In this document: positions 1-46,391 of the stretch, piece by piece
Position numbering within the stretch: the first letter of the stretch is position 1
Layout of the letters: each line of letters begins with the position of its first letter
Source of the DNA: Candidatus Omnitrophota bacterium
GTDB taxonomy: Bacteria; Omnitrophota; Gorgyraeia; Gorgyraeales; Gorgyraeaceae
NCBI GenBank assembly: GCA_018824145.1
Contig: JAHJHC010000114.1
Coordinates: 1-46,391 of the forward strand
DNA: 46,391 nucleotides
Direction of reading: 5' to 3'
Notes under the pieces: generated by a model
What the model saw: only the letters and a program-made list of their open reading frames with translations
Told to the model about the DNA's origin: nothing
Database searches by the model: none
Position numbers and translations under genes: made by a program

Positions 1-519
1 TGAACCTGTAAGATAAATCTTCTTGATGTCTTTTTTCTCCGTTCCTATACATTGAAAAATCGCGCTGTGCTCGCTGTCAACAGGTAATATCTCTACATTA
101 TTCTTCTTTATCTTCTTCATAATAATATCACCTGCCATCACCAGCGCCTCTTTATTTGCCAGCGCAATTTTTTTTACTTTGCTAACTGCAGTCAATATCG
201 GGAGAAGTGCGGATGCGCCTACGATACCGACTATAAGCGTATCTACGCTTATATCTTCCAGCATATTGCATAAGCCGGTTTCACCTTCATAGAGCTTTAT
301 CTTTTTTTTCTTCAACTTCTCTCTTATCTCTCTTGCCTTCTCAATATCGACCACACTGACAGCCTTGGGACGGAATTTATCTATCTGCTTTAATAATAAT
401 CCTATATTGGAGTGAGTAGAGAGGAGAGATACGTTGAATTTATCAGGGAACATGGAAATGACATCGAGGGCGTTTGTACCTATTGATCCTGTTGATCCTA
501 ATAGAGCTATTCTTTGCAT
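1..519 (-). CDS. dxr: 1-deoxy-D-xylulose 5-phosphate reductoisomerase (3' part runs off window)
   Basis: Read manually on minus strand from ATG at 519: MQRIALLGSTGSIGTNALDVI...LANKEALVMAG...PVDSEHSAIFQC...ILYLTGS-like end; classic DXR motifs; follows uppS-cdsA. Confidence 0.95.
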   Translation of the reverse strand, partial: MQRIALLGSTGSIGTNALDVISMFPDKFNVSLLSTHSNIGLLLKQIDKFRPKAVSVVDIEKAREIREKLKKKKIKLYEGETGLCNMLEDISVDTLIVGIVGASALLPILTAVSKVKKIALANKEALVMAGDIIMKKIKKNNVEILPVDSEHSAIFQCIGTEKKDIKKIYLTGS

Positions 520-525
520 ATGGTT

Positions 526-1341
526 TTAACGGAACATTACAATAGTTATGTATATATAAAAAATAGGCGCTGTGAAAAGGATGCTATCGATCACATCCAA
601 CATGCCTCCCAGGCCCGGGAGAAAAGGACTCGAATCCTTTACCCTGTAATCCCGCTTTACAAGACTTTCAGCCAGATCTCCGAGCTGGGCAAAGATACCG
701 ATCAGGATCCCGCTTATCAATATGACACTAAATGACAACCAGCTTAAAAAAGACCTGCTGATTAAAGCGAAAAGTATACTGAATAAAAATCCTCCCAATG
801 CACCTTCCACACTCTTCTTCGGACTTATTCTGGGAATAAGGGGATGCTTGCCGAATTTTGACCCGACCAGATATGCGCCGATGTCCCCTGCCTTTGTTAC
901 CAATAATAAATACGCCACTAACTTATGTCCATTTTCCAGAAAACGTATCTTTACAAGGAACGTAAAAAACCACCCGACGTAAAAAATGCCGAAGAGGGTC
1001 AGGGCGATCAATGTTACTGCATTCTGATTTTCTTTCCTCGTAAACTGTATAAGAAAAAGCACAATCAAAACTAAGATAAAAAATAATGCCTCCCATATAC
1101 CTCCGGCCGGCTTATAGGAATATGTAATATACGGAAGGAGTATCCCGGAAAACATACCAAGATATATAAAGCTACGGGGGAAAACAACAGTCTTTGAATT
1201 GAGCTTAAAAAATTCATATAGCCCTATACCTATAAATATCGAAGAGACAATACTGAATGTCCAGATGGGAAGCAGGAATATCGTTATGATGGTGATGAGT
1301 ATCAGTATTATCGAGGTAAGGCTGCGTCTGGCTATATTCAC
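526..1341 (-). CDS. cdsA: Phosphatidate cytidylyltransferase
   Basis: Multi-TM protein; DIGAYLVG...ISPKKSVEG...GDLAESLVKR...KDSS..LPGLGGMLDVIDS signature. Confidence 0.95.
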   Translation of the reverse strand: MNIARRSLTSIILILITIITIFLLPIWTFSIVSSIFIGIGLYEFFKLNSKTVVFPRSFIYLGMFSGILLPYITYSYKPAGGIWEALFFILVLIVLFLIQFTRKENQNAVTLIALTLFGIFYVGWFFTFLVKIRFLENGHKLVAYLLLVTKAGDIGAYLVGSKFGKHPLIPRISPKKSVEGALGGFLFSILFALISRSFLSWLSFSVILISGILIGIFAQLGDLAESLVKRDYRVKDSSPFLPGLGGMLDVIDSILFTAPIFYIYITIVMFR

Positions 1342-2033
1342 TTCCCGAACTTCCTTTCTCTTTTCTGATATTCCTCTATTGCATCCTTTAGATCCGATTC
1401 ATTAAAATCAGGCCAGAGCTTCTCGGTTACATAGATCTCAGCATAAGAGATCTGCCACAGTAGAAAATTTGACACACGCATCTGGCCGCTGGTACGGATC
1501 AAAAGGTCAGGATCAGGGCAATCTTTCGTATAAAGATATTCGGAAAAAAGTTTCTCGTCTATTTCAGAGGGTTCTATAGTGCCTTTTCTTGCTAGTTCTG
1601 ACAATGTCTTTGCAGCCCTAACGATCTCCTGCCGGGCACCATAACTTAATGCAATATTTAACATAAGACTTTTATTATCTATAGTATCTTTTTCAGCCTG
1701 TTCTATTTTTTTTCTCAATGGCGTTTCTATTCTTTCCCTTTCGCCGATTATACATAGCCTTACGTTGTTCTCATGAAAAAGCTGCATCTGGGTGCTTAAA
1801 AAATCATCTAACAATCCGAAAAGTGCTTTCACTTCACTCTTCACCCGCTGCCAATTTTCAGCGGAGAAGGCGTAGAGCGTTAAATATTTAACCCCGAATT
1901 TTATAGCGGCAGAAATAATCTTTTTTACAGTCTCTGTCCCTTGCCTGTGTCCCATTATTTTAGGCAGGCCCTTATTTCTCGCCCACCTGCCATTCCCATC
2001 CATTATTATTGCTATGTGTTGCGGGACATTCAT
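1338..2033 (-). CDS. uppS: Undecaprenyl diphosphate synthase (isoprenyl transferase)
   Basis: PQHIAIIMDGNGRWA, FSAENWQR, DPDLLIRTSGQMRVSNFLLWQISYAE. Start reassigned to ATG 2033 (MNVPQH); the longer ORF runs through an upstream hairpin. Confidence 0.95.
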   Translation of the reverse strand: MNVPQHIAIIMDGNGRWARNKGLPKIMGHRQGTETVKKIISAAIKFGVKYLTLYAFSAENWQRVKSEVKALFGLLDDFLSTQMQLFHENNVRLCIIGERERIETPLRKKIEQAEKDTIDNKSLMLNIALSYGARQEIVRAAKTLSELARKGTIEPSEIDEKLFSEYLYTKDCPDPDLLIRTSGQMRVSNFLLWQISYAEIYVTEKLWPDFNESDLKDAIEEYQKRERKFGK

Positions 2034-2063
2034 ACTCAAGTTATCTCTACTGCTAATAAATAA

Positions 2064-2101
2064 AAACGCGAATGTGGCTATAAAAAACACGATTCGCGTT
2101 T
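2064..2101. repeat. Intergenic hairpin AAACGCGAAT(GTG)...(CAC)GATTCGCGTTT
   Basis: 10-bp perfect stem plus bulged 3-bp extension; shares the ATTCGCGTT motif with 12592-12677. Confidence 0.6.
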
Positions 2102-2136
2102 CTATGTATACGGTTAAATTTTAATTCCACACGAGC

Positions 2137-2493
2137 CTATTCAATTGCGACAGTATCAGATATATCAGCAGTAACAGATGCATCTTGAGTCTTCAGCGCT
2201 GCATCAAGTTTGGTCTTAAAAGTCACCACTTCTTTTCTTACGGTATCTAAAGAAGATTGTAACTCTCTAACCCGCTTTACCTCTTCACTGTATCTAATAT
2301 TGGACTCGGATAACTGCGCCGCCAACTCTGCTACTCGCCTATCAAGACTTACTGCCCTTGCCTTTTCAATGTTTAGTTGCGTAGCGCTGCCTTGAAGTTG
2401 TGTAGTACTGACTATCGAATTCACAGCGAGAACTATACAAATCAAACTCATTGCAATTGGGATAACCACTGAATAAAATCTATTTTTATCCAT
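2137..2493 (-). CDS. Hypothetical protein, one N-terminal TM helix plus coiled coil
   Basis: RBS GGAGG upstream; hydrophobic VVIPIAMSLICIVLAV then heptad-like helix. Confidence 0.75.
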   Translation of the reverse strand: MDKNRFYSVVIPIAMSLICIVLAVNSIVSTTQLQGSATQLNIEKARAVSLDRRVAELAAQLSESNIRYSEEVKRVRELQSSLDTVRKEVVTFKTKLDAALKTQDASVTADISDTVAIE

Positions 2494-2501
2494 ATTCCTC
2501 C

Positions 2502-3233
2502 CTATTTTTTGTATTTTTTCAACCGCTTTTCGATTTCCCTTTTTCTCTCTACTATTTTCTCTATATCTGCCTGGATCTTTTCTATATTCTTGGGAAGTAT
2601 GACCAGCTCGACCCGCCTGTTTTGCCTGCGGCCGTCAGGTGTGTCATTAGACGATACAGGTCTATACTCGCCATAACCAGTAGCAGATACCCTCCTTGGC
2701 TCTATGCCCCGTTCATCCACTATATAATGAAGCACGCTTGTAGCCCTTGAAGTAGAGAGTTCCCAATTCGATTTCCATCCGGAATGTTTTATCGGCTCAT
2801 TATCGGTATGGCCTTCTATCCCTATCTCCCGCTCACCGATATTTTCTTTAAGCACCTTTGCTACTTTATCCAGGACCCCGAATGCATCTTCTTTTATCTT
2901 CGCCTTGCCAGAGTCAAAAAGCACCTCTGTCAGAAATATAATGGCGAGCCCTTTTTCTGCCATCTCAACACGCACTTCTTTTTCTCCTATTTCCTTGGAT
3001 AACTTCTTTTCCAGAAGCACTTTTGCCTTTTCTAGCTCTGATATTTCAGTCTCTTTTTCCTGCTGGAGTTTTTCTAATCTGGCATTCAATGCCTCGATCT
3101 CATTATTAAGAGATTGTATCTTTTCTATATCGCTCCGTCGGCCGCTTTGGAATGTCACAGAACATCCGGAAGTTATCAGGGAAAGAAAAACTATAAAAGA
3201 TATAAAATAGAACGACTTTTTTCCAGGTCTCAT
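2502..3233 (-). CDS. OmpA/MotB-family peptidoglycan-binding lipoprotein with coiled coil
   Basis: Lipobox-like ITSGC; VLFDSGKA, IEGHTDN, NWELSTSRA, GYGEYRP, NRRVEL; RBS AGGAGG. Confidence 0.9.
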   Translation of the reverse strand: MRPGKKSFYFISFIVFLSLITSGCSVTFQSGRRSDIEKIQSLNNEIEALNARLEKLQQEKETEISELEKAKVLLEKKLSKEIGEKEVRVEMAEKGLAIIFLTEVLFDSGKAKIKEDAFGVLDKVAKVLKENIGEREIGIEGHTDNEPIKHSGWKSNWELSTSRATSVLHYIVDERGIEPRRVSATGYGEYRPVSSNDTPDGRRQNRRVELVILPKNIEKIQADIEKIVERKREIEKRLKKYKK

Positions 3234-3258
3234 ATCTGAACCTCCTGTTTTTTTCTTT

Positions 3259-3287
3259 ACTATAATACGCTAAGCGTACAAAGTCAA
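3259..3287 (-). promoter_or_regulatory. Putative sigma70 promoter of the OmpA-family gene
   Basis: TTGACT (3287-3282)-N17-TATAGT (3264-3259). Confidence 0.6.
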
Positions 3288-3319
3288 TTAAAAATTTGCA
3301 ATTGCAAATTTTTAATTGA
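3284..3319. repeat. Perfect 36-bp palindrome TCAATTAAAAATTTGCAA|TTGCAAATTTTTAATTGA
   Basis: Checked base by base; no loop. Confidence 0.9.
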
Positions 3320-3533
3320 TCCTGAGGAGTCCGCCGCGGCGGACAACGAAGGATCTCTATTAAAATCTGCCCTTGGCAAATTCTTATTGATCCTGATCCG
3401 CCTCAGGCGGAGAAGTATCTTTAATGAGATCCTTCGTCGCTTCGCCCCGTACCGAAAATCTTAATATATTAATACTTTCGGTACGGGGCTTCGCTCCTCA
3501 GGATGATTTGTCGGGAATTTTCCCGACAAATCA
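3319..3533. repeat. Composite nested REP-like element (ATCCTGAG..GAAGGATCTC / GAGATCCTTCG..CTCAGGATGA family) with inserted hairpins
   Basis: Arms 3319-3357 and 3426-3506; partial second copy 3386-3420; inner 14-bp hairpin 3444-3489; terminal hairpin 3504-3533. Confidence 0.8.
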
Positions 3534-5621
3534 CTTGATAAAACTGTTACTTATTATAAACGACGCAAAGACAATCGAGACCATTGACATCAACTTTATC
3601 AAAATATTCAATGAAGGACCCGAAGTATCTTTAAAAGGGTCTCCTACTGTATCGCCGACTACTGCTGCTTTATGGCTAAAAGAACCCTTGCCGCCCTCTT
3701 CACCTTTTTCAATATATTTTTTTGCATTATCCCACGTCCCGCCTGAATTAGCCATCATTACTGCCAACGTAAAACCAGAAACGAGCGCCCCCACTAAAAG
3801 CCCAAATCCTGCCTCAATACCCATTACAATCCCTACGACAATCGGGGCTAAAAGTGCCAAAAGTGACGGGAGTATCATTTCTTTCTGCGCACTTTTAGTG
3901 ACAATAGTAACACACTTTGCATAGTCTGGTTCGCATTTATATTCCATCAAACCTTTTATCTCTCTGAATTGTCTCCTTACCTCCTGGACGATACTTGCAG
4001 CAGCCCTACCGACTGCACTCATAGTAAACGAACAGAAAGCAAACGGAAGCATCCCTCCTATAAAAAGACCGGCTAAGAGCCGCGGATTCATTAGATCTGT
4101 ATTTAGAGACTTTCCTAATAAATGGATGTGCTCTCTGTAAGCAGCTATCAATGCCAGGGCTGAAAGTGCAGCAGAGCCTATTGCAAACCCCTTGCCAGTA
4201 GCAGCAGTTGTATTCCCCAATGCGTCTAACGCATCTGTGCGCTCACGTACCTCTGGAGGCTGATGAGTCATCTCTGCATTCCCTCCGGCATTGTCTGCCA
4301 CAGGCCCGTATGCATCTGTTGCCAGGGTAATGCCTAACGTGCTAAGCATGCCCACACTAGCTATACCGACACCGTAAAGCCCGAGATTAAAATCCCTTGC
4401 CCCTCCTGAAAGATAAAAGCTGCAAAGTATGGCTGCTGCCACCACTACAACCGGGACTATAGTAGAGCACATACCTACAGATAAACCACTTATAATTACA
4501 GTAGCCGGCCCCGTGGACGCGGACTTTGCTACATTACGGGTAGGTGAATATTTATCAGAAGTAAAATACTCTGTAGAAAGTCCCATTATAATCCCTGCTA
4601 TTAGACCTGACAAAACTGCCCAATATACCCCTATAAATTCCATGCCTAACACAAATCTTACGACAAAAAATGACGCGATTGCAATCAGAGTAGCACTTGT
4701 AAAAATCCCTTTCCTTAATGCCATAAGAAGCACGTGCTGGTCAGCCTTTTCTTCGGAACGCACAAAAAAAGTACCCACAAGACTCGCAATAACTCCGACT
4801 GCTGCCATTACCATAGGTATAGTAATACCCTTTAAGCTCTTTCCGTATTGTATAAATGCAGCTGACCCAAGTGCCATTGTAGCAACAATAGATCCCACAT
4901 AAGATTCATATAAATCAGCTCCCATACCTGCAACGTCACCGACATTATCGCCTACATTATCAGCAATCACTGCCGGATTACGCGGGTCGTCTTCGGGGAT
5001 ACCTGCCTCAACTTTACCGACGAGGTCTGCGCCGACATCCGCTGCCTTAGTAAAGATCCCTCCTCCTACCCTTGCAAAAAGCGCCATGAAGCTGGCTCCC
5101 ATTCCAAAATTCAACATGGTGCTTGTTATATTCTGAATCCTTACAGCCTCATCAAGACCCCTATAATACCAGTCCAGAAAATAATACCATATACTCAAAT
5201 CCAAGAGTCCAAGTCCCACCACCATAAGTCCCATTACAGCACCGCTTGAAAACGCAACTTGAAGGGCCCTGTTTAGACTGCTCTTAGCGGCATTTGCGGT
5301 CCTGGAACTTGACCTCGTAGAAACGCTCATCCCTATAAATCCGCAAAGCCCTGAAAAAAATCCGCCTGTCAAAAATGCAAACGGGACGAAAATTATAAGG
5401 TAGCCTCTCAGATATAATATAAATAATATGGAAAATACTATTGCAAAGAACAGGCCTACCACCATATACTGCCTTTTAATATACGCGTATGCGCCTTCTC
5501 TTACACAATCTGCAATCTTCTTCATCTCTATGCTTCCCTCATCATAACGCATTATCTTCCAGATTAGAAAAACAGCAAAAAGTATTGCTATTAATGATCC
5601 TATAGGTGCTAGTAATAACAT
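3531..5621 (-). CDS. hppA: Membrane-integral K+-dependent cation-translocating pyrophosphatase (probably Na+ or Na+,H+ type)
   Basis: GGGIFTKAADVGADLVGKVE, EDDPRNPAVIADNVGDNVGD, GNTTAA (Ala = K+-dependent), GDTVGDPFKD; start ATG 5621 or TTG 5624. Confidence 0.95.
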   Translation of the reverse strand: MLLLAPIGSLIAILFAVFLIWKIMRYDEGSIEMKKIADCVREGAYAYIKRQYMVVGLFFAIVFSILFILYLRGYLIIFVPFAFLTGGFFSGLCGFIGMSVSTRSSSRTANAAKSSLNRALQVAFSSGAVMGLMVVGLGLLDLSIWYYFLDWYYRGLDEAVRIQNITSTMLNFGMGASFMALFARVGGGIFTKAADVGADLVGKVEAGIPEDDPRNPAVIADNVGDNVGDVAGMGADLYESYVGSIVATMALGSAAFIQYGKSLKGITIPMVMAAVGVIASLVGTFFVRSEEKADQHVLLMALRKGIFTSATLIAIASFFVVRFVLGMEFIGVYWAVLSGLIAGIIMGLSTEYFTSDKYSPTRNVAKSASTGPATVIISGLSVGMCSTIVPVVVVAAAILCSFYLSGGARDFNLGLYGVGIASVGMLSTLGITLATDAYGPVADNAGGNAEMTHQPPEVRERTDALDALGNTTAATGKGFAIGSAALSALALIAAYREHIHLLGKSLNTDLMNPRLLAGLFIGGMLPFAFCSFTMSAVGRAAASIVQEVRRQFREIKGLMEYKCEPDYAKCVTIVTKSAQKEMILPSLLALLAPIVVGIVMGIEAGFGLLVGALVSGFTLAVMMANSGGTWDNAKKYIEKGEEGGKGSFSHKAAVVGDTVGDPFKDTSGPSLNILIKLMSMVSIVFASFIISNSFIK

Positions 5622-5638
5622 CAATCCTCCATTTCTTC

Positions 5639-6871
5639 CTAAGATATTCTAAATGCCTGATTTCTCTTTGACCCTACTGAAACCATGCCTATCTTTACTT
5701 TAGTAATTTCAGCCAGACGCTCGAGGTATGCTCTTGCTTTCTTTGGAAGGTCCCTATATCTTGTAACACTGCCTGTATCCTGGAGCCATCCTTTATGTTC
5801 TTCGTATAAAGGCTTACCATTGTACAAGACATCTATATCTGCCGGAAAATCTTCATATATCTTTCCCTTATATTTATATCCGATACAAATCTTTATATCT
5901 TTCATCTCATCCAGGACATCAAGTTTCGTAACCGCCACTTCGGTGAGTCCATTCACTCCCACAGCATGCCTCACAATCAAGGCATCAAACCATCCGCATC
6001 TCCTAGGCCTTCCGGTAGTAGCGCCAAACTCTTTACCTTTACACCTTATTTTTTCCATAAGGGATTTGTTAAACTCTGTGGGAAAAGGGCCTTCGCCTAC
6101 TCTAGTAGTATATGCCTTTACCACACCTATAACCTTACTTATCTTGGTAGGGCCTACACCCGTACCAGTCAAAGCACCTCCTGCAGTAGCACTAGAAGAT
6201 GTAACATACGGATAGGTACCATGGTCTATGTCTAAAAGTGTCCCTTGTGCGCCCTCGAATAAAATCTTTTTATTTTTATCTATAGCCCTGTTTAACACTA
6301 AGGACACGTCAGCAAGGTATCCCTTTAACCTTCTACCATAATTTAAATACATCCTGTATATCTTTTCAAAATCAAATTCTACGGAATCCTCTAAATTCGC
6401 CTTTAATTTCCGCTTAAGTAAATCCCTGTTTACCAAATCTATCATGCGGATGCCGCACCGCGCCATCTTATCCACATAACAAGGGCCAATACCCCTTCCG
6501 GTAGTCCCAATCTTTGCGCCGCGCCTTTTATCTATAATTTTGTGATAGGGAAAAATTACATGAGCTGCCTGGCTAATCAAGAGATTCCCATCAACCTTAA
6601 TGCCTTTTTTTCTAAGCATACTGATTTCATTTAAAAGTGCTAATGGATCTATAACTAAACCGTTCCCTATAACACATAATTTCCCTTTATGCAGGATCCC
6701 TGAAGGCACAAGATGTAATATAAATTCTCTATCTCCCACGACAACAGTATGCCCTGCATTATTACCGCCCTGATACCTGACAATTATATCAATATCCTGC
6801 GCAAGTATATCTATTATCTTGCCCTTACCTTCATCTCCCCATTGCGCACCTACTACGATTGTACAGGACAT
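5639..6871 (-). CDS. purA: Adenylosuccinate synthetase
   Basis: QWGDEGKGK, GGNNAGHT, GTTGRGIGP, FEGAQG, EFGATTGRPRRCGWFD, TKLDVL. Confidence 0.97.
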   Translation of the reverse strand: MSCTIVVGAQWGDEGKGKIIDILAQDIDIIVRYQGGNNAGHTVVVGDREFILHLVPSGILHKGKLCVIGNGLVIDPLALLNEISMLRKKGIKVDGNLLISQAAHVIFPYHKIIDKRRGAKIGTTGRGIGPCYVDKMARCGIRMIDLVNRDLLKRKLKANLEDSVEFDFEKIYRMYLNYGRRLKGYLADVSLVLNRAIDKNKKILFEGAQGTLLDIDHGTYPYVTSSSATAGGALTGTGVGPTKISKVIGVVKAYTTRVGEGPFPTEFNKSLMEKIRCKGKEFGATTGRPRRCGWFDALIVRHAVGVNGLTEVAVTKLDVLDEMKDIKICIGYKYKGKIYEDFPADIDVLYNGKPLYEEHKGWLQDTGSVTRYRDLPKKARAYLERLAEITKVKIGMVSVGSKRNQAFRIS

Positions 6872-6880
6872 AAAGACTCC

Positions 6881-8113
6881 CTACGGATTCACTGTCAAAA
6901 TCTTTTCTGATATAAGCGGATATCTGGCTATAAAACCAAGTTCTTTATGAGTAAGGGGTTTCTGTGTGTGTACATTAGCGTATCTCACCAACTCAAGGAT
7001 TCTTGTAGCCTCTTTATCATCCTTGAATTTAATCTCGAGTTTCTCATATACATTTCTGAAACCCTTGATCCCGCTATATTCGCCTGCGGTGATCTGTCTG
7101 CCTGTCTCAATAATCTCCGGCTCGCCCCGTCCTAACTCTTCAAAATCATAAAGTTCATAGTTGCGTCTATCCTTCAAGGCACCGTCTGCGTGGATACCGC
7201 TCTCATGCGCAAAGGCATTTGCGCCGACACCCGGCTGATTTATAGGTATAGGTACACCAAAGGCATATGAAGCGTATTTAGCAATCTTCCAGGCATTGTC
7301 CAGCTTGACCCTTTCATCAATATAGTATTTATCCCTGAACCCACTCGAATATTTTATTGCAAGTATTACAGAAACAAGGTCTGCGTTTCCAGCCCTTTCT
7401 CCCATACCGTTTACAGTAGTATTTATATATGCATCACACCCAGCGTCAATCGCTGCCTTTGCACCGCTGATAGAGCACGCCACTACCATACCGAGGTCAT
7501 TATGACAATGCAGCTCTATAGGCAAGTTCACTTCACTTGCAAGGATATTGACCCTCTTATAAATCGAAAAAGGGTCGTCATAACCAAGTGTATCGCAATA
7601 TCTAATCCTATCCGCTCCATGGTCTTTTGCTGCCTTTGCAAATTTTATTAGATACCGCATGTCAGTCCTTGATGCATCCTCTGCGTTCACGCCTACAATC
7701 TTTAACTTTCTTTTTCTGGCATAGTCCACTGCCTTAGTCATCATCAATAAGACATCGTCTCTCGTCTTTTTCCCCAGAAATTTTCCACTCGTCATCTGTT
7801 CAGACGTAGATATAGAAAGATTCAAATTTTCCACGTCTGTCAGTTCTACTGCCTTTTTTACATCTTCCTTAATAGCCCTCACCCAACCATTAAGGGCAAT
7901 CGGCTTTAAGACACCTTTACGGGCAAGCTCCAAATTGGCATTCAAATAATTAGTCTCGTGACGCGTAACAGGAAAACCAAACTCGCTCCCATATATCCCC
8001 ATCTCATTTAACATAAGATTTATCATGGTCTTCTGGAGCTTAGCGAGTCCCAATCTGGAGGTCTGTACGCCATCCCTGTTGGTTACATCGATGATATATA
8101 TCTTGTTTTTCAT
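6881..8113 (-). CDS. DRE-TIM metallolyase of the homocitrate/isopropylmalate synthase family, probable Re-citrate synthase
   Basis: DVTNRDGVQT (variant of DTTLRDGEQ), HCHNDLG, NGMGERAGNA, FAHESGIHADG; no LeuA regulatory domain. Confidence 0.8.
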   Translation of the reverse strand: MKNKIYIIDVTNRDGVQTSRLGLAKLQKTMINLMLNEMGIYGSEFGFPVTRHETNYLNANLELARKGVLKPIALNGWVRAIKEDVKKAVELTDVENLNLSISTSEQMTSGKFLGKKTRDDVLLMMTKAVDYARKRKLKIVGVNAEDASRTDMRYLIKFAKAAKDHGADRIRYCDTLGYDDPFSIYKRVNILASEVNLPIELHCHNDLGMVVACSISGAKAAIDAGCDAYINTTVNGMGERAGNADLVSVILAIKYSSGFRDKYYIDERVKLDNAWKIAKYASYAFGVPIPINQPGVGANAFAHESGIHADGALKDRRNYELYDFEELGRGEPEIIETGRQITAGEYSGIKGFRNVYEKLEIKFKDDKEATRILELVRYANVHTQKPLTHKELGFIARYPLISEKILTVNP

Positions 8114-8132
8114 AATAGCTCCTTGATTCAGC

Positions 8133-9716
8133 TTAAAGCTTGATTAATTTCGCATCCAAAATATTCTTAATCTTCCTTATTTCAGAAAGTACTTTTTCAG
8201 GCACTGGGCTATCCACGTTTAATACTGACAGTGTCTTTCCACCCGGTTTTTCGCGGCCGAACGTCATTGTAGCGATGTTTATGTTGTTATTACCACAGAT
8301 GGTCCCTATCTTACCGATAATACCCGGTACATCAATATTGTGAGCTATCAACATATACCCCTGGGGTATAGCATCTACATGGAATTGGTCAATCTTTACG
8401 ATCCTGGCATCCTTCTTTGTAAATAAGGTCCCGGTAACAGATGTGGTACCTTTATCAGTCTTGACTTCTACGGTAATGAGATTCGCATATTCTTCAAGCT
8501 CAGAAGTCTTTGACTCCTTCACTTCTATGCCTCTTTCCTTCGCTACAATAAGCGAATTCACATAATTTACAGTCTCTTGCAGCACCGGAGTAAGAGTCCC
8601 TTTTACAATAGCTACGGTCAACGGAGACACAGTGTATTTGGCAATATCTCCCGAGTACTTTATATCTATCTTTGAAATCCTGCCTTTAGCAATCTGGGCA
8701 ACCAGTCCTCCTATCTTTTCGCTAAGTTCCACATAAGGCTGAAGGATTTTATAGAGCTCTATATCAATACAAGGCACATTGACTGCATTTCTTATTCCAC
8801 AACCTAACAATGCATCCCTTGCACTATTAGCAATATCAATAGCTACATTGACCTGTGCCTCTTCTGTAGAGGCGCCAAGGTGTGGCGTAAGAATAACCTC
8901 TGGGCATTTAAGCAAAGGATTATCTTTGGGAGGTTCCTTTTCATAAACATCCAAAGCCGCACCTGAAACCTTCCCGCTTTTTATACCCTCCAGAAGAGCA
9001 TTTTCATCTACTATGCCGCCCCTTGCACAATTTACTATGCGCACCCCTTCTTTCATATCTTTTATTGCCTTTCGGTCTATAATATGTTTGGTCTTGTCTG
9101 TCAAGGGTGTATGCACTGTAATATAGTCTGACTCTTTGAATATATCTTTCAGGTCAACTGACTCAACCCCTAATTCATTAGCCTTATCTATTGACAGAAA
9201 CGGATCATACGCTATTACCCTCATACCAAACGCAACTGCCCGCTTAGCAACTTCATTTCCAATTCTACCAAGGCCTATTATTCCCAGGATCTTACCGTAC
9301 AACTCTACTCCCATGAATTTTTTCCTCTCCCATTCTCCTCTCTTTGTAGAGGCGTCTGCCTGGGATATATTCCTAGAAAGAGATAGGATAAGCGACATAG
9401 TATGTTCTGCCGTTGAGATGGTATTTCCGCCCGGTGTATTCATGACAATAATGCCCTGCTTTGAGGCTGCTTCTAAATCCACATTGTCAAGACCCACACC
9501 AGCCCTTCCTATTACCTTTAATTTATCAGCACTTTCTATTATCTCTTTTGTAACCTTGGTAGAGCTACGTACTAAAAGCGCGTCATAATCCTTGATAATC
9601 TTTTTCAGCTCCTCCGGCGGAAGTTTCAACTTAACATCCACCTTAAATTCCTTAACTTTCCTCAATACCTCAATCCCTTCTTCTGCCAGAGAATCACTGA
9701 TAAGTATTTTAAACAT
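8133..9716 (-). CDS. serA: D-3-phosphoglycerate dehydrogenase (long form with ACT domain)
   Basis: RAGVGLDNVD, GIIGLGRIG, NCARGGIVDE, TPHLGASTEEAQ, C-terminal ACT (DVPGIIGKIG). Confidence 0.96.
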   Translation of the reverse strand: MFKILISDSLAEEGIEVLRKVKEFKVDVKLKLPPEELKKIIKDYDALLVRSSTKVTKEIIESADKLKVIGRAGVGLDNVDLEAASKQGIIVMNTPGGNTISTAEHTMSLILSLSRNISQADASTKRGEWERKKFMGVELYGKILGIIGLGRIGNEVAKRAVAFGMRVIAYDPFLSIDKANELGVESVDLKDIFKESDYITVHTPLTDKTKHIIDRKAIKDMKEGVRIVNCARGGIVDENALLEGIKSGKVSGAALDVYEKEPPKDNPLLKCPEVILTPHLGASTEEAQVNVAIDIANSARDALLGCGIRNAVNVPCIDIELYKILQPYVELSEKIGGLVAQIAKGRISKIDIKYSGDIAKYTVSPLTVAIVKGTLTPVLQETVNYVNSLIVAKERGIEVKESKTSELEEYANLITVEVKTDKGTTSVTGTLFTKKDARIVKIDQFHVDAIPQGYMLIAHNIDVPGIIGKIGTICGNNNINIATMTFGREKPGGKTLSVLNVDSPVPEKVLSEIRKIKNILDAKLIKL

Positions 9717-9730
9717 ACATGACTCCTTAA

Positions 9731-10897
9731 TTATAATGTTTTCTCAAATGCCTTAACCCCAACACCCTTTTCAAACTTATATCCCATATCAGAAAGGACC
9801 GTCTCTAGTGTATCTATACAAACCTTTAAATCAGACGGTGTTATATGACCCATTGTTGCTATCCTGAAAATCTTTCCTTTTAACTGCGCCTGCCCTCCGG
9901 CAATAGCCACACCATATTTATCCCGCATTGTCTTAACGAGTTTTCCTCCGTCAATACCTTCAGGTACTTTAACAGCAGTAACTGCATCTGAATATGCATC
10001 CGGCGCAAAAAGTTCCAGCTTGAGCGCCTTCATTGCGTTACGCACTCCTTGTGCATTTTTCTTGTGTTTACTCAATACATTCTCAAGCCCATCTTTTTTA
10101 AACACCTTCAATGCCTCATTTAAACCTATGATAAGATTCACTGCAGGCGTATAAGGCGTATCGTCTTTCTCTATGGATTTCTTATGAGCAGAAAAACTAA
10201 AATAATATTTTGGGAGTTTTGAGCTACTAACCATCTCTAACGCCTTCTGGCTTAAGCTTACAAACGAAAGCCCTGGCGGGATCATCAATCCCTTTTGCGA
10301 ACCAGCCACACAGACATCTATTCCCCACTCGTCTGTTTTAATAGGGACAGCTCCCAATGCACTTATGGCATCTACGACTAAAACTGCATTTGAAGGCTTT
10401 ACGATCTTGCCGATTGCTTCTATATCAATTGATACGCCGGTTGAGGTCTCGCACAAGGTGGTAAATACTGCCTTTATCTCTGCCATAGGCGGACCCGCCA
10501 ATTTTTGTGGCGGGAGTGTTCCCTTCTCAGTCAGTATCTTTTTTATAACTTCCGGATCAACTGCCTTACCCCACTCTACGTCTATCGGGATAAACTCTAT
10601 ACCGTAAGCATCACATAACTCTCCCCATCTCTCTCCGAATTTTCCTGCCCTTACAACTATGGCCTTATCTCCGGGAGAAAGCAAATTAGTAACAGTCCCC
10701 TCCATAGCACCGGTCCCGCTCGAAGAAAATATAAGGACGTTGTTTTTTGTCTGAAACACATGCTTTAAATCAGCTTCGACTTCCTTCAATATTGTCTGAA
10801 ACTGAGGTGTCCTGTGATGTATAATGGGTCTTGCCATTGCATCCAGTACCTCTTTAGGCACTGGCGTCGGCCCTGGGGTAAGTAGATAATTCTTCAT
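9731..10897 (-). CDS. Class V PLP aminotransferase (alanine-glyoxylate/serine-pyruvate type; likely SerC role next to serA)
   Basis: LLTPGPT, SSGTGAME, ETSTG, DAISALG, GSQKGLMIPPGL (PLP lysine). Confidence 0.9.
   Translation of the reverse strand: MKNYLLTPGPTPVPKEVLDAMARPIIHHRTPQFQTILKEVEADLKHVFQTKNNVLIFSSSGTGAMEGTVTNLLSPGDKAIVVRAGKFGERWGELCDAYGIEFIPIDVEWGKAVDPEVIKKILTEKGTLPPQKLAGPPMAEIKAVFTTLCETSTGVSIDIEAIGKIVKPSNAVLVVDAISALGAVPIKTDEWGIDVCVAGSQKGLMIPPGLSFVSLSQKALEMVSSSKLPKYYFSFSAHKKSIEKDDTPYTPAVNLIIGLNEALKVFKKDGLENVLSKHKKNAQGVRNAMKALKLELFAPDAYSDAVTAVKVPEGIDGGKLVKTMRDKYGVAIAGGQAQLKGKIFRIATMGHITPSDLKVCIDTLETVLSDMGYKFEKGVGVKAFEKTL
10479..10514. repeat. Two tandem GC hairpins inside the aminotransferase CDS (36 bp, frame-preserving)
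   Basis: TCTGCC-ATA-GGCGGA followed by CCCGCCA-N7-TGGCGGG; overlaps peptide LPPQKLAGPPMAE. Confidence 0.65.
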
Positions 10898-10922
10898 TGT
10901 TATCCTTTCTTTCTATCACACG

Positions 10923-11516
10923 TCATTTTTTCTTTTTCCCTACTATAACTTCATCAATAACGCCATACGACTTTGCCTCTTCAGCAGACATAAAATAATC
11001 CCTGTCCGTATCCTGTTGAATCTTTTCTAATTTCTGGCCAGTGTGCTTAGCAAGTATCTCATTTATCCTATCTCGCATCTTTAAGATCTCTTTGGCCTGT
11101 ATGTTTATATCAGAGGCCTGGCCCTGTACGCCTCCCCAAGGTTGGTGTATCATTACCCTTGAGTTAGGAAGAGCCAATCGTTTACCTTTTGTACCTGCTG
11201 CAAGGAGCACTGCGCCCATGCTTGTTGCCTGGCCCATACAATAGGTGCAGATATCAGGTTTTACAAATTGCATTGTATCGTATATTGCCAAACCTGCGGT
11301 AACGATTCCGCCCGGACTATTAACATAGATATTTATATCTCTATCCGGATCTTCTGTCTGGAGAAAAAGCATTTGAGCAATAACAAGATTTGCGACTACG
11401 TCATCTATACCAGTACCTATAAATATTATCCTGTCTTTTAATAACCTGGAATAGATATCATACGCTCGTTCACCTCTATCTGACTGTTCGACTACTATTG
11501 GGACTAGCATTGACAT
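10923..11516 (-). CDS. clpP: ATP-dependent Clp protease proteolytic subunit
   Basis: [31 protein letters not shown] (Ser), RVMIHQP (His), DTDRD (Asp). Confidence 0.97.
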
Positions 11517-11530
11517 GTTTTTCCTCCTTT

Positions 11531-12583
11531 TTATTTAACTGCTGCTTCCTTCAACAAAAACTCCATCACCTTCTTATTTCTCATATTCACTGCTATTTCA
11601 TCAAGCAAGTGATTCTCTTCCAAGTATTTTCTTATCTCATCTTTTGATTTTTTATACTGCGCTGCCATTTCTTCGATGCGTTTTTCTAAATCCTCTTTTT
11701 TAATATATATCTTCTCAACTTGTGCGATTTTATCTAATATAAAAAATGCCTTCACCTGGCGCTCTGCCTGTTTCTGTGAATTCGACTCTAACTCTTTTTT
11801 ATCCTTATCTGTCAATGTGAACTTTTTGTCGGGATTTTGCTTTTTCTGAATAGCCTCCATATAAGACAAGCGTTGATTTGCGTCTTTTAACAATCTCTCT
11901 TTCTCGGCATTTACCAGTGAATCCGGGATTTCAAAATTCATCCGATCTGCAAGTTGGTTAATGATCTGTATTTCCAAATCAGCCGCACTTTCGTTTTCAA
12001 GCCTATATTGCAGATTCTTTCGTACGGCATCTTTTAACATCTCTAAATTATCAAATCCTAAATCCTTAGCAAACTCATCATCTATCTCAGGAAGGACTTT
12101 TTCCTTTTCTTGGCTGTCCTTTTTAGGTACATTCTGCGCATTCGCCTCTCTCAATGACTCAATGTTTTTTTGAACATCTTCCTCTTTCACCTCTGCTTTT
12201 TTCTTATTTAATTTCAGGGCCTTATAGTTCTTTAAAGGAATATCCGGCCTTGTCTCAAATGTAGCCTTGTAAGAAAACCCTTCTTTTAAATCGAGTTTCA
12301 CGTCACTTACATCAGGGTATCCTATCGGGTCTAACTTGTATTCATCCAGGATTTTCCTGTAACTCTCAGGAATAAGGTTTTTCATTACCTCTTCTTTTGC
12401 AGTCTTCCCATAGTGAAGTTCCAGCAAATCCTGTGGCGCCTTCCCCACTCTATACCCGGGAACATTGGCAACCTTACCTATACTATTATAGACCTTTTTA
12501 AATTCATCCTCCACTCTTTCAAGCGGAAGTTTTACCTCTACAACCTTTTTGCAATTCTTGAGTTTTTTTATGGATGATTTCAT
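11531..12583 (-). CDS. tig: Trigger factor lacking the central FKBP PPIase domain
   Basis: Ribosome-binding loop variant [10 protein letters not shown]; [13 protein letters not shown] follows the N-domain linker almost directly; 350 aa; upstream of clpP. Confidence 0.9.
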
Positions 12584-12591
12584 TTTTATTT

Positions 12592-12677
12592 AAACGCTAA
12601 TTGTCGTAAATCTAACGCAGATATTCGCGAATAATTTATTTGCGACCATTCGCGTTAGATTTGCGTATATTTGCGTT
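12592..12677. repeat. Long imperfect inverted repeat built of ACGC/TTTGCG-like subunits between lptB and tig
   Basis: AAATCTAACGC...TCGCGAATA mirrored by TATTTGCGA...GCGTTAGATTT. Confidence 0.65.
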
Positions 12678-12680
12678 CAA

Positions 12681-13415
12681 TCACATTCGAAATTTTTCCC
12701 CCAGATAAATCTGGCGCGCCTTTGGATCACTAACCAATACTTCTTTACTTCCTGATATAAGTATTCTTCCATCCGCCATTATATACGAACGGTCAGTTAT
12801 TTCAAGTGTTTCTCTTACATTGTGGTCTGTAAGAAGTATACCCAAACCCTTTTTCTTAAGTCCTGCGATAATCTCCTGGGCATCTGCCACTGCAATAGGG
12901 TCTATGCCACTAAAGGGCTCATCAAGAAGTATAAATAAAGGATTCTTTACCAATGCCCTAGTGATTTCTAATCTGCGTCTCTCTCCTCCTGAAAGTAAAT
13001 AGGCCCTTTTCTTTGCTAAATGACTAATATGCAATTCATCGAGGAGCGTCTTTAACCTCTCTTTACGAGCTGTCCTTGAAATATCAAGTGTCTCAAGTAT
13101 AGCCATTATATTTTCTTCAACAGTGAGCTTTCTAAATATGGATGGTTCCTGTGAAAGATAACCGATTCCATTGCGGGAACGTTTATACATCGTTAGTTTT
13201 GTAATATCCTTGCCGTCAAAGATTATACTCCCTTGTTCCGGTTTCAACATACCTACAATCATGTAGAAAGTAGTAGTCTTTCCAGCGCCATTAGGTCCTA
13301 AAAGCCCTACGATCTCACCTCTTTTAATCCTTATACTTACGCCGTTTACTACTCTCTTACCGTCGTAAGACTTTGCAAGGCCTTCTACTTCAAGTAAATG
13401 TCCGTTATTGTTCAT
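12681..13415 (-). CDS. lptB: LPS export ABC transporter ATPase
   Basis: GPNGAGKTTTFYM, YLSQEPSIFRKL, LSGGERRRLEI, LLDEPFSGIDP, TDHNVRETL, YLGEKF. Confidence 0.97.
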   Translation of the reverse strand: MNNNGHLLEVEGLAKSYDGKRVVNGVSIRIKRGEIVGLLGPNGAGKTTTFYMIVGMLKPEQGSIIFDGKDITKLTMYKRSRNGIGYLSQEPSIFRKLTVEENIMAILETLDISRTARKERLKTLLDELHISHLAKKRAYLLSGGERRRLEITRALVKNPLFILLDEPFSGIDPIAVADAQEIIAGLKKKGLGILLTDHNVRETLEITDRSYIMADGRILISGSKEVLVSDPKARQIYLGEKFRM

Positions 13416-13423
13416 AAGATCCT

Positions 13424-14290
13424 CTATTGAATAATTAGTTTTGGGTTTTTAGGCAATATCACACGATCCTCATCAACCAGATAGATTGCCTTATCACTAT
13501 ATGTCACGCTTTCATTGTTTAGTATCCTTACATTGCCTCTGGCAACCACGCATTTTACACGCCGGGTAGTCGGCCTAAAATAAACATCTATACGGTCAGC
13601 TAATATATCAGTCCGTATATTTTCAACTCTCACATTATTAAGAAAAGTCGCTTTATTTTTCTTGTAATTCAATTCAAGAGGACCGTCGCATGTAATAATC
13701 GTATCCTGCCTGTCCTCCGACCTGTCCTCCGAAGCCTTGGCGTAGGAGGAAGCCTTGGCGTAGGAAGATACTCTGTACCCCAAAGTATCTGTCTCTGCAG
13801 ATCCTATATTAGCTACTACATCCTTTTTCAACATAGCGGTTCTATGTCTTAAATCGCAAAACGCACCTTTACCATCGGCCTGAAAATCAGCCCTGTTTAT
13901 ATTTACATAACTATCTGTAAAAACATTCTTAGCCTCTGCATTCCAGTCTAAAGAATCTGTTTTTAAAGTTGCCCCATCTGTTGATTTCAACACTACATCA
14001 TCTTCAAGATGGACTATGTTATCTTTCCTATTAAAGTCACCGAACCTGGCCTTTAATTTAAAGGCCTTATCCCCTGAAAATGCTATTGCTGAAATCTCAT
14101 CGAATTTAATCCTATCATCCACTACCTCTGCTGAGGCGCCGTTTAACTCCCATTTTTTCTCTCCGCCGTCTTCATATTGCACAAGAGAAAAACCACCAAC
14201 CTCCTGATTAGGTTCTATTCCCTCCTGTGCTAAGGAAAAAGGACACACATTTAAAATCAACAAAATAGTCAATACAATTGCTTTACACAT
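13424..14290 (-). CDS. lptC: LptC-like domain fused to an LptA/OstA-like domain
   Basis: N-terminal hydrophobic segment; KKWELNG...TLKTDSLDWN (LptC-like); ITCDGPLELNY...ATFLNNVRV...VARGNVRI...DKAIY (LptA-like); directly upstream of lptB. Confidence 0.8.
   Translation of the reverse strand: MCKAIVLTILLILNVCPFSLAQEGIEPNQEVGGFSLVQYEDGGEKKWELNGASAEVVDDRIKFDEISAIAFSGDKAFKLKARFGDFNRKDNIVHLEDDVVLKSTDGATLKTDSLDWNAEAKNVFTDSYVNINRADFQADGKGAFCDLRHRTAMLKKDVVANIGSAETDTLGYRVSSYAKASSYAKASEDRSEDRQDTIITCDGPLELNYKKNKATFLNNVRVENIRTDILADRIDVYFRPTTRRVKCVVARGNVRILNNESVTYSDKAIYLVDEDRVILPKNPKLIIQ
13709..13768. repeat. Two nested copies of a 30-bp palindromic element inside lptC
   Basis: Inner CCTGTCCTCCGAAGCCTTGGCGTAGGAGGA at 13721-13750 splits the outer copy (13709-13720 + 13751-13768). 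Confidence 0.9.
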
Positions 14291-14299
14291 CTCTTATCC

Positions 14300-15190
14300 C
14301 TATGGGCGGGTCTTCCACCTTTCATGAAACCAGACCCAGTGTGACGGAAATCTCCTTATGTAGTCTTCTATAACCTTTGTATATCTACCCGTATTTTCTA
14401 AGATATCCATATGTCTGTCTCCTGTAACACTTAACTCTATAGGCTCATCGATTAAAATCTCATGCCCAAATTTCTTATTCACTATAAAACACGGTATTAT
14501 AGGGGCGCCCGTTAAAAAATTCAGGACTGCCGGTCCATTAGGCGTATAAGCCAACCTGCCAAAAAAATCAACAAATACCCCCGAGATACTATGCATATCC
14601 TGGTCAGGCATCATCCCTACAAACTCATTCTTTTTGAGAAGGGCTATTACATCCTTTGCAGAGGCATCTCTATATAAGATATTTACTCCATGACGCTGTC
14701 TAACTTTACCCAGGAACCTCTCGAACTGTTCCATTCTAACGCGTCTCGCGATTACATTTACCGAATACCCTTTTATTGCGAAGTAATGGGCCAAAAACTC
14801 CCAATTTCCGAAATGCGCAGATAAAACTATCCCGCCCTTACCCTGTTTAATAAGGCATTCTATTACCTGAAGTCCTCTGCATCCTATATAATCATCTATA
14901 TTGCGCCTGTTAAACTTAGAAAGACTTATTACCTCTATAAAATTTTTACCTAGATTTCCAAAGAGCTCTTTTATTATGGCCTCTTTATCTTTTAGAGACT
15001 TAGTCTCACCAAAGGCAATATCAAGATTATTTAATGCAGTCCTACGTACCTTTTTAAGTATATAAAAAGCTGCCTTTCCAATACACTCGCCTATCTTTAG
15101 ACTTAACTTAATCGGCAAAATAAAAATAAAAAAACTCAAGAGTCTAAAGAGTAAAAAAAGAATAACCCGTCTCGGCTTTTTTCTAGCCAT
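14300..15190 (-). CDS. Lipid A late acyltransferase (LpxL/HtrB family)
   Basis: SAHFGNWE, MMPDQD, VFVDFFG, PSHWVWFHERWK. Confidence 0.92.
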   Translation of the reverse strand: MARKKPRRVILFLLFRLLSFFIFILPIKLSLKIGECIGKAAFYILKKVRRTALNNLDIAFGETKSLKDKEAIIKELFGNLGKNFIEVISLSKFNRRNIDDYIGCRGLQVIECLIKQGKGGIVLSAHFGNWEFLAHYFAIKGYSVNVIARRVRMEQFERFLGKVRQRHGVNILYRDASAKDVIALLKKNEFVGMMPDQDMHSISGVFVDFFGRLAYTPNGPAVLNFLTGAPIIPCFIVNKKFGHEILIDEPIELSVTGDRHMDILENTGRYTKVIEDYIRRFPSHWVWFHERWKTRP

Positions 15191-15199
15191 GGCTGAAAT

Positions 15200-15229
15200 A
15201 TGGTATCATATATAGCATATAAAAGTCAA
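15200..15229 (-). promoter_or_regulatory. Putative promoter of the acyltransferase-lptC-lptB unit (near-leaderless)
   Basis: TTGACT (15229-15224)-N18-TACCAT (15205-15200) with extended TG; ATG 10 nt downstream. Confidence 0.45.
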
Positions 15230-15240
15230 CCTGAAAACCC

Positions 15241-15269
15241 TTGCCTTTTTGATTTTCATATGATATTTT
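15241..15269 (+). promoter_or_regulatory. Putative divergent promoter of the small protein/protease pair
   Basis: TTGCCT-N17-TATTTT with TGn extension. Confidence 0.35.
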
Positions 15270-15279
15270 AATAAAGGGG

Positions 15280-15522
15280 GTGATAAGATTGTATTCTCAG
15301 ACAATCGAAGAGATCAAAAAAAGGCATCGCCAAGAATGGCTTCTTATTTCAGTGGACAAGGTAGATGAATCTACTACCACACCTATCTCCGGCAGACTCA
15401 TTGCTCATAGCCCTCAGAGGGATGAAATTTATAAGAAACTACTCGTCTTTAAGCGGAGAAAGCCGGTTCTTATTTCTTACTCCGAAGACACTGCACCTGG
15501 AAACTTTATCACTGGATTCTAA
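15280..15522 (+). CDS. Small hypothetical protein, DUF5678-like
   Basis: EEIKKRHRQEWLLI...GRLIAHSPQRDEIY pattern resembles small proteins found upstream of retropepsins (from recall); true start may be TTG 15289. Confidence 0.7.
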   Translation: MIRLYSQTIEEIKKRHRQEWLLISVDKVDESTTTPISGRLIAHSPQRDEIYKKLLVFKRRKPVLISYSEDTAPGNFITGF

Positions 15523-15528
15523 AGATAA

Positions 15529-15924
15529 ATGGCAAAATTCAAACTAGCATCAGAAAAAGGGTTATTAATCTGCCATGTCAAGATCTCTGGAAAAGGTAAG
15601 CCAGTATTAATGAAAATGGCCATTGATACAGGCACTACTATAACCATCGTCCCCTACGAAGCTGTATTAAGCATTGGTTTAGTTCCTGAAAATTCAAATA
15701 GAACAATAGAAGTAACAACAGGCAGCGGCAGCGTAACACGTCCGATAGTAACCATCCCTAAATTCTCATGTTTTGGATTTACGATCAGAGACCTAGACGT
15801 AATCTGTCACAATCTCCCATCAGAAAGCCCAGTTGAAGGCCTACTGTGTCTAAACTTCCTAAAAACCTTCAAACTAATCCTAGACTTCCCAAAAAATACA
15901 ATCCAAATAGTAAAGAAAAAATAA
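15529..15924 (+). CDS. Retropepsin-like (clan AA) single-domain aspartic protease
   Basis: AIDTGTT catalytic motif; flap EVTTGSG; C-terminal GLLCLNFL (canonical GLLG). Confidence 0.85.
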   Translation: MAKFKLASEKGLLICHVKISGKGKPVLMKMAIDTGTTITIVPYEAVLSIGLVPENSNRTIEVTTGSGSVTRPIVTIPKFSCFGFTIRDLDVICHNLPSESPVEGLLCLNFLKTFKLILDFPKNTIQIVKKK

Positions 15925-15933
15925 TTAAAATAA

Positions 15934-16592
15934 TTGTACCGTTTGCGAATTTAGCTACCCACCTGTCCCTTTTTTCAAGATTAAAAGTGTCCCCATTGTA
16001 AAAAATTGAAAGAAAACCCCATACTACTGTGTCTATATATAAGGAGGTGATAAAATATGGCTAGAATAGGTAGGGTTTACAGTGGTTGTTATTGCTATCA
16101 CATTATTACAAGAGGCAACCAAAAACAAAATGTTTTCTTAAATGAAAAAGACTACGCTAGATATGTTGGCATATTAAAAAGAGCTAAAAGAAAATACAAT
16201 ATTCTACTTTTTTCCTATTGCCTTATGCCAAATCATGTACATCTTTTGATTGAAACAAAATCATCTAGTAATATGTCGAACTTTATGCGCTGGATTAATC
16301 GAGGGTACGCAGCATATTTTAATACAGCTTACCAGAAAACAGGCCACTTGTGGCAAGGCAGGTTTAAGAGTAAACCTATATTAAAAGGGCAATATTTAAT
16401 TCATTGCGGAAACTATATCGAAGCTAACCCTGTTAGAGCAAATATTGCAGATGATATAGCAAACTATAAATGGAGTAGCTATAAAGAAAGATGTCTATTA
16501 TCTAAAAGTTCCATACTAGATGGGATAGTTAGGGGACAGTTTTAATCTTAAAATTGGGGACACTTTGATAGGTGAATTCGCAAACGGTACAA
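15934..16592 (+). mobile_element. 659-bp RAYT cassette bounded by 61-bp imperfect inverted repeats (outer 18 bp perfect)
   Basis: Left arm 15934-15994, right arm 16532-16592; TTGTACCGTTTGCGAATT / AATTCGCAAACGGTACAA; two TGTCCC/GGGACA boxes 24 bp apart in each arm; no target duplication seen. Confidence 0.85.
16057..16545 (+). CDS. REP-associated tyrosine transposase (Y1 HUH, IS200-like superfamily)
   Basis: YHIITRGN, YCLMPNHVHLL (HUH), GHLWQGRFKS, YIEANPVRA (catalytic Tyr), YKWSSY; RBS AAGGAGGTGA. Confidence 0.92.
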   Translation: MARIGRVYSGCYCYHIITRGNQKQNVFLNEKDYARYVGILKRAKRKYNILLFSYCLMPNHVHLLIETKSSSNMSNFMRWINRGYAAYFNTAYQKTGHLWQGRFKSKPILKGQYLIHCGNYIEANPVRANIADDIANYKWSSYKERCLLSKSSILDGIVRGQF

Positions 16593-16601
16593 AGCTCGTT
16601 G

Positions 16602-17051
16602 CTAATTTTGATCTGTGGGGTTTAGTTTTAGAGTGTATGTTTCTTCTTCTTGTTCTAGGACTACACTGTTTTGATTGATCTCAATTATGGTTACACCGCC
16701 TAGAATCTCACCTACCTCTACAACATTATTATTTATAATAGCATATGGGGTATCTTTGTCCCATACAATGCCGTTTAGAATTAAACCCTCTAACGTAGCA
16801 CCCATTGAAGGGCCTAGAAAAAATGGGTCCCTGCCCCATCCCTCTTTTATATCGGATTCTTCTATCTCGGGTATATCAAAAGAGATAGGTGCAGATAAAG
16901 AAGATACTACTTCAGTATTTGCCTTGATTATTAAAAATTTCTTCTTGTGAATTTTTTGAACATTACCAATAACTAAAAATATCAAGAAGATAATGCCAAT
17001 ACCTGTTATTGTAAGTTCAAGCCTCTCTTTTTTACCTAAGTTTTTAAACAT
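16602..17051 (-). CDS. PilP/MshK/GspC-like pilus assembly protein
   Basis: N-terminal TM; WGRDPF; LILNGIVWD...AIINNNVVEVGE...IIEINQNSVVL beta domain; follows pilO. Confidence 0.7.
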   Translation of the reverse strand: MFKNLGKKERLELTITGIGIIFLIFLVIGNVQKIHKKKFLIIKANTEVVSSLSAPISFDIPEIEESDIKEGWGRDPFFLGPSMGATLEGLILNGIVWDKDTPYAIINNNVVEVGEILGGVTIIEINQNSVVLEQEEETYTLKLNPTDQN

Positions 17052-17052
17052 A

Positions 17053-17637
17053 TTATTTCCCGATTATATAAGCGATTAAATCTACCTTGGCCTTTATCTT
17101 AGGTTTAATATCCTCATCTTTTTCTATATCTACTTTTTCTATGGAAATCATAGGTGTTCTATTCATTTCTAGGCTCATAAGGAATTCTCCCAATGCCTGA
17201 TATCTTGACTCAACCCTCAAGGTTAAAGGCATAGATTTGCAAAAATAATCCGAGATTTCAACTTCTCTTCCATTATGATCTTTATATATTTCGATGTTTT
17301 CCGGCTTTAAAGAAATGACATTTATTTTAAAATATCTTGCCTTCTCATTTAGCTGTTTAATTATATCAGACACCTCTTGTTCGGAAGGAAAGGCCCTCTC
17401 AAGTAAATCCACCTTCTCACGCATCTTTATAATATTATCTTTTAGATCGGCCTCTCCGCCGATAAAATTGTAAAGGTCATCCATATCAGTCTTTATTTCT
17501 TTGTATTCCCCAGCCAACCTTTTAATCTCCTTTGACTTAGGGAAATACACGAATTGGAACAATATCAAAACTACTAACACTAAAACACCAACAGTTATGA
17601 TATTTTTTTTATTCTCTACTATAAATTTAATATCCAC
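17053..17637 (-). CDS. pilO: Type IV pilus assembly protein PilO/MshJ-like
   Basis: TM + coiled coil + FPSEQEVSDII...YQALGEFL ferredoxin-like domain. Confidence 0.8.
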   Translation of the reverse strand: MDIKFIVENKKNIITVGVLVLVVLILFQFVYFPKSKEIKRLAGEYKEIKTDMDDLYNFIGGEADLKDNIIKMREKVDLLERAFPSEQEVSDIIKQLNEKARYFKINVISLKPENIEIYKDHNGREVEISDYFCKSMPLTLRVESRYQALGEFLMSLEMNRTPMISIEKVDIEKDEDIKPKIKAKVDLIAYIIGK

Positions 17638-17640
17638 ACC

Positions 17641-19170
17641 CTACCTCGTAAAATCACTGGTTATCTCAAAGTCTAATGCCCCTTGCGGAAAATCTTCGTT
17701 CTTCCCGCTAAATACCAGCTTTACATTCTCAAGTATAGGAGAACGCTCCAAACCTGACATGAATTCGCTCAATTCTTCTCCTTTCAAGATAATACCTGAA
17801 AGCAATAGATTCGGCTCTGTGTCTTTTATAACTAAATTACCCAAGATTACAGAAGGAAGTAAAAGATTACTCATCTCTCTCATTATTTTTCCTGTCTCTA
17901 TAGTGCCACTGGATACAGTATTTACTGCAGAACCGAGCACAACCATCTTGTCTTTAATCAAACTTATATCCTGCATTGTCTCATGGTGGGATTTATAAAT
18001 CTTTATCTCTTCCCTTAAATTAATCGATCTGACGGACAATAATCCGTAAGATATCAAAAATAAAATCCCAAACACAATAGAAACCAATCTTATAGAAATC
18101 CTCTTTAATTCCCTCCCCTTCTCCTCTTTAAATCTCTCCGGAAGCATATTAATATCAGTATCGCTACTTAAAGCCAGGCCAGTCGCCACCGCAATCTCCG
18201 GAAGGGTATTTATTATCTCTACACCTATTTCTCTGGATAAATATTCCTTGAGGCCCTTTAGTTTCGAACCATTGCCTGCCAGTATAACCTTTCTGACAAG
18301 CTCACATTTAAATTGATGTTCACAATATTCCAAAGATGCCTTTATTTGATTCGCAAGCCTTTCCAAGACCGGCCTCATCATAGATAGAATCTTTATATCT
18401 CCGGGAATACCTTGCTCACATTTTATCCTCTCTGCTTCTTCTCTCGAAAGCTCAACCTTACCTTGATCTGATATTAAAACGCCTGTCATTACATCTGTAA
18501 TACTATCTCCGCCTATGGCCACATCCCTTGTAAAACAAAGTTTTTTATTTCCAATAATTGCTATTGTAGTTACGACACTTCCTATATCCACGATACTTAT
18601 AGTCTCTTGGGGTGAAATGAGATCAAAATAATCCACATAGCGAGCAAGTGCGTATTCAGTTGGAACAACACTTTTTATCTTCAACCCAAGACTATTTATC
18701 TCTTTCACCTTGGCTTCGACATCTGCTTCTTTATAAACTACTGCGAGCAACTCTATCTTCTTAGATTCACCCTCTTCTTTTTCTCCCAGAATACTAAATT
18801 TTATCTTAGCCTTATCAAGATTAAACTGAACCTGGTCTTTCAATTCCCACCTTAATGCCTCTTCTATTTCTTCGTGAGGCATAAAAGGGATGCTTACATT
18901 TTTTATTGCCAATGCATCTCCTTTAAAATTTATACATACCCGATCATCAGTGCCTATATCCATCCTAGTGACTAAATCTTTTAACTCATGAGTCTCAGCT
19001 ACTAAGGTATCCTTAAGAGGGACATCTTTAACGCCCTCTCTCACTTTCACTGTTCTAAAATGTTTAGTACCCAAATCCAGGCCTATCAGGTTTCCAGACT
19101 TTTGCCTTAAACCTAAATCTATAAGGATGGATTCTATCTCTTTTTTCAATTCATCTATAATATTTTTCAT
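17641..19170 (-). CDS. pilM: PilM-PilN fusion (MshI/GspL-like)
   Basis: IGLDLG, IVDIGS, IGGDSIT, ILAGNGSKLKGL (actin-like PilM), then INMLP + TM + PilN domain in one ORF. Confidence 0.85.
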   Translation of the reverse strand: MKNIIDELKKEIESILIDLGLRQKSGNLIGLDLGTKHFRTVKVREGVKDVPLKDTLVAETHELKDLVTRMDIGTDDRVCINFKGDALAIKNVSIPFMPHEEIEEALRWELKDQVQFNLDKAKIKFSILGEKEEGESKKIELLAVVYKEADVEAKVKEINSLGLKIKSVVPTEYALARYVDYFDLISPQETISIVDIGSVVTTIAIIGNKKLCFTRDVAIGGDSITDVMTGVLISDQGKVELSREEAERIKCEQGIPGDIKILSMMRPVLERLANQIKASLEYCEHQFKCELVRKVILAGNGSKLKGLKEYLSREIGVEIINTLPEIAVATGLALSSDTDINMLPERFKEEKGRELKRISIRLVSIVFGILFLISYGLLSVRSINLREEIKIYKSHHETMQDISLIKDKMVVLGSAVNTVSSGTIETGKIMREMSNLLLPSVILGNLVIKDTEPNLLLSGIILKGEELSEFMSGLERSPILENVKLVFSGKNEDFPQGALDFEITSDFTR

Positions 19171-19182
19171 GGCTCTTAGACA

Positions 19183-19191
19183 ATTATATCA
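19183..19191 (-). promoter_or_regulatory. Extended -10 (TGaTATAAT) upstream of pilM-N
   Basis: Consensus TATAAT at 19188-19183; possible -35 TGGTCA at 19211-19206 supplied by the repeat end. Confidence 0.5.
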
Positions 19192-19205
19192 CAACTATAA
19201 TTATT

Positions 19206-19342
19206 TGACCAGTTGGGGAGTTTTTCGCTGCTTTTCCCGACTGGTCATCCTGAAGCCCGAAGGGCTGAAGGATCTCTCATGAGATCCCTCGTCACTTCGT
19301 TCCTCGGGATGAGGGGTCGGGGTATTTTTCACCGCCCCCTCA
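19206..19342. repeat. Composite REP-like element, second copy of the GTCATCC..GATCTC/GAGATC..GGATGA family
   Basis: Core 19244-19312 flanked by hairpins TGACCAGT..ACTGGTCA (19206-19247) and TGAGGGG..CCCCTCA (19310-19342). Confidence 0.8.
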
Positions 19343-19343
19343 A

Positions 19344-20774
19344 TTACAGGCCTTCCCAAGAATCTGGTTCAACTGAAACATATCCGTCAAATCCCGCTGG
19401 AGGGTTTGGAAGACTTGTTGCACTATAGGTTATTGTAGAATTAACAATACGATCATTATTGTACTGACTAGAAACTACTGCACCTGTAATCGTTGCGTTA
19501 TTCAGTTGCGTGTATCCGGAACTGGCCCCCCATTGATAAACAAGGCCTGTAACTGTGGCACCATTATTTATAATCAATCCCGGGTCTCTACCTGAAACAC
19601 TTATTACACTGCCAGAGACTAATGTGCCACTATCTGTAATCTGTAAATAATTATTATTATCAGAGACATCACTGACATATAAAGTCGAATTTGTTACCTG
19701 AGCCCCGCTCTGCACAATAATCCTTCTTGTTGCAATAATAAAGGCTGAAGCAATATCTGTAGAGGTTGCAGCATGTTTACGGATCCTCACTAACTGGTTG
19801 TTGTTACTCTGGGCCCTTGAATAAAGATACGCACCGCTATTTATTGTCACATTAGTATCATTTTGTGTAGAATTAACCGTTAAACTCCTTGCTGCAAGAA
19901 AATAAATATTTCCCCCTGAAGGCGTTATGGTAAGTGTCCCTGATGCACTATTAGGAGAGTGTAAGTTAATATTCTGTTTTGCTACGATGTAGCCATAACC
20001 TGATATGGTAATATTGCCCGTTGTATTAAAATTTTTGCAACCAATAATATTACCGGTCAATGTCAAGTCTGTAGACTGATTGCGGTTGCTATTAGTGCCA
20101 TAGGTATTGATATACGTATTAAAGGAACTCATTAAATTACTATAAGATGTCTCATCAATCTGTGGCATTGATGGATACGGTGAATCTATTTCTACTTCTG
20201 TGTAGCTTCCTGCACCTGTTACATTTTCAGTAGTAGGACAATAAGAATTACCTGTTACAGAACAACCACTTTTTACATCTGTAGTCCCTCTTGACCAGAG
20301 ATCACCATTGATTGTAGTAGAAGTTCTCAATTCTAACCAAGCCCCTGTATCCCTGCCCCAATACACAGCAAATCTCATAGCGCCAGGAAGTTTCTTTGCT
20401 GTAACATTTATATAACGCGTTACATCCTGGCCTTCTGATGCACTAGTGACTGTTCCTGTAGACTTTATGTCTACACTCGTTGCACTGACATTGGATACTG
20501 TTATGGTAAATGAGCCGTTAGCAAAAGATTTTGTCTGGTTAGTCTCATCTGTCCAATCCGTATCATCATTTAACTGTTGCAGATACCACTCTAAACCTGC
20601 ATGGGCAAGCCAGAAGGCCTGTTGTGACTGAAAAGCTCCCACAGAAGAATAACCTGTCTTTGAAGTCAATAACGAGACTCCCACCAGTCCAAATAAAAAA
20701 CATATGAACATAATAGCAACAGCTGCTACTAAGGCCTGGCCTTTTTCATTACTCGTCCGTATAATCTTTTTCAT
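19344..20774 (-). CDS. PilX-like minor pilin with large Asn/Thr/Ser-rich, probably beta-helical C-terminal domain (tip adhesin candidate)
   Basis: KG|QALV prepilin lacking Glu5; QAFWLAHAGLE PilX motif; terminal SWE motif; start reassigned to ATG 20774. Confidence 0.8.
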   Translation of the reverse strand: MKKIIRTSNEKGQALVAAVAIMFICFLFGLVGVSLLTSKTGYSSVGAFQSQQAFWLAHAGLEWYLQQLNDDTDWTDETNQTKSFANGSFTITVSNVSATSVDIKSTGTVTSASEGQDVTRYINVTAKKLPGAMRFAVYWGRDTGAWLELRTSTTINGDLWSRGTTDVKSGCSVTGNSYCPTTENVTGAGSYTEVEIDSPYPSMPQIDETSYSNLMSSFNTYINTYGTNSNRNQSTDLTLTGNIIGCKNFNTTGNITISGYGYIVAKQNINLHSPNSASGTLTITPSGGNIYFLAARSLTVNSTQNDTNVTINSGAYLYSRAQSNNNQLVRIRKHAATSTDIASAFIIATRRIIVQSGAQVTNSTLYVSDVSDNNNYLQITDSGTLVSGSVISVSGRDPGLIINNGATVTGLVYQWGASSGYTQLNNATITGAVVSSQYNNDRIVNSTITYSATSLPNPPAGFDGYVSVEPDSWEGL

Positions 20775-20787
20775 TTTTCTATAACCA

Positions 20788-21297
20788 TTAAAAAAATAGA
20801 TCACTCATGTACCTCAAGTTTCTGGGCCTTACCTGTGATTTATAATAAAGTGTCTGGCCACTACTTTGAAATTCAAGAGATATATCAATGCGTCTTATGT
20901 CAGTATTGTTTGGGCTAACAAGGGGTGTTGCTACGGTAGTGCCGTCATCATCATAATAAGTGAAGCTTAAACTCTGCACGTCACCTGCTAATATATCAGA
21001 ATTTCGCATTAAGTTTGTACTACTCAAAGAATAACTTATAGTATTACTATTGACATCATCAAACGAAAACTGAGAAGAAATAGCAGTATTAACACTTCCA
21101 TCATCATCTAATCTTCGTATCTCTCTTACCATCCTAGTCAAAGCTACATCTGCTGCCTGATCTATTGAAGTTCTAGCAATTAAAAAAGCAAGCGATTCTG
21201 ATATGCTTAATAATAAAGGCACCGCAATACTAGCAATAACACCTAGAATAACTATAACTATCACAAGTTCTATTAGAGTAAAGCCTTTGCTTTTCAT
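20788..21297 (-). CDS. Minor pilin PilW/MshO-like
   Basis: KG|FTLIEL; RMVREIR; LSFTYYD; VRPRNL. Confidence 0.85.
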   Translation of the reverse strand: MKSKGFTLIELVIVIVILGVIASIAVPLLLSISESLAFLIARTSIDQAADVALTRMVREIRRLDDDGSVNTAISSQFSFDDVNSNTISYSLSSTNLMRNSDILAGDVQSLSFTYYDDDGTTVATPLVSPNNTDIRRIDISLEFQSSGQTLYYKSQVRPRNLRYMSDLFF

Positions 21298-21302
21298 GTA
21301 AT

Positions 21303-21701
21303 TTAATTATTCGTAACAACCGTCTTCAAAGTAACGCTTCCTATAATGCTATTCGACACAGTTACTTCTACTTGTTTGTAGTCAGTCATACCAGGGTCCG
21401 TTGCTAAAGCAACTGGCACAGCACTCACAGTGACCGCATAGGTGTAATTTGAAAAATTTCCAGTAAATGCCGTTGAACTCTCATTAACAATGTCAGAATA
21501 TCGCAAGGCAGTAACCCTTTCCATCTCCTGCCCAGCCAATGCTGTAGCTACCTGCATAACCTCTGGTTGTGCATATGTCTTCATAACCTGGCTGAATAAA
21601 AGTGAAAGTGAAACCACACATATACCCAATATTACAATGACCATTACTAATTCAACTAGAGTGAAACCCTGTATTTTTTTCTTAAATAAATTATGTCGCA
21701 T
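21303..21701 (-). CDS. Minor pilin PilV/MshD-like
   Basis: QG|FTLVEL; ATALAGQEMERV; YKQVEVTV. Confidence 0.85.
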   Translation of the reverse strand: MRHNLFKKKIQGFTLVELVMVIVILGICVVSLSLLFSQVMKTYAQPEVMQVATALAGQEMERVTALRYSDIVNESSTAFTGNFSNYTYAVTVSAVPVALATDPGMTDYKQVEVTVSNSIIGSVTLKTVVTNN

Positions 21702-21732
21702 CCTGAATGTATACCCCTCCAGCAGGTATATT

Positions 21733-22302
21733 CTATTGGTTAAATTGCAATAACAGTGGTTGTAGTTGCACGGGTACTGGCACTGGCGTTAGTACACTCT
21801 GAATAAACACTCTCCCAGTATTCTGTGTCACTCTAATATCTCTTCTTCTATTAACTCTAACCCTAGCAGGATCTGCTAATGGAGTCGCAATTCCAGTTGC
21901 AGTATTATAGTCATAAGGGGTGCCAAACATATCAAAAAGCAAATCGCGGTTTGCTACATTAAAAAATACCCAGGTAATATCTACCCCTACAAATTCATCT
22001 TGATTTAACTGAATTGTAAAATTGCCTCTAGTTCGAGGGTCTGTTGCGGTTATCCAACTCCCTGGAGAATTCTCTATATATACTGTATAATTATCACTGG
22101 CAGTACTAAACGATACTCTAGTTCGTTTTTGAATGTCCATCGCCAATCTCTGCGTATACCTTATATCTGCCTGCATCTTTTCAGCAGCCAGATTTATCCT
22201 TAGATTAGTTAGGTCTATCTTGGGGATAGCTATTGCTGCCAGAATACCTACAACAGCTATTATAAAGATTAACTCAATTAAGGTAAAACCACGTTTATTC
22301 AT
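21733..22302 (-). CDS. Minor pilin FimT/GspH/MshC-like
   Basis: RG|FTLIEL; AAEKMQADIRYTQRLAM; FDMFGTP; TGRV; start probably ATG 22302. Confidence 0.85.
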   Translation of the reverse strand: MNKRGFTLIELIFIIAVVGILAAIAIPKIDLTNLRINLAAEKMQADIRYTQRLAMDIQKRTRVSFSTASDNYTVYIENSPGSWITATDPRTRGNFTIQLNQDEFVGVDITWVFFNVANRDLLFDMFGTPYDYNTATGIATPLADPARVRVNRRRDIRVTQNTGRVFIQSVLTPVPVPVQLQPLLLQFNQ

Positions 22303-22384
22303 AATAATATACATATAACCATACCCTATACCAGTAAAAAAATCAAGCCACGAAGTTTATGGTCCTATTACTACGCCATATACA

Positions 22385-22423
22385 AAATTAGGGACACATC
22401 CCTTTGGGATGTGTCCCTAATTT
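22385..22423. repeat. GGGACACATCCC hairpin (18-bp perfect stem, 3-nt loop) covering the 3' end of the YfhO gene
   Basis: AAATTAGGGACACATCCC-TTT-GGGATGTGTCCCTAATTT. Confidence 0.9.
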
Positions 22424-24715
22424 CGGCCATATCAACAATATTGCAACAATCGTTCCTAATATTATAATCAGTCCTATCTTAAAAGAAAATGGCTCATATA
22501 TAAATCTTATAACATGTTCCCCCTGTTCAAGATGCACTGCCCTTAAAATGTAATCAGCTCTATAAATCTTATCACGCCTGCCATCAATATAAACCTTCCA
22601 TCCCGGATAATATGAGTCGCTTAAGATTAGAAACTTTGGAACGTTTACCTGCGCTTCGATTATGACTTCGTTAGGAGAGTATTTTAGGATACTCGCTTTT
22701 TCGTACAGCGGATATTGCTTCCACTTTCCCGCAAAAAGAAATCCCTCTTCCAATATCACCTCTTTTGACGGATCAAAGTCCTTACTTTTCAATCTTTCAA
22801 GAATCACCTCTTCATCCTTAATCACAACTGGCTTATCCGCCAAAAATGCCCTCGGCAACACATTCTCATTTTCATATACATTCACCTTTTCACCTTTCTT
22901 AACCACCTTATATCCTTCTGCCTTAAAATCCTTTGGTGAAATTACATATTTTACATTCAAAAGATCCAGGAGATTGGTGCGGTCAGGTGAATCCTGTTTT
23001 ATAATTGCCTTCATTACCTCTTCATGTCTCCTATTATAAAGCGAGCCATAGCCGTATGCATCGGATATCCCAAAACTGACTCCTCTATTGGCTGCCATCC
23101 TTTCTTTTAAAGCAAAATATCCCTCAAAATAATCCCGTTCAGGCACAAATATATTCTGCACTAATGTCGTCGGAGAATCGAATATCCTAAAAAGACTCTT
23201 GTCTTTTTTTAAAAATTCGACGTTGCTGCCTGGCTCCAAAAATTCATTGATATCCATGTTTAGATAGACATTTTTATTAGCGGTAAATATATCCAGTATA
23301 GCTACGGATAGTAACAGAGGTATGACTAAATTCAATTTTAACGCCTTCTTTGAACCTAAAAACAATAATAACGATAAAACCATAAATGTCCCTATCGCCC
23401 TCTTCAAATTATATATCCCCACAAGGACAAATTGCCCTAGTTCATTCTTTTTATCCATGAAACCAGGGACTATATCCAAAATAAATCTATGCAAAAAACT
23501 GTATATCTCCACGAATCTTATATTGATTATTAGATAAAAAAATGACCCTATAAAACCAATAGCTAACATCGCCTTCAAAAACCCTTTGAGAGCAACAATA
23601 TTCTTCCTGTAATAATCCAATCCCATCCCTGCTAAGATTGACAAAGAAAATGCTACCATAAAGAAGAATTTTATTGGATATCTTGAGAGATTAAAGCCCG
23701 GCATGACCTTGTATAAAAAATAATAAACCGGCGTGTATCTACCAAAACAAATCACTAAACCAAGCGCTAATATATAAAAGATTGCCTTCCTTCTTTTCGA
23801 TATATCAAACTTTAAAGAAATAAACGCGCATATTACGGTAAAAATCCCCATATAATATACCAAAAGCCAGCTCTGCCTTGTCCAGTAATTCTTATACAGG
23901 TAATCTGATTCGCTCAAATAAGGCACAAATAAATCCAAAAGCGCATATATAGGCAATGACCACATGGATGCTTCACTAAAATCCATGCCTGCCCTGGAGG
24001 AATGTCTTACAAATTCCAGAAAAGGTAATATCTGGAAACATGAAAGCCCTGCTGTGACAAGCAGGGCAATAAGAATTGTTTTAAACCGCAATCGGGTGAT
24101 CAATGCCAAAATAAAAACCGTACCCAACAAAATCGCCGGCTCGCCTCCTAAAAACATCAGTGTTAAAAAAATCCCGGTAATTATGGAATTTTTAATCCAG
24201 TCATGTCTTAACGCCCGTTCATAAAATAAAATCGCAAGGGGAAGCCATATAACAGAAGCAAGTGAGGCTAATAAGTTTATCACGGAAATAATATATCCAC
24301 TGAACATAAAAGCTGTGGCTGAAAGAAAAGATGCGTATCTGGAATAACCCCAGCTTCTCATTAAGATATAAGTAAAAAAACCTGCTAAAAAAATATGCAA
24401 TATTATGAAATAGTTGAATCCTTGAGGATACGAAAATAATAAGTAGACTATACTTAGGGGGTAAAACACGCAGGTCTGAAGCTCTGCAAGATGCGGGCTC
24501 CCGCAGTGGATATACGGATTCCATAAAGGGATGCGACCTGCTATAAATTCAGTTACGCTGAATTCTCTTAAAGGATAAAAAAATCTCGAAAGGTCCCTGT
24601 GGATAAATATCTTATTTCCGAATAAAACTTCGGAAAAAAAGATACAGGTAAGAACAACTAAAATAAAAATGGGGATGGCATCTTTCATCCATCCCCATTT
24701 AGTATTTGTGGTCAT
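22388..24715 (-). CDS. YfhO-family polytopic GT-C glycosyltransferase
   Basis: DLSRFFYP, IPLWNPY..G.P, FYP, FMFSGY, RYPIKF, LLNVKY, VYENENVLPRA, LILSDSYYPGWKVYIDG. Confidence 0.88.
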   Translation of the reverse strand: MTTNTKWGWMKDAIPIFILVVLTCIFFSEVLFGNKIFIHRDLSRFFYPLREFSVTEFIAGRIPLWNPYIHCGSPHLAELQTCVFYPLSIVYLLFSYPQGFNYFIILHIFLAGFFTYILMRSWGYSRYASFLSATAFMFSGYIISVINLLASLASVIWLPLAILFYERALRHDWIKNSIITGIFLTLMFLGGEPAILLGTVFILALITRLRFKTILIALLVTAGLSCFQILPFLEFVRHSSRAGMDFSEASMWSLPIYALLDLFVPYLSESDYLYKNYWTRQSWLLVYYMGIFTVICAFISLKFDISKRRKAIFYILALGLVICFGRYTPVYYFLYKVMPGFNLSRYPIKFFFMVAFSLSILAGMGLDYYRKNIVALKGFLKAMLAIGFIGSFFYLIINIRFVEIYSFLHRFILDIVPGFMDKKNELGQFVLVGIYNLKRAIGTFMVLSLLLFLGSKKALKLNLVIPLLLSVAILDIFTANKNVYLNMDINEFLEPGSNVEFLKKDKSLFRIFDSPTTLVQNIFVPERDYFEGYFALKERMAANRGVSFGISDAYGYGSLYNRRHEEVMKAIIKQDSPDRTNLLDLLNVKYVISPKDFKAEGYKVVKKGEKVNVYENENVLPRAFLADKPVVIKDEEVILERLKSKDFDPSKEVILEEGFLFAGKWKQYPLYEKASILKYSPNEVIIEAQVNVPKFLILSDSYYPGWKVYIDGRRDKIYRADYILRAVHLEQGEHVIRFIYEPFSFKIGLIIILGTIVAILLIWPKLGTHPKGMCP

Positions 24716-24729
24716 CTGATTTAAAAATT

Positions 24730-24800
24730 AAAATTCGGGACACATCCCAATTTTCAAACTTTGTAACTACATGTGAAAATTGGGATGTGTCCCGAATTTT
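24730..24800. repeat. GGGACACATCCC hairpin (27-bp perfect stem, 17-nt loop) between pilin and YfhO genes
   Basis: AAAATTCGGGACACATCCCAATTTTCA / TGAAAATTGGGATGTGTCCCGAATTTT. Confidence 0.92.
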
Positions 24801-24811
24801 CCTGAAGTTTT

Positions 24812-25213
24812 TTACCAACTAGACGTATTCACTGTCCCGTCGGAATACGCACCTGCAATACCAGAAGCAGATATATACCACCAGCCATTTGCAGATGTTG
24901 CAGTTCCGCTAGGCGCAGCTGCTGTAGCTGCCACACCCGTAGCATCATTTAATTTATTCGTCGGGATACGTTCATCTGCAAATAAACCAGTTGTAATTGC
25001 AGAAGGAAATGCAGCAGTACCAGAAGTAGCGCTCTTTGCATATTCAATAGCAATCACTGAACGAAGTGCACCCAGGCCACTCTTTGTAGCGCCTTGTTTA
25101 GCCTCTCCTGTCAGGTCTACAAATTTAGGTATAGCGATTGCAGACAATATTCCTAATATAACAATAACCATTACAAGTTCTATAAGGGTAAATCCCTTAT
25201 TTCTATTCTTCAT
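24812..25213 (-). CDS. Major type IV pilin, MshA-like
   Basis: KG|FTLIELVMVIVILGILSAIAIPKFVDL; RBS AGGAGGAG; Ala/Ser/Thr-rich, no Cys. Confidence 0.9.
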   Translation of the reverse strand: MKNRNKGFTLIELVMVIVILGILSAIAIPKFVDLTGEAKQGATKSGLGALRSVIAIEYAKSATSGTAAFPSAITTGLFADERIPTNKLNDATGVAATAAAPSGTATSANGWWYISASGIAGAYSDGTVNTSSW

Positions 25214-25575
25214 TTAACTCCTCCTGTCGTTATTTTCCCAGTCTTATTATCGTATATAAACCTGCGACTATATGGATCTACAGGATATCCTTCTTTGTCC
25301 TGCATCTGGTGTTCTAAATAACTCTTGCCGCATAAACTATCTTCTTCTGAAGCCTTGCACTTCTTATTAAGATCCCTCAAATCCTGCGGGTACTGTCCTT
25401 CCAATATCCTATATAATTCTAATGAATATTTCAGATTTGTCAATTGATTTTCCAATGCAACTGAACGCGCCTCTCGAAGATTTAAAACCCAATATACTGT
25501 AAATATGCCTGAAAGGATAAATATAATTACTATAGAAAATATAAAGTCTATTAAGCCCCGGCCCTTATTATGCAT
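25210..25575 (-). CDS. Atypical pilin-like protein (MshF/GspG-like)
   Basis: KG|RGLID degenerate cleavage site, TM, GQYPQDL, DPYSRRFIYD. Confidence 0.65.
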   Translation of the reverse strand: MHNKGRGLIDFIFSIVIIFILSGIFTVYWVLNLREARSVALENQLTNLKYSLELYRILEGQYPQDLRDLNKKCKASEEDSLCGKSYLEHQMQDKEGYPVDPYSRRFIYDNKTGKITTGGVK

Positions 25576-25806
25576 TTAATACATCTTATAGAGATAATAG
25601 GCTACAAAAAATAATGTTGCGCTTGATAACAAAAGACAGACTCCCGTTCCTTTATTATACTTGTAAATAAAATAATCAATGCCGCTTATAAATTCATTCA
25701 TAAGTTTATTCGCCTTTTTTTCTATACTTCTTAGTCTCTCCGGCATCAGCAATAATAACACACCGCTCAGAAAGGCCACTATTCCTGAAAATATTAAAAA
25801 TCTCAT
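25576..25806 (-). CDS. Small two-TM hypothetical protein
   Basis: Two hydrophobic segments; RBS GAGGTG; stop abuts the next start. Confidence 0.65.
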   Translation of the reverse strand: MRFLIFSGIVAFLSGVLLLLMPERLRSIEKKANKLMNEFISGIDYFIYKYNKGTGVCLLLSSATLFFVAYYLYKMY

Positions 25807-25824
25807 ATCTACACCTCTCCTTAC

Positions 25825-27042
25825 TTAATGCCTAAACAGGGTAATCAAATTCCATATAGGCATAAATATTGCAAGAGCTAAAACTAGAACCATAATCCCG
25901 ATTACAAATATTAAAATAGGCTCTATAAGAACCGTTAGATTTTTTACAGTATAACTTATCTGTGAATCATAATAATCCGAAACCCTTAGAAGCAACTCAT
26001 CTATCTTCCCTGTCTCTTCGCCAATCTTCACCATCTGGATGACAATAGAAGGGAAAAGCCCGCTTACTTTCATCGGCTCTGCCAATCCCTTACCCTCTTT
26101 AACACCTTCGATAATATTCTCGACTGAATTTGCGATGATCCTATTTCCAATCGCATCTTTTACGATATATAGCGTATCTATAATAGAGATACCGCTTGCT
26201 GAAAGCACAGATGTAAGCCTGCTGAACCGCGACATCGAAATCTTTAAAATAAGCAGGCCAAAAATAGGCGTCTTTAATTTAAGACTGTCCCATAAGGGCC
26301 TACCTACTTTACTATTAATAAAATATCTAAATGCACCTACTAGAAAGACTATCCCAATGATTATAAACATCCAATAATGCACCAATACAAAATTTAAACC
26401 TAAAAGAACCCTTGTGGGAAGAGGAAGCTGGGTATTGAACCTCATAAAAAGCACGCTGAACTTGGGTATGATAAACATAACTACCAGAGGAAATGCTATA
26501 GAAATAGTAAGCAAGACCAACAATGGATATCGAGTAGCCTGCTTTATCTTCATGTTAAGATCGTGCTCTTGTTCAAGAAGGTTTGCCAGCCTATCCAGGA
26601 CATTGTCCAGTATCCCGGCTGCTTCCCCTGCACGCAGCATATTTATATAGACTTCTGAAAATATATTCGTAAACTTAGAGATAGATTCCGAAAGGCTTTT
26701 TCCTGATTCTATATCACGGGTTATTTCTCCTATAACATCCTTAAAATATGCATTGGTACTTTGCTCCCTGATGCTCTCTAAGCTAACCAGAATAGGTACC
26801 CCAGCGTGTTGAAGCGTCATAAGCTGCCGCGTAAAAACTATCAATTCTTCCATATTGACTCTACGGAAAAGTTTCTCAAACGGGTTGTATTTTTTAAATG
26901 CGGAGCTTTGTTCCTTAATTACGGTAGGAGTATAGCCCATCTTTTTAAGATGCCGGGCAACCGAGTCTCTGGACTCACCTTCTATCGTGCCTTTCGAGGC
27001 ACGTCCATATTTATCGCGGATTTTGTAGCGGAAATTCGGCAT
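25825..27042 (-). CDS. pilC: Pilus platform protein PilC/GspF/MshG
   Basis: FTRQLMTL..AGVP, AGEAAGIL, ATRYP, IGEETG, LIEP. Confidence 0.95.
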   Translation of the reverse strand: MPNFRYKIRDKYGRASKGTIEGESRDSVARHLKKMGYTPTVIKEQSSAFKKYNPFEKLFRRVNMEELIVFTRQLMTLQHAGVPILVSLESIREQSTNAYFKDVIGEITRDIESGKSLSESISKFTNIFSEVYINMLRAGEAAGILDNVLDRLANLLEQEHDLNMKIKQATRYPLLVLLTISIAFPLVVMFIIPKFSVLFMRFNTQLPLPTRVLLGLNFVLVHYWMFIIIGIVFLVGAFRYFINSKVGRPLWDSLKLKTPIFGLLILKISMSRFSRLTSVLSASGISIIDTLYIVKDAIGNRIIANSVENIIEGVKEGKGLAEPMKVSGLFPSIVIQMVKIGEETGKIDELLLRVSDYYDSQISYTVKNLTVLIEPILIFVIGIMVLVLALAIFMPIWNLITLFRH

Positions 27043-27050
27043 TGGGTCCT

Positions 27051-28736
27051 TTATTTTTCCTGTGTTGCTTTTATAACTTCCTCTGCCGTAGTAATACCCT
27101 TCAAGACCTTATCCAAACCATCATCCCTCAATGTCTTCATGCCCATCTGGAGGGCCTTATTCTTTATCAGATCGCTTGAGGCCCTATCAACAATCATTTT
27201 TCTGATTTCTTCAGTGACCACTAAAAGCTCGAATATACCGACTCTCCCTTTATAGCCTGTATCCCTGCAAGTATTACATCCCTTGCCTCTAAACAATTCC
27301 TTAGCTTCCACTCCCAAACCCTTTAGAATTTCTTCTGACGGTGTGAAAGACTCTTTACATTTTTCGCAGATCTTTCTCACAAGCCTCTGGGCCAAGATCC
27401 CTATAACAGAACTAGATATCAAAAATGGCTCCACCTCCATATCCAGGAGCCTAGCCAAGGCGCCACTGGCATCATTTGTATGAAGTGTTGATAAAACCAG
27501 GTGTCCTGTTAATGCTGCCTGCACGCTAATCTCAGCAGTCTCCCTATCCCTTATCTCCCCCACCATTATTATATCAGGGTCCTGCCTTAAGATAGATCTC
27601 AAGCCTGAGGCAAAACCAAAACCAGCCTTTGGATTTATCTGAGACTGTCTTATTCTACCCAAATGGTATTCAACAGGATCTTCTATCGTAATAATATTCT
27701 TCTCTTCCGAATCAATTGTAGAAAGGGCTGAATAAAGGGTAGTAGTCTTTCCGCTGCCAGTAGGCCCTGTGACCAGTATTATTCCGTAAGGATGTCTTAT
27801 CAATGCATCAAATTCCTTTTGTCCACTGGCAGAAAAACCCAACATGTCAAGGCCCAGCAATATCGCCCCTTTATCCAGGATCCTTATAACAATGTTCTCT
27901 CCATATATGGTAGGAAAGGTAGAAACCCTCAAATCGATATCTCTATTCTCCACTTTTATATTAAACCTTCCGTCCTGGGGTTTTCTTTTTTCGGAAATAT
28001 CGATCCTGGAAAGCACCTTGATCCTGGAAAGAAGCGCCAGCTCCAGATGTTTGGGCGGAGAAAACACCTCATGCAAAATCCCGTCAACCCTGAACCTGAC
28101 CTTCAGCGTATCTTCTTGCGGTTCAATATGTATATCACTTGCCCTATCCTTTATTGCCTGTATGATTATAAGATTTACAAGTTTTATTATAGGGGCCTTG
28201 TCTGCTATTTCAGCGAGTTTCTCTGAATCTAATTCACCCTCTGTAACAACATCTTTCTTTTTCTCCTTATCTATATCCTTTATCACTTCATCAACCGAAC
28301 CCTGCACTCCATAATACTGATCTATTGCACCCAATATGGCGCCTTCGCTTGCCAATACAGGCTCTATATCACACTTAGACACCCTGGATAAATCATCTAT
28401 TCCCATAATATCCTTAGGATTCACCATTGCTACTGTCATGGCATTCCCGATTTTAAAAATAGGGATTATTTTATACTTGCGTGCCATACTTTCCGGAATA
28501 AGCTTTAAGGTCTCGGCATCTACCAGATAATTCGATAGGTCGATGTACGGCACCTCCAAAATCTCCGAGAATGCCTGCGTATAATCATCTTCGCTAACTA
28601 CTCCTGCCTTTACCAGCAATCTCCCCACAGGGATGCCTTTTCTCTTAGAATCCTCTTTCATCTTATCGATCTGCTCTTGTGTAATAAGGCTACGTTTCAA
28701 GAGGATCTGTTCTATAGTCTTCTTAGTCATATTCAA
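27051..28736 (-). CDS. pilB: Pilus assembly ATPase PilB/GspE/MshE
   Basis: ASDIHIEP, PQDGR, GPTGSGKTTT, TIEDPVE, LRQDPD, TGHLVLSTLHTN, CxxC-CxxC. Confidence 0.95.
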   Translation of the reverse strand: MNMTKKTIEQILLKRSLITQEQIDKMKEDSKRKGIPVGRLLVKAGVVSEDDYTQAFSEILEVPYIDLSNYLVDAETLKLIPESMARKYKIIPIFKIGNAMTVAMVNPKDIMGIDDLSRVSKCDIEPVLASEGAILGAIDQYYGVQGSVDEVIKDIDKEKKKDVVTEGELDSEKLAEIADKAPIIKLVNLIIIQAIKDRASDIHIEPQEDTLKVRFRVDGILHEVFSPPKHLELALLSRIKVLSRIDISEKRKPQDGRFNIKVENRDIDLRVSTFPTIYGENIVIRILDKGAILLGLDMLGFSASGQKEFDALIRHPYGIILVTGPTGSGKTTTLYSALSTIDSEEKNIITIEDPVEYHLGRIRQSQINPKAGFGFASGLRSILRQDPDIIMVGEIRDRETAEISVQAALTGHLVLSTLHTNDASGALARLLDMEVEPFLISSSVIGILAQRLVRKICEKCKESFTPSEEILKGLGVEAKELFRGKGCNTCRDTGYKGRVGIFELLVVTEEIRKMIVDRASSDLIKNKALQMGMKTLRDDGLDKVLKGITTAEEVIKATQEK

Positions 28737-29107
28737 ACCTTAAGGATAGCCTTTATCTTGTCAACTACAATATCTAGCTCAAACGGTTTTTCAAAATATC
28801 CGCTGATTTTTTGGAAGGCGAATAAATCCTTCACCTTATCTTCTTCTTTCCCACTCAACATCAAAACAGGGACATCTTTCAGTTTCGGCAGTTTCCGGAC
28901 CTCCTTCAAGCAACTATATCCATCCATCTTAGGCATCATAATATCCATAATGATCAAATCAGGCTCTTCTTCTTCTGCTACCTTCAGGCCTACATCCCCA
29001 TCATTTGCCATTACAACATTAAAACCCTCCTGCTGCAATCTGATCCTGATCATTTTCTGTATATCTTCTTCATCATCTATTATTAAAATCTTCTTCCCTT
29101 CTCCCAT
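28733..29107 (-). CDS. Single-domain response regulator (receiver)
   Basis: IIDDE, IIMDIMMPKMDG, MLSG, EKPF; stop overlaps pilB start. Confidence 0.92.
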   Translation of the reverse strand: MGEGKKILIIDDEEDIQKMIRIRLQQEGFNVVMANDGDVGLKVAEEEEPDLIIMDIMMPKMDGYSCLKEVRKLPKLKDVPVLMLSGKEEDKVKDLFAFQKISGYFEKPFELDIVVDKIKAILKV

Positions 29108-29149
29108 TTTGTCCTCCGTTATTTAATCTTCAAGGCTGAACATATTGCC

Positions 29150-29530
29150 TTACGCTGTTTGCTGACCCATAGCATCATTTATCTTCTTCAGCAAATCATT
29201 TGTCTCAAATGGCTTCTCTATGAAATATGCTATATTCTCAAGGGCAAAAAGATCACCGACCTTCTGTTTCTCTTTGGCAGTCAATATAATTACAGGTATA
29301 TCTTTGAATCTCTCAACCTTTCTCATTTCTCTCAATGCACTATACCCATCCTTCTTAGGAAGCACAATGTCCAACACAACTACATCAGGACATCTTGTCT
29401 GCATAATCTCAAACATCTCGTCTGCATCCTGCGCGCCATCAAATTCATACCCTGCTGACTCTACCCTTAATTTTAACATGTTAAGTAAATCCACATCGTC
29501 ATCTACAATTAAAACCCTCTTCTTATCCAT
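29150..29530 (-). CDS. Single-domain response regulator (receiver)
   Basis: IVDDD, VLDIVLPKKDG, ILTA, EKPF; start overlaps kdsC end. Confidence 0.92.
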   Translation of the reverse strand: MDKKRVLIVDDDVDLLNMLKLRVESAGYEFDGAQDADEMFEIMQTRCPDVVVLDIVLPKKDGYSALREMRKVERFKDIPVIILTAKEKQKVGDLFALENIAYFIEKPFETNDLLKKINDAMGQQTA

Positions 29531-30050
29531 TCCTCACCTCCGAATATTCAGCAATTACCTTATCCCAACGGCCTTGAGATTTCAAGATCATCTCTATCAC
29601 TTCCCGTACAGCACCCTTGCCCCCCTTTTTCTGAGTGATATAGCGGGCAGAATCCTTAATCTCATCTCTTGCATCAGGGGGCGCGACTGCAAAGCCAACT
29701 CTTTTTATAATAGGTAAATCCAGGAGGTCGTCTCCCATAAAGCAAACCTCTTCGTCCTTTACCCTGAATCTACTTAATACCTTCTTATAGATCTTTAGTT
29801 TTCTATGGTCTGAATACAATGCCGCGACACGCATGTCTTTTGCCCTGCGTTCAACGACCTTTGTTTTCTTGGCAGTAATGATAACTGATTTCAATCCAGC
29901 TCTATGAAGTAGGTACATACCAAAACCATCATGGACATCGAAACATTTGAATTCATCCCCAAAGTTATCATAGATTATGCGGCCGTCAGTAAGTACACCG
30001 TCAACGTCCAATATCAATAATTTTATCTTCTTTGCTAGCGCTTCTATCAT
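29523..30050 (-). CDS. kdsC: Kdo 8-phosphate phosphatase (HAD)
   Basis: LDVDGVLTDG, FDVHDG, MGDDLLD, GGKGAVRE. Confidence 0.95.
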   Translation of the reverse strand: MIEALAKKIKLLILDVDGVLTDGRIIYDNFGDEFKCFDVHDGFGMYLLHRAGLKSVIITAKKTKVVERRAKDMRVAALYSDHRKLKIYKKVLSRFRVKDEEVCFMGDDLLDLPIIKRVGFAVAPPDARDEIKDSARYITQKKGGKGAVREVIEMILKSQGRWDKVIAEYSEVRNG

Positions 30051-30056
30051 AGAAAT

Positions 30057-31016
30057 CTATACCAGTCCGGCCTTCAGTAGATCCTGGACATCCACAAGGC
30101 CTATAGCACAGCCCTTTTCATCGACTATAGGGATCTCGTCAATCTTATATTCCTGTAAAACCCTAAGGGCCTCGACTGCAAGACAACCTTTTTTCAGTGC
30201 CTTAGGTCTTTTTGTCATTACATCTTTAACCTTTTCCTTCGAAAGATCGATGCCTTCTTTTAAGTGCCTTCTTAAATCACCGTCTGTAAAAATGCCCTTT
30301 ATCTTACCTTTATCGTCTACGACTGTAGCGCTGCCGGCCCTGGCTGCAGTAATCTTCAGAAGTACGCTCTTTACCCTTGTGTTTTCCTTCACAATGGGAT
30401 TCTCTTTATCTTTTCTCATTATGTCTTCCACCCTAAGAAGAAGTCGCTTGCCGAGATTTCCACCCGGATGAAGAAATGCGAAATCGCTTCTCTTGAACCC
30501 CCTCTTATCCATCAGTGCCGCACACAAGGCATCCCCCATTGCCAGCATACAAGTCGTGCTCGCCATAGGAGCCAACCCTAAAGGACAAGCCTCTTCTTTA
30601 ATAGAAACATCTAAAATAGCGTCGCTATTCTTTGCGAGCATAGAAGACATATTACCCGTCATGGCAATTAATTTTGAGCCTATTTTTTTTATAAGCGGGA
30701 TCAATTTTACGATTTCTTCTGTCTGACCGCTATTTGAAATAGCAATTACAATATCCTCTTTTTTCACACGTCCAAGGTCTCCATGGATTGCCTCTCCGGA
30801 ATGAAGCCATAGACTAGGGGTACCGGTAGAGGCAAGCGTTGAGGAAATCTTATTACCGATAATACCGGCCTTACCCATGCCAGTCACCACAACCCTGCCT
30901 TTAGAGGCAAAAATCAGGTTAACTGCTTTTTCGAAATCCTTATTTATATGGGAAGAAAGATGGCGGATAGAATCGGATTCTATCTTCAGGACCTGCTTAG
31001 CTCGTTTTTTTAACAT
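30057..31016 (-). CDS. kdsD: Arabinose 5-phosphate isomerase (KpsF/GutQ, SIS + CBS)
   Basis: TGMGKAG, ASTGTP, HGDLG, ISNSG, EACPLGLAP, HPGG, FTDGDLRR. Confidence 0.95.
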   Translation of the reverse strand: MLKKRAKQVLKIESDSIRHLSSHINKDFEKAVNLIFASKGRVVVTGMGKAGIIGNKISSTLASTGTPSLWLHSGEAIHGDLGRVKKEDIVIAISNSGQTEEIVKLIPLIKKIGSKLIAMTGNMSSMLAKNSDAILDVSIKEEACPLGLAPMASTTCMLAMGDALCAALMDKRGFKRSDFAFLHPGGNLGKRLLLRVEDIMRKDKENPIVKENTRVKSVLLKITAARAGSATVVDDKGKIKGIFTDGDLRRHLKEGIDLSKEKVKDVMTKRPKALKKGCLAVEALRVLQEYKIDEIPIVDEKGCAIGLVDVQDLLKAGLV

Positions 31017-31845
31017 GTTGTTTTTTCATCTTTACAATGTTATCTATTTCTTTAACATCCTTTAACAACCCCTCCAACGTCTCCAAGGTAATCATATTAG
31101 CCCCATCGCACAACGCTTTATCCGGCTCTTTGTGGACCTCCAAGAATAAACCTTCACAGCCCATTGCCACAGCTGCGCGTGAGAGGCCTGTAACAAATTG
31201 TCTCTCCCCGCCAGACTCTATACCTTTACCTCCGGGAAGCTGGACACTGTGGGTCGCGTCATAAATAAGCGGGTAATTGAACTTGCGCATTATCTGTAAA
31301 GACCGCAGGTCACTTACAAGATTATTGTAGCCAAACATTGTGCCGCGCTCCGTAATAATAATGTTTTCATTCCCGGCATTCTCGATTTTTTCTATAACAT
31401 TCCCTATATCCCACGGCGCTAAAAACTGGGCCTTTTTTATATTCACAATTTTATTGGTCTTTGCAATTTCTATAATAAAATCCGTCTGTCTGCATAAAAA
31501 GGCAGGTACCTGAATAATATCCAAGACCTTAACTGCCTTATCCAGCTCGACTCTACAATGAACATCACTTAATATAGGTATGTCCAATTCTTTTTTAATC
31601 TCTGCCAGTATCTTAAGCCCTTCATCAATCCCTGGCCCTCTATAAGATTTTAGGCTCGAACGATTTGCCTTATCATAGCTGGATTTAAAGATAAAAGGTA
31701 TCTTTTCTTTTTCACAAATCTTCTTAATGGCCTTTGCATGATCCAATGCTCCTCTGGCACTCTCAATAACGCATGGGCCAGCGATCAGGACAATAGGATT
31801 ACTCTCACCTATCTTTATATTTTTTATCTTTATCTCTTTAGCCAT
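30997..31845 (-). CDS. kdsA: Kdo 8-phosphate synthase (metal-dependent type)
   Basis: IAGPCVIES, KSSYDKANRSS, PAFLCRQTD, DATHSVQ; start reassigned to ATG 31845. Confidence 0.96.
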   Translation of the reverse strand: MAKEIKIKNIKIGESNPIVLIAGPCVIESARGALDHAKAIKKICEKEKIPFIFKSSYDKANRSSLKSYRGPGIDEGLKILAEIKKELDIPILSDVHCRVELDKAVKVLDIIQVPAFLCRQTDFIIEIAKTNKIVNIKKAQFLAPWDIGNVIEKIENAGNENIIITERGTMFGYNNLVSDLRSLQIMRKFNYPLIYDATHSVQLPGGKGIESGGERQFVTGLSRAAVAMGCEGLFLEVHKEPDKALCDGANMITLETLEGLLKDVKEIDNIVKMKKQHVKKTS

Positions 31846-31852
31846 TCGTGTC

Positions 31853-32638
31853 TCAAAACAGACTAAGTTGCCTTGCACCTTTTATAAGGTCCGTCGCCTT
31901 CATCAAATCTTCAGGAGTATCTATACCGATTGTATCAAATTTTGTCTCTATGACCTTTATCTTGTACCCATTCTCTATTACTCTAAGCTGTTCCAGTTTT
32001 TCACTTTTTTCAAGTCTGGATTGAGGCAGACTCTTGAAGGTAAAAAGAAAATCTTTGGTATATGCGTAAATGCCGATGTGTTTATAGTGAGTGACGATTC
32101 CTCGCTCACCTGCAGCCCGCCTGTCCCCCGAAGCCTTGGCGAAGGAGGATAACAAATATGGTATAGGGGCGCGGGAAAAATATAACGCAAAGCCTTTCCT
32201 ATCCATCACAACCTTTACCACATTGGGATCCAAAAAGTCTTTTTCATTTCCAATCTTATGACAAAGGGTCGCCATGTGTATGGAGTCATCCCTTAAAATA
32301 GGATCTACCACATCATCTATCATCGTCGGATGTATAAGAGGTTCATCTGCCTGGATATTAACCACGACCTTTGTATCGATAGAACTCACGACTTCAGTAA
32401 GCCTGTCAGAACCACTTTTATGTGCCTTTGAAGTATATATTACCTTTGCACCAAAACCCTTAGCAAAATTATAAATACGCTTATCATCAGTTGCTATAAT
32501 AATGTCTTCTATTGTCTTTGCCTTCTTAGCATTTTCCCATGTGTGTTGGATAACTGACTTCCCGCACAAATCTGCTAAAAGCTTTCCTTCAAACCTTGTG
32601 GAACCATAACGTGCCGGAATTATCCCTATAACTTCCAT
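31853..32638 (-). CDS. kdsB: CMP-Kdo synthetase
   Basis: IPARYGSTRF, SGSDR, NIQADEP, ALYFSRAPIP, KHIGIYAY, EKLEQLR. Confidence 0.96.
   Translation of the reverse strand: MEVIGIIPARYGSTRFEGKLLADLCGKSVIQHTWENAKKAKTIEDIIIATDDKRIYNFAKGFGAKVIYTSKAHKSGSDRLTEVVSSIDTKVVVNIQADEPLIHPTMIDDVVDPILRDDSIHMATLCHKIGNEKDFLDPNVVKVVMDRKGFALYFSRAPIPYLLSSFAKASGDRRAAGERGIVTHYKHIGIYAYTKDFLFTFKSLPQSRLEKSEKLEQLRVIENGYKIKVIETKFDTIGIDTPEDLMKATDLIKGARQLSLF
32120..32149. repeat. 30-bp palindromic element in frame inside kdsB
   Basis: CCTGTCCCCCGAAGCCTTGGCGAAGGAGGA; 28/30 identical to 13721-13750; encodes SSFAKASGDR. Confidence 0.9.
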
Positions 32639-32649
32639 AATTTAAATGA

Positions 32650-32797
32650 GCACATCACTTACGGAGCACGAAGTGCGACGTAAGTGATAAGTGCGAATTT
32701 ATCCCGAGCAACAGCGAGGGATCTCATATGAGATCCCTCAGACCTTCGGTCTTCGGGATGACCAGTCAGATGAAAGGTAAAAATCTACAACTGGTCA
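32650..32797. repeat. Composite REP-like element, third copy (inverted relative to 19206-19342)
   Basis: Hairpin 32654-32688; core ATCCCGAG..GGGATCTCATATGAGATCCC..CGGGATGAC 32701-32762; hairpin TGACCAGT..ACTGGTCA 32759-32797. Confidence 0.8.
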
Positions 32798-33799
32798 CTT
32801 AATCCTCGTCAATAACTCTTCATTCGTTACCGCTGATATCCCTACCTTACCCACTACTATGCCTGCGGCAAAATTCGAGATGCGAGCTGCATCTACCATG
32901 CCAGCACCAGCTGCCAGGGATAATGTAAATGTACCTATTACAGTGTCCCCTGCACCTGAAACATCAAACACGTCCTGCGCAACTGTAGGTATATGTGTGA
33001 TGCGGCCTTCCTTTTCAAAAAGCTGCATGCCATTCTCTCCTAATGTTATAAGAACGGCTTCACATTTCAGTTTATTAAGAAGGGTTTTACCAATATTATT
33101 AAGACTTTCTTTATCCTTTACCTTTATGCCTGATGTATAAGCAGCCTCATGATGATTAGGCGTAATCGCTGTCACGCCTTTATAATAGTGAAAGTGATCT
33201 TCTTTGGGATCAACAGTTACTATCTTTCTACGAGCCTTGGCTATTTTTAAAACCGCCTCTAAAAGTCTAGCTGTTATAACTCCCTTACCATAATCCTCTA
33301 TTACAATAGCATCTACATCATCTATTATCTTTTTTATACGATCGCTCAACTGATCAATCAACTCTGTATCCAGACCGTCCATCTTTTCCTTATCGATTCT
33401 AACAACCTGTTGATGATGCGCAATAACTCTCGTCTTAAGAGTAGTAGGTCTTTTGGTATCAGTAATAATGCTTCCTATATCCATGCCTTTTTTCTTAAGA
33501 AGTTGGGTGAGTATTCTACCCCGTTCATCTGCTCCTATAACGCCTGCTATATACACCTTTCCTCCGAGTGCGTGGATGTTGTTCGCCACATTTGCCGCTC
33601 CTCCCGGCATAAAAGACTCTGAGCGTACCCACACAACCGGCACAGGCGCTTCAGGAGAAATCCTTGAGACATCGCCCCATAAAAATTCATCCAGTATTAA
33701 GTCTCCTATCACAAGGACCCTCGCCTTAGAAAATCTTAATATTATCTTCTTATACCTTCCATTCTCCTTAATCAAATCACACCTCTTAAATTTTTTCAA
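32795..33799 (-). CDS. hldA: D-glycero-beta-D-manno-heptose 7-phosphate kinase (RfaE domain I, stand-alone)
   Basis: GDLILDEF.WG...RISPEAPVPV, GGAANVA, DYGKG, TPN, DVSGAGDTV; exact start uncertain. Confidence 0.93.
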   Translation of the reverse strand: MKKFKRCDLIKENGRYKKIILRFSKARVLVIGDLILDEFLWGDVSRISPEAPVPVVWVRSESFMPGGAANVANNIHALGGKVYIAGVIGADERGRILTQLLKKKGMDIGSIITDTKRPTTLKTRVIAHHQQVVRIDKEKMDGLDTELIDQLSDRIKKIIDDVDAIVIEDYGKGVITARLLEAVLKIAKARRKIVTVDPKEDHFHYYKGVTAITPNHHEAAYTSGIKVKDKESLNNIGKTLLNKLKCEAVLITLGENGMQLFEKEGRITHIPTVAQDVFDVSGAGDTVIGTFTLSLAAGAGMVDAARISNFAAGIVVGKVGISAVTNEELLTRIK

Positions 33800-34733
33800 T
33801 AATGGCCTGGGCCAAAAGCGGTATCATAACCTCATGCTGGCCAATAACAGTATATCCTCTACCGCCTGATTTTATAGGCCTACGCACTACATTCTGGTAA
33901 GGCCTATAGTGATTTATCATATCAAAATTACATGCGGTAAAACCTTTTACGTTGCAGCCTAGATTCCTCGCTACATTTATTGCCTTTAAAAATACTTCCG
34001 GGAGGATCACAGAAGATCCCATATTCAACACTACCCCTCCATCGCCTAGTTCCGAAACCACTTCGATAAAATTATGGAAGTCCTTAAGAGACGCCTCGCC
34101 TAAATGAGCGCCGTTACAGCTAAGATGTTGATGTATAACGTCAGTCCCTATAGCAATATGCACACTAGAACTTACATCTTGTTTGACACAATTATATAAT
34201 AGACTCGATTCCCTAAAAGGTAATTTCTCTTCCCCGATTACCTGGCCTATTGCCTGTCCCGCGCCTATATCCCTTTCCACAGCCTCGGATATTGCACCAT
34301 TTAGATATAAGGCTGTTTCTTTTGCCATGCCAAAACTTCCGTCCTCAAGAGAAGACTCCACATCCTCTGAAGTCTTACCAATAAGGGCGATCTCAAAATC
34401 GTGTATTGCGCCTGAACCATTCAAGGCAATAGCCGTGATTATTTTTTTCTTCATTAGCTCTATTAACACTGGATTAAGTCCGCATTTAATGACATGAGAA
34501 CCCAACATCACTATGACAGGCTTCTTCTTTTTACGAGCCGCAATAATCGCATCTACAATCTGCCTGAAGTTATTTCCTGAAAGTATGTTAGGGAGGGAAT
34601 TGTAAAAATCAGAGAAAGAGGCGTTCTTAGAAGGGACCTTGGCAAAATCCTCTCGCCTAACCTTACTCTTTCTTTTTGATATGGGGTAGGTCTTGAGTTT
34701 AGTTAAATCTATTTTAACCTTATTCTTGGCCAT
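33786..34733 (-). CDS. Conserved hypothetical protein, deoxyhypusine-synthase-like fold (GSU2086-like)
   Basis: MLGSHVIKCG, IHDFEIA..G.TSEDV, DGSFGMA, HIAIGTD, GSSVILPEVFLKA, GQHEVMIP; family assignment from recall. Confidence 0.7.
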   Translation of the reverse strand: MAKNKVKIDLTKLKTYPISKRKSKVRREDFAKVPSKNASFSDFYNSLPNILSGNNFRQIVDAIIAARKKKKPVIVMLGSHVIKCGLNPVLIELMKKKIITAIALNGSGAIHDFEIALIGKTSEDVESSLEDGSFGMAKETALYLNGAISEAVERDIGAGQAIGQVIGEEKLPFRESSLLYNCVKQDVSSSVHIAIGTDVIHQHLSCNGAHLGEASLKDFHNFIEVVSELGDGGVVLNMGSSVILPEVFLKAINVARNLGCNVKGFTACNFDMINHYRPYQNVVRRPIKSGGRGYTVIGQHEVMIPLLAQAIIEKI

Positions 34734-34760
34734 AAGTAATGTATTATTATACTTTTTCGC

Positions 34761-34789
34761 ATTTTAGCATTATTGCTTTAAGGTGTCAA
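34761..34789 (-). promoter_or_regulatory. Strong sigma70 promoter for the hypothetical-hldA-kds unit
   Basis: TTGACA (34789-34784)-N17-TAAAAT (34766-34761) with TGn extension. Confidence 0.7.
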
Positions 34790-34813
34790 TCCTTGAAGTT
34801 GTTTCAAGATGTT

Positions 34814-35149
34814 TCAAGAACTACGCCGAACAGCATAATTGAAATGGTCAAAATATTTGCGCCATAAAGATTCGGAGGAAAGAAATTGATTCGAACCATA
34901 GAAATAATCTACGACAGCCTCGCGTAAACGGGCAAACTCCTTAATGCAGGAAAAAGGCTTATTAATAGAATCTAAACTCAAATCAAGCAACTCCAATGCC
35001 CTTGAGGCAGCTTTTTTAGAAAAATCTATTTTACCTTTTTTCTGCCAGTTAAGCGCACGGCTTACTTCACTGCCGATATTTGCCATTTGGGCACATAAAG
35101 ACATCTGCCCCCATTTCCCTTCAGCAAGATTTTTATGCTGTATCATCAC
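34814..35149 (-). CDS. Small alpha-helical hypothetical protein, partner of DUF5674
   Basis: W..MSL..QMANIGSEVSRA...E..RLRE pattern; 4-nt overlap with upstream gene. Confidence 0.75.
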   Translation of the reverse strand: MMIQHKNLAEGKWGQMSLCAQMANIGSEVSRALNWQKKGKIDFSKKAASRALELLDLSLDSINKPFSCIKEFARLREAVVDYFYGSNQFLSSESLWRKYFDHFNYAVRRSS

Positions 35150-35487
35150 CTTTTCACCCTTTTATTCGCAATCTCTATAATTTTCTGCCGAACCTTTTCA
35201 TCATCAACTCCCCGGCTCATATTCCCCTGAGACGGCCGCATGTTAATCATTGAATCGAATTCAATAAAATCATCCCCTTGAAGATCAGGATAAAAATTTA
35301 TCCCCCACAAACTTTTTTGCTTTGAACCATTTTCAATAAGCAGTGCTTCCAAATCAGAATGCAATTCCGCATCAAAGGCAACCAATTCCCGCTCTACATC
35401 AACTACAGCCTTTACCATATCGCCAAAGGTACAAGCTGCAATCTTCCTCAATTCTTCAATTGTAATAACTCCCTTTACTATTTGCAT
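35146..35487 (-). CDS. DUF5674-family protein
   Basis: MVKAVVDVER, ELHSDLE.LL...GS.Q..LWGIN, IEFDSMINMRP; start reassigned to ATG 35487. Confidence 0.8.
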   Translation of the reverse strand: MQIVKGVITIEELRKIAACTFGDMVKAVVDVERELVAFDAELHSDLEALLIENGSKQKSLWGINFYPDLQGDDFIEFDSMINMRPSQGNMSRGVDDEKVRQKIIEIANKRVKR

Positions 35488-35542
35488 AGTTTCTTTTATA
35501 CCAAAAATCAGCCCAAAAAGCAATTGAATTGCATTTGCTGGC

Positions 35543-36358
35543 CTATTTTTTATACTCTATTTTTTGAAGCGATATTGTAACAGAACCGACTAACGGTATA
35601 CTGCTTGTCTTAACTAATAAGGGGATCCTTTTTTCATCTGCTGAGAACCACATAGTGGCCTTTGCCTTCCTTTTTATCTTTCCCTGAAACCAAGGCAACG
35701 GCTCTACCATAAACGCCTCCCACTCACCAACGCCCTTGATATTTATAAAACCTTTATTATGCACCTTTGTCTCTAAAAGGTAATTCTTTTCATCTACATT
35801 CAGATTAGCAAAAATAGACCCGCCAACATCTGCTTCTTGTAATCTAAAGTAATACATACAACTCAATGGGTCCTGAACTTTTTCAGGTATATCGAAAACT
35901 TTTTTACTGCGATTGAGCCGTGAAAAATAAATTGCCTTGCCTTTTTCCTGATCGAAATCAGTATATTCATCGGATCTGTAACTGCCTTCTCTTTGTTTCT
36001 TTTCGAATCTCACAGGATAAAGACCTTCTACATCTAAATATGTAGATATTTCATCTTCCACCTTATAGACCTTTGAGATTGCAGGTGTAGTGTTAGCCGT
36101 AGCGAGGATGTGATATACCTTACGGCCGTTCATCTGGGTAATTTCCTCGACCGACAATGTTGCCGTTCCCACATCCAAACCAAGCCATTCTATCCCATAT
36201 GTAAATTTCTCTCCGACACGTAAGGTCTTAGAAGGGGCCTCTATTTTTATCCCATTTCCCTTTTTTATAATCCTATATTTCGCGCCTATCCCGCATCCTG
36301 ATATTGAAAATACCAATAAAAGTATTAGTAAATATCTTGTTAGCTCTCTTATTCTCAT
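35543..36358 (-). CDS. DUF3108-domain lipoprotein
   Basis: Lipobox ISGC; GEKFTY...WLG..VG, QDPLS, WFSADEKRIP. Confidence 0.8.
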   Translation of the reverse strand: MRIRELTRYLLILLLVFSISGCGIGAKYRIIKKGNGIKIEAPSKTLRVGEKFTYGIEWLGLDVGTATLSVEEITQMNGRKVYHILATANTTPAISKVYKVEDEISTYLDVEGLYPVRFEKKQREGSYRSDEYTDFDQEKGKAIYFSRLNRSKKVFDIPEKVQDPLSCMYYFRLQEADVGGSIFANLNVDEKNYLLETKVHNKGFINIKGVGEWEAFMVEPLPWFQGKIKRKAKATMWFSADEKRIPLLVKTSSIPLVGSVTISLQKIEYKK

Positions 36359-36362
36359 ATAT

Positions 36363-37418
36363 CTATTTACCTGCTTTCTCGTTTAACAACTCGCCAGCCT
36401 TCTCCACCACTTCTTCCACAGTTACTGATCTAAGGCACAAGAAACCTTTTTTACAATTGTGCGCCAAACATTCCTTACAACCGACCTCCTTATGCAATAC
36501 TACACTTTTATCACCGAGCGCTTTCCATCTCGTAGGGCTAAGCCCCTTTTCATTCCTTCCAAATATGGATATAAGGGGTGTGCCCACAGCCGAGGCTATA
36601 TGAACAGGCCCTGAATCATTTGAAATAAATAGAGATGCCCTTTTGAATAGCGACGCTAACTCTCCCAGTGAAGTCCTGCCGCATAAAAATAAGGGTTTAT
36701 CTTTCATTAAGTCTCTGACTTTCTTACCTATCTCTATCTGGTCAGGACTTGAAATCAAAACACACTTCACACCAAATCTACCTATTAAGATATCCCCTAG
36801 CTCAGCAAAATTCTTCTGAGGCCACATCTTTGACACACAACTTGCACCGGGATGAAGCACAATAAATCTTTCACCTTTTGCCAAACCACATTCCTTTAGT
36901 AAATTATCCATGTTCTCTTCGTCTGATTTCTTAACCGGCATAACCAATGGCGACGGAGTTACGTTTATACCAATAGATCTCAATATATCCAGTGAATATT
37001 CTGATTCGTGTTTTTCTCCAAGGCGTTTGGTATATTCCAACTTGTCTGTTAAAAGAAAATCCATCTTACCCCGCGCGTATCCTATTCTCTTCGGGATTCT
37101 CGCCAAAAAACAGATCAGATTCACCCTCGCTGTAGAATGTAAAATAAGCGCCAGATCAAAACCTTTACTCCTGAGCCACCCAGAAAAAGCTACGGCCTTA
37201 AAAATACCTCTATGTTTAAATTTCTTATCATACACTATAACTCCATTTAGAAAAGGATTCCCTGTAACGATTTCTTTTGTCTTGGGTGATACCATAACAG
37301 CAATATATGCCTCAGGGAAGGCTTCTCTAGTAGCTGTAATCACAGGTGTAGAAAGCACGACATCGCCGATCCTATCAGTTCTCACAATAAGAATCTTTTT
37401 TATTTTCGAAATATCCAT
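36363..37418 (-). CDS. GT9 LPS heptosyltransferase (WaaF-like)
   Basis: RTDRIGDVVLSTP, HPGAS..K.WP, SNDSGPVHIA. Confidence 0.92.
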   Translation of the reverse strand: MDISKIKKILIVRTDRIGDVVLSTPVITATREAFPEAYIAVMVSPKTKEIVTGNPFLNGVIVYDKKFKHRGIFKAVAFSGWLRSKGFDLALILHSTARVNLICFLARIPKRIGYARGKMDFLLTDKLEYTKRLGEKHESEYSLDILRSIGINVTPSPLVMPVKKSDEENMDNLLKECGLAKGERFIVLHPGASCVSKMWPQKNFAELGDILIGRFGVKCVLISSPDQIEIGKKVRDLMKDKPLFLCGRTSLGELASLFKRASLFISNDSGPVHIASAVGTPLISIFGRNEKGLSPTRWKALGDKSVVLHKEVGCKECLAHNCKKGFLCLRSVTVEEVVEKAGELLNEKAGK

Positions 37419-37444
37419 GATTTAACTATGCTAAACTATCTGTT

Positions 37445-38419
37445 CTACAGCAATTTCTCTATGGCCTCTAATACTTCCCCTGCCTTAATCTCCTCCATAC
37501 ACTCGTGATTGAACTTACATACGGCTTTTCTACATGGAGAGCATTTGAGCCGTTTACGTATAACTATATCATTTTTACCTGTGGGGCCGTATTCTTCAGG
37601 GTCTGTAGGCCCAAATACTGCGGCTACTTTAATTCCGAGATCACATGCGATATGCAAAGAAGCGCTATCACAAGTTATAAGAAGCTGCATCTTGTCTATC
37701 AAGGCAAAAAGCTCATTTAAATTTATTTTTCCGGTCAAGTCAATCAAGTTCTTATGATTTACAGCATTCTGTATCCTGCTTGATATATTAACTTGAGTAG
37801 CATCCCCTATAAGAACAATTTTACAATCCCTGTGTCTTATAAGGTTGCTTATAACTTCTACAAAACCCTCTATGTGCCATTGTTTTAACGGGCTGCGACA
37901 AGCAGGGCTCAGGCCTATCAAGACATCACCTTTCTCCAAACCATGTTCTTCAAGTAATGCCTTAACCCTCTCCCTGTCTCTATTATCAATGTAAATGTTA
38001 CGATCCCCCATGTCTTTCTTGAATCCTATATTTAAGGCTTTTAATTTATTTAAATGCATTGTTTTCTTATGCCTGAGGGTATCTTTATTCATTGAAATTA
38101 AAGGGGACCTATACCTTGCAGCTATTAAAACAGGGATTAAACTAGTCTTCATATCTACTGCCAAGTCATACTTTTCGCTTTTTAGCTTTTTTATGAAAAG
38201 TATCTTATCTTTTAGCCCTGCATGTTTATCGTATATAAAAACACTATTGATCCTCGGGTCTTTTGTAAAGACCTCTTTCGGATTAGGCCCTACCACGACA
38301 TCTATAGTCTCGTCAGGGAATTTATCTCTAAGCGCAGATAAGACAGGCAAAGTCAAAACCACATCACCTATGTTACTGAGAGTTATAAAAAGGATTTTAT
38401 GAATATTGTCTAGTTTCAT
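37445..38419 (-). CDS. GT9 glycosyltransferase
   Basis: LSNIGDVVLTLP, TCDSASLHIA, FGPTDP; start at ATGA overlap 38419. Confidence 0.92.
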   Translation of the reverse strand: MKLDNIHKILFITLSNIGDVVLTLPVLSALRDKFPDETIDVVVGPNPKEVFTKDPRINSVFIYDKHAGLKDKILFIKKLKSEKYDLAVDMKTSLIPVLIAARYRSPLISMNKDTLRHKKTMHLNKLKALNIGFKKDMGDRNIYIDNRDRERVKALLEEHGLEKGDVLIGLSPACRSPLKQWHIEGFVEVISNLIRHRDCKIVLIGDATQVNISSRIQNAVNHKNLIDLTGKINLNELFALIDKMQLLITCDSASLHIACDLGIKVAAVFGPTDPEEYGPTGKNDIVIRKRLKCSPCRKAVCKFNHECMEEIKAGEVLEAIEKLL

Positions 38420-39423
38420 GACATTGCATCCAACACATCTTCCACACTTATGGATTTCATACACTTATTATCCTTACAGGAAAGTTTGTAACAAGGAATC
38501 TTACAATCAACATCCTTCTGTAAGATCTTGCACACACCTCCTCCGTAAGGACCTGTTATAGAAGGAGAAGTAGGGCCGAATAAGGCGATTAAAGGTGTTT
38601 TTATCCCCGCTGCAATATGCATTGGCCCAGAGTCATTCGAGATAACCCATTTTGCCTTTTCAAAGACAGCTCCCAGCTTTTTCAAATCTGTCTTGCCGCA
38701 TAGTAAGATCGGTTTTTGTTTCATTAAACCGGATATTCCTTCACACAAAACAACATCCTTCTCTGCACCGGTCAAAACGATACTTATATTGAATTTCTTG
38801 AAAATCTCTTCTCCAAGCCTGGCAAAATTCTCAAGAGGCCACCTTTTTAAATCCCAATTGCCGCCAGGATTAATTACTATAAAATCCGCGCCTTTTTTGA
38901 GGCCTCCTTTTTCTAATATCTCGTCTGCACCGAGCCTATCTTCATCAGAAACAAAAAACTCATAGCTTGTATCTCTCGGCTCAACACCGACACTCTTCAC
39001 CAGACCCAAAAAATACTCCACTTTGTGCAGGGCTTTAGAAGGCCGCGGGACTTTCTTAGTCAATAAAAAGCCTGCCTTTCTATTGTCATATCCTATACGT
39101 TCCGGTATTTTAGAAAGGAAAAGAAGCATTGTCCTGCTTAAGGATCTACGCAGTATAAACGCAGTATCGATCTTCATTGATTTCAGATGCGAAACAATTG
39201 CAAATTTCGCCAGGAGAGATCTATATATCCCCTTTTCATCATATGCGATGATTTCATCTATATGAGGATTCCCTTCGAGAATTTCCCTGCACCTGGGATG
39301 GGTAAGTACAGTAATATGGGATTTAATATAATTCTCTCTTATCGCTCTTATAAAGGGCGTTATAAAAAGCGTATCTCCCAACCAATTGACATTAACGATA
39401 AGTATCCGTTTCATCTCCATCAT
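38416..39423 (-). CDS. waaF: GT9 LPS heptosyltransferase II-like
   Basis: NWLGDTLFITP, NPGGNW..KRWP, SNDSGPMHIAA, FGPT. Confidence 0.85.
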   Translation of the reverse strand: MMEMKRILIVNVNWLGDTLFITPFIRAIRENYIKSHITVLTHPRCREILEGNPHIDEIIAYDEKGIYRSLLAKFAIVSHLKSMKIDTAFILRRSLSRTMLLFLSKIPERIGYDNRKAGFLLTKKVPRPSKALHKVEYFLGLVKSVGVEPRDTSYEFFVSDEDRLGADEILEKGGLKKGADFIVINPGGNWDLKRWPLENFARLGEEIFKKFNISIVLTGAEKDVVLCEGISGLMKQKPILLCGKTDLKKLGAVFEKAKWVISNDSGPMHIAAGIKTPLIALFGPTSPSITGPYGGGVCKILQKDVDCKIPCYKLSCKDNKCMKSISVEDVLDAMS

Positions 39424-40202
39424 CAATCCTCGTCTCTATGCTCCTTGAGCCAGGTATAAAACCCTGTTATCTCAATCCAAAACACAAATAAATTATCAGA
39501 GGTCCTCGATATGCGCAACCGTTTCATCGCGAATATATCATGTTTGGGATATTTTCTTCCCGGATTTGTAGCTACTGCTATAGTGTATCCTGCCTTCATG
39601 ACCTTGTCTCTTATATAATCATTAAAAGCACCTACCGGATAACTGAACGAAGTAACATCTTTTCTGATATGGCTTTCAATCGCGCGTTTGGAATCAAAGA
39701 TCTCTACGCCTAACTTCTGTTCCGAGGAGTCCGGCAGATACGCATGGGTCATTGTGTGACTACCGATAGAAATTAGTCCGCTCTCTGACATCTCAATTAC
39801 CTGACCCCATGTTAAATATCCATCCATTCCGATAAGACCAGGTGCTATGAAAATAGTTGCAGGAAGCCCCAGTTTTTTTAAAACAGGGTAAGCCTCTTTA
39901 TAATTATTCTCGTAACCGTCATCAAAAGTAATGGCAACCGTCTTATAGGGACTATTACCCTTTCCCATCAAACCCGGCAAGTCATGAAGTCTCACGACAT
40001 TATACCCATATTGCTTTAAAAAGGTCATCTGTCTCTCGAAACTATCAGGAGAAACACTTAATTTAGAAAACATAGCATCCTCATCAATCTTGTGATACAT
40101 AAGAATAGGAATAACATACTGTGATTTGGCATATACCAAGAAACTTAAAAGTAAAAACGCAAAAGTAAAAATTACAACTAAAAATTTAAAATTTTTTTTC
40201 AT
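39423..40202 (-). CDS. Polysaccharide deacetylase (CE4, NodB-like) with N-terminal signal/TM
   Basis: PILMYH, ITFDDGY, GSHTMTH, FSYPVG. Confidence 0.92.
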   Translation of the reverse strand: MKKNFKFLVVIFTFAFLLLSFLVYAKSQYVIPILMYHKIDEDAMFSKLSVSPDSFERQMTFLKQYGYNVVRLHDLPGLMGKGNSPYKTVAITFDDGYENNYKEAYPVLKKLGLPATIFIAPGLIGMDGYLTWGQVIEMSESGLISIGSHTMTHAYLPDSSEQKLGVEIFDSKRAIESHIRKDVTSFSYPVGAFNDYIRDKVMKAGYTIAVATNPGRKYPKHDIFAMKRLRISRTSDNLFVFWIEITGFYTWLKEHRDED

Positions 40203-40237
40203 TTTTAATTTTACCTTGTGGTTTTGTCTTTTTACTT

Positions 40238-41347
40238 TTAACTTTTTACTTCAATTTCTCTATACAACTCCGCCACCTTGTCCACCATTCCATTAATAGA
40301 AAACCTTTCTATGACTATTTCCCTACCAGCCTGGGACATCTTTTTGTAAAGCTCTTTTTGTTTCAATAGCTTCAATGTAGGCTCGACCAAAAATTCAGGC
40401 CGCGATGGAGGAACAAGAAATCCATTAACGCCGTCCTCAATGACATTGCGTATACCACCCACATCTGTAGCAACAACAGGTTTTCCCGCAGCCAGCGCTT
40501 CTATAGCAGCAATACCCAGGCCTTCTTTCCTTCTCGGAGCGAACATAAATACATCCAGGATAGACAGGATGTTTACGGTATTTATCTGCGGTTTTATAAA
40601 TATCACGTTCTCTGTTAGATTGAGACGATAAGCCAGATTTACTATATTCAAATACTCCTTGCCCTCACCCACAAAGACAAGTTGCACATTCGGTTTCTGT
40701 TTAAGAATATTGTAAAGCGCATACAAAAGCACATCATGCCCCTTGTCAGGCGTAAACCTGGAGATTGTCCCGATAATCGAATGGTCTTTTTTTATCCCGA
40801 ATCTATCCTTTAGATCATCCTTTTCTTTTTCTGAAAAATCTCTAAGGAATTTTTTGACATCTATGCCGTTATATATTAAAGCGACTTTATGCCGATCCAC
40901 CCGGAAATAACTCAAAAGATGGGACTGCACCGCGTCACTTATCGCGATCACACGCTCTCCCCATGAAGGCAATAAAGTCCTGCCTATATTTTTTCTGAAA
41001 AAACCATGACAGGTCGTGATAAAACCAACCTTGCATAATCTTGACACAAAAAAACCTACCACCTGCGCAACTCGTGTCTGTGCATGTATCACATCTATAT
41101 CTACTGCCTTAACTATCTTTGTGATCTCAAAAACAGCCCTAAAGACTTTAGGGCTCAATTCGGATTTAGTAGATAAATCAACTTTTAGATGTGAGACATC
41201 TCCGGCTGTTAACTCCGGCACTAAAACTCCTCCGCTTGAGGCGACAAAGACACTTTCACCTTTCGCCTTTAATGCCTTAGCCAGAGTCACAGTATACGTA
41301 GATATGCCGCCTATATTGAGATGGGTTGTGAGTAGTAATATTCGCAT
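40238..41347 (-). CDS. GT4 glycosyltransferase
   Basis: GGI, IYNGID, KGHDVL, EGLGIAAIEALAAGKPVVATDVGG; start reassigned to ATG 41347. Confidence 0.93.
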   Translation of the reverse strand: MRILLLTTHLNIGGISTYTVTLAKALKAKGESVFVASSGGVLVPELTAGDVSHLKVDLSTKSELSPKVFRAVFEITKIVKAVDIDVIHAQTRVAQVVGFFVSRLCKVGFITTCHGFFRKNIGRTLLPSWGERVIAISDAVQSHLLSYFRVDRHKVALIYNGIDVKKFLRDFSEKEKDDLKDRFGIKKDHSIIGTISRFTPDKGHDVLLYALYNILKQKPNVQLVFVGEGKEYLNIVNLAYRLNLTENVIFIKPQINTVNILSILDVFMFAPRRKEGLGIAAIEALAAGKPVVATDVGGIRNVIEDGVNGFLVPPSRPEFLVEPTLKLLKQKELYKKMSQAGREIVIERFSINGMVDKVAELYREIEVKS

Positions 41348-41357
41348 AAAAATTATA

Positions 41358-41490
41358 ATGACAAATGACAAAATTCAAAGCACAAAATAAATTCAAAATT
41401 CAAATAACAAATTTCAAAACAGAAGTTTTGTCATTTGATATTTGTGATTTGTCATTATTTTGGTATTTGTGATTTGTCATTTGAAATTTT
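41358..41490. repeat. Heptamer-periodic inverted repeat array (CAAAnnn units facing TTTGTnA units)
   Basis: CAAATGA CAAAATT CAAAGCA...CAAATAA CAAATTT then TTTGTCA TTTGATA TTTGTGA TTTGTCA...TTTGTGA TTTGTCA TTTGAAA. Confidence 0.8.
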
Positions 41491-43569
41491 TTCCATCACC
41501 AACTTAAATACTTCTTCCACGCCAATTTTCTCCATGCATCTGATTCTCTTACAATCGGATTTATAACATGGGGAGCAACTTAGTTCCTTTTTTATAATAG
41601 TCCCCCTATATATAGGCTCAAAGTGCCTTCTTGGATCAGTAGGGCCGAATAGGGCGATAAAATTTGTATCCATACCTGAAGCGACATGCATAGGAGCACT
41701 ATCTCCTGTAACAAAGACCTTGCACTTTTTTATCAACGCGGCTAACTGTGTAATCGTTGTCTTGCCAGAGGCGTCTATAACTTTATTATGTGTCATGTTC
41801 ATGAAATCCCTGACCAGGGACTTTTCTTCTTTAGACCCTGTAACAATGACCCTTATATCCTTTGCCGCCAACATATCTGAAAGTTTTGCAAAACATCTTA
41901 TTGGCCATCTCTTAGTCTTCCAACTGCCTCCGATATTAATCCCTACCAGAACCTGGTCTTTTCTCACCCATTCATTTTTCAATAAATTATCTATGTATAT
42001 AAAATCTTCTTTTCCAGGCCATGCTTCCAAACGCCTAGATGCACCTATTGTATTAATACCTGCTCTTTTAAGTACCCTGAACTGTTCTTCAACAGGCCCC
42101 ACACCTCCGATCTTCAAGTGTCTCAATCTATTATTCAACAAAAATCCGAACTTTTTATTATCATAGCCAAATCTTCTGGGAACAGCTCCTAACCACGCAA
42201 CAATATGGCTGGCCTTATTATTCTGCAAATCTATAGACATATCAAATGCCTTACCTCTTATAATAGAACCTATCCTCCATAAACTGCCTATACCTTTATC
42301 CTCGGCTTCCCTATGGTAAAGTATAATATCATCTATATACGGGCATCTCTTCAACAGCACGCCGGAGAATGCACCTACCAACACACTAATAAAGGCATTT
42401 GGAAAAGCATTCCTTATGGCCCTAAGACTGGGCACACTAAGTATGACATCGCCTATTGCGCCTATCTTTATCACCAAGATCCTTTTTTTATTACATGCCT
42501 CATCATAGACTTTTATAGTGCAATCCACCATCCGGTCCAGGCTATACTCTTTTTCAACCTTTCTCCTTGCCTCAAATGCCAGGTCTTTGGCAAGATTTCT
42601 GTCCTTTAGCAATCTTATTATAGAATTTACTATCTCCATAATATCGCCGGGCTTTACAAGTAAACCTGTCTTACCGTCTTCTATAATATCCACTGCGCCG
42701 CCTATACGCGTACTTATGACAGGCACACCGCTTGCGCCAGCCTCAACAATCACCCGGCCAAACGCCTCTTGGCCTACAGAAGGAAGCACCAAAAGATCAA
42801 GTCCGGACATTATTTTGGGTATATCCTGCTGCGAACCCAATAATTCTACAAATCTCTCTATATTAAGTTTGGAGATCAACACCTTTAAATTTTTCTTGTA
42901 TTCAGGCTTATTTTTAGGCGAATCCCCTACAATCAATATCTTTACATTCGGAAAGATTCTCACGACTTTCGCAATCGCCTGTAAAAAAAAGATATGGCCT
43001 TTTATAGGCGTGATCCTACCTATAATACCTATTTTATACTCTGCCTTTTGACGAGTAGTATCCGGCGGATTGAATCTAAATCTTTCAAGATCGACTCCCC
43101 TGGGAATAAATCTTATCCTTTCGTGTGGAACACCAAAATCTCCTATCATATGCCGCCCCACAATGCCGGAAGCTACGATTACAAATTTACCCCAACCCAT
43201 TACGCGACTTAAAAAATGTCTCGAGTAATAGCCATGTGCTGTAGTGATAAAACTGGCATTTGTATGTCTAGCGGCAAAAAACGCAATAAGTGCCGGTACG
43301 CGAGAGCGGGCATGTACGACATCAATACGTTCTTCTTTCATGATGCGCTCTAATTTTTTAACCATCTTGACTACAGTAAACAGTGATTTTTCATGAACTG
43401 GAAGTTGTATATGTCTTGCACCTGCATCCATCAGGTCTCTCACCATTGTCCCGCCATTAGATACAACAATAGCCCTATGACCTCTTTTAATTAATTCCTT
43501 AGACAAATCAATTGTCCCGGTCTCTACGCCGCCTACATCCAATGCCGGAAGGATCTGTAAAATATTCAT
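41455..43569 (-). CDS. GT4-GT9 bifunctional glycosyltransferase fusion
   Basis: N-terminal GGVETG...EAFGRVIVEA (GT4); C-terminal IGAIGDVILSVP...TGDSAPMHVA (GT9). Confidence 0.92.
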   Translation of the reverse strand: MNILQILPALDVGGVETGTIDLSKELIKRGHRAIVVSNGGTMVRDLMDAGARHIQLPVHEKSLFTVVKMVKKLERIMKEERIDVVHARSRVPALIAFFAARHTNASFITTAHGYYSRHFLSRVMGWGKFVIVASGIVGRHMIGDFGVPHERIRFIPRGVDLERFRFNPPDTTRQKAEYKIGIIGRITPIKGHIFFLQAIAKVVRIFPNVKILIVGDSPKNKPEYKKNLKVLISKLNIERFVELLGSQQDIPKIMSGLDLLVLPSVGQEAFGRVIVEAGASGVPVISTRIGGAVDIIEDGKTGLLVKPGDIMEIVNSIIRLLKDRNLAKDLAFEARRKVEKEYSLDRMVDCTIKVYDEACNKKRILVIKIGAIGDVILSVPSLRAIRNAFPNAFISVLVGAFSGVLLKRCPYIDDIILYHREAEDKGIGSLWRIGSIIRGKAFDMSIDLQNNKASHIVAWLGAVPRRFGYDNKKFGFLLNNRLRHLKIGGVGPVEEQFRVLKRAGINTIGASRRLEAWPGKEDFIYIDNLLKNEWVRKDQVLVGINIGGSWKTKRWPIRCFAKLSDMLAAKDIRVIVTGSKEEKSLVRDFMNMTHNKVIDASGKTTITQLAALIKKCKVFVTGDSAPMHVASGMDTNFIALFGPTDPRRHFEPIYRGTIIKKELSCSPCYKSDCKRIRCMEKIGVEEVFKLVMEKISNDKSQIPK

Positions 43570-43573
43570 AAAA

Positions 43574-45532
43574 TCAAATAATCCCCTGAAGTCTTTTCAC
43601 TATCTTATCTCTATCACCTAACTTCTTTATTGCCGGTCTTTCCCGTAAAAGCCTATCTATTACATCTTGAATAGCGCCAGGGGAAGCTGTCTTTATATAG
43701 CCCTGTTCTTCTAGATTCTTAACGGCCCTCTCGTATTTTCCTCCAGTGGCAAACCCGCCTCTAAAAACAACTGTATATTTTCCCGAGCTGACAGCCTCTG
43801 AAATCATTGAGATACTCTCAGGTGAAGTCACTATCACATCACTCAAACCAAATATTGCCGGCACAATACCATCTATATTCTTCTCATTTGCGATTACTAA
43901 CCGTTTACATATCGGATTTTTTTGTAACTTTTGTTTCAAAAGAGCGTCTATCTCTCCGGAGGTCCTTCTGGAAGTCGAAACAAATACATCCATCCCGACC
44001 TTATTAGCTATATTCAAAATTCCATCCACTACTTTTTCAACGTCTTCTTTTTTTAATTTAAAATTCTTTGCATCTCCGCCTATTAAGAGACCTATACCTT
44101 GACGCGGGGTATGGGGGTAACGAGTAATGGCTTCTTCCATTGCCTTTTCTGTAATCCTGTTAGGTGCAGCTTCTGTAACTACCACATTCGGCCTTACTCT
44201 CTCACCCTTGATATCATGCCCAGGTAAAATAACTATATCGAATCTTCTTCCTTTACCTAAACCAGGTTTCATTATTACAATATTCTTGGCATTATTTTCA
44301 TACTTTAAGAAAATATTAGTACTAACTAAGGACGCTCCACAGGAAATAATAATATCGGCATATTGACTTCTGACCCCATTAAAAGACTCTTTCTCTAAAC
44401 ATAACCTTAGGCCTTTTAGACATCCTTGGCACCGTCTTCCGGTAAAAAAACTTGCCAGATCTAAAATAAGCCTTGCTACTTTATTTTTGAATTTCACTTT
44501 CACAACTTTAATCTTAAGAATAGGCCTCTCTTCTATACCTCGCGCCTTGAGTCTAGTGCCCAGAGCTTCCTCTATCATCTCAGCCACTGCCAATGACTGA
44601 TTAAAATGCCCGGACTTGCCATCACTTAAAATCAACACTGTACGTTGAGGAGTGGTCTTCCACCTTTTGTGTGACCATAACCACTGCTCTGGAAACCGCC
44701 TTATATAATGTTCAAGTACACCTGTAATCTTTTCTAAATTTGTCCTTATATCTTTTTCTTTATCCTGTGTTTTAACTAACTCTAAAGGCTCTCCAATCTC
44801 TACAATATGTTTATCATAACCCACTCGCCAGACAAACGTAGGAAGTATAGCAGCACCTGTCTTCAAGCTAAAACTTACGACCCCTTGTGCTGTAGAAGCA
44901 GGCCTATTAAAAAGCTCCACAAACACCCCTTTCGGGCCGGCATCCTGATCAAAAAGCATTGCTACCATGCCATTATTATTAAGGGTCTTTATAATATCCC
45001 TTATTGAAAAACCCTTTGTAACAACCTTACAACCCGTCATTGCTCTATATTGATTCAAGAGACTATTCAACCTCTTATACTTCTGTTCCCGCGCAAAAAG
45101 AGACATTCTATAACCCTTTGCACTAATAGCTAAAGATGCAACCTCCCAATTACCAAAATGTGCGGCCAAGAATATCATGCCCTTACCTTCATCAAGCGCT
45201 CTTTTGACACTTTCAAGATTTTCAACACTTATATACTTTTCCAAATATCTCTTACCCATACGAGGGGTCCTTAGTAGTTCTATAATGCTCATACCAAGAT
45301 TTTCAAAATGAGATTTTGTAATCCTCTTAATCTGGCAGGACGTTTTTTCAGGAAACGCTGATTTTAAATTAGCATATGCTATAGCCCTTCTTTTGGAGTT
45401 CATAATACACACTAAATCGCCCACACGCCGGCCTATCCACAGCGCAAGGCATAAAGGAATAAACCCCAGCAATATGCTGAGTATCTTAAGTATTATATAT
45501 CCCAAAAAGTCTATTAAAGAATGCCTGTTCAT
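43574..45532 (-). CDS. LpxL-family acyltransferase fused to an ELM1/DUF1022 (GT-B-like) domain
   Basis: AHFGNWE, DQDAG, PEQWLWSHKRWK then LSDGKSGHFNQS, LIGG, STSRRT, ESISMISEA. Confidence 0.88.
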   Translation of the reverse strand: MNRHSLIDFLGYIILKILSILLGFIPLCLALWIGRRVGDLVCIMNSKRRAIAYANLKSAFPEKTSCQIKRITKSHFENLGMSIIELLRTPRMGKRYLEKYISVENLESVKRALDEGKGMIFLAAHFGNWEVASLAISAKGYRMSLFAREQKYKRLNSLLNQYRAMTGCKVVTKGFSIRDIIKTLNNNGMVAMLFDQDAGPKGVFVELFNRPASTAQGVVSFSLKTGAAILPTFVWRVGYDKHIVEIGEPLELVKTQDKEKDIRTNLEKITGVLEHYIRRFPEQWLWSHKRWKTTPQRTVLILSDGKSGHFNQSLAVAEMIEEALGTRLKARGIEERPILKIKVVKVKFKNKVARLILDLASFFTGRRCQGCLKGLRLCLEKESFNGVRSQYADIIISCGASLVSTNIFLKYENNAKNIVIMKPGLGKGRRFDIVILPGHDIKGERVRPNVVVTEAAPNRITEKAMEEAITRYPHTPRQGIGLLIGGDAKNFKLKKEDVEKVVDGILNIANKVGMDVFVSTSRRTSGEIDALLKQKLQKNPICKRLVIANEKNIDGIVPAIFGLSDVIVTSPESISMISEAVSSGKYTVVFRGGFATGGKYERAVKNLEEQGYIKTASPGAIQDVIDRLLRERPAIKKLGDRDKIVKRLQGII

Positions 45533-46391
45533 TTTCCACTATCCTAAGTTCAATGCCGAGGACTATTAATTCCGCCACCCCTATTACATCCTTACTGCCT
45601 CGTAATCTTACAGCGTCTTTTTCTGTAGTGATGATCGCATCGATTTCATTCTGTTTGCAATAACCTGCTATCTTTTCTAAATCCTTCTCCTTATACCAAT
45701 AATGATCGCGAAACATAAAATGTTTTTTGACGTTCAACCCCAGTTTCAAAATCGTCTTCTCAAATGAAGACGGGTTGCCGATTCCTGAAAGCAGTGCAAT
45801 ATTTTTACCTTTCAACTGTTCCGGATCTACGATCACTTCATCTAACAATCTATAAAAATGTCTGGCCCTGTGAATAGATTTAACCAAAAGTGCATTAGGA
45901 TTTATTTTTTTCAGTTTGACTTCTAACTCGAACAAACTCTTCTGATCCTCAACTAAGTCAACCTTTGTAATCAAAAAGACATCTCCCCTTTTAAGACCCG
46001 AAATACTTTCGCGCATCGAGCCAGCAGGTATTACCCATCCATTGCCAAAAGGATTTGTAGCATCTATACAGACAACATCCAGGTCTCTTTTTAAGGACAT
46101 ATATTGAAATCCATCGTCCAATAAAATTGTATCTACTGAATATTTAGTCACAGCCTCCCTTCCGGTCTTAACCCTGTCCTTACCAGCCAAAACAGGAACT
46201 CCTGATGCAGATCTCGACAACAGCTTCTCTTCATCATTACCATAATCTCTTGTAAGAAGCGCAACCTTCAAACCTCGCTTCAACATGGCCTGCAGCATGT
46301 ATAAAACCAACGGCGTCTTTCCCGTCCCGCCCCAGGTAATATTTCCCACGCTGATAACTTTTACATTAAGCCTATGTTCTCTAAAAATACA
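45486..46391 (-). CDS. lpxK: Tetraacyldisaccharide 4'-kinase (5' end outside window)
   Basis: Frame open to window edge: ...KVISVGNITWGGTGKTP, LDDGFQ, PAGSMRE, GIGNP, FRDHY, TTEKDAVR. Confidence 0.95.
   Translation of the reverse strand, partial: CIFREHRLNVKVISVGNITWGGTGKTPLVLYMLQAMLKRGLKVALLTRDYGNDEEKLLSRSASGVPVLAGKDRVKTGREAVTKYSVDTILLDDGFQYMSLKRDLDVVCIDATNPFGNGWVIPAGSMRESISGLKRGDVFLITKVDLVEDQKSLFELEVKLKKINPNALLVKSIHRARHFYRLLDEVIVDPEQLKGKNIALLSGIGNPSSFEKTILKLGLNVKKHFMFRDHYWYKEKDLEKIAGYCKQNEIDAIITTEKDAVRLRGSKDVIGVAELIVLGIELRIVENEQAFFNRLFGIYNT

Follow-up and report, generated by a model that had tools for sequence, protein, structure and literature searches.

A Probable Self-Nested Pair of 30-nt Hairpin Micro-Elements in lptC of an Omnitrophota Bacterium

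A 60-bp block in the essential gene lptC of a Candidatus Omnitrophota bacterium is probably best explained as two 30-nt hairpin micro-elements, one lying inside the other, of a precise mobile unit that would be moved by a trans-acting enzyme. The unit is a real dispersed element, which is patchy among the relatives of the host and occurs in many phyla and phages; it is not peculiar to the genome in which it was noticed. Copies of the unit lie time and again within other copies, and they do so at two defined positions: the 5' GAA loop (CCGA↓AGCC, the arrow marking the point of insertion) and the apical loop. It is among the smallest pieces of DNA that behave like a site-specific mobile element. 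The window, that is the whole stretch of DNA that was analysed, comprises 46,391 nt of contig JAHJHC010000114.1 from assembly GCA_018824145.1 (genome G000; 1.73 Mb in 149 contigs, 39% G+C).

The doubled block in lptC

The block and its host gene are made up as follows.

13424..14290, minus strand: host gene lptC, LptC fused to an LptA/LptD_N-like domain, 288 aa (Pfam)
13709..13720, plus strand: A1, the 5' part of the split outer copy, 12 nt (tag CCTG, left arm TCCTCC and GA)
13721..13750, plus strand: intact inner 30-nt copy (tag CCTG, 6-bp stem TCCTCC/GGAGGA, GAA/GTA internal loop, GCC-TT-GGC cap)
13751..13768, plus strand: B2, the 3' part of the split outer copy, 18 nt (right arm GGAAGA, with one mismatch to its own left arm)

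On the plus strand, positions 13709-13768 read CCTGTCCTCCGA followed by CCTGTCCTCCGAAGCCTTGGCGTAGGAGGA and AGCCTTGGCGTAGGAAGA. With A standing for the 12-nt left part of the unit and B for the 18-nt right part, the layout is A-A-B-B. Joining 13709-13720 to 13751-13768 restores a 30-mer that is identical to the inner copy at 29 of 30 positions, the single difference being G>A at 13766. This agrees with the original prediction, in which an intact 30-mer splits a second one into 12 and 18 nt; by eye, the position of the cut can be shifted leftward by 1 or 2 nt. The repeat search returned the hairpin arms of the inner copy (13725-13736 and 13739-13750) as well as a 94% match of 13749-13766 to 13731-13748. 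The inner unit folds as TCCTCC-GAA-GCC-TT-GGC-GTA-GGAGGA, in agreement with the predicted form TCCTCC-N3-GCC-TT-GGC-N3-GGAGGA, and it scores 50.5 bits (E 5.5e-11) with the covariance model R1, which was built from 65 copies. Allowing up to 3 mismatches, the 30-mer was matched twice in the window compared to 0.00 expected from 100 shuffles. A tandem duplication of the whole unit was rejected; it predicts A-B-A-B, and positions of the block that lie 30 nt apart do not match.

A different way to arrive at A-A-B-B is slippage. One resident copy in lptC would then have undergone two separate duplications, of 12 nt on the left and 18 nt on the right, without a second insertion. TRF scores two perfect adjacent tandem repeats in the block, a 12-nt unit present 2.0 times (13709-13732, 100% matches) and an 18-nt unit present 1.9 times (13731-13765, 100%). 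As the two lptC copies are 29/30 identical, nesting is indistinguishable from a 12-nt plus 18-nt duplication at the locus itself. Together with the alleles and the copies in other genomes described below, we regard this origin as rather unlikely.

Both junctions of the block were recovered in Logan contigs, which derive from an independent k-mer assembly. Two contigs of the coded run X1, possibly the source sample itself, match the region with 0 differences: one extends over 13300-13750 and joins an lptC flank to A-A-B, the other extends over 13724-14300 and joins B-B to the opposite lptC flank. Record 19 of run X3 contains the lptC flank with the A-A junction, whereas the contigs of runs X2 and X4 do not reach the junctions. 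Each of these contigs of X1 and X3 spans a part of the block, and the number of single Logan contigs spanning all of it is 0. Reads of a one-copy lptC might have been mis-joined with other repeat copies of the metagenome. The element is abundant in the same metagenomes: the 30-mer stands in other surroundings in many further Logan contigs of all four runs. Owing to such contigs, the bins 13708-13775 show an about 4- to 7-fold higher depth in X1, and the rise is still greater in the remaining runs. A one-copy protein is also present in the database. A one-copy allele, however, cannot yield the junction words seen in X1 and X3, and an assembly artefact, which the original prediction had considered as an outcome speaking against it, is highly improbable with the A-A and B-B junctions both present in X1.

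Architecture and covariation of the unit

The unit consists of a 26-nt hairpin and a 4-nt tag, 30 nt in total. The tag is usually CCTG or CTTG, the cap is GCC-TT-GGC and the internal loop is a symmetric GAA/GAA. A scan of one genome per prokaryote species for the 18-nt core gave at least 120 stretches, and 123 instances were listed. Among these listed instances the tag was CTTG in 26, CCTG in 22 (48/123 for both forms), TTTA in 7 and CTCG in 5. Outside the searched core lie four further pairs, which are Watson-Crick in 103, 112, 102 and 102 of the 123 instances among the matches listed. Shuffling gave means of 45, 75, 86 and 54 and maxima of 60, 85, 93 and 69 for the same pairs, and the observed numbers were never reached. 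The fifth pair is at chance level in the 123 listed instances. Since four pairs covary and the fifth does not exceed chance, the stem is fixed at 6 bp, while its sequence is free. The folding energy of one unit, with z between -1.7 and -2.2, is weak evidence alone.

We estimate that a uniform base composition would already give a few tens of matches in the species-wide scan. The count alone consequently proves little, and the covariation is the decisive evidence.

Alleles and filled or empty sites in lptC

Pfam places LptC at residues 26-160 and LptD_N/LptA at residues 205-284 of the host protein. The block is read through from a codon boundary as residues 175-194 (peptide SSYAKASSYAKASEDRSEDR), and its two units supply 20 extra amino acids to a flexible linker of the lptC product. 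The unit thus spans ten codons, is in frame and lies in the linker between the LptC-like and the LptA-like domain, as had been proposed from the DNA letters.

A search of 41 related genomes yielded LptC in 39, and in an alignment of 30 loci the SSYAKA block occurs in 0 of the 29 others. The closest database relative of the window's LptC, P0002 (68% identity), is without the unit. P0001 is a 278-aa LptC that is identical to the window's protein except for a single 10-aa unit (...VSSYAKASEDRQDT...). The original prediction had called for an alignment of lptC orthologues with zero, one and two copies; all three forms were found at the protein level, in P0002, P0001 and the window, respectively, the one-copy allele being known as a protein. 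One metagenome scan with the lptC flank for 0-, 1- and 2-copy DNA, from which near-identical records were possibly excluded, returned 0 stretches. A linker that is ancestral in LptC, the outcome that would have spoken against an insertion, did not occur: it is ruled out by the insert-free orthologues (0/29 loci), by P0002, which has no SSYAKA, and by the empty site of genome G013.

This empty site forms one exact pair with a filled one. In genome G024, which belongs to another genus than the host of the window, the LptC linker also holds CCTGTCCGCCGAAGCCTTGGCGAAGGCGGA, oriented the other way (peptide PVRRSLGEGG) and flanked by ...ACAGCG and AACAACG.... Its congener G013 reads ...ACAGCG↓AACAACGAACAACGGACAACG... 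at the corresponding position. Exactly 30 nt are added in G024, the boundaries are not shiftable and no target-site duplication is present in this filled/empty pair. The unit is thus inserted precisely, adding 30 nt and duplicating no target site. The site itself is the edge of a three-unit heptamer array.

The lptC doublet is likely to be a recent self-insertion. Because the one-copy allele still exists, with an otherwise identical protein, the resident copy would have received a copy of itself recently. Slippage would need two independent events within the same short time.

Further copies in the genome

Allowing up to 4 mismatches, the 30-mer occurs at six places in G000. A search with nhmmer adds two 45-nt forms that carry a GCGAAAGC mini-hairpin in the cap, one in the linker of a GltD-like protein and one at the N-terminus of MutS. 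By sequence, eight loci are clear: LptC, KdsB, an FtsK linker, an Lnt linker, PyrD, the GltD-like linker, the MutS N-terminus and one intergenic site. Six of these eight lie in frame in housekeeping hosts (LptC, KdsB, FtsK, Lnt, PyrD and the GltD-like protein). The prediction would have been refuted by a lack of further genomic copies; the search for the 30-mer gave the opposite result. A match with 5 mismatches in topA (C46:86647) is either an old copy or due to chance. With the R1 model 11 places were found in G000, three of which are 52-nt relatives that start at the CCA end of the tRNA-Val, tRNA-Ala and tRNA-Leu genes.

The second copy in the window resides in kdsB.

31853..32638, minus strand: host gene kdsB, CMP-KDO synthetase type (Pfam CTP_transf_3)
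32120..32149, plus strand: second copy of the unit, 2 mismatches, in frame, read as SSFAKASGDR (KdsB residues 164-173, variable surface loop)

The KdsB loop is about 9-10 residues longer than in 23 relatives, of which 0 contain the motif. The four minus-orientation genic copies share one frame, S-[SA]-[YF]-A-K-[AT]-S-x-D-R, and all three frames of that strand are open. In total, the unit is without stop codon in five of six frames (T variant) or in all six (A variant). Since it measures ten codons and is stop-free in five to six of six frames, genic copies persist in essential proteins, where they form patches of 10 residues in linkers and loops.

Distribution across genomes and phages

Searched with at most 1 mismatch, the 18-nt core was found in 10 of 38 genomes of the family (28 matches, 0 with the reversed control) and in 54 of 401 sampled Omnitrophota genomes (195 matches compared to 12 control matches). 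Most genomes with the element have 1-8 copies and four complete chromosomes have 6-10 each, while bursts of 40, 27 and 11 copies occur in single Omnitrophota genomes (40 matches in G399, 27 in G338). The phyla among the listed instances of the species-wide scan include Verrucomicrobiota, Alpha-, Gamma- and Deltaproteobacteria, Patescibacteria, Bacteroidota, Acidobacteriota, Planctomycetota, Elusimicrobia, Armatimonadetes, Bacillota and others. Cultivated non-pathogens such as Niastella soli, Brevifollis gellanilyticus and Bradyrhizobium strains are among the carriers. In IMG/VR, 66 stretches with 69 instances were found, 58 of which have at least three of the four extra pairs, and the neighbours of these copies are true phage genes (portal, capsid, Mu-like). 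In the family genomes the unit very often lies between tandem heptamer units that end in TG or CG; observed flanks are TGTCTTG, TAACCCG, CTGTGAA, TTTTGCG and AACAACG, and further cases are found in other phyla.

Some of these locations would suit a hairpin that is mainly a functional signal, such as a tRNA 3'-end or terminator hairpin or a mask of ribosome-binding sites, with the genic copies as by-products. Besides the 52-nt relatives at tRNA CCA ends in G000, in other phyla the 26-nt hairpin directly adjoins the 3' ends of tRNAs, and in several phage contigs the GGAGG arm precedes an ATG by 6-9 nt. In the three pairs beside the core, G-T pairs outnumber A-C pairs 22 to 4, which fits the folding of one particular strand. 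Against a signal as the main role stand the six of eight G000 loci within coding frames, in both orientations, the patchy occurrence with bursts in some genomes of the phylum and the empty orthologous sites. Self-nesting serves no obvious signal either. At the gathering threshold, Rfam gave no family at the element in the window, and at E values up to 10 on six loci it gave no element family, only miRNA-like matches to unrelated long palindromes. We consider a mainly signalling role improbable. A function as signal and mobility can coexist.

Nesting and insertion targets

The arrangement seen in lptC recurs elsewhere. The pattern of core, 0-30 nt and GCCTTGGCG gave at least 125 instances; among the 125 listed, 18 have the B-B spacing of lptC (N=5) and 25 are head-to-tail copies (17 nt). 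In about 10 of the 18 N=5 cases, classified by eye, both halves are doubled, whereas only 4 of the 123 ordinary copies listed are preceded by ...CCGA. This is difficult to reconcile with slippage as the only process. The pattern of the A-A junction, CCGA↓YYTG, gave at least 121 instances, and a B-like half follows in 31 of those listed. In 25 of these 31 the arms of inner and outer copy differ. Nested pairing is the better one there in 16 cases and crossed pairing in 1, with 8 ties; duplication does not predict such a preference. Clean nested cases are L478, L465, L473, L493 and L247; since their arms differ and pair in a nested manner, they can only have formed by one element being inserted into a different one. 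The recurrence of CCGA↓AGCC nesting with different inner and outer stems likewise points to insertion and not to duplication.

Slippage has left its traces as well. Tandem arrays of the 18-nt half alone (A-B-B-B...), without a doubled left half, exist at L268, L272, L288, L300 and L325, and unbalanced A-A-A-B-B forms at L225 and L329. Such half-unit arrays and unbalanced forms indicate that slippage acts on these repeats too. The ftsK copy of G000, with the layout A-A-B, a doubled and diverged left half and a single right half, fits the same process.

A third pattern, which was retrieved completely with 34 stretches, placed the nest in the apical loop 22 times and in the 3' GAA loop 0 times. 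In the 90 listed junctions that have no B-like half, the right flank begins with AGG in 22 and with AGC in 20, and several of these are plain hairpins whose GAA loop is split as C-GA↓A-G. The left flanks of 67 tagged copies are CGA in 10, TTG in 8, TGG in 5 and others in the remainder. The insertion points differ between sites: some are CGA↓AG, that of G013 is CG↓AA, and the heptamer arrays show YG↓.

Nesting had been attributed in the original prediction to repeated enzymatic insertion. The insertion part is supported by elements found between CCGA and AGCC in other phyla and by the precise 30 nt of the G024/G013 pair; the enzymatic part is our inference, as the searches described in the following section found no enzyme.

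Search for an enzyme

The window contains one open reading frame of a candidate enzyme class.

16057..16545, plus strand: Y1/IS200-like HUH ORF, 162 aa, linked to the element by none of the results

Neither a copy of the element nor another hairpin was found flanking this ORF, and none of the five PF01797 (Y1) loci in G000 coincides with or flanks an element copy. The RAYT link suggested at the outset has found no support. With its subfamilies pooled, PF01797 is present in 36 of 38 genomes of the host's taxonomic family and the element in 10 of 38; genomes that carry the element have on average 3.2 PF01797 matches and the others 2.4, again with pooled subfamilies. As Y1/RAYT homologues are nearly ubiquitous, they are uninformative about the enzyme, and it is doubtful that a Y1/HUH protein acts on the element.

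No transposase or homing-type nuclease family was matched by Pfam among 83 ORFs beside the phage copies; L388 supplied one phage integrase and L355 one helicase domain of the restriction type (ResIII). Clustering of the ORFs near phage copies gave no recurring enzyme; the largest shared family, at 8 of 66 loci, corresponds to related phage structural modules. PF05635, the rRNA intervening-sequence protein, was not found in G000, and the result for GIY-YIG as a candidate enzyme was negative.

Comparison with known systems

The closest known kind are the SDR elements of cyanobacteria. These small dispersed repeats, SDR1-8 of Nostoc and its relatives among the heterocystous cyanobacteria, were reportedly described by Elhai et al. 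in 2008 and are said to be hairpin-forming sequences of 21-27 nt with nested copies, a location in tandem heptamer arrays and precise insertions. We know of no enzyme for them. By these features both kinds share the very small size (21-27 nt compared to 26-30 nt here), the hairpin, nesting, heptamer arrays, precise insertion and the missing enzyme. At the level of such descriptions, differences lie in the hosts, which here comprise Omnitrophota, phages and over a dozen further phyla. The present element has, in addition, defined self-insertion points, a C-GA↓A-G loop target and many copies in frame in essential genes. The work of Elhai et al. on SDRs is cited in PMC3116915, PMC3733652 and PMC13756078.

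REP sequences and REPINs are imperfect palindromes of 20-40 nt, one end of which bears an unpaired tag of 4 nt; their stems contain G-T pairs, and some copies are genic (Bertels & Rainey 2011, PMC3116915; Di Nocera et al. 2013, PMC3733652). The palindrome with its unpaired end tag, the G-T pairs and the occasional genic location are all shared with our unit. The REP tag is GTAG or CGTC (PMC3733652), whereas the tag here is YYTG. Further, copy numbers are low and most G000 copies are intragenic (6/8), while REPs are mostly extragenic and of high copy number. Unlike in REPIN-RAYT systems, none of the five Y1 genes of G000 is flanked by a copy. REP families are for the most part species-specific; the core of the present unit, in contrast, is conserved between phyla.

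The original prediction had compared the unit to Rickettsia palindromic elements. Those are about 100-150 bp long and are not known from outside Rickettsia. PMC3184786 and PMC3733652 cite them from Ogata et al. 2000. The likeness holds for the lifestyle, that is a palindromic repeat inserted in frame in protein genes and translated, and the unit is indeed several times shorter; with its 30 nt, its occurrence across phyla and its self-nesting, it differs in other respects, and SDR and REP elements are nearer relatives in kind.

Members of the IS200/IS605 family move by single-strand 'peel and paste' transposition with hairpin recognition and without target-site duplication. Each end of these elements has a hairpin, insertion takes place 3' of a fixed tetra- or pentanucleotide, which does not become part of the element, and they encode TnpA or need it. 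The missing target-site duplication in the G024/G013 pair and the hairpin are common features, and a preference for folded single-stranded DNA of the IS200/IS605 type would explain insertion into loops. In contrast, only one hairpin is present here, the left flanks vary, and none of the results ties the element to TnpA.

PMC13037366 describes GCGNAGC / GCGNNAGC as a very stable single-stranded mini-hairpin DNA motif, and C-G-A-A-G-C forms the core of GCGNAGC. Both the favoured target C-GA↓A-G-C and the cap GCGAAAGC found in 45-nt copies match such mini-hairpin sequences exactly. The mini-hairpin is a structural motif and not a mobile element, and it may be linked to insertion. A literature search for the core string, with supplements outside its scope, gave only unrelated primer sequences; a second one for Omnitrophota repeats and for SDRs and heptamers, of the same scope, returned no description of the element.

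Conclusion

In the mechanism that we propose, a trans-acting enzyme would recognize the conserved core together with the hairpin shape, would cut out or copy the unit at fixed ends and would paste it into unpaired loops of folded single-stranded DNA. In lptC, an older resident copy would recently have received a copy of itself in this way. Beyond this, the 26-30-nt hairpin could quite possibly be an active, phage-borne cross-phylum element, which a widely distributed enzyme pastes site-specifically into C-GA↓A-G and into apical loops of single-stranded hairpins including its own. It might then be the smallest known site-specific mobile DNA and a general source of 10-residue insertions in the linkers of essential proteins, in bacteria with small genomes (Omnitrophota, Patescibacteria).

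If a non-coding unit of 30 nt moves precisely across phyla and phages, there must be a conserved machinery that recognizes a DNA hairpin of this very small size. Concrete substrates for seeking it are the defined ends, the defined points of self-insertion and the target C-GA↓A-G. For assembly and protein alignment the element is a practical caution. It explains odd low-complexity patches (SS[YF]AKAS.DR, LSSEALAKE, PVRRSLGEGG) in essential proteins of uncultivated bacteria and shows a route by which essential proteins gain linker insertions.

Relatives, partial arrays and phage copies of the element

Three 52-nt relatives of the element were located in the Omnitrophota genome (G000), each starting exactly at the CCA end of a tRNA-Val, tRNA-Ala or tRNA-Leu gene:
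C96:25548-25599, 52-nt relative at the CCA end of a tRNA gene
C74:17125-17176, 52-nt relative at the CCA end of a tRNA gene
C79:31406-31457, 52-nt relative at the CCA end of a tRNA gene
Their stem reads CCATCC/GGATGG and is set in the same GAAG...CGTAGG frame as in the element. The element's 26-nt hairpin, with the stem CCAGCC/GGCTGG, also adjoins tRNA 3' ends in other phyla.

In other phyla, the right-hand part of the element (18, 13 or 12 nt) is repeated in tandem with at least three units at seven loci (L268, L272, L288, L300, L325, L418 and L431). L431 and a further locus, L426, look like three-deep nests placed at the apical loop. Several phage contigs from IMG/VR (L361, L372, L373, L397) carry the hairpin 3' arm GGAGG 6-9 nt 5' of an ATG, and this arm could be a stem-masked Shine-Dalgarno sequence.

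Other repeats and the Y1/IS200-like ORF

The window also holds intergenic AT-rich heptamer arrays, composed of mirror-image pairs (e.g. AATGACA/CAAAATT facing TTTGTCA/TTTGTGA) and able to fold as long hairpins:
40160-40252, AT-rich heptamer array
41350-41490, AT-rich heptamer array

A second palindromic repeat, TGCCAGACAGCCCTAGCCCTCTGGCA, was found in G000 at the following positions:
C7:211, C54:5086, C74:13129, C76:106, C91:97
C103:96, C104:3341, C112:833, C114:31533, C146:370
The distance to the end of the contig is about 100 nt for several of the copies, so this repeat is probably a piece of a larger, assembly-breaking one.

Two long, perfect-looking palindromes gave miRNA-like Rfam scores below the gathering score and are unrelated to the element:
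L001:79-144 (G000 C69), both strands
L002:568-699 (G000 C116), both strands

A Y1/IS200-like HUH ORF, one of five in the genome, is situated 2.3 kb from lptC:
16057-16545, plus strand, 162 aa
Its flanks contain neither terminal hairpins nor copies of the element.

Intragenic copies and the LptC linker

All four intragenic copies in minus orientation in G000, in LptC, KdsB, FtsK (C110:48528) and PyrD (C88:17162), share one reading frame, SS[YF]AKAS.DR. The other two frames are open as well, yet unused; the single shared frame could reflect peptide selection or a phase preference. Inside topA, a 30-mer match with five mismatches (C46:86647-86676, peptide ALLRQGLVGQA) could be either the eroded remnant of an old copy or a product of chance.

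In other genera, the LptC linker contains tandem heptamers translated in frame, with four units of GCGACGA in the related genome G021 (L010) and three of AACAACG in G013 and G024 (L021 and L017, respectively). Owing to these in-frame arrays, we conclude that the LptC linker repeatedly receives, or at least tolerates, insertions.

Follow-up and report, generated by a model that had tools for sequence, protein, structure and literature searches.

Genes resembling RAYTs in which long TIRs take the place of flanking REPs were described by Di Nocera, De Gregorio, and Rocco (2013, BMC Genomics 14:522; PMC3733652), who named the element a TIRtron and its product TIRYT (TIR-associated tyrosine transposase). 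According to the part of that paper available to us, the motif GGGGWSAS is common to some TIRs, and the TIRs overlap the 5′ or the 3′ end of the gene. In some species, TIR copies occur as singles, dimers, and groups, and one genome may harbor several TIRtrons, each with a TIR of its own. Quentin et al. (2018; PMC6006769, available in part) equate TIRYTs with subclass 2.1 of the TnpA-Y1 proteins and with Group 1 of the RAYTs defined by Bertels et al. Table 1 of the same work ascribes to subclass 2.1 the motifs NHVH, W[EQ], and YIELNP or Y[IV]HLNP together with a proximal SS tail; its members have a median length of 238 aa and carry, at the distal C-terminus, an HTH (Bac_DnaA_C, HTH_23, or HTH_28), which, as the available text remarks, may not read the boxes. 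For Group 1, the accessible part of Bertels et al. (2017; PMC5581495) reports that the most frequent 16-mer of the flanks occurs about 12 times. No literature linking Omnitrophota with RAYT/IS200 was found among the matches listed, and the available portion of the supplementary text of PMC6006769 does not mention “Omnitroph”, “TIRYT”, or “Planctomyc”.

The locus considered here belongs to a genome of 1.73 Mb (149 contigs, 91% complete), where it lies within a 46,391-nt contig (C144), hereafter the window, to which all positions refer unless another contig is named. In all likelihood, it is a TIRtron, i.e., a gene for a RAYT-class HUH single-tyrosine nuclease/transposase placed between cognate inverted arms. 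It shares with TIRtrons a RAYT-like HUH/Tyr gene, long inverted repeats in place of REP hairpins, GGGGWSAS boxes in the TIR, an overlap of the TIR with the 3′ end of the gene, moderate numbers of dispersed TIR copies, and the presence of several TIRtrons with their own TIRs in one genome. It differs from the TIRtrons covered in the available part of PMC3733652 in its host phylum (Omnitrophota), in having two-part arms composed of an outer 13–18-nt terminus and two inner boxes of opposite orientation, in the presence of a minimal hairpin family made of termini only, and in the shortness of the protein (162 aa). The original prediction regarded the arrangement as a different architecture, with the reservation that it might already be catalogued in the RAYT literature. 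This is indeed the case: the layout was described in 2013 under the names TIRtron and TIRYT (PMC3733652, as far as available), and the claimed novelty fails. The companion statement, which associates classic RAYTs with CGTC-type REPs, is at odds with this source as well, the available part of which describes CGTC REPs as “not associated to transposase genes”.

Anatomy of the Cassette

The cassette is 659 bp long and is delimited by an inverted pair (I1) of 61-nt arms at 15934–15994 and 16532–16592, which are 82% complementary and separated by 537 nt. The first 18 nt, TTGTACCGTTTGCGAATT, are the same in the left and right arms. The left arm (A module, 15934..15994, plus strand; E 1.6e-19 with the nhmmer family profile) is built, in this order, of the 18-nt terminus (15934..15951, plus strand), a variable stretch, and two TGTCCC boxes (15964..15969 and 15988..15993, plus strand), both of which are unchanged in all 15 arm copies. 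The small H hairpins described below have as their stem the first 13 nt of the terminus, TTGTACCGTTTGC. The right arm (16532..16592, minus strand; nhmmer E 1.3e-17) is the same module in inverted orientation, so that on the plus strand its boxes read GGGACA, the inner at 16533..16538 and the outer at 16557..16562. Within each arm, the two boxes start exactly 24 nt apart. The GGGGWSAS 8-mer is complete in three of the four boxes of the cassette, namely in GGGGACAG at 16532–16539, in GGGGACAC at 16556–16563, and in GTGTCCCC at 15987–15994, the last being the reverse complement of GGGGACAC; the remaining box, that at 15964, keeps seven of the eight positions of the reverse-complemented motif.

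The gene itself (16057..16545, plus strand) codes for 162 aa of a TIRYT/RAYT-class HUH Y1 protein and is preceded by a ribosome-binding site AAGGAGG (16041..16047, plus strand) located 9 nt ahead of the ATG. The final 14 nt of its reading frame lie within the right arm, which provides part of an Arg codon followed by Gly-Gln-Phe and the TAA stop, with the inner box encoding the Gly-Gln of the C-terminal tail. On both sides, the cassette edge lies 9 nt from the stop codon of a neighboring gene, and the flanks (taattaaaataa on the left and agctcgttgcta on the right) do not contain a direct duplication. In all these respects, i.e., the arms with their 18 identical terminal base pairs, the paired boxes and their spacing, the coding right arm, and the lack of a target duplication, the original prediction was accurate.

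The pairing of the arms has been compared with a chance control consisting of 300 mismatched flank pairs taken from homologous loci. The upstream flank aligned locally with the reverse-complemented downstream flank gives a score of 67, which exceeds the control maximum of 43 (median 19, 95th percentile 25); thus, the arm pairing is not a product of chance. As ssDNA, single arms do not fold on themselves (z-scores +0.33, −0.08, −0.41, and +0.23). Since neither arm folds alone, they are true inverted arms and not REP hairpins. When the entire 677-nt unit is folded, the MFE structure has the left arm paired with the right. A scan of positions 15850–16700 for promoters and terminators has returned a single promoter-like site, located inside the ORF (shuffle mean 3.0), and no terminator, and no promoter is assigned; Rfam has no match at E ≤ 1 within 15200–17200.

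The Y1 Protein

The 162-aa product, designated a Y1 transposase already in the original prediction, matches Pfam Y1_Tnp with an E-value of 1.7e-18. With the NCBIfam models, it scores 77.5 bits for REP_Tyr_transpos (NF047646), which is slightly below the curated cut-off of 80, and 30.8 bits for the IS200 model (NF033573) against a cut-off of 55. Putative catalytic motifs include the HUH pair (H60 and H62), WQxR (W99–R102), Y120 within YIEANP, and S140–S141. H60, H62, W99, Q100, R102, Y120, N124, and P125 are shared by all 13 aligned sequences, among them E. coli RayT, to which the protein is 21% identical. The core motifs read PNHVH, LWQ, YIEANP, and WSSY, with YIELNP in place of YIEANP in four other members of the clade (L019, L020, L022, and L023), and the box-encoded C-terminal tail, R-G-Q or R-D-T, is seen again in homologs.

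With the single sequence, a phmmer search of the PDB has no match at E ≤ 0.01; a profile built from 12 members of the clade retrieves E. coli TnpA-REP (4ER8) at 8.7e-9 and ISDra2 TnpA at 0.0037. The AlphaFold model of the protein (pLDDT 83.3, pTM 0.80) superimposes over its full length on chain 4er8_A with TM-scores of 0.71/0.70, making this the closest solved relative, and matches IS200-type chains in the core alone (TM 0.49–0.56). The enzyme, therefore, looks intact and belongs to the RAYT and not the IS200 class, in agreement with what the original prediction proposed. With E. coli RayT/TnpA-REP, it shares the whole-length fold, the HUH motif, the tyrosine, and the asparagine four residues on. 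The genetic setting is similar as well, with a single-copy gene, inverted cognate repeats on its flanks, and gene-less doublets elsewhere. However, the flanks of E. coli RayT are GTAG-tagged self-folding hairpins present in hundreds of copies, whereas here they are non-folding 61-nt arms present in 15. With the TnpA proteins of the IS200/IS605 elements IS608 and ISDra2, the common features are the HUH Y1 core fold and the absence of a target duplication; the Y---Q motif, obligate same-strand subterminal hairpins, multi-copy autonomy, and the often-present tnpB of that family are missing here, and the ORF list shows no tnpB beside the Y1 gene.

Within the TIRtron reading, the enzyme is very probably a class 2 TnpA-Y1 protein with a subclass-2.1-like core. 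As the available part of PMC6006769 has it for subclass 2.1, the protein carries NHVH, WQ, YIE(L/A)NP, and SS, there is no self-folding REP beside the gene, the copy number is low, and the flanking repeats are of modest abundance. Unlike that subclass, it measures 162 aa against a median of 238 aa, lacks the HTH, and falls together with 23 others into a separate short clade. At E ≤ 0.01, Y1_Tnp is the sole Pfam domain, and no C-terminal HTH is detected in the protein, which ends about 20 residues past the SS motif, with the right arm following at once. Scans of 11 other short homologs likewise reveal no C-terminal HTH in any of them, and weak Bac_DnaA_C matches are confined to forms of about 300 aa (one of 20 proteins in one scan, four of 28 in another).

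The Insertion Site

In the loci of eight out of 15 relatives, a PilP-like and an LpxL-like gene are adjacent on the same strand; the other seven loci reach a contig edge or have no LpxL-like match in the downstream DNA fetched. In the window, the two genes are separated by 1.4 kb of opposite-strand genes that include the cassette, and none of the 15 relatives' loci contains the Y1 gene or its companions here, an 80-aa ORF and an aspartyl protease gene. The locus is, thus, an insertion relative to the conserved gene order. The possibility that the 80-aa ORF and the aspartyl protease are cargo of the element has been considered and rejected: both are absent beside the other Y1 loci fetched (L010–L033) and elsewhere in the genome, and they are therefore treated as unrelated neighbors.

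The left junction has been assembled in an independent groundwater metagenome run (15434–16287, two differences). The empty site that the original prediction proposed to look for did not appear, as no contig joins 15933 to 16593 in metagenome runs X2, X3, X5, and X6 searched over 14800–17800, where uncovered parts are uninformative. The sole joint recovered, in X3, connects 15934 to 16629; it has a 21-nt side, which is below the reliability limit, and lies off the arm boundaries. Joints with so short a side often derive from repeats or from other organisms.

The Arm Family and the H Hairpins

The arms belong to a dispersed family, as a comparison with the whole genome, suggested in the original prediction, has revealed. 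The nhmmer arm profile detects 15 copies at E ≤ 2.7e-13. Two of them flank the Y1 gene; among the 13 further copies, three are single, two form one doublet, and eight are located beside an H hairpin. Pairwise identity of the 15 copies ranges from 0.69 to 1.0 (median 0.84). Conservation is concentrated in the first 15 nt, whose columns are nearly invariant, in both boxes, and in AAGATTAAA between the boxes; positions 19–30 are variable. In the gene-less doublet (G000:C100:12300-12419), the arms abut and together form a hairpin of 120 nt (folding energies of −34 and −37 kcal/mol, with z-scores of −8 and −10), so that the description of the cassette as a large REPIN with the transposase as its loop is a fair picture. 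The cassette is the sole gene-bearing member of the family.

The H hairpins are elements of about 52 nt whose stem is made of the arm terminus TTGTACCGTTTGC and its complement. They are present in 15 copies (nhmmer, E ≤ 4.1e-8), seven of which stand alone; the other eight lie 0–25 variable nt from the inner end of an arm, always in the identical orientation. Five copies have been folded, with z-scores of −4 to −8 and a 14-bp stem in four of them. This closeness and fixed orientation invite the speculation that new insertions might be drawn to existing members of the family.

The unit that these elements share most widely is the 12–13-nt terminus TGTACCGTTTGC. As a 12-mer, it occurs 32 times in the genome, against zero for the reversed control, five times in G018 (the genome of the closest foreign homolog), and zero to two times in each of 39 other relatives. 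The GGGACA box, after which the original prediction had named the family, does not define it by itself. A family defined by boxes only has been considered as well: GGGGACAC is found 34 times and GGGGACAG 51 times, compared with 22 and 30 for the reversed controls, in counts from which the arm copies and the family of the C67 paralog (see below), probably responsible for much of the excess, are not subtracted. Such a modest excess means that the boxes alone do not define a family.

The positions of 19 gene-less elements have been related to genes by a crude call of ORFs of at least 100 aa. By this call, ten are clear of ORFs, mostly at 3–40 nt from a gene end, four overlap an ORF end by 1–21 nt, and five fall within the maximal extent of a candidate ORF. 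Two of the approximately 30 intergenic repeats supply the stop codons of host genes. No target duplication has been found at 11 of 11 elements inspected.

Paralogs and Homologs

The genome contains five Y1 genes. The cassette gene is single-copy, its next best match being the C125 paralog with 66% identity. This paralog has an arm variant of its own, TTGTACCGT[AT]TTGG followed by two TGTCCC boxes, in two copies on each side of the gene, which preserves the plan of a terminus plus two boxes. Another paralog, on C67 (245 aa), has a different TIR of 24 nt, the core of which is repeated 36 times in 19 places, including 15 doublets with variable loops.

Homologs at E ≤ 1e-10 are encoded in 36 of 41 genomes (the own genome and 40 relatives), and 1516 proteins match at this threshold; where the source is named, those with 57–70% identity are transposases of Candidatus Omnitrophota. 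The surroundings of the homologs, which the original prediction had also pointed to as informative, have been surveyed at 103 loci (23 from the 41 genomes and 80 from named genome records). Six loci with a flank shorter than 200 nt and three duplicates were left out, and the fragmentary L014 and L018 were excluded as well, giving 94. Flanking inverted repeats scoring above the 95th percentile of the mismatched controls are present at 80 of the 94, across many phyla, and 14 have no inverted repeat above the control. The arms contain the GGGGWSAS 8-mer in 34 of the 80 loci with repeats and its 7-mer in 50, and arm sequences vary from clade to clade. Among proteins of at most 175 aa, repeats accompany 24 of 27 loci, with a median arm of 56 nt; short-clade loci with repeats have the 8-mer in four of 24 cases and the 7-mer in 16 of 24.

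In a tree of 99 sequences rooted with E. coli RayT and obtained by a quick search with no bootstrap, the short forms group in a single clade with 24 members (no more than 175 aa in 23 of them, 178 aa in the other) and an SH-aLRT value of 97. All 24 come from MAGs labeled Omnitrophota or Planctomycetes. The short forms thus constitute a separate clade devoid of the HTH typical of subclass 2.1.

Proposed Mechanism and Alternative Explanations

A search of the literature with the terms TIRYT and TIRtron has found no biochemical test of any TIRYT, and every catalytic step in the following scheme is therefore drawn by analogy with solved HUH Y1 relatives. On ssDNA, an imperfect hairpin would form by pairing of the arms or of just their 13-nt termini, and in it the enzyme may recognize the terminus TTGTACCGTTTGC and the GGGACA boxes. 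Tyr120, assisted by the His60/His62 metal site, would cut at or next to the outer ends, after which the DNA would be rejoined and the flanks resealed, with no target duplication formed. Acting in trans, the enzyme may have spread gene-less derivatives into the gaps between genes. Such derivatives would be of three kinds: the arm doublet, the minimal hairpins (15 copies, each about 52 nt long) that consist of two termini, and the arm-plus-hairpin composites. The gene-bearing copy would itself stay single, as in RAYT/REPIN systems, which suggests that the enzyme works in trans chiefly for gene-less derivatives, or that these exploit it. Because the cassette is single-copy, its own mobility is unproven, and so is the “autonomous” status given to it in the original prediction.

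Several observations do not sit easily with a TIRtron: the NF047646 score is under the cut-off, the HTH is missing, the 8-mer is complete in three of four boxes, 14 of 94 homolog loci are without repeats, an empty site at the nucleotide level is wanting, and five of 19 elements fall inside candidate ORFs.

The locus might alternatively be a classical REPtron, that is, a domesticated RAYT whose REPs/REPINs are the H hairpins and whose long arms are an elaborate flank. REP_Tyr_transpos is the best NCBIfam model and 4ER8 the best structural match, the gene occurs once and dispersed repeats occupy the spaces between genes, the H elements form imperfect palindromes with mostly 14-bp stems, and one arm doublet is REPIN-like. 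Nevertheless, we consider this unlikely, as the sequences flanking the gene do not fold individually, the terminus reads GTAC (TTGTAC) and lacks a GTAG or GT[AG]G tag, and the 15 arms plus 15 hairpins are far under the more than 100 copies usual for REPs according to the available part of PMC2817692. Even the best model remains under its cut-off (77.5 against 80 bits), identity to E. coli RayT is 21%, and NHVH/WQ/YIE.NP/SS are the motifs given for subclass 2.1, not the DHLH/WE/YIHYNP of the E. coli-type subclass 2.2, in the accessible part of PMC6006769.

Two further explanations have been considered. That of an autonomous IS200/IS605-type insertion sequence moving itself by peel-and-paste is hardly credible: the name of the Pfam domain (“Transposase IS200 like”), the compact 659 bp, the lack of a target duplication, and the insertion into conserved synteny would suit it, but the protein has the class 2 signature Y---NP (Y120-IEA-N124-P) and not the class 1 Y---Q, the IS200 model yields 30.8 bits for a cut-off of 55, the arms have no same-strand subterminal hairpins, and there is neither a second gene copy above 66% identity nor an adjoining tnpB. 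It is also most unlikely that the arms delimit a MITE mobilized by an unrelated (e.g., DDE) transposase and that the Y1 gene landed between them by chance. Perfect 13-nt terminal inverted repeats and gene-less copies of 50–130 nt do look MITE-like; against this stand the missing target duplications (11 of 11 elements), the repeats flanking 80 of 94 homologous genes with clade-specific arm sequences, the 3′ arm lying within the reading frame with a box-encoded RGQ or RDT tail that recurs in homologs, and the two paralogs in the same genome, each with an arm family of its own.

Biological Significance

As a TIRtron, the cassette does not establish a new class of systems. Mildly new, relative to the available part of PMC3733652, are the well-supported short clade devoid of the HTH, the two-part arms, and the minimal hairpin derivatives. 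TIRtrons appear widespread, given the 80 of 94 homolog loci with repeats in many phyla and the 1516 matching proteins, and the present example offers a compact, intact unit of gene plus arms, together with a natural variant in which the HTH is absent but the boxes are retained. Annotation benefits too, as about 30 intergenic repeats at which the assembly is fragmented are thereby accounted for.

Judging from the three classes of natural deletion derivatives, the parts acting in cis would be the 13-nt terminus and the two boxes. Moreover, the short clade keeps GGGACA-type boxes with no HTH, which would fit the remark on the HTH in the accessible part of PMC6006769. It is tempting, although only tentatively, to regard this clade as a minimal TIRtron in which the 162-aa HUH core itself reads the 13-nt terminus and the GGGGWSAS-type boxes. 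If so, the C-terminal HTH of ordinary TIRYTs would not be the box reader, and the termini-only hairpins of about 52 nt would represent the smallest unit that the enzyme can move. The placement of H hairpins, eight of 15 beside arms, would then reflect the targeting of insertions to family members, and the 659-bp cassette would provide a convenient system for learning how TIRYTs act.

Genomic neighbourhood of the cassette

Within the window, the TIRtron cassette (a RAYT-like Y1 transposase gene between long terminal inverted repeats, TIRs) belongs to a 1.4-kb block on the opposite strand (15191-16601), which also contains an 80-aa ORF (15280-15522) and, at 15529-15924, a gene for a retropepsin-like aspartyl protease (Pfam Asp_protease_2, E 1.1e-10). 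The block is flanked by PilP-like and LpxL-like genes, and these two are adjacent in eight of the 15 relatives' loci. Both the 80-aa ORF and the protease gene are unique in the genome, and neither was found beside the other fetched Y1 loci (L010-L033) when sought there.

Arm copies in the genome and in groundwater metagenomes

A paralog 66% identical to the cassette protein lies on contig C125 (2300-3400, corresponding to L010:1302-2402), where each side carries two copies of the paralog's own arm variant. At both outer edges of these arm pairs there are short tandem arrays with a unit of about 9 nt, which repeat the terminal bases of the arm: GCGTCTTGT is repeated on one side, and a AAGAACTT-type unit on the other. 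Repeated rounds of cutting and rejoining may have left these arrays behind, or they may stem from slippage at the arm ends.

Copies lacking the transposase gene are also present in the genome. Two of them, on C27 (1791-1811, or L006:1501-1521) and C131 (1593-1613), each share 21 nt with the 3′ end of a long host ORF, and the arm terminus (ending in ...TTTAG) provides the final seven codons of that ORF together with its stop. On C47, an arm is found in two pieces, a terminus part and a box part (41976-42006 and 42082-42126), with about 75 nt between them, and may have been interrupted by another insertion. A diverged copy of H, the hairpin built of arm termini, is located on C46 (47370-47419, within L011), 260 nt upstream of a gene encoding a 422-aa Y1 fusion (45841-47109); the gene nearest to this hairpin is 13 nt away.

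Summed contig depth was compared between the arm bins of the window (15911-16011 and 16517-16617) and their flanks in two independent groundwater metagenome runs, and in both of them the arm bins lay far above the flanks: 39.8 and 33.5 versus about 4.6 in X2, and 17.4 for the left arm versus about 3 in X3. Several different loose ends of metagenome contigs begin at 15993-15995. Thus, the arm family is multi-copy in both groundwater communities as well.

A second TIR family

The genome also carries a TIR family unrelated to the cassette arms, with perfect 24-nt arms consisting of AAATTCGGGACACATCCCAATTTT and its complement. The AAATTCGGGACACATCCCAATTTT arms pair as hairpin doublets whose loops differ in sequence and length; simple internal deletion does not account for unrelated loops between perfectly conserved arms. 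The 13-nt core of this TIR occurs 36 times at 19 places in the genome, 15 of which are doublets, including one inside the window (24736-24805). The same 24-nt arms bracket a 245-aa Y1 paralog on contig C67 (12420-13230, within L012), and the genome therefore holds a second TIRtron, whose repeat family has expanded separately from that of the cassette.

Follow-up and report, generated by a model that had tools for sequence, protein, structure and literature searches.

Studies by Ton-Hoang and by Messing, both from 2012, are said to have described E. coli TnpA-REP as an HUH/Y1 enzyme whose recognition site is a small imperfect DNA hairpin. The enzyme is reportedly established to cut and rejoin single-stranded DNA at such a hairpin by the Y1 mechanism. 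In REPIN-RAYT systems, the REPIN is a doublet of REP sequences in inverted orientation that forms a hairpin (Bertels & Rainey, 2011, PMC3116915). For TIRtrons, which are associated with TIRYT transposases, Di Nocera, De Gregorio & Rocco (2013, PMC3733652) describe TIRs that form dimers, REPs located within genes and a shared motif, GGGGWSAS. The hairpins analysed here, from a metagenome-assembled genome (MAG) of Candidatus Omnitrophota, are of this already known element type, either REPIN-RAYT or TIRtron/TIRYT with GGGGWSAS. Omnitrophota are not mentioned in the abstract or in section 16 of the TIRtron/TIRYT account (PMC3733652), and one combined literature query returned no paper that pairs Omnitrophota with repetitive extragenic palindromes.

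The window, by which we mean the whole 46,391-nucleotide stretch of DNA that was analysed, contains two perfect hairpins, at the positions and with the stem lengths that a sequence-only reading had given them. Hairpin 2 (24730-24800) is a full-length element of a dispersed family, family A, with inverted 27-nt arms, AAAATTCGGGACACATCCCAATTTTCA, at 24730-24756 and 24774-24800, which are 100% complementary and separated by a 17-nt spacer. Hairpin 1 (22385-22423) is a truncated member of the same family, with 18-nt arms, AAATTAGGGACACATCCC (the ‘A’ variant), at 22385-22402 and 22406-22423, which are likewise 100% complementary and separated by a 3-nt loop; the inner AATTTTC is missing. The sequence GGGACACATCCC is present on both strands of each hairpin, so that the window has four such sites where shuffles predict 0.10, and as RNA the hairpins fold with -42.9 kcal/mol (hairpin 2, z -9.4 against shuffles) and -35.1 kcal/mol (hairpin 1, z -6.9). 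The existence of both hairpins is far outside chance. A search of positions 22300-24900 against Rfam gave no match at gathering score, only generic long-hairpin (miRNA precursor) matches of at most 35 bits against cut-offs of at least 60 bits.

Between the hairpins lies one long open reading frame (22388-24715, minus strand, 775 aa), encoding a GT-C membrane glycosyltransferase of the YfhO family (Pfam PF09586, 95.8 bits). Hairpin 1, read on the minus strand, encodes the final 11 codons of yfhO (KLGTHPKGMCP) and its TAA stop, so that the sequence-only reading was also right that the hairpins enclose a single gene and that one of them encodes its end. Hairpin 2 occupies most of the 96-nt gap between yfhO and the 133-aa type IV pilin-like gene directly upstream of it (24812-25213, minus strand; Pfam N_methyl, N-terminal methylation motif). 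The next gene downstream of hairpin 1 encodes a 193-aa pilin-like protein (21733-22314, minus strand; Pfam N_methyl), and the order of the whole operon is T2SSE-T2SSF-orf76-T2SSG-pilin133-YfhO-pilin193-pilin132-pilin169.

The two hairpins are members of a family that comprises 23 hairpins and four single arms in the 1.73-Mb MAG (90.9% complete, 0.56% contamination), a genome-wide count that the sequence-only reading had asked for. Each hairpin consists of two inverted repeats of about 25 nt, with the arm consensus AAATTCGGGACACATCCCAATTTTC, around a variable spacer, which is the architecture of a REPIN. In the assembly, GGGACACATCCC occurs 41 times, and the 23-nt arm occurs 49 times at up to five mismatches against none in the reversed genome. 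The 23 hairpins, spread over 20 contigs, have stems of 27 bp in the median, and their spacers measure 0-28 nt; the 12-nt core is perfectly paired in 21 of them, and where a sub-family variant occurs (C36, C67:5128, C129, C116, C121:313 and hairpin 1 of the window), both arms carry it. Three of the four single arms carry 3-4 mismatches, and the sole perfect one flanks the transposase gene discussed below. According to our own ORF picker, 22 hairpins are intergenic or sit at the end of a gene, and the remaining one lies in frame inside folC, where it forms an exact insertion of 21 codons that is absent from all seven relatives compared. A single arm can fold as a small single-stranded DNA hairpin, AATT(C)GGGA-CACA-TCCCAATT (-6.1 kcal/mol, z -5.0), and this bulged mini-hairpin resembles the REP/BIME elements of the E. 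coli TnpA-REP system, although those repeats have no sequence similarity to family A.

Family A resembles the REPINs of the REPIN-RAYT account (PMC3116915) in that inverted short repeats with a spacer fold into a long hairpin, in having dozens of extragenic copies with far more doublets than singlets (23 to 4), and in the occurrence of the same repeat on both flanks of a Y1/HUH transposase gene, that on contig C67. As in that account, separate repeat families are paired with separate transposase paralogues in one genome. In contrast to the REPINs described there, family A is found in Omnitrophota, lacks the GTAG tag and has a low copy number, its transposase is longer (230-245 aa) and scores below the NCBIfam equivalog cut-off, and its spacers nearly all differ in sequence and length. 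The last property fits a strict model in which REPINs are copied as a unit less well than the Pseudomonas cases do. Three copies at unrelated loci (argJ/argC, SBP/secG and between two ABC-transporter genes) have an identical spacer, which suggests that the dimer was copied as a unit. The resemblance to TIRtrons (PMC3733652) extends to Y1 genes flanked by long TIRs in place of GTAG REPs, to moderately abundant and often dimeric TIR families, and to a flank that overlaps the 3’ end of the gene. The family-A sequence [C/A]GGGACAC matches the TIRtron motif GGGGWSAS at seven of eight positions, and the arm in the Ca. Auribacter fodinae record treated below reads GGGGACAC (PMC3733652 for the motif).

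The most likely partner of family A, judged from flanking and co-occurrence, is a transposase gene on contig C67. This ORF (12397-13134) encodes a 245-aa HUH/Y1 transposase of the RAYT/TIRYT type (Pfam Y1_Tnp, PF01797, 57.0 bits, cut-off 23). A consensus family-A hairpin (13163-13234) lies 28 nt upstream of its longest-ORF start, and a consensus single arm in inverted orientation (12416-12438) overlaps its 3’ end. As the window and C67 are separate contigs of one MAG, their co-residence rests on binning, but both are among the 20 contigs with family A. Of 401 genomes in the phylum, 255 have a homologue of the gene (E <= 1e-20). We inspected the flanks at 10 of the 29 homologue loci returned and found a GGGACA[CG] arm just upstream at all ten (40-53% identity), and an inverted arm just downstream at seven. 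The six closest homologues (48-53% identity) have GGGACACATCC[CT], and the more distant ones (40-45% identity) have GGGACAG variants. A 230-aa homologue with 48% identity, in a record titled Ca. Auribacter fodinae (Ca. Auribacterota), also has inverted arms with the same core on its flanks, and that genome contains 14 core sites against none in the control. A DNA core of about 18 nt, GGGACACATCCCAATTTT, is the same in lineages with transposases of only 48-53% identity, one of them a record from another candidate phylum, which may point either to an unusually tight co-constraint of protein and DNA or to horizontal spread of the pair.

The assembly contains five Y1 genes, each type in a single copy, with a highest pairwise identity of 66% and no near-identical duplicates. 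Against the NCBIfam model REP_Tyr_transpos (NF047646; cut-off 80 bits), both the C67 protein (71.5 bits) and the Y1 protein encoded in the window (77.5 bits) score below the cut-off. When the C67 protein was compared with PDB sequences by phmmer, no solved relative emerged at E <= 0.01, and the catalytic residues were therefore read by eye only: both proteins contain NH[IV]H, which we take to be the HUH motif, and Y-I-E-x-N-P-V-R-A, in which the Tyr is presumably catalytic. Family A would most likely be mobilised in trans by the single cognate enzyme on C67, which, like TnpA-REP, would cut single-stranded DNA at the small hairpin of the arm and rejoin it by the Y1 mechanism.

The genomic context of yfhO indicates that the gene is an ancestral member of the pilus operon and not cargo. 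Orthologues with 58-71% identity are present in 24 of 37 other genomes of the same family. At 11 of 11 related loci, all from other genera of the family, the order pilin133-YfhO-pilin193 is kept without these hairpins, and the 18-mer repeat, at up to one mismatch, was found in none of 40 relatives. The 133-aa pilin gene and yfhO are 96 nt apart here and 9-22 nt apart in six of the seven relatives in which this distance could be measured; in the seventh (L017) it is 71 nt. We consider it very likely that the hairpins flanking yfhO are two independent insertions of a dimeric, REPIN-type element, mobilised in trans most likely by the C67 enzyme, into this ancestral operon. The family-A elements would have entered two short intergenic spacers of an old type IV pilus operon, one on either side of yfhO, and the insertion of hairpin 1 would have rewritten the variable C-terminal tail of YfhO.

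Once inserted, the stable stem-loops and the T-rich tracts on the transcribed strand may now act as leaky terminators or stabilisers of 3’ ends, and would then divide the operon into pilin, yfhO and minor pilins. A scan for terminator-like sites on the minus strand flagged arm hairpins with T-rich tails at 24750-24735 and 22403-22390; the scanner picked out these small hairpins alone, since the long loops are beyond its limits. In the promoter and terminator scan of positions 16500-29200 the counts stayed close to those from shuffles, with 11 terminator-like sites against 8.0 +/- 2.8 expected. REPs have been hypothesised to function in termination and mRNA stability, according to the TIRtron account (PMC3733652). 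One could argue further that the hairpins are kept mainly as host regulators, as intrinsic terminators or mRNA stabilisers that tune the ratios of pilin, YfhO and minor pilins, with a mobile origin of secondary importance. The very stable RNA stems, with T-rich tracts behind them on the coding strand, are in line with this idea, as are the position of hairpin 2 directly behind a pilin gene that is highly conserved (72-88% identical across the 11 related loci) and the presence of both hairpins, or their arms, in sequencing runs of three studies. We nevertheless regard it as unlikely, since the same operon has the gap of 9-22 nt in most measurable relatives, below the 71-nt length of the hairpin, since 18 of 21 classifiable hairpins lie between co-directional genes, a share no different from that in the genome as a whole (1290 of 1487 gaps), and since one copy lies in frame within folC.

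A further reading, which we find distinctly doubtful, is that the REPIN pair was co-opted as operon punctuation that makes yfhO an expression unit of its own, that recombination could delete or invert yfhO, and, separately, that the DNA core is under tight co-constraint with the transposase or that transposase and repeat have spread horizontally together. The two palindromes share 18 identical bases, so rare recombination between them is possible; if it occurred, deletion or inversion of yfhO would lead to heterogeneous pilus glycosylation.

The window itself encodes a second Y1/HUH transposase of the RAYT/TIRYT type (16057-16545, plus strand, 162 aa; Pfam Y1_Tnp 67.3 bits, cut-off 23), which is 35% identical to the C67 protein. 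The sequence-only reading had taken the hairpins to be REPIN-like, non-autonomous partners of this nearby gene. The tie to a Y1 transposase of RAYT type holds, but this gene is probably not the partner, because it has a TIR family of its own and because the consensus arms flank the C67 gene. It is bounded by imperfect TIRs of about 62 nt that define family B, which is dispersed to 13 further loci, one of them (C100) a back-to-back TIR pair. The left TIR (15934-15995, plus strand) has an outer TTGTACCGTTTGCGAATT followed by two TGTCCC motifs, and the right TIR (16532-16595, minus strand) reads GGGGACAG .. GGGGACAC .. AATTCGCAAACGGTACAA and overlaps the 3’ end of the ORF. As in TIRtrons with their GGGGWSAS motif (PMC3733652), both flanks of the gene hold GGGGACAC and GGGGACAG. 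That the enzyme of the window mobilises family A, alone or alongside the C67 enzyme, seems improbable to us. The claimed resemblance is real: AAATTGGGGACAC at 16551-16563, right behind the ORF, is identical to the outer arm part AAATT(A/C)GGGACAC at 12 of 13 positions, and the two proteins are related. However, the match arises because the GGGACA core is common to many RAYT-linked repeats of Omnitrophota, the remainder of the arm, ATCCCAATTTTC, is absent from the flanks of the window gene, and the inner arm sequence varies with the transposase clade across genomes.

The sequence-only reading had further proposed that the hairpins may have delivered yfhO, or permit it to be swapped, as the termini of a RAYT-mobilised cassette in a surface-variation system. 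In its favour, the two family members lie 2.3 kb apart and enclose exactly one gene. Mild clustering elsewhere (contig C67, 14.3 kb long, has four elements, and on C136 two are separated by 2.6 kb) and a metagenome contig from Hainich (L049), with two similar hairpins around a two-gene module, could be read in the same way. Bracketing of one gene is not beyond chance, however: when 23-27 elements were dealt at random over 1785 gene gaps, taken from our crude ORF picker on this assembly, 23-30% of 20,000 trials left at least one gene with an element on either side (P about 0.23-0.30). Other close hairpin pairs enclose housekeeping genes, namely argC-rpsI-rplM and an oligopeptide ABC permease with its binding protein, and the 16 neighbours scanned around 8 of the 27 elements are housekeeping genes too. 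Comparison of the yfhO locus among relatives, akin to the comparison of the pilin-fimT interval that the same reading had suggested, decides against delivery of the gene: yfhO lies at the orthologous site without hairpins at 11 of 11 loci, an outcome that this reading had itself named as refuting, and the repeat occurs in none of the 40 relatives. We accordingly rejected a mobile cassette or composite element carrying yfhO, and regard such a role as highly improbable.

Signs of recent movement at the locus were sought in assembled contigs. Excision junctions, which the sequence-only reading had proposed to map with reads, were searched for in Logan contigs of four runs, one from the likely source (X1) and three from other studies (X2, X3 and X5); between 21700 and 25300 these contigs, in which rare variants are lost, contained no excision or circle joint and no empty-site allele, and nothing observed here links family A to surface variation. 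Among near-identical metagenome contigs, a single arm replaces the hairpin at one site, and the spacer is inverted at another. A scan of public data with a 19-mer gave five single matches in genome_contigs against roughly four expected by chance in 596 Gb by our own estimate; matches were accepted only with a hairpin partner, a tandem GGGGAATTC lead-in or enrichment on re-search.

That the repeats are palindromic protein-binding or DNA-uptake-type sites with no tie to transposition is hardly credible: paired uptake sequences do look like conserved arms around a free spacer, and pilus genes adjoin, but there are only about 27 elements in 1.73 Mb, and arms with the GGGACA core flank Y1 transposase genes at 10 of 10 homologue loci and in the Ca. 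Auribacter fodinae record, so that uptake and operator sites were ruled out on copy number and transposase flanking.

These results document a REPIN or TIR-dimer family together with its most likely partner transposase in Omnitrophota, and correct the attractive but wrong reading of a transposase-linked cassette that swaps a pilin-modification gene. Family-A repeats mark lineage-specific insertions and can change the ends of proteins, as in the tail of YfhO, or add codons in frame, as in folC. They probably also fragment MAG assemblies and lead gene callers astray. Of greater biological interest is an observation that does not depend on the hairpins: throughout the bacterial family, a GT-C enzyme of the YfhO type, a candidate pilin glycosyltransferase, is encoded right after a pilin gene.

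The two hairpins in the window are perfect inverted repeats, found at exactly the coordinates proposed by the sequence-only reading. Hairpin 1 has 18-nt arms (22385-22402 and 22406-22423) separated by a 3-nt loop, and hairpin 2 has 27-nt arms (24730-24756 and 24774-24800) with a 17-nt spacer. The sequence GGGACACATCCC is present at four sites in the window, all in hairpin arms, where shuffled sequences lead to an expectation of 0.10. RNA folding yields -42.9 kcal/mol (z -9.4) for hairpin 2 and -35.1 kcal/mol (z -6.9) for hairpin 1, and folding of the two as single-stranded DNA yields -31.6 and -19.4 kcal/mol. The sole ORF between them (22388-24715, minus strand) encodes a protein of 775 residues with a Pfam YfhO match (95.8 bits), the last 11 residues and TAA stop of which are encoded by hairpin 1, read on the minus strand. 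The description of hairpins that delimit one gene and supply its end is thus confirmed. More long imperfect inverted repeats, unrelated to these hairpins, are located at 3284-3533, 12577-12693, 40141-40251 and 41355-41488.

Both hairpins are members of a dispersed family, family A, in the assembly that contains the window (149 contigs, 1.73 Mb, 39% G+C; CheckM-type completeness 90.9%, contamination 0.56%). There are 41 exact GGGACACATCCC sites, and a search with the 23-nt arm at up to 5 mismatches gave 49 matches, compared with none in the reversed genome. The family consists of 23 hairpins of paired inverted arms over 20 contigs, together with four single arms, which bears out the proposal that the hairpins are REPIN-like. 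The stems have a median length of 27 bp, with the 12-nt core perfectly paired in 21 of the 23 hairpins, and the spacers, 0-28 nt long, are almost all unlike one another. Variants of the arm consensus, AAATTCGGGACACATCCCAATTTTC, carry the identical change on both sides (A at position 6, or the ..CATCCTATTTTT and ..CACCCCATTTTT types). Hairpin 1 is a shortened 'A' variant without the inner AATTTTC. As single-stranded DNA, a lone arm folds into a bulged mini-hairpin (-6.1 kcal/mol, z -5.0). Sorted by our own crude ORF calls, 18 of the 23 hairpins lie between co-directional genes, two between divergent and one between convergent genes, one beside a contig end and one within a gene. Since 1290 of 1487 gaps in the genome are co-directional, the hairpins have no orientation preference beyond this baseline.

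The assembly contains five Y1_Tnp genes, with a highest pairwise identity of 66%. The one in the window (16057-16545; 162 aa, Pfam Y1_Tnp 67.3 bits) had been taken as the partner of the hairpins, on the basis of a 12/13 match to AAATTGGGGACAC, which is indeed present directly past the ORF (16551-16563). This gene is flanked by imperfect terminal inverted repeats (TIRs) of about 62 nt (15934-15995 and 16532-16595), each with the outer end TTGTACCGTTTGCGAATT and two GGGACA[CG] motifs, and its flanks lack the inner portion (ATCCCAATTTTC) of a family-A arm. The TIR unit, family B, is itself dispersed over 13 more loci (for example C100:12300-12420, C30, C110, C27 and C108); the C100 locus is a back-to-back TIR pair with no gene. 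Family-B copies often adjoin a second hairpin family on GTACCGTTTGC (contigs C38, C6, C131, C18, C72, C1 and C24). While the window transposase has its own TIR family, consensus elements of family A accompany the Y1 gene of contig C67 (12397-13134, minus strand; 245 aa). There are two of them: a complete hairpin (C67:13163-13234) precedes the start of the longest ORF by 28 nt, and an inverted single arm (C67:12416-12438) encodes the last residues of the protein. The nearby transposase is therefore probably the wrong partner for the family-A hairpins. Both the window and the C67 protein score slightly below the cut-off of NCBIfam REP_Tyr_transpos.

A two-gene module (15280-15924) of a small ORF and a retropepsin-like Asp_protease_2 protein adjoins the left TIR of the window transposase on its outer side, and a like module (DUF5678-like, Asp protease and SEC-C) lies between two family-A-like hairpins on a Hainich metagenome contig (L049:1062-1879). 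A four-copy repeat, GGGACA[CT]AT[CT]CCCAATTCC..GTGTGTAACAA[AG]CCTAC (C14:9783, C14:11668, C125:2196 and C125:16344), has one copy near the C125 Y1 transposase, a 66% identical paralogue of the window gene. A palindrome-containing repeat, ..CATATCTAGATATG.., is found on both sides of the C114 Y1 gene (C114:3625-4188) and twice beside the C67 transposase locus (C67:13250-13400).

Homologues of the C67 protein are present in 255 of 401 sampled genomes of the phylum (E <= 1e-20). In the flanks of 10 of the 29 homologue loci returned (L052-L060, L062), a GGGACA[CG] arm stands just upstream of the gene in all ten and an inverted arm just downstream in seven. The six closest inspected homologues (48-53% identity) have arms with GGGACACATCC[CT], and one of these loci, L052, has a 24-nt arm identical to our 'A' variant; the more distant ones (40-45% identity) have GGGACAG-type cores. 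A perfect-stem scan of the 29 loci revealed long hairpins of like build in four (L058, L067, L072 and L080). A record of Ca. Auribacter fodinae (phylum Ca. Auribacterota in the NCBI taxonomy) contains a 230-aa homologue (48% identity, Y1_Tnp 68 bits) with inverted arms bearing the family-A core on its flanks, and the genome has 14 core sites, one a full hairpin, versus none for a control pattern. Judged by these sequences, the GGGACA-type core is common to a super-family of transposase-linked repeats. The 12/13 match thus reflects the super-family core and not a cognate pairing. L047, a 2-kb G+C-rich metagenome contig from a clearly different organism, also has at least three hairpins (GGGACACATCCCATTTTCC arms) that resemble family A.

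The idea that the hairpins delivered yfhO, or allow it to be swapped as a surface-variation cassette, is refuted by synteny. Of 37 other genomes in the family, 24 have a YfhO orthologue (58-71% identity). All 11 fetched loci (L017-L027) have the gene order of the window: yfhO is enclosed by the genes for the orthologous 133-aa pilin and 193-aa pilin-like protein, with T2SSF/T2SSG genes upstream and minor pilins downstream. A search of 40 relatives, 24 of them from the same family and every one from another genus, found no copy of the hairpin 18-mer at up to one mismatch. The spacer between pilin and yfhO is 9-22 nt in six of the seven relatives measurable by ORF logic and 71 nt in the seventh; in the window it is 96 nt, of which the hairpin makes up 71. 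The C-terminal tail of YfhO varies among relatives, and in L020, L021 and L026, from other genera, the 3' end of the gene carries other repeats and hairpins (a GGGGGACACAATACTAATTAA direct repeat, a TCAAGACCAGGTCTTAA hairpin and a CTTCGTCGCTTCG-type repeat), some reaching the stop codon. It thus seems that insertions of repeats are tolerated at this 3' end. The flanking of a single gene is not far beyond chance: when 23-27 elements were placed at random over the 1785 gaps, at least one gene had an element on each side in 23-30% of trials. Other close family-A pairs surround argC-rpsI-rplM (C67) and the genes for an oligopeptide ABC permease and binding protein (C136). In the yfhO-pilin interval (22388-25213), the YfhO-family GT-C enzyme, encoded directly after the conserved 133-aa pilin gene within the type IV pilus operon both here and in the 11 related genomes, is a candidate dedicated pilin glycosyltransferase.

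Several observations bear on mobility. The spacer ATGAAAGAGA is common to three hairpins, one copy being a base shorter, and the three stand in unrelated surroundings (argJ/argC, SBP/secG and two ABC-transporter genes). The hairpin at C72:6645-6712 (L085:846-913) lies in frame inside a folC-like gene (Mur ligase type), where it adds exactly 21 codons (..GKFGTHPNFRARKIREKLGCV..) between conserved blocks; the orthologues of seven out of seven relatives lack them. Metagenome contigs 96-99.9% identical to the genome (L037 and L046 compared) differ at two C121 elements. One of them, C121:10574-10648, is represented in the other assembly by its left arm only, with 57 alignment columns missing, and at C121:313-385 the spacer is inverted. 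The two differences may be true polymorphism (flip-flop of a spacer, deletion of an arm) or may have arisen in assembly. For the window sites, contigs of four runs showed none of the suggested excision junctions, and runs from three studies contain the hairpins or their arms. A separate family of small palindromes with a GTAG-type tag at the start (TGTAGCTGCAGCAC..GTGCTGC) occurs at C121:391-417 and about 15-20 further sites (C8, C48, C110, C133 and others); the C121:391-417 copy is absent from L037.

The hairpin anatomy, the family, the position of its copies on either side of a Y1 gene and their insertion at otherwise conserved sites are directly established, and from these a mechanism can be proposed. 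The E. coli REP enzyme recognizes a small hairpin in single-stranded DNA, cuts it and joins it. By analogy, the small hairpin that a single-stranded arm forms may be recognized, cut and joined by the C67 enzyme, and the dimer would be the usual spreading unit. On the transcribed minus strand a T-rich tract follows each window hairpin, and a terminator scan flags both arm hairpins. The window hairpins would probably set pilin, yfhO and the minor pilins apart from one another, as leaky terminators or as protectors of 3' ends.

The defining features of REPINs (PMC3116915) are all found in family A, except direct evidence of movement. Di Nocera et al. (PMC3733652) describe tyrosine transposase genes that have long TIRs on their flanks in place of GTAG REPs (TIRtrons, TIRYT), with a common GGGGWSAS motif, moderately abundant families often found as dimers, and intragenic copies. 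The flanks of the window Y1 gene (GGGGACAC, GGGGACAG) match the motif described there, and family A agrees with it at seven of eight positions. According to Bertels et al., 2017 (10.1101/119735), abundant flanking 16-mers are mainly tied to RAYT groups 2 and 3. In the literature searched, we found no paper joining Omnitrophota with repetitive extragenic palindromes. The window hairpins are real and REPIN-like and belong to an already known kind of element, of which they are another instance.
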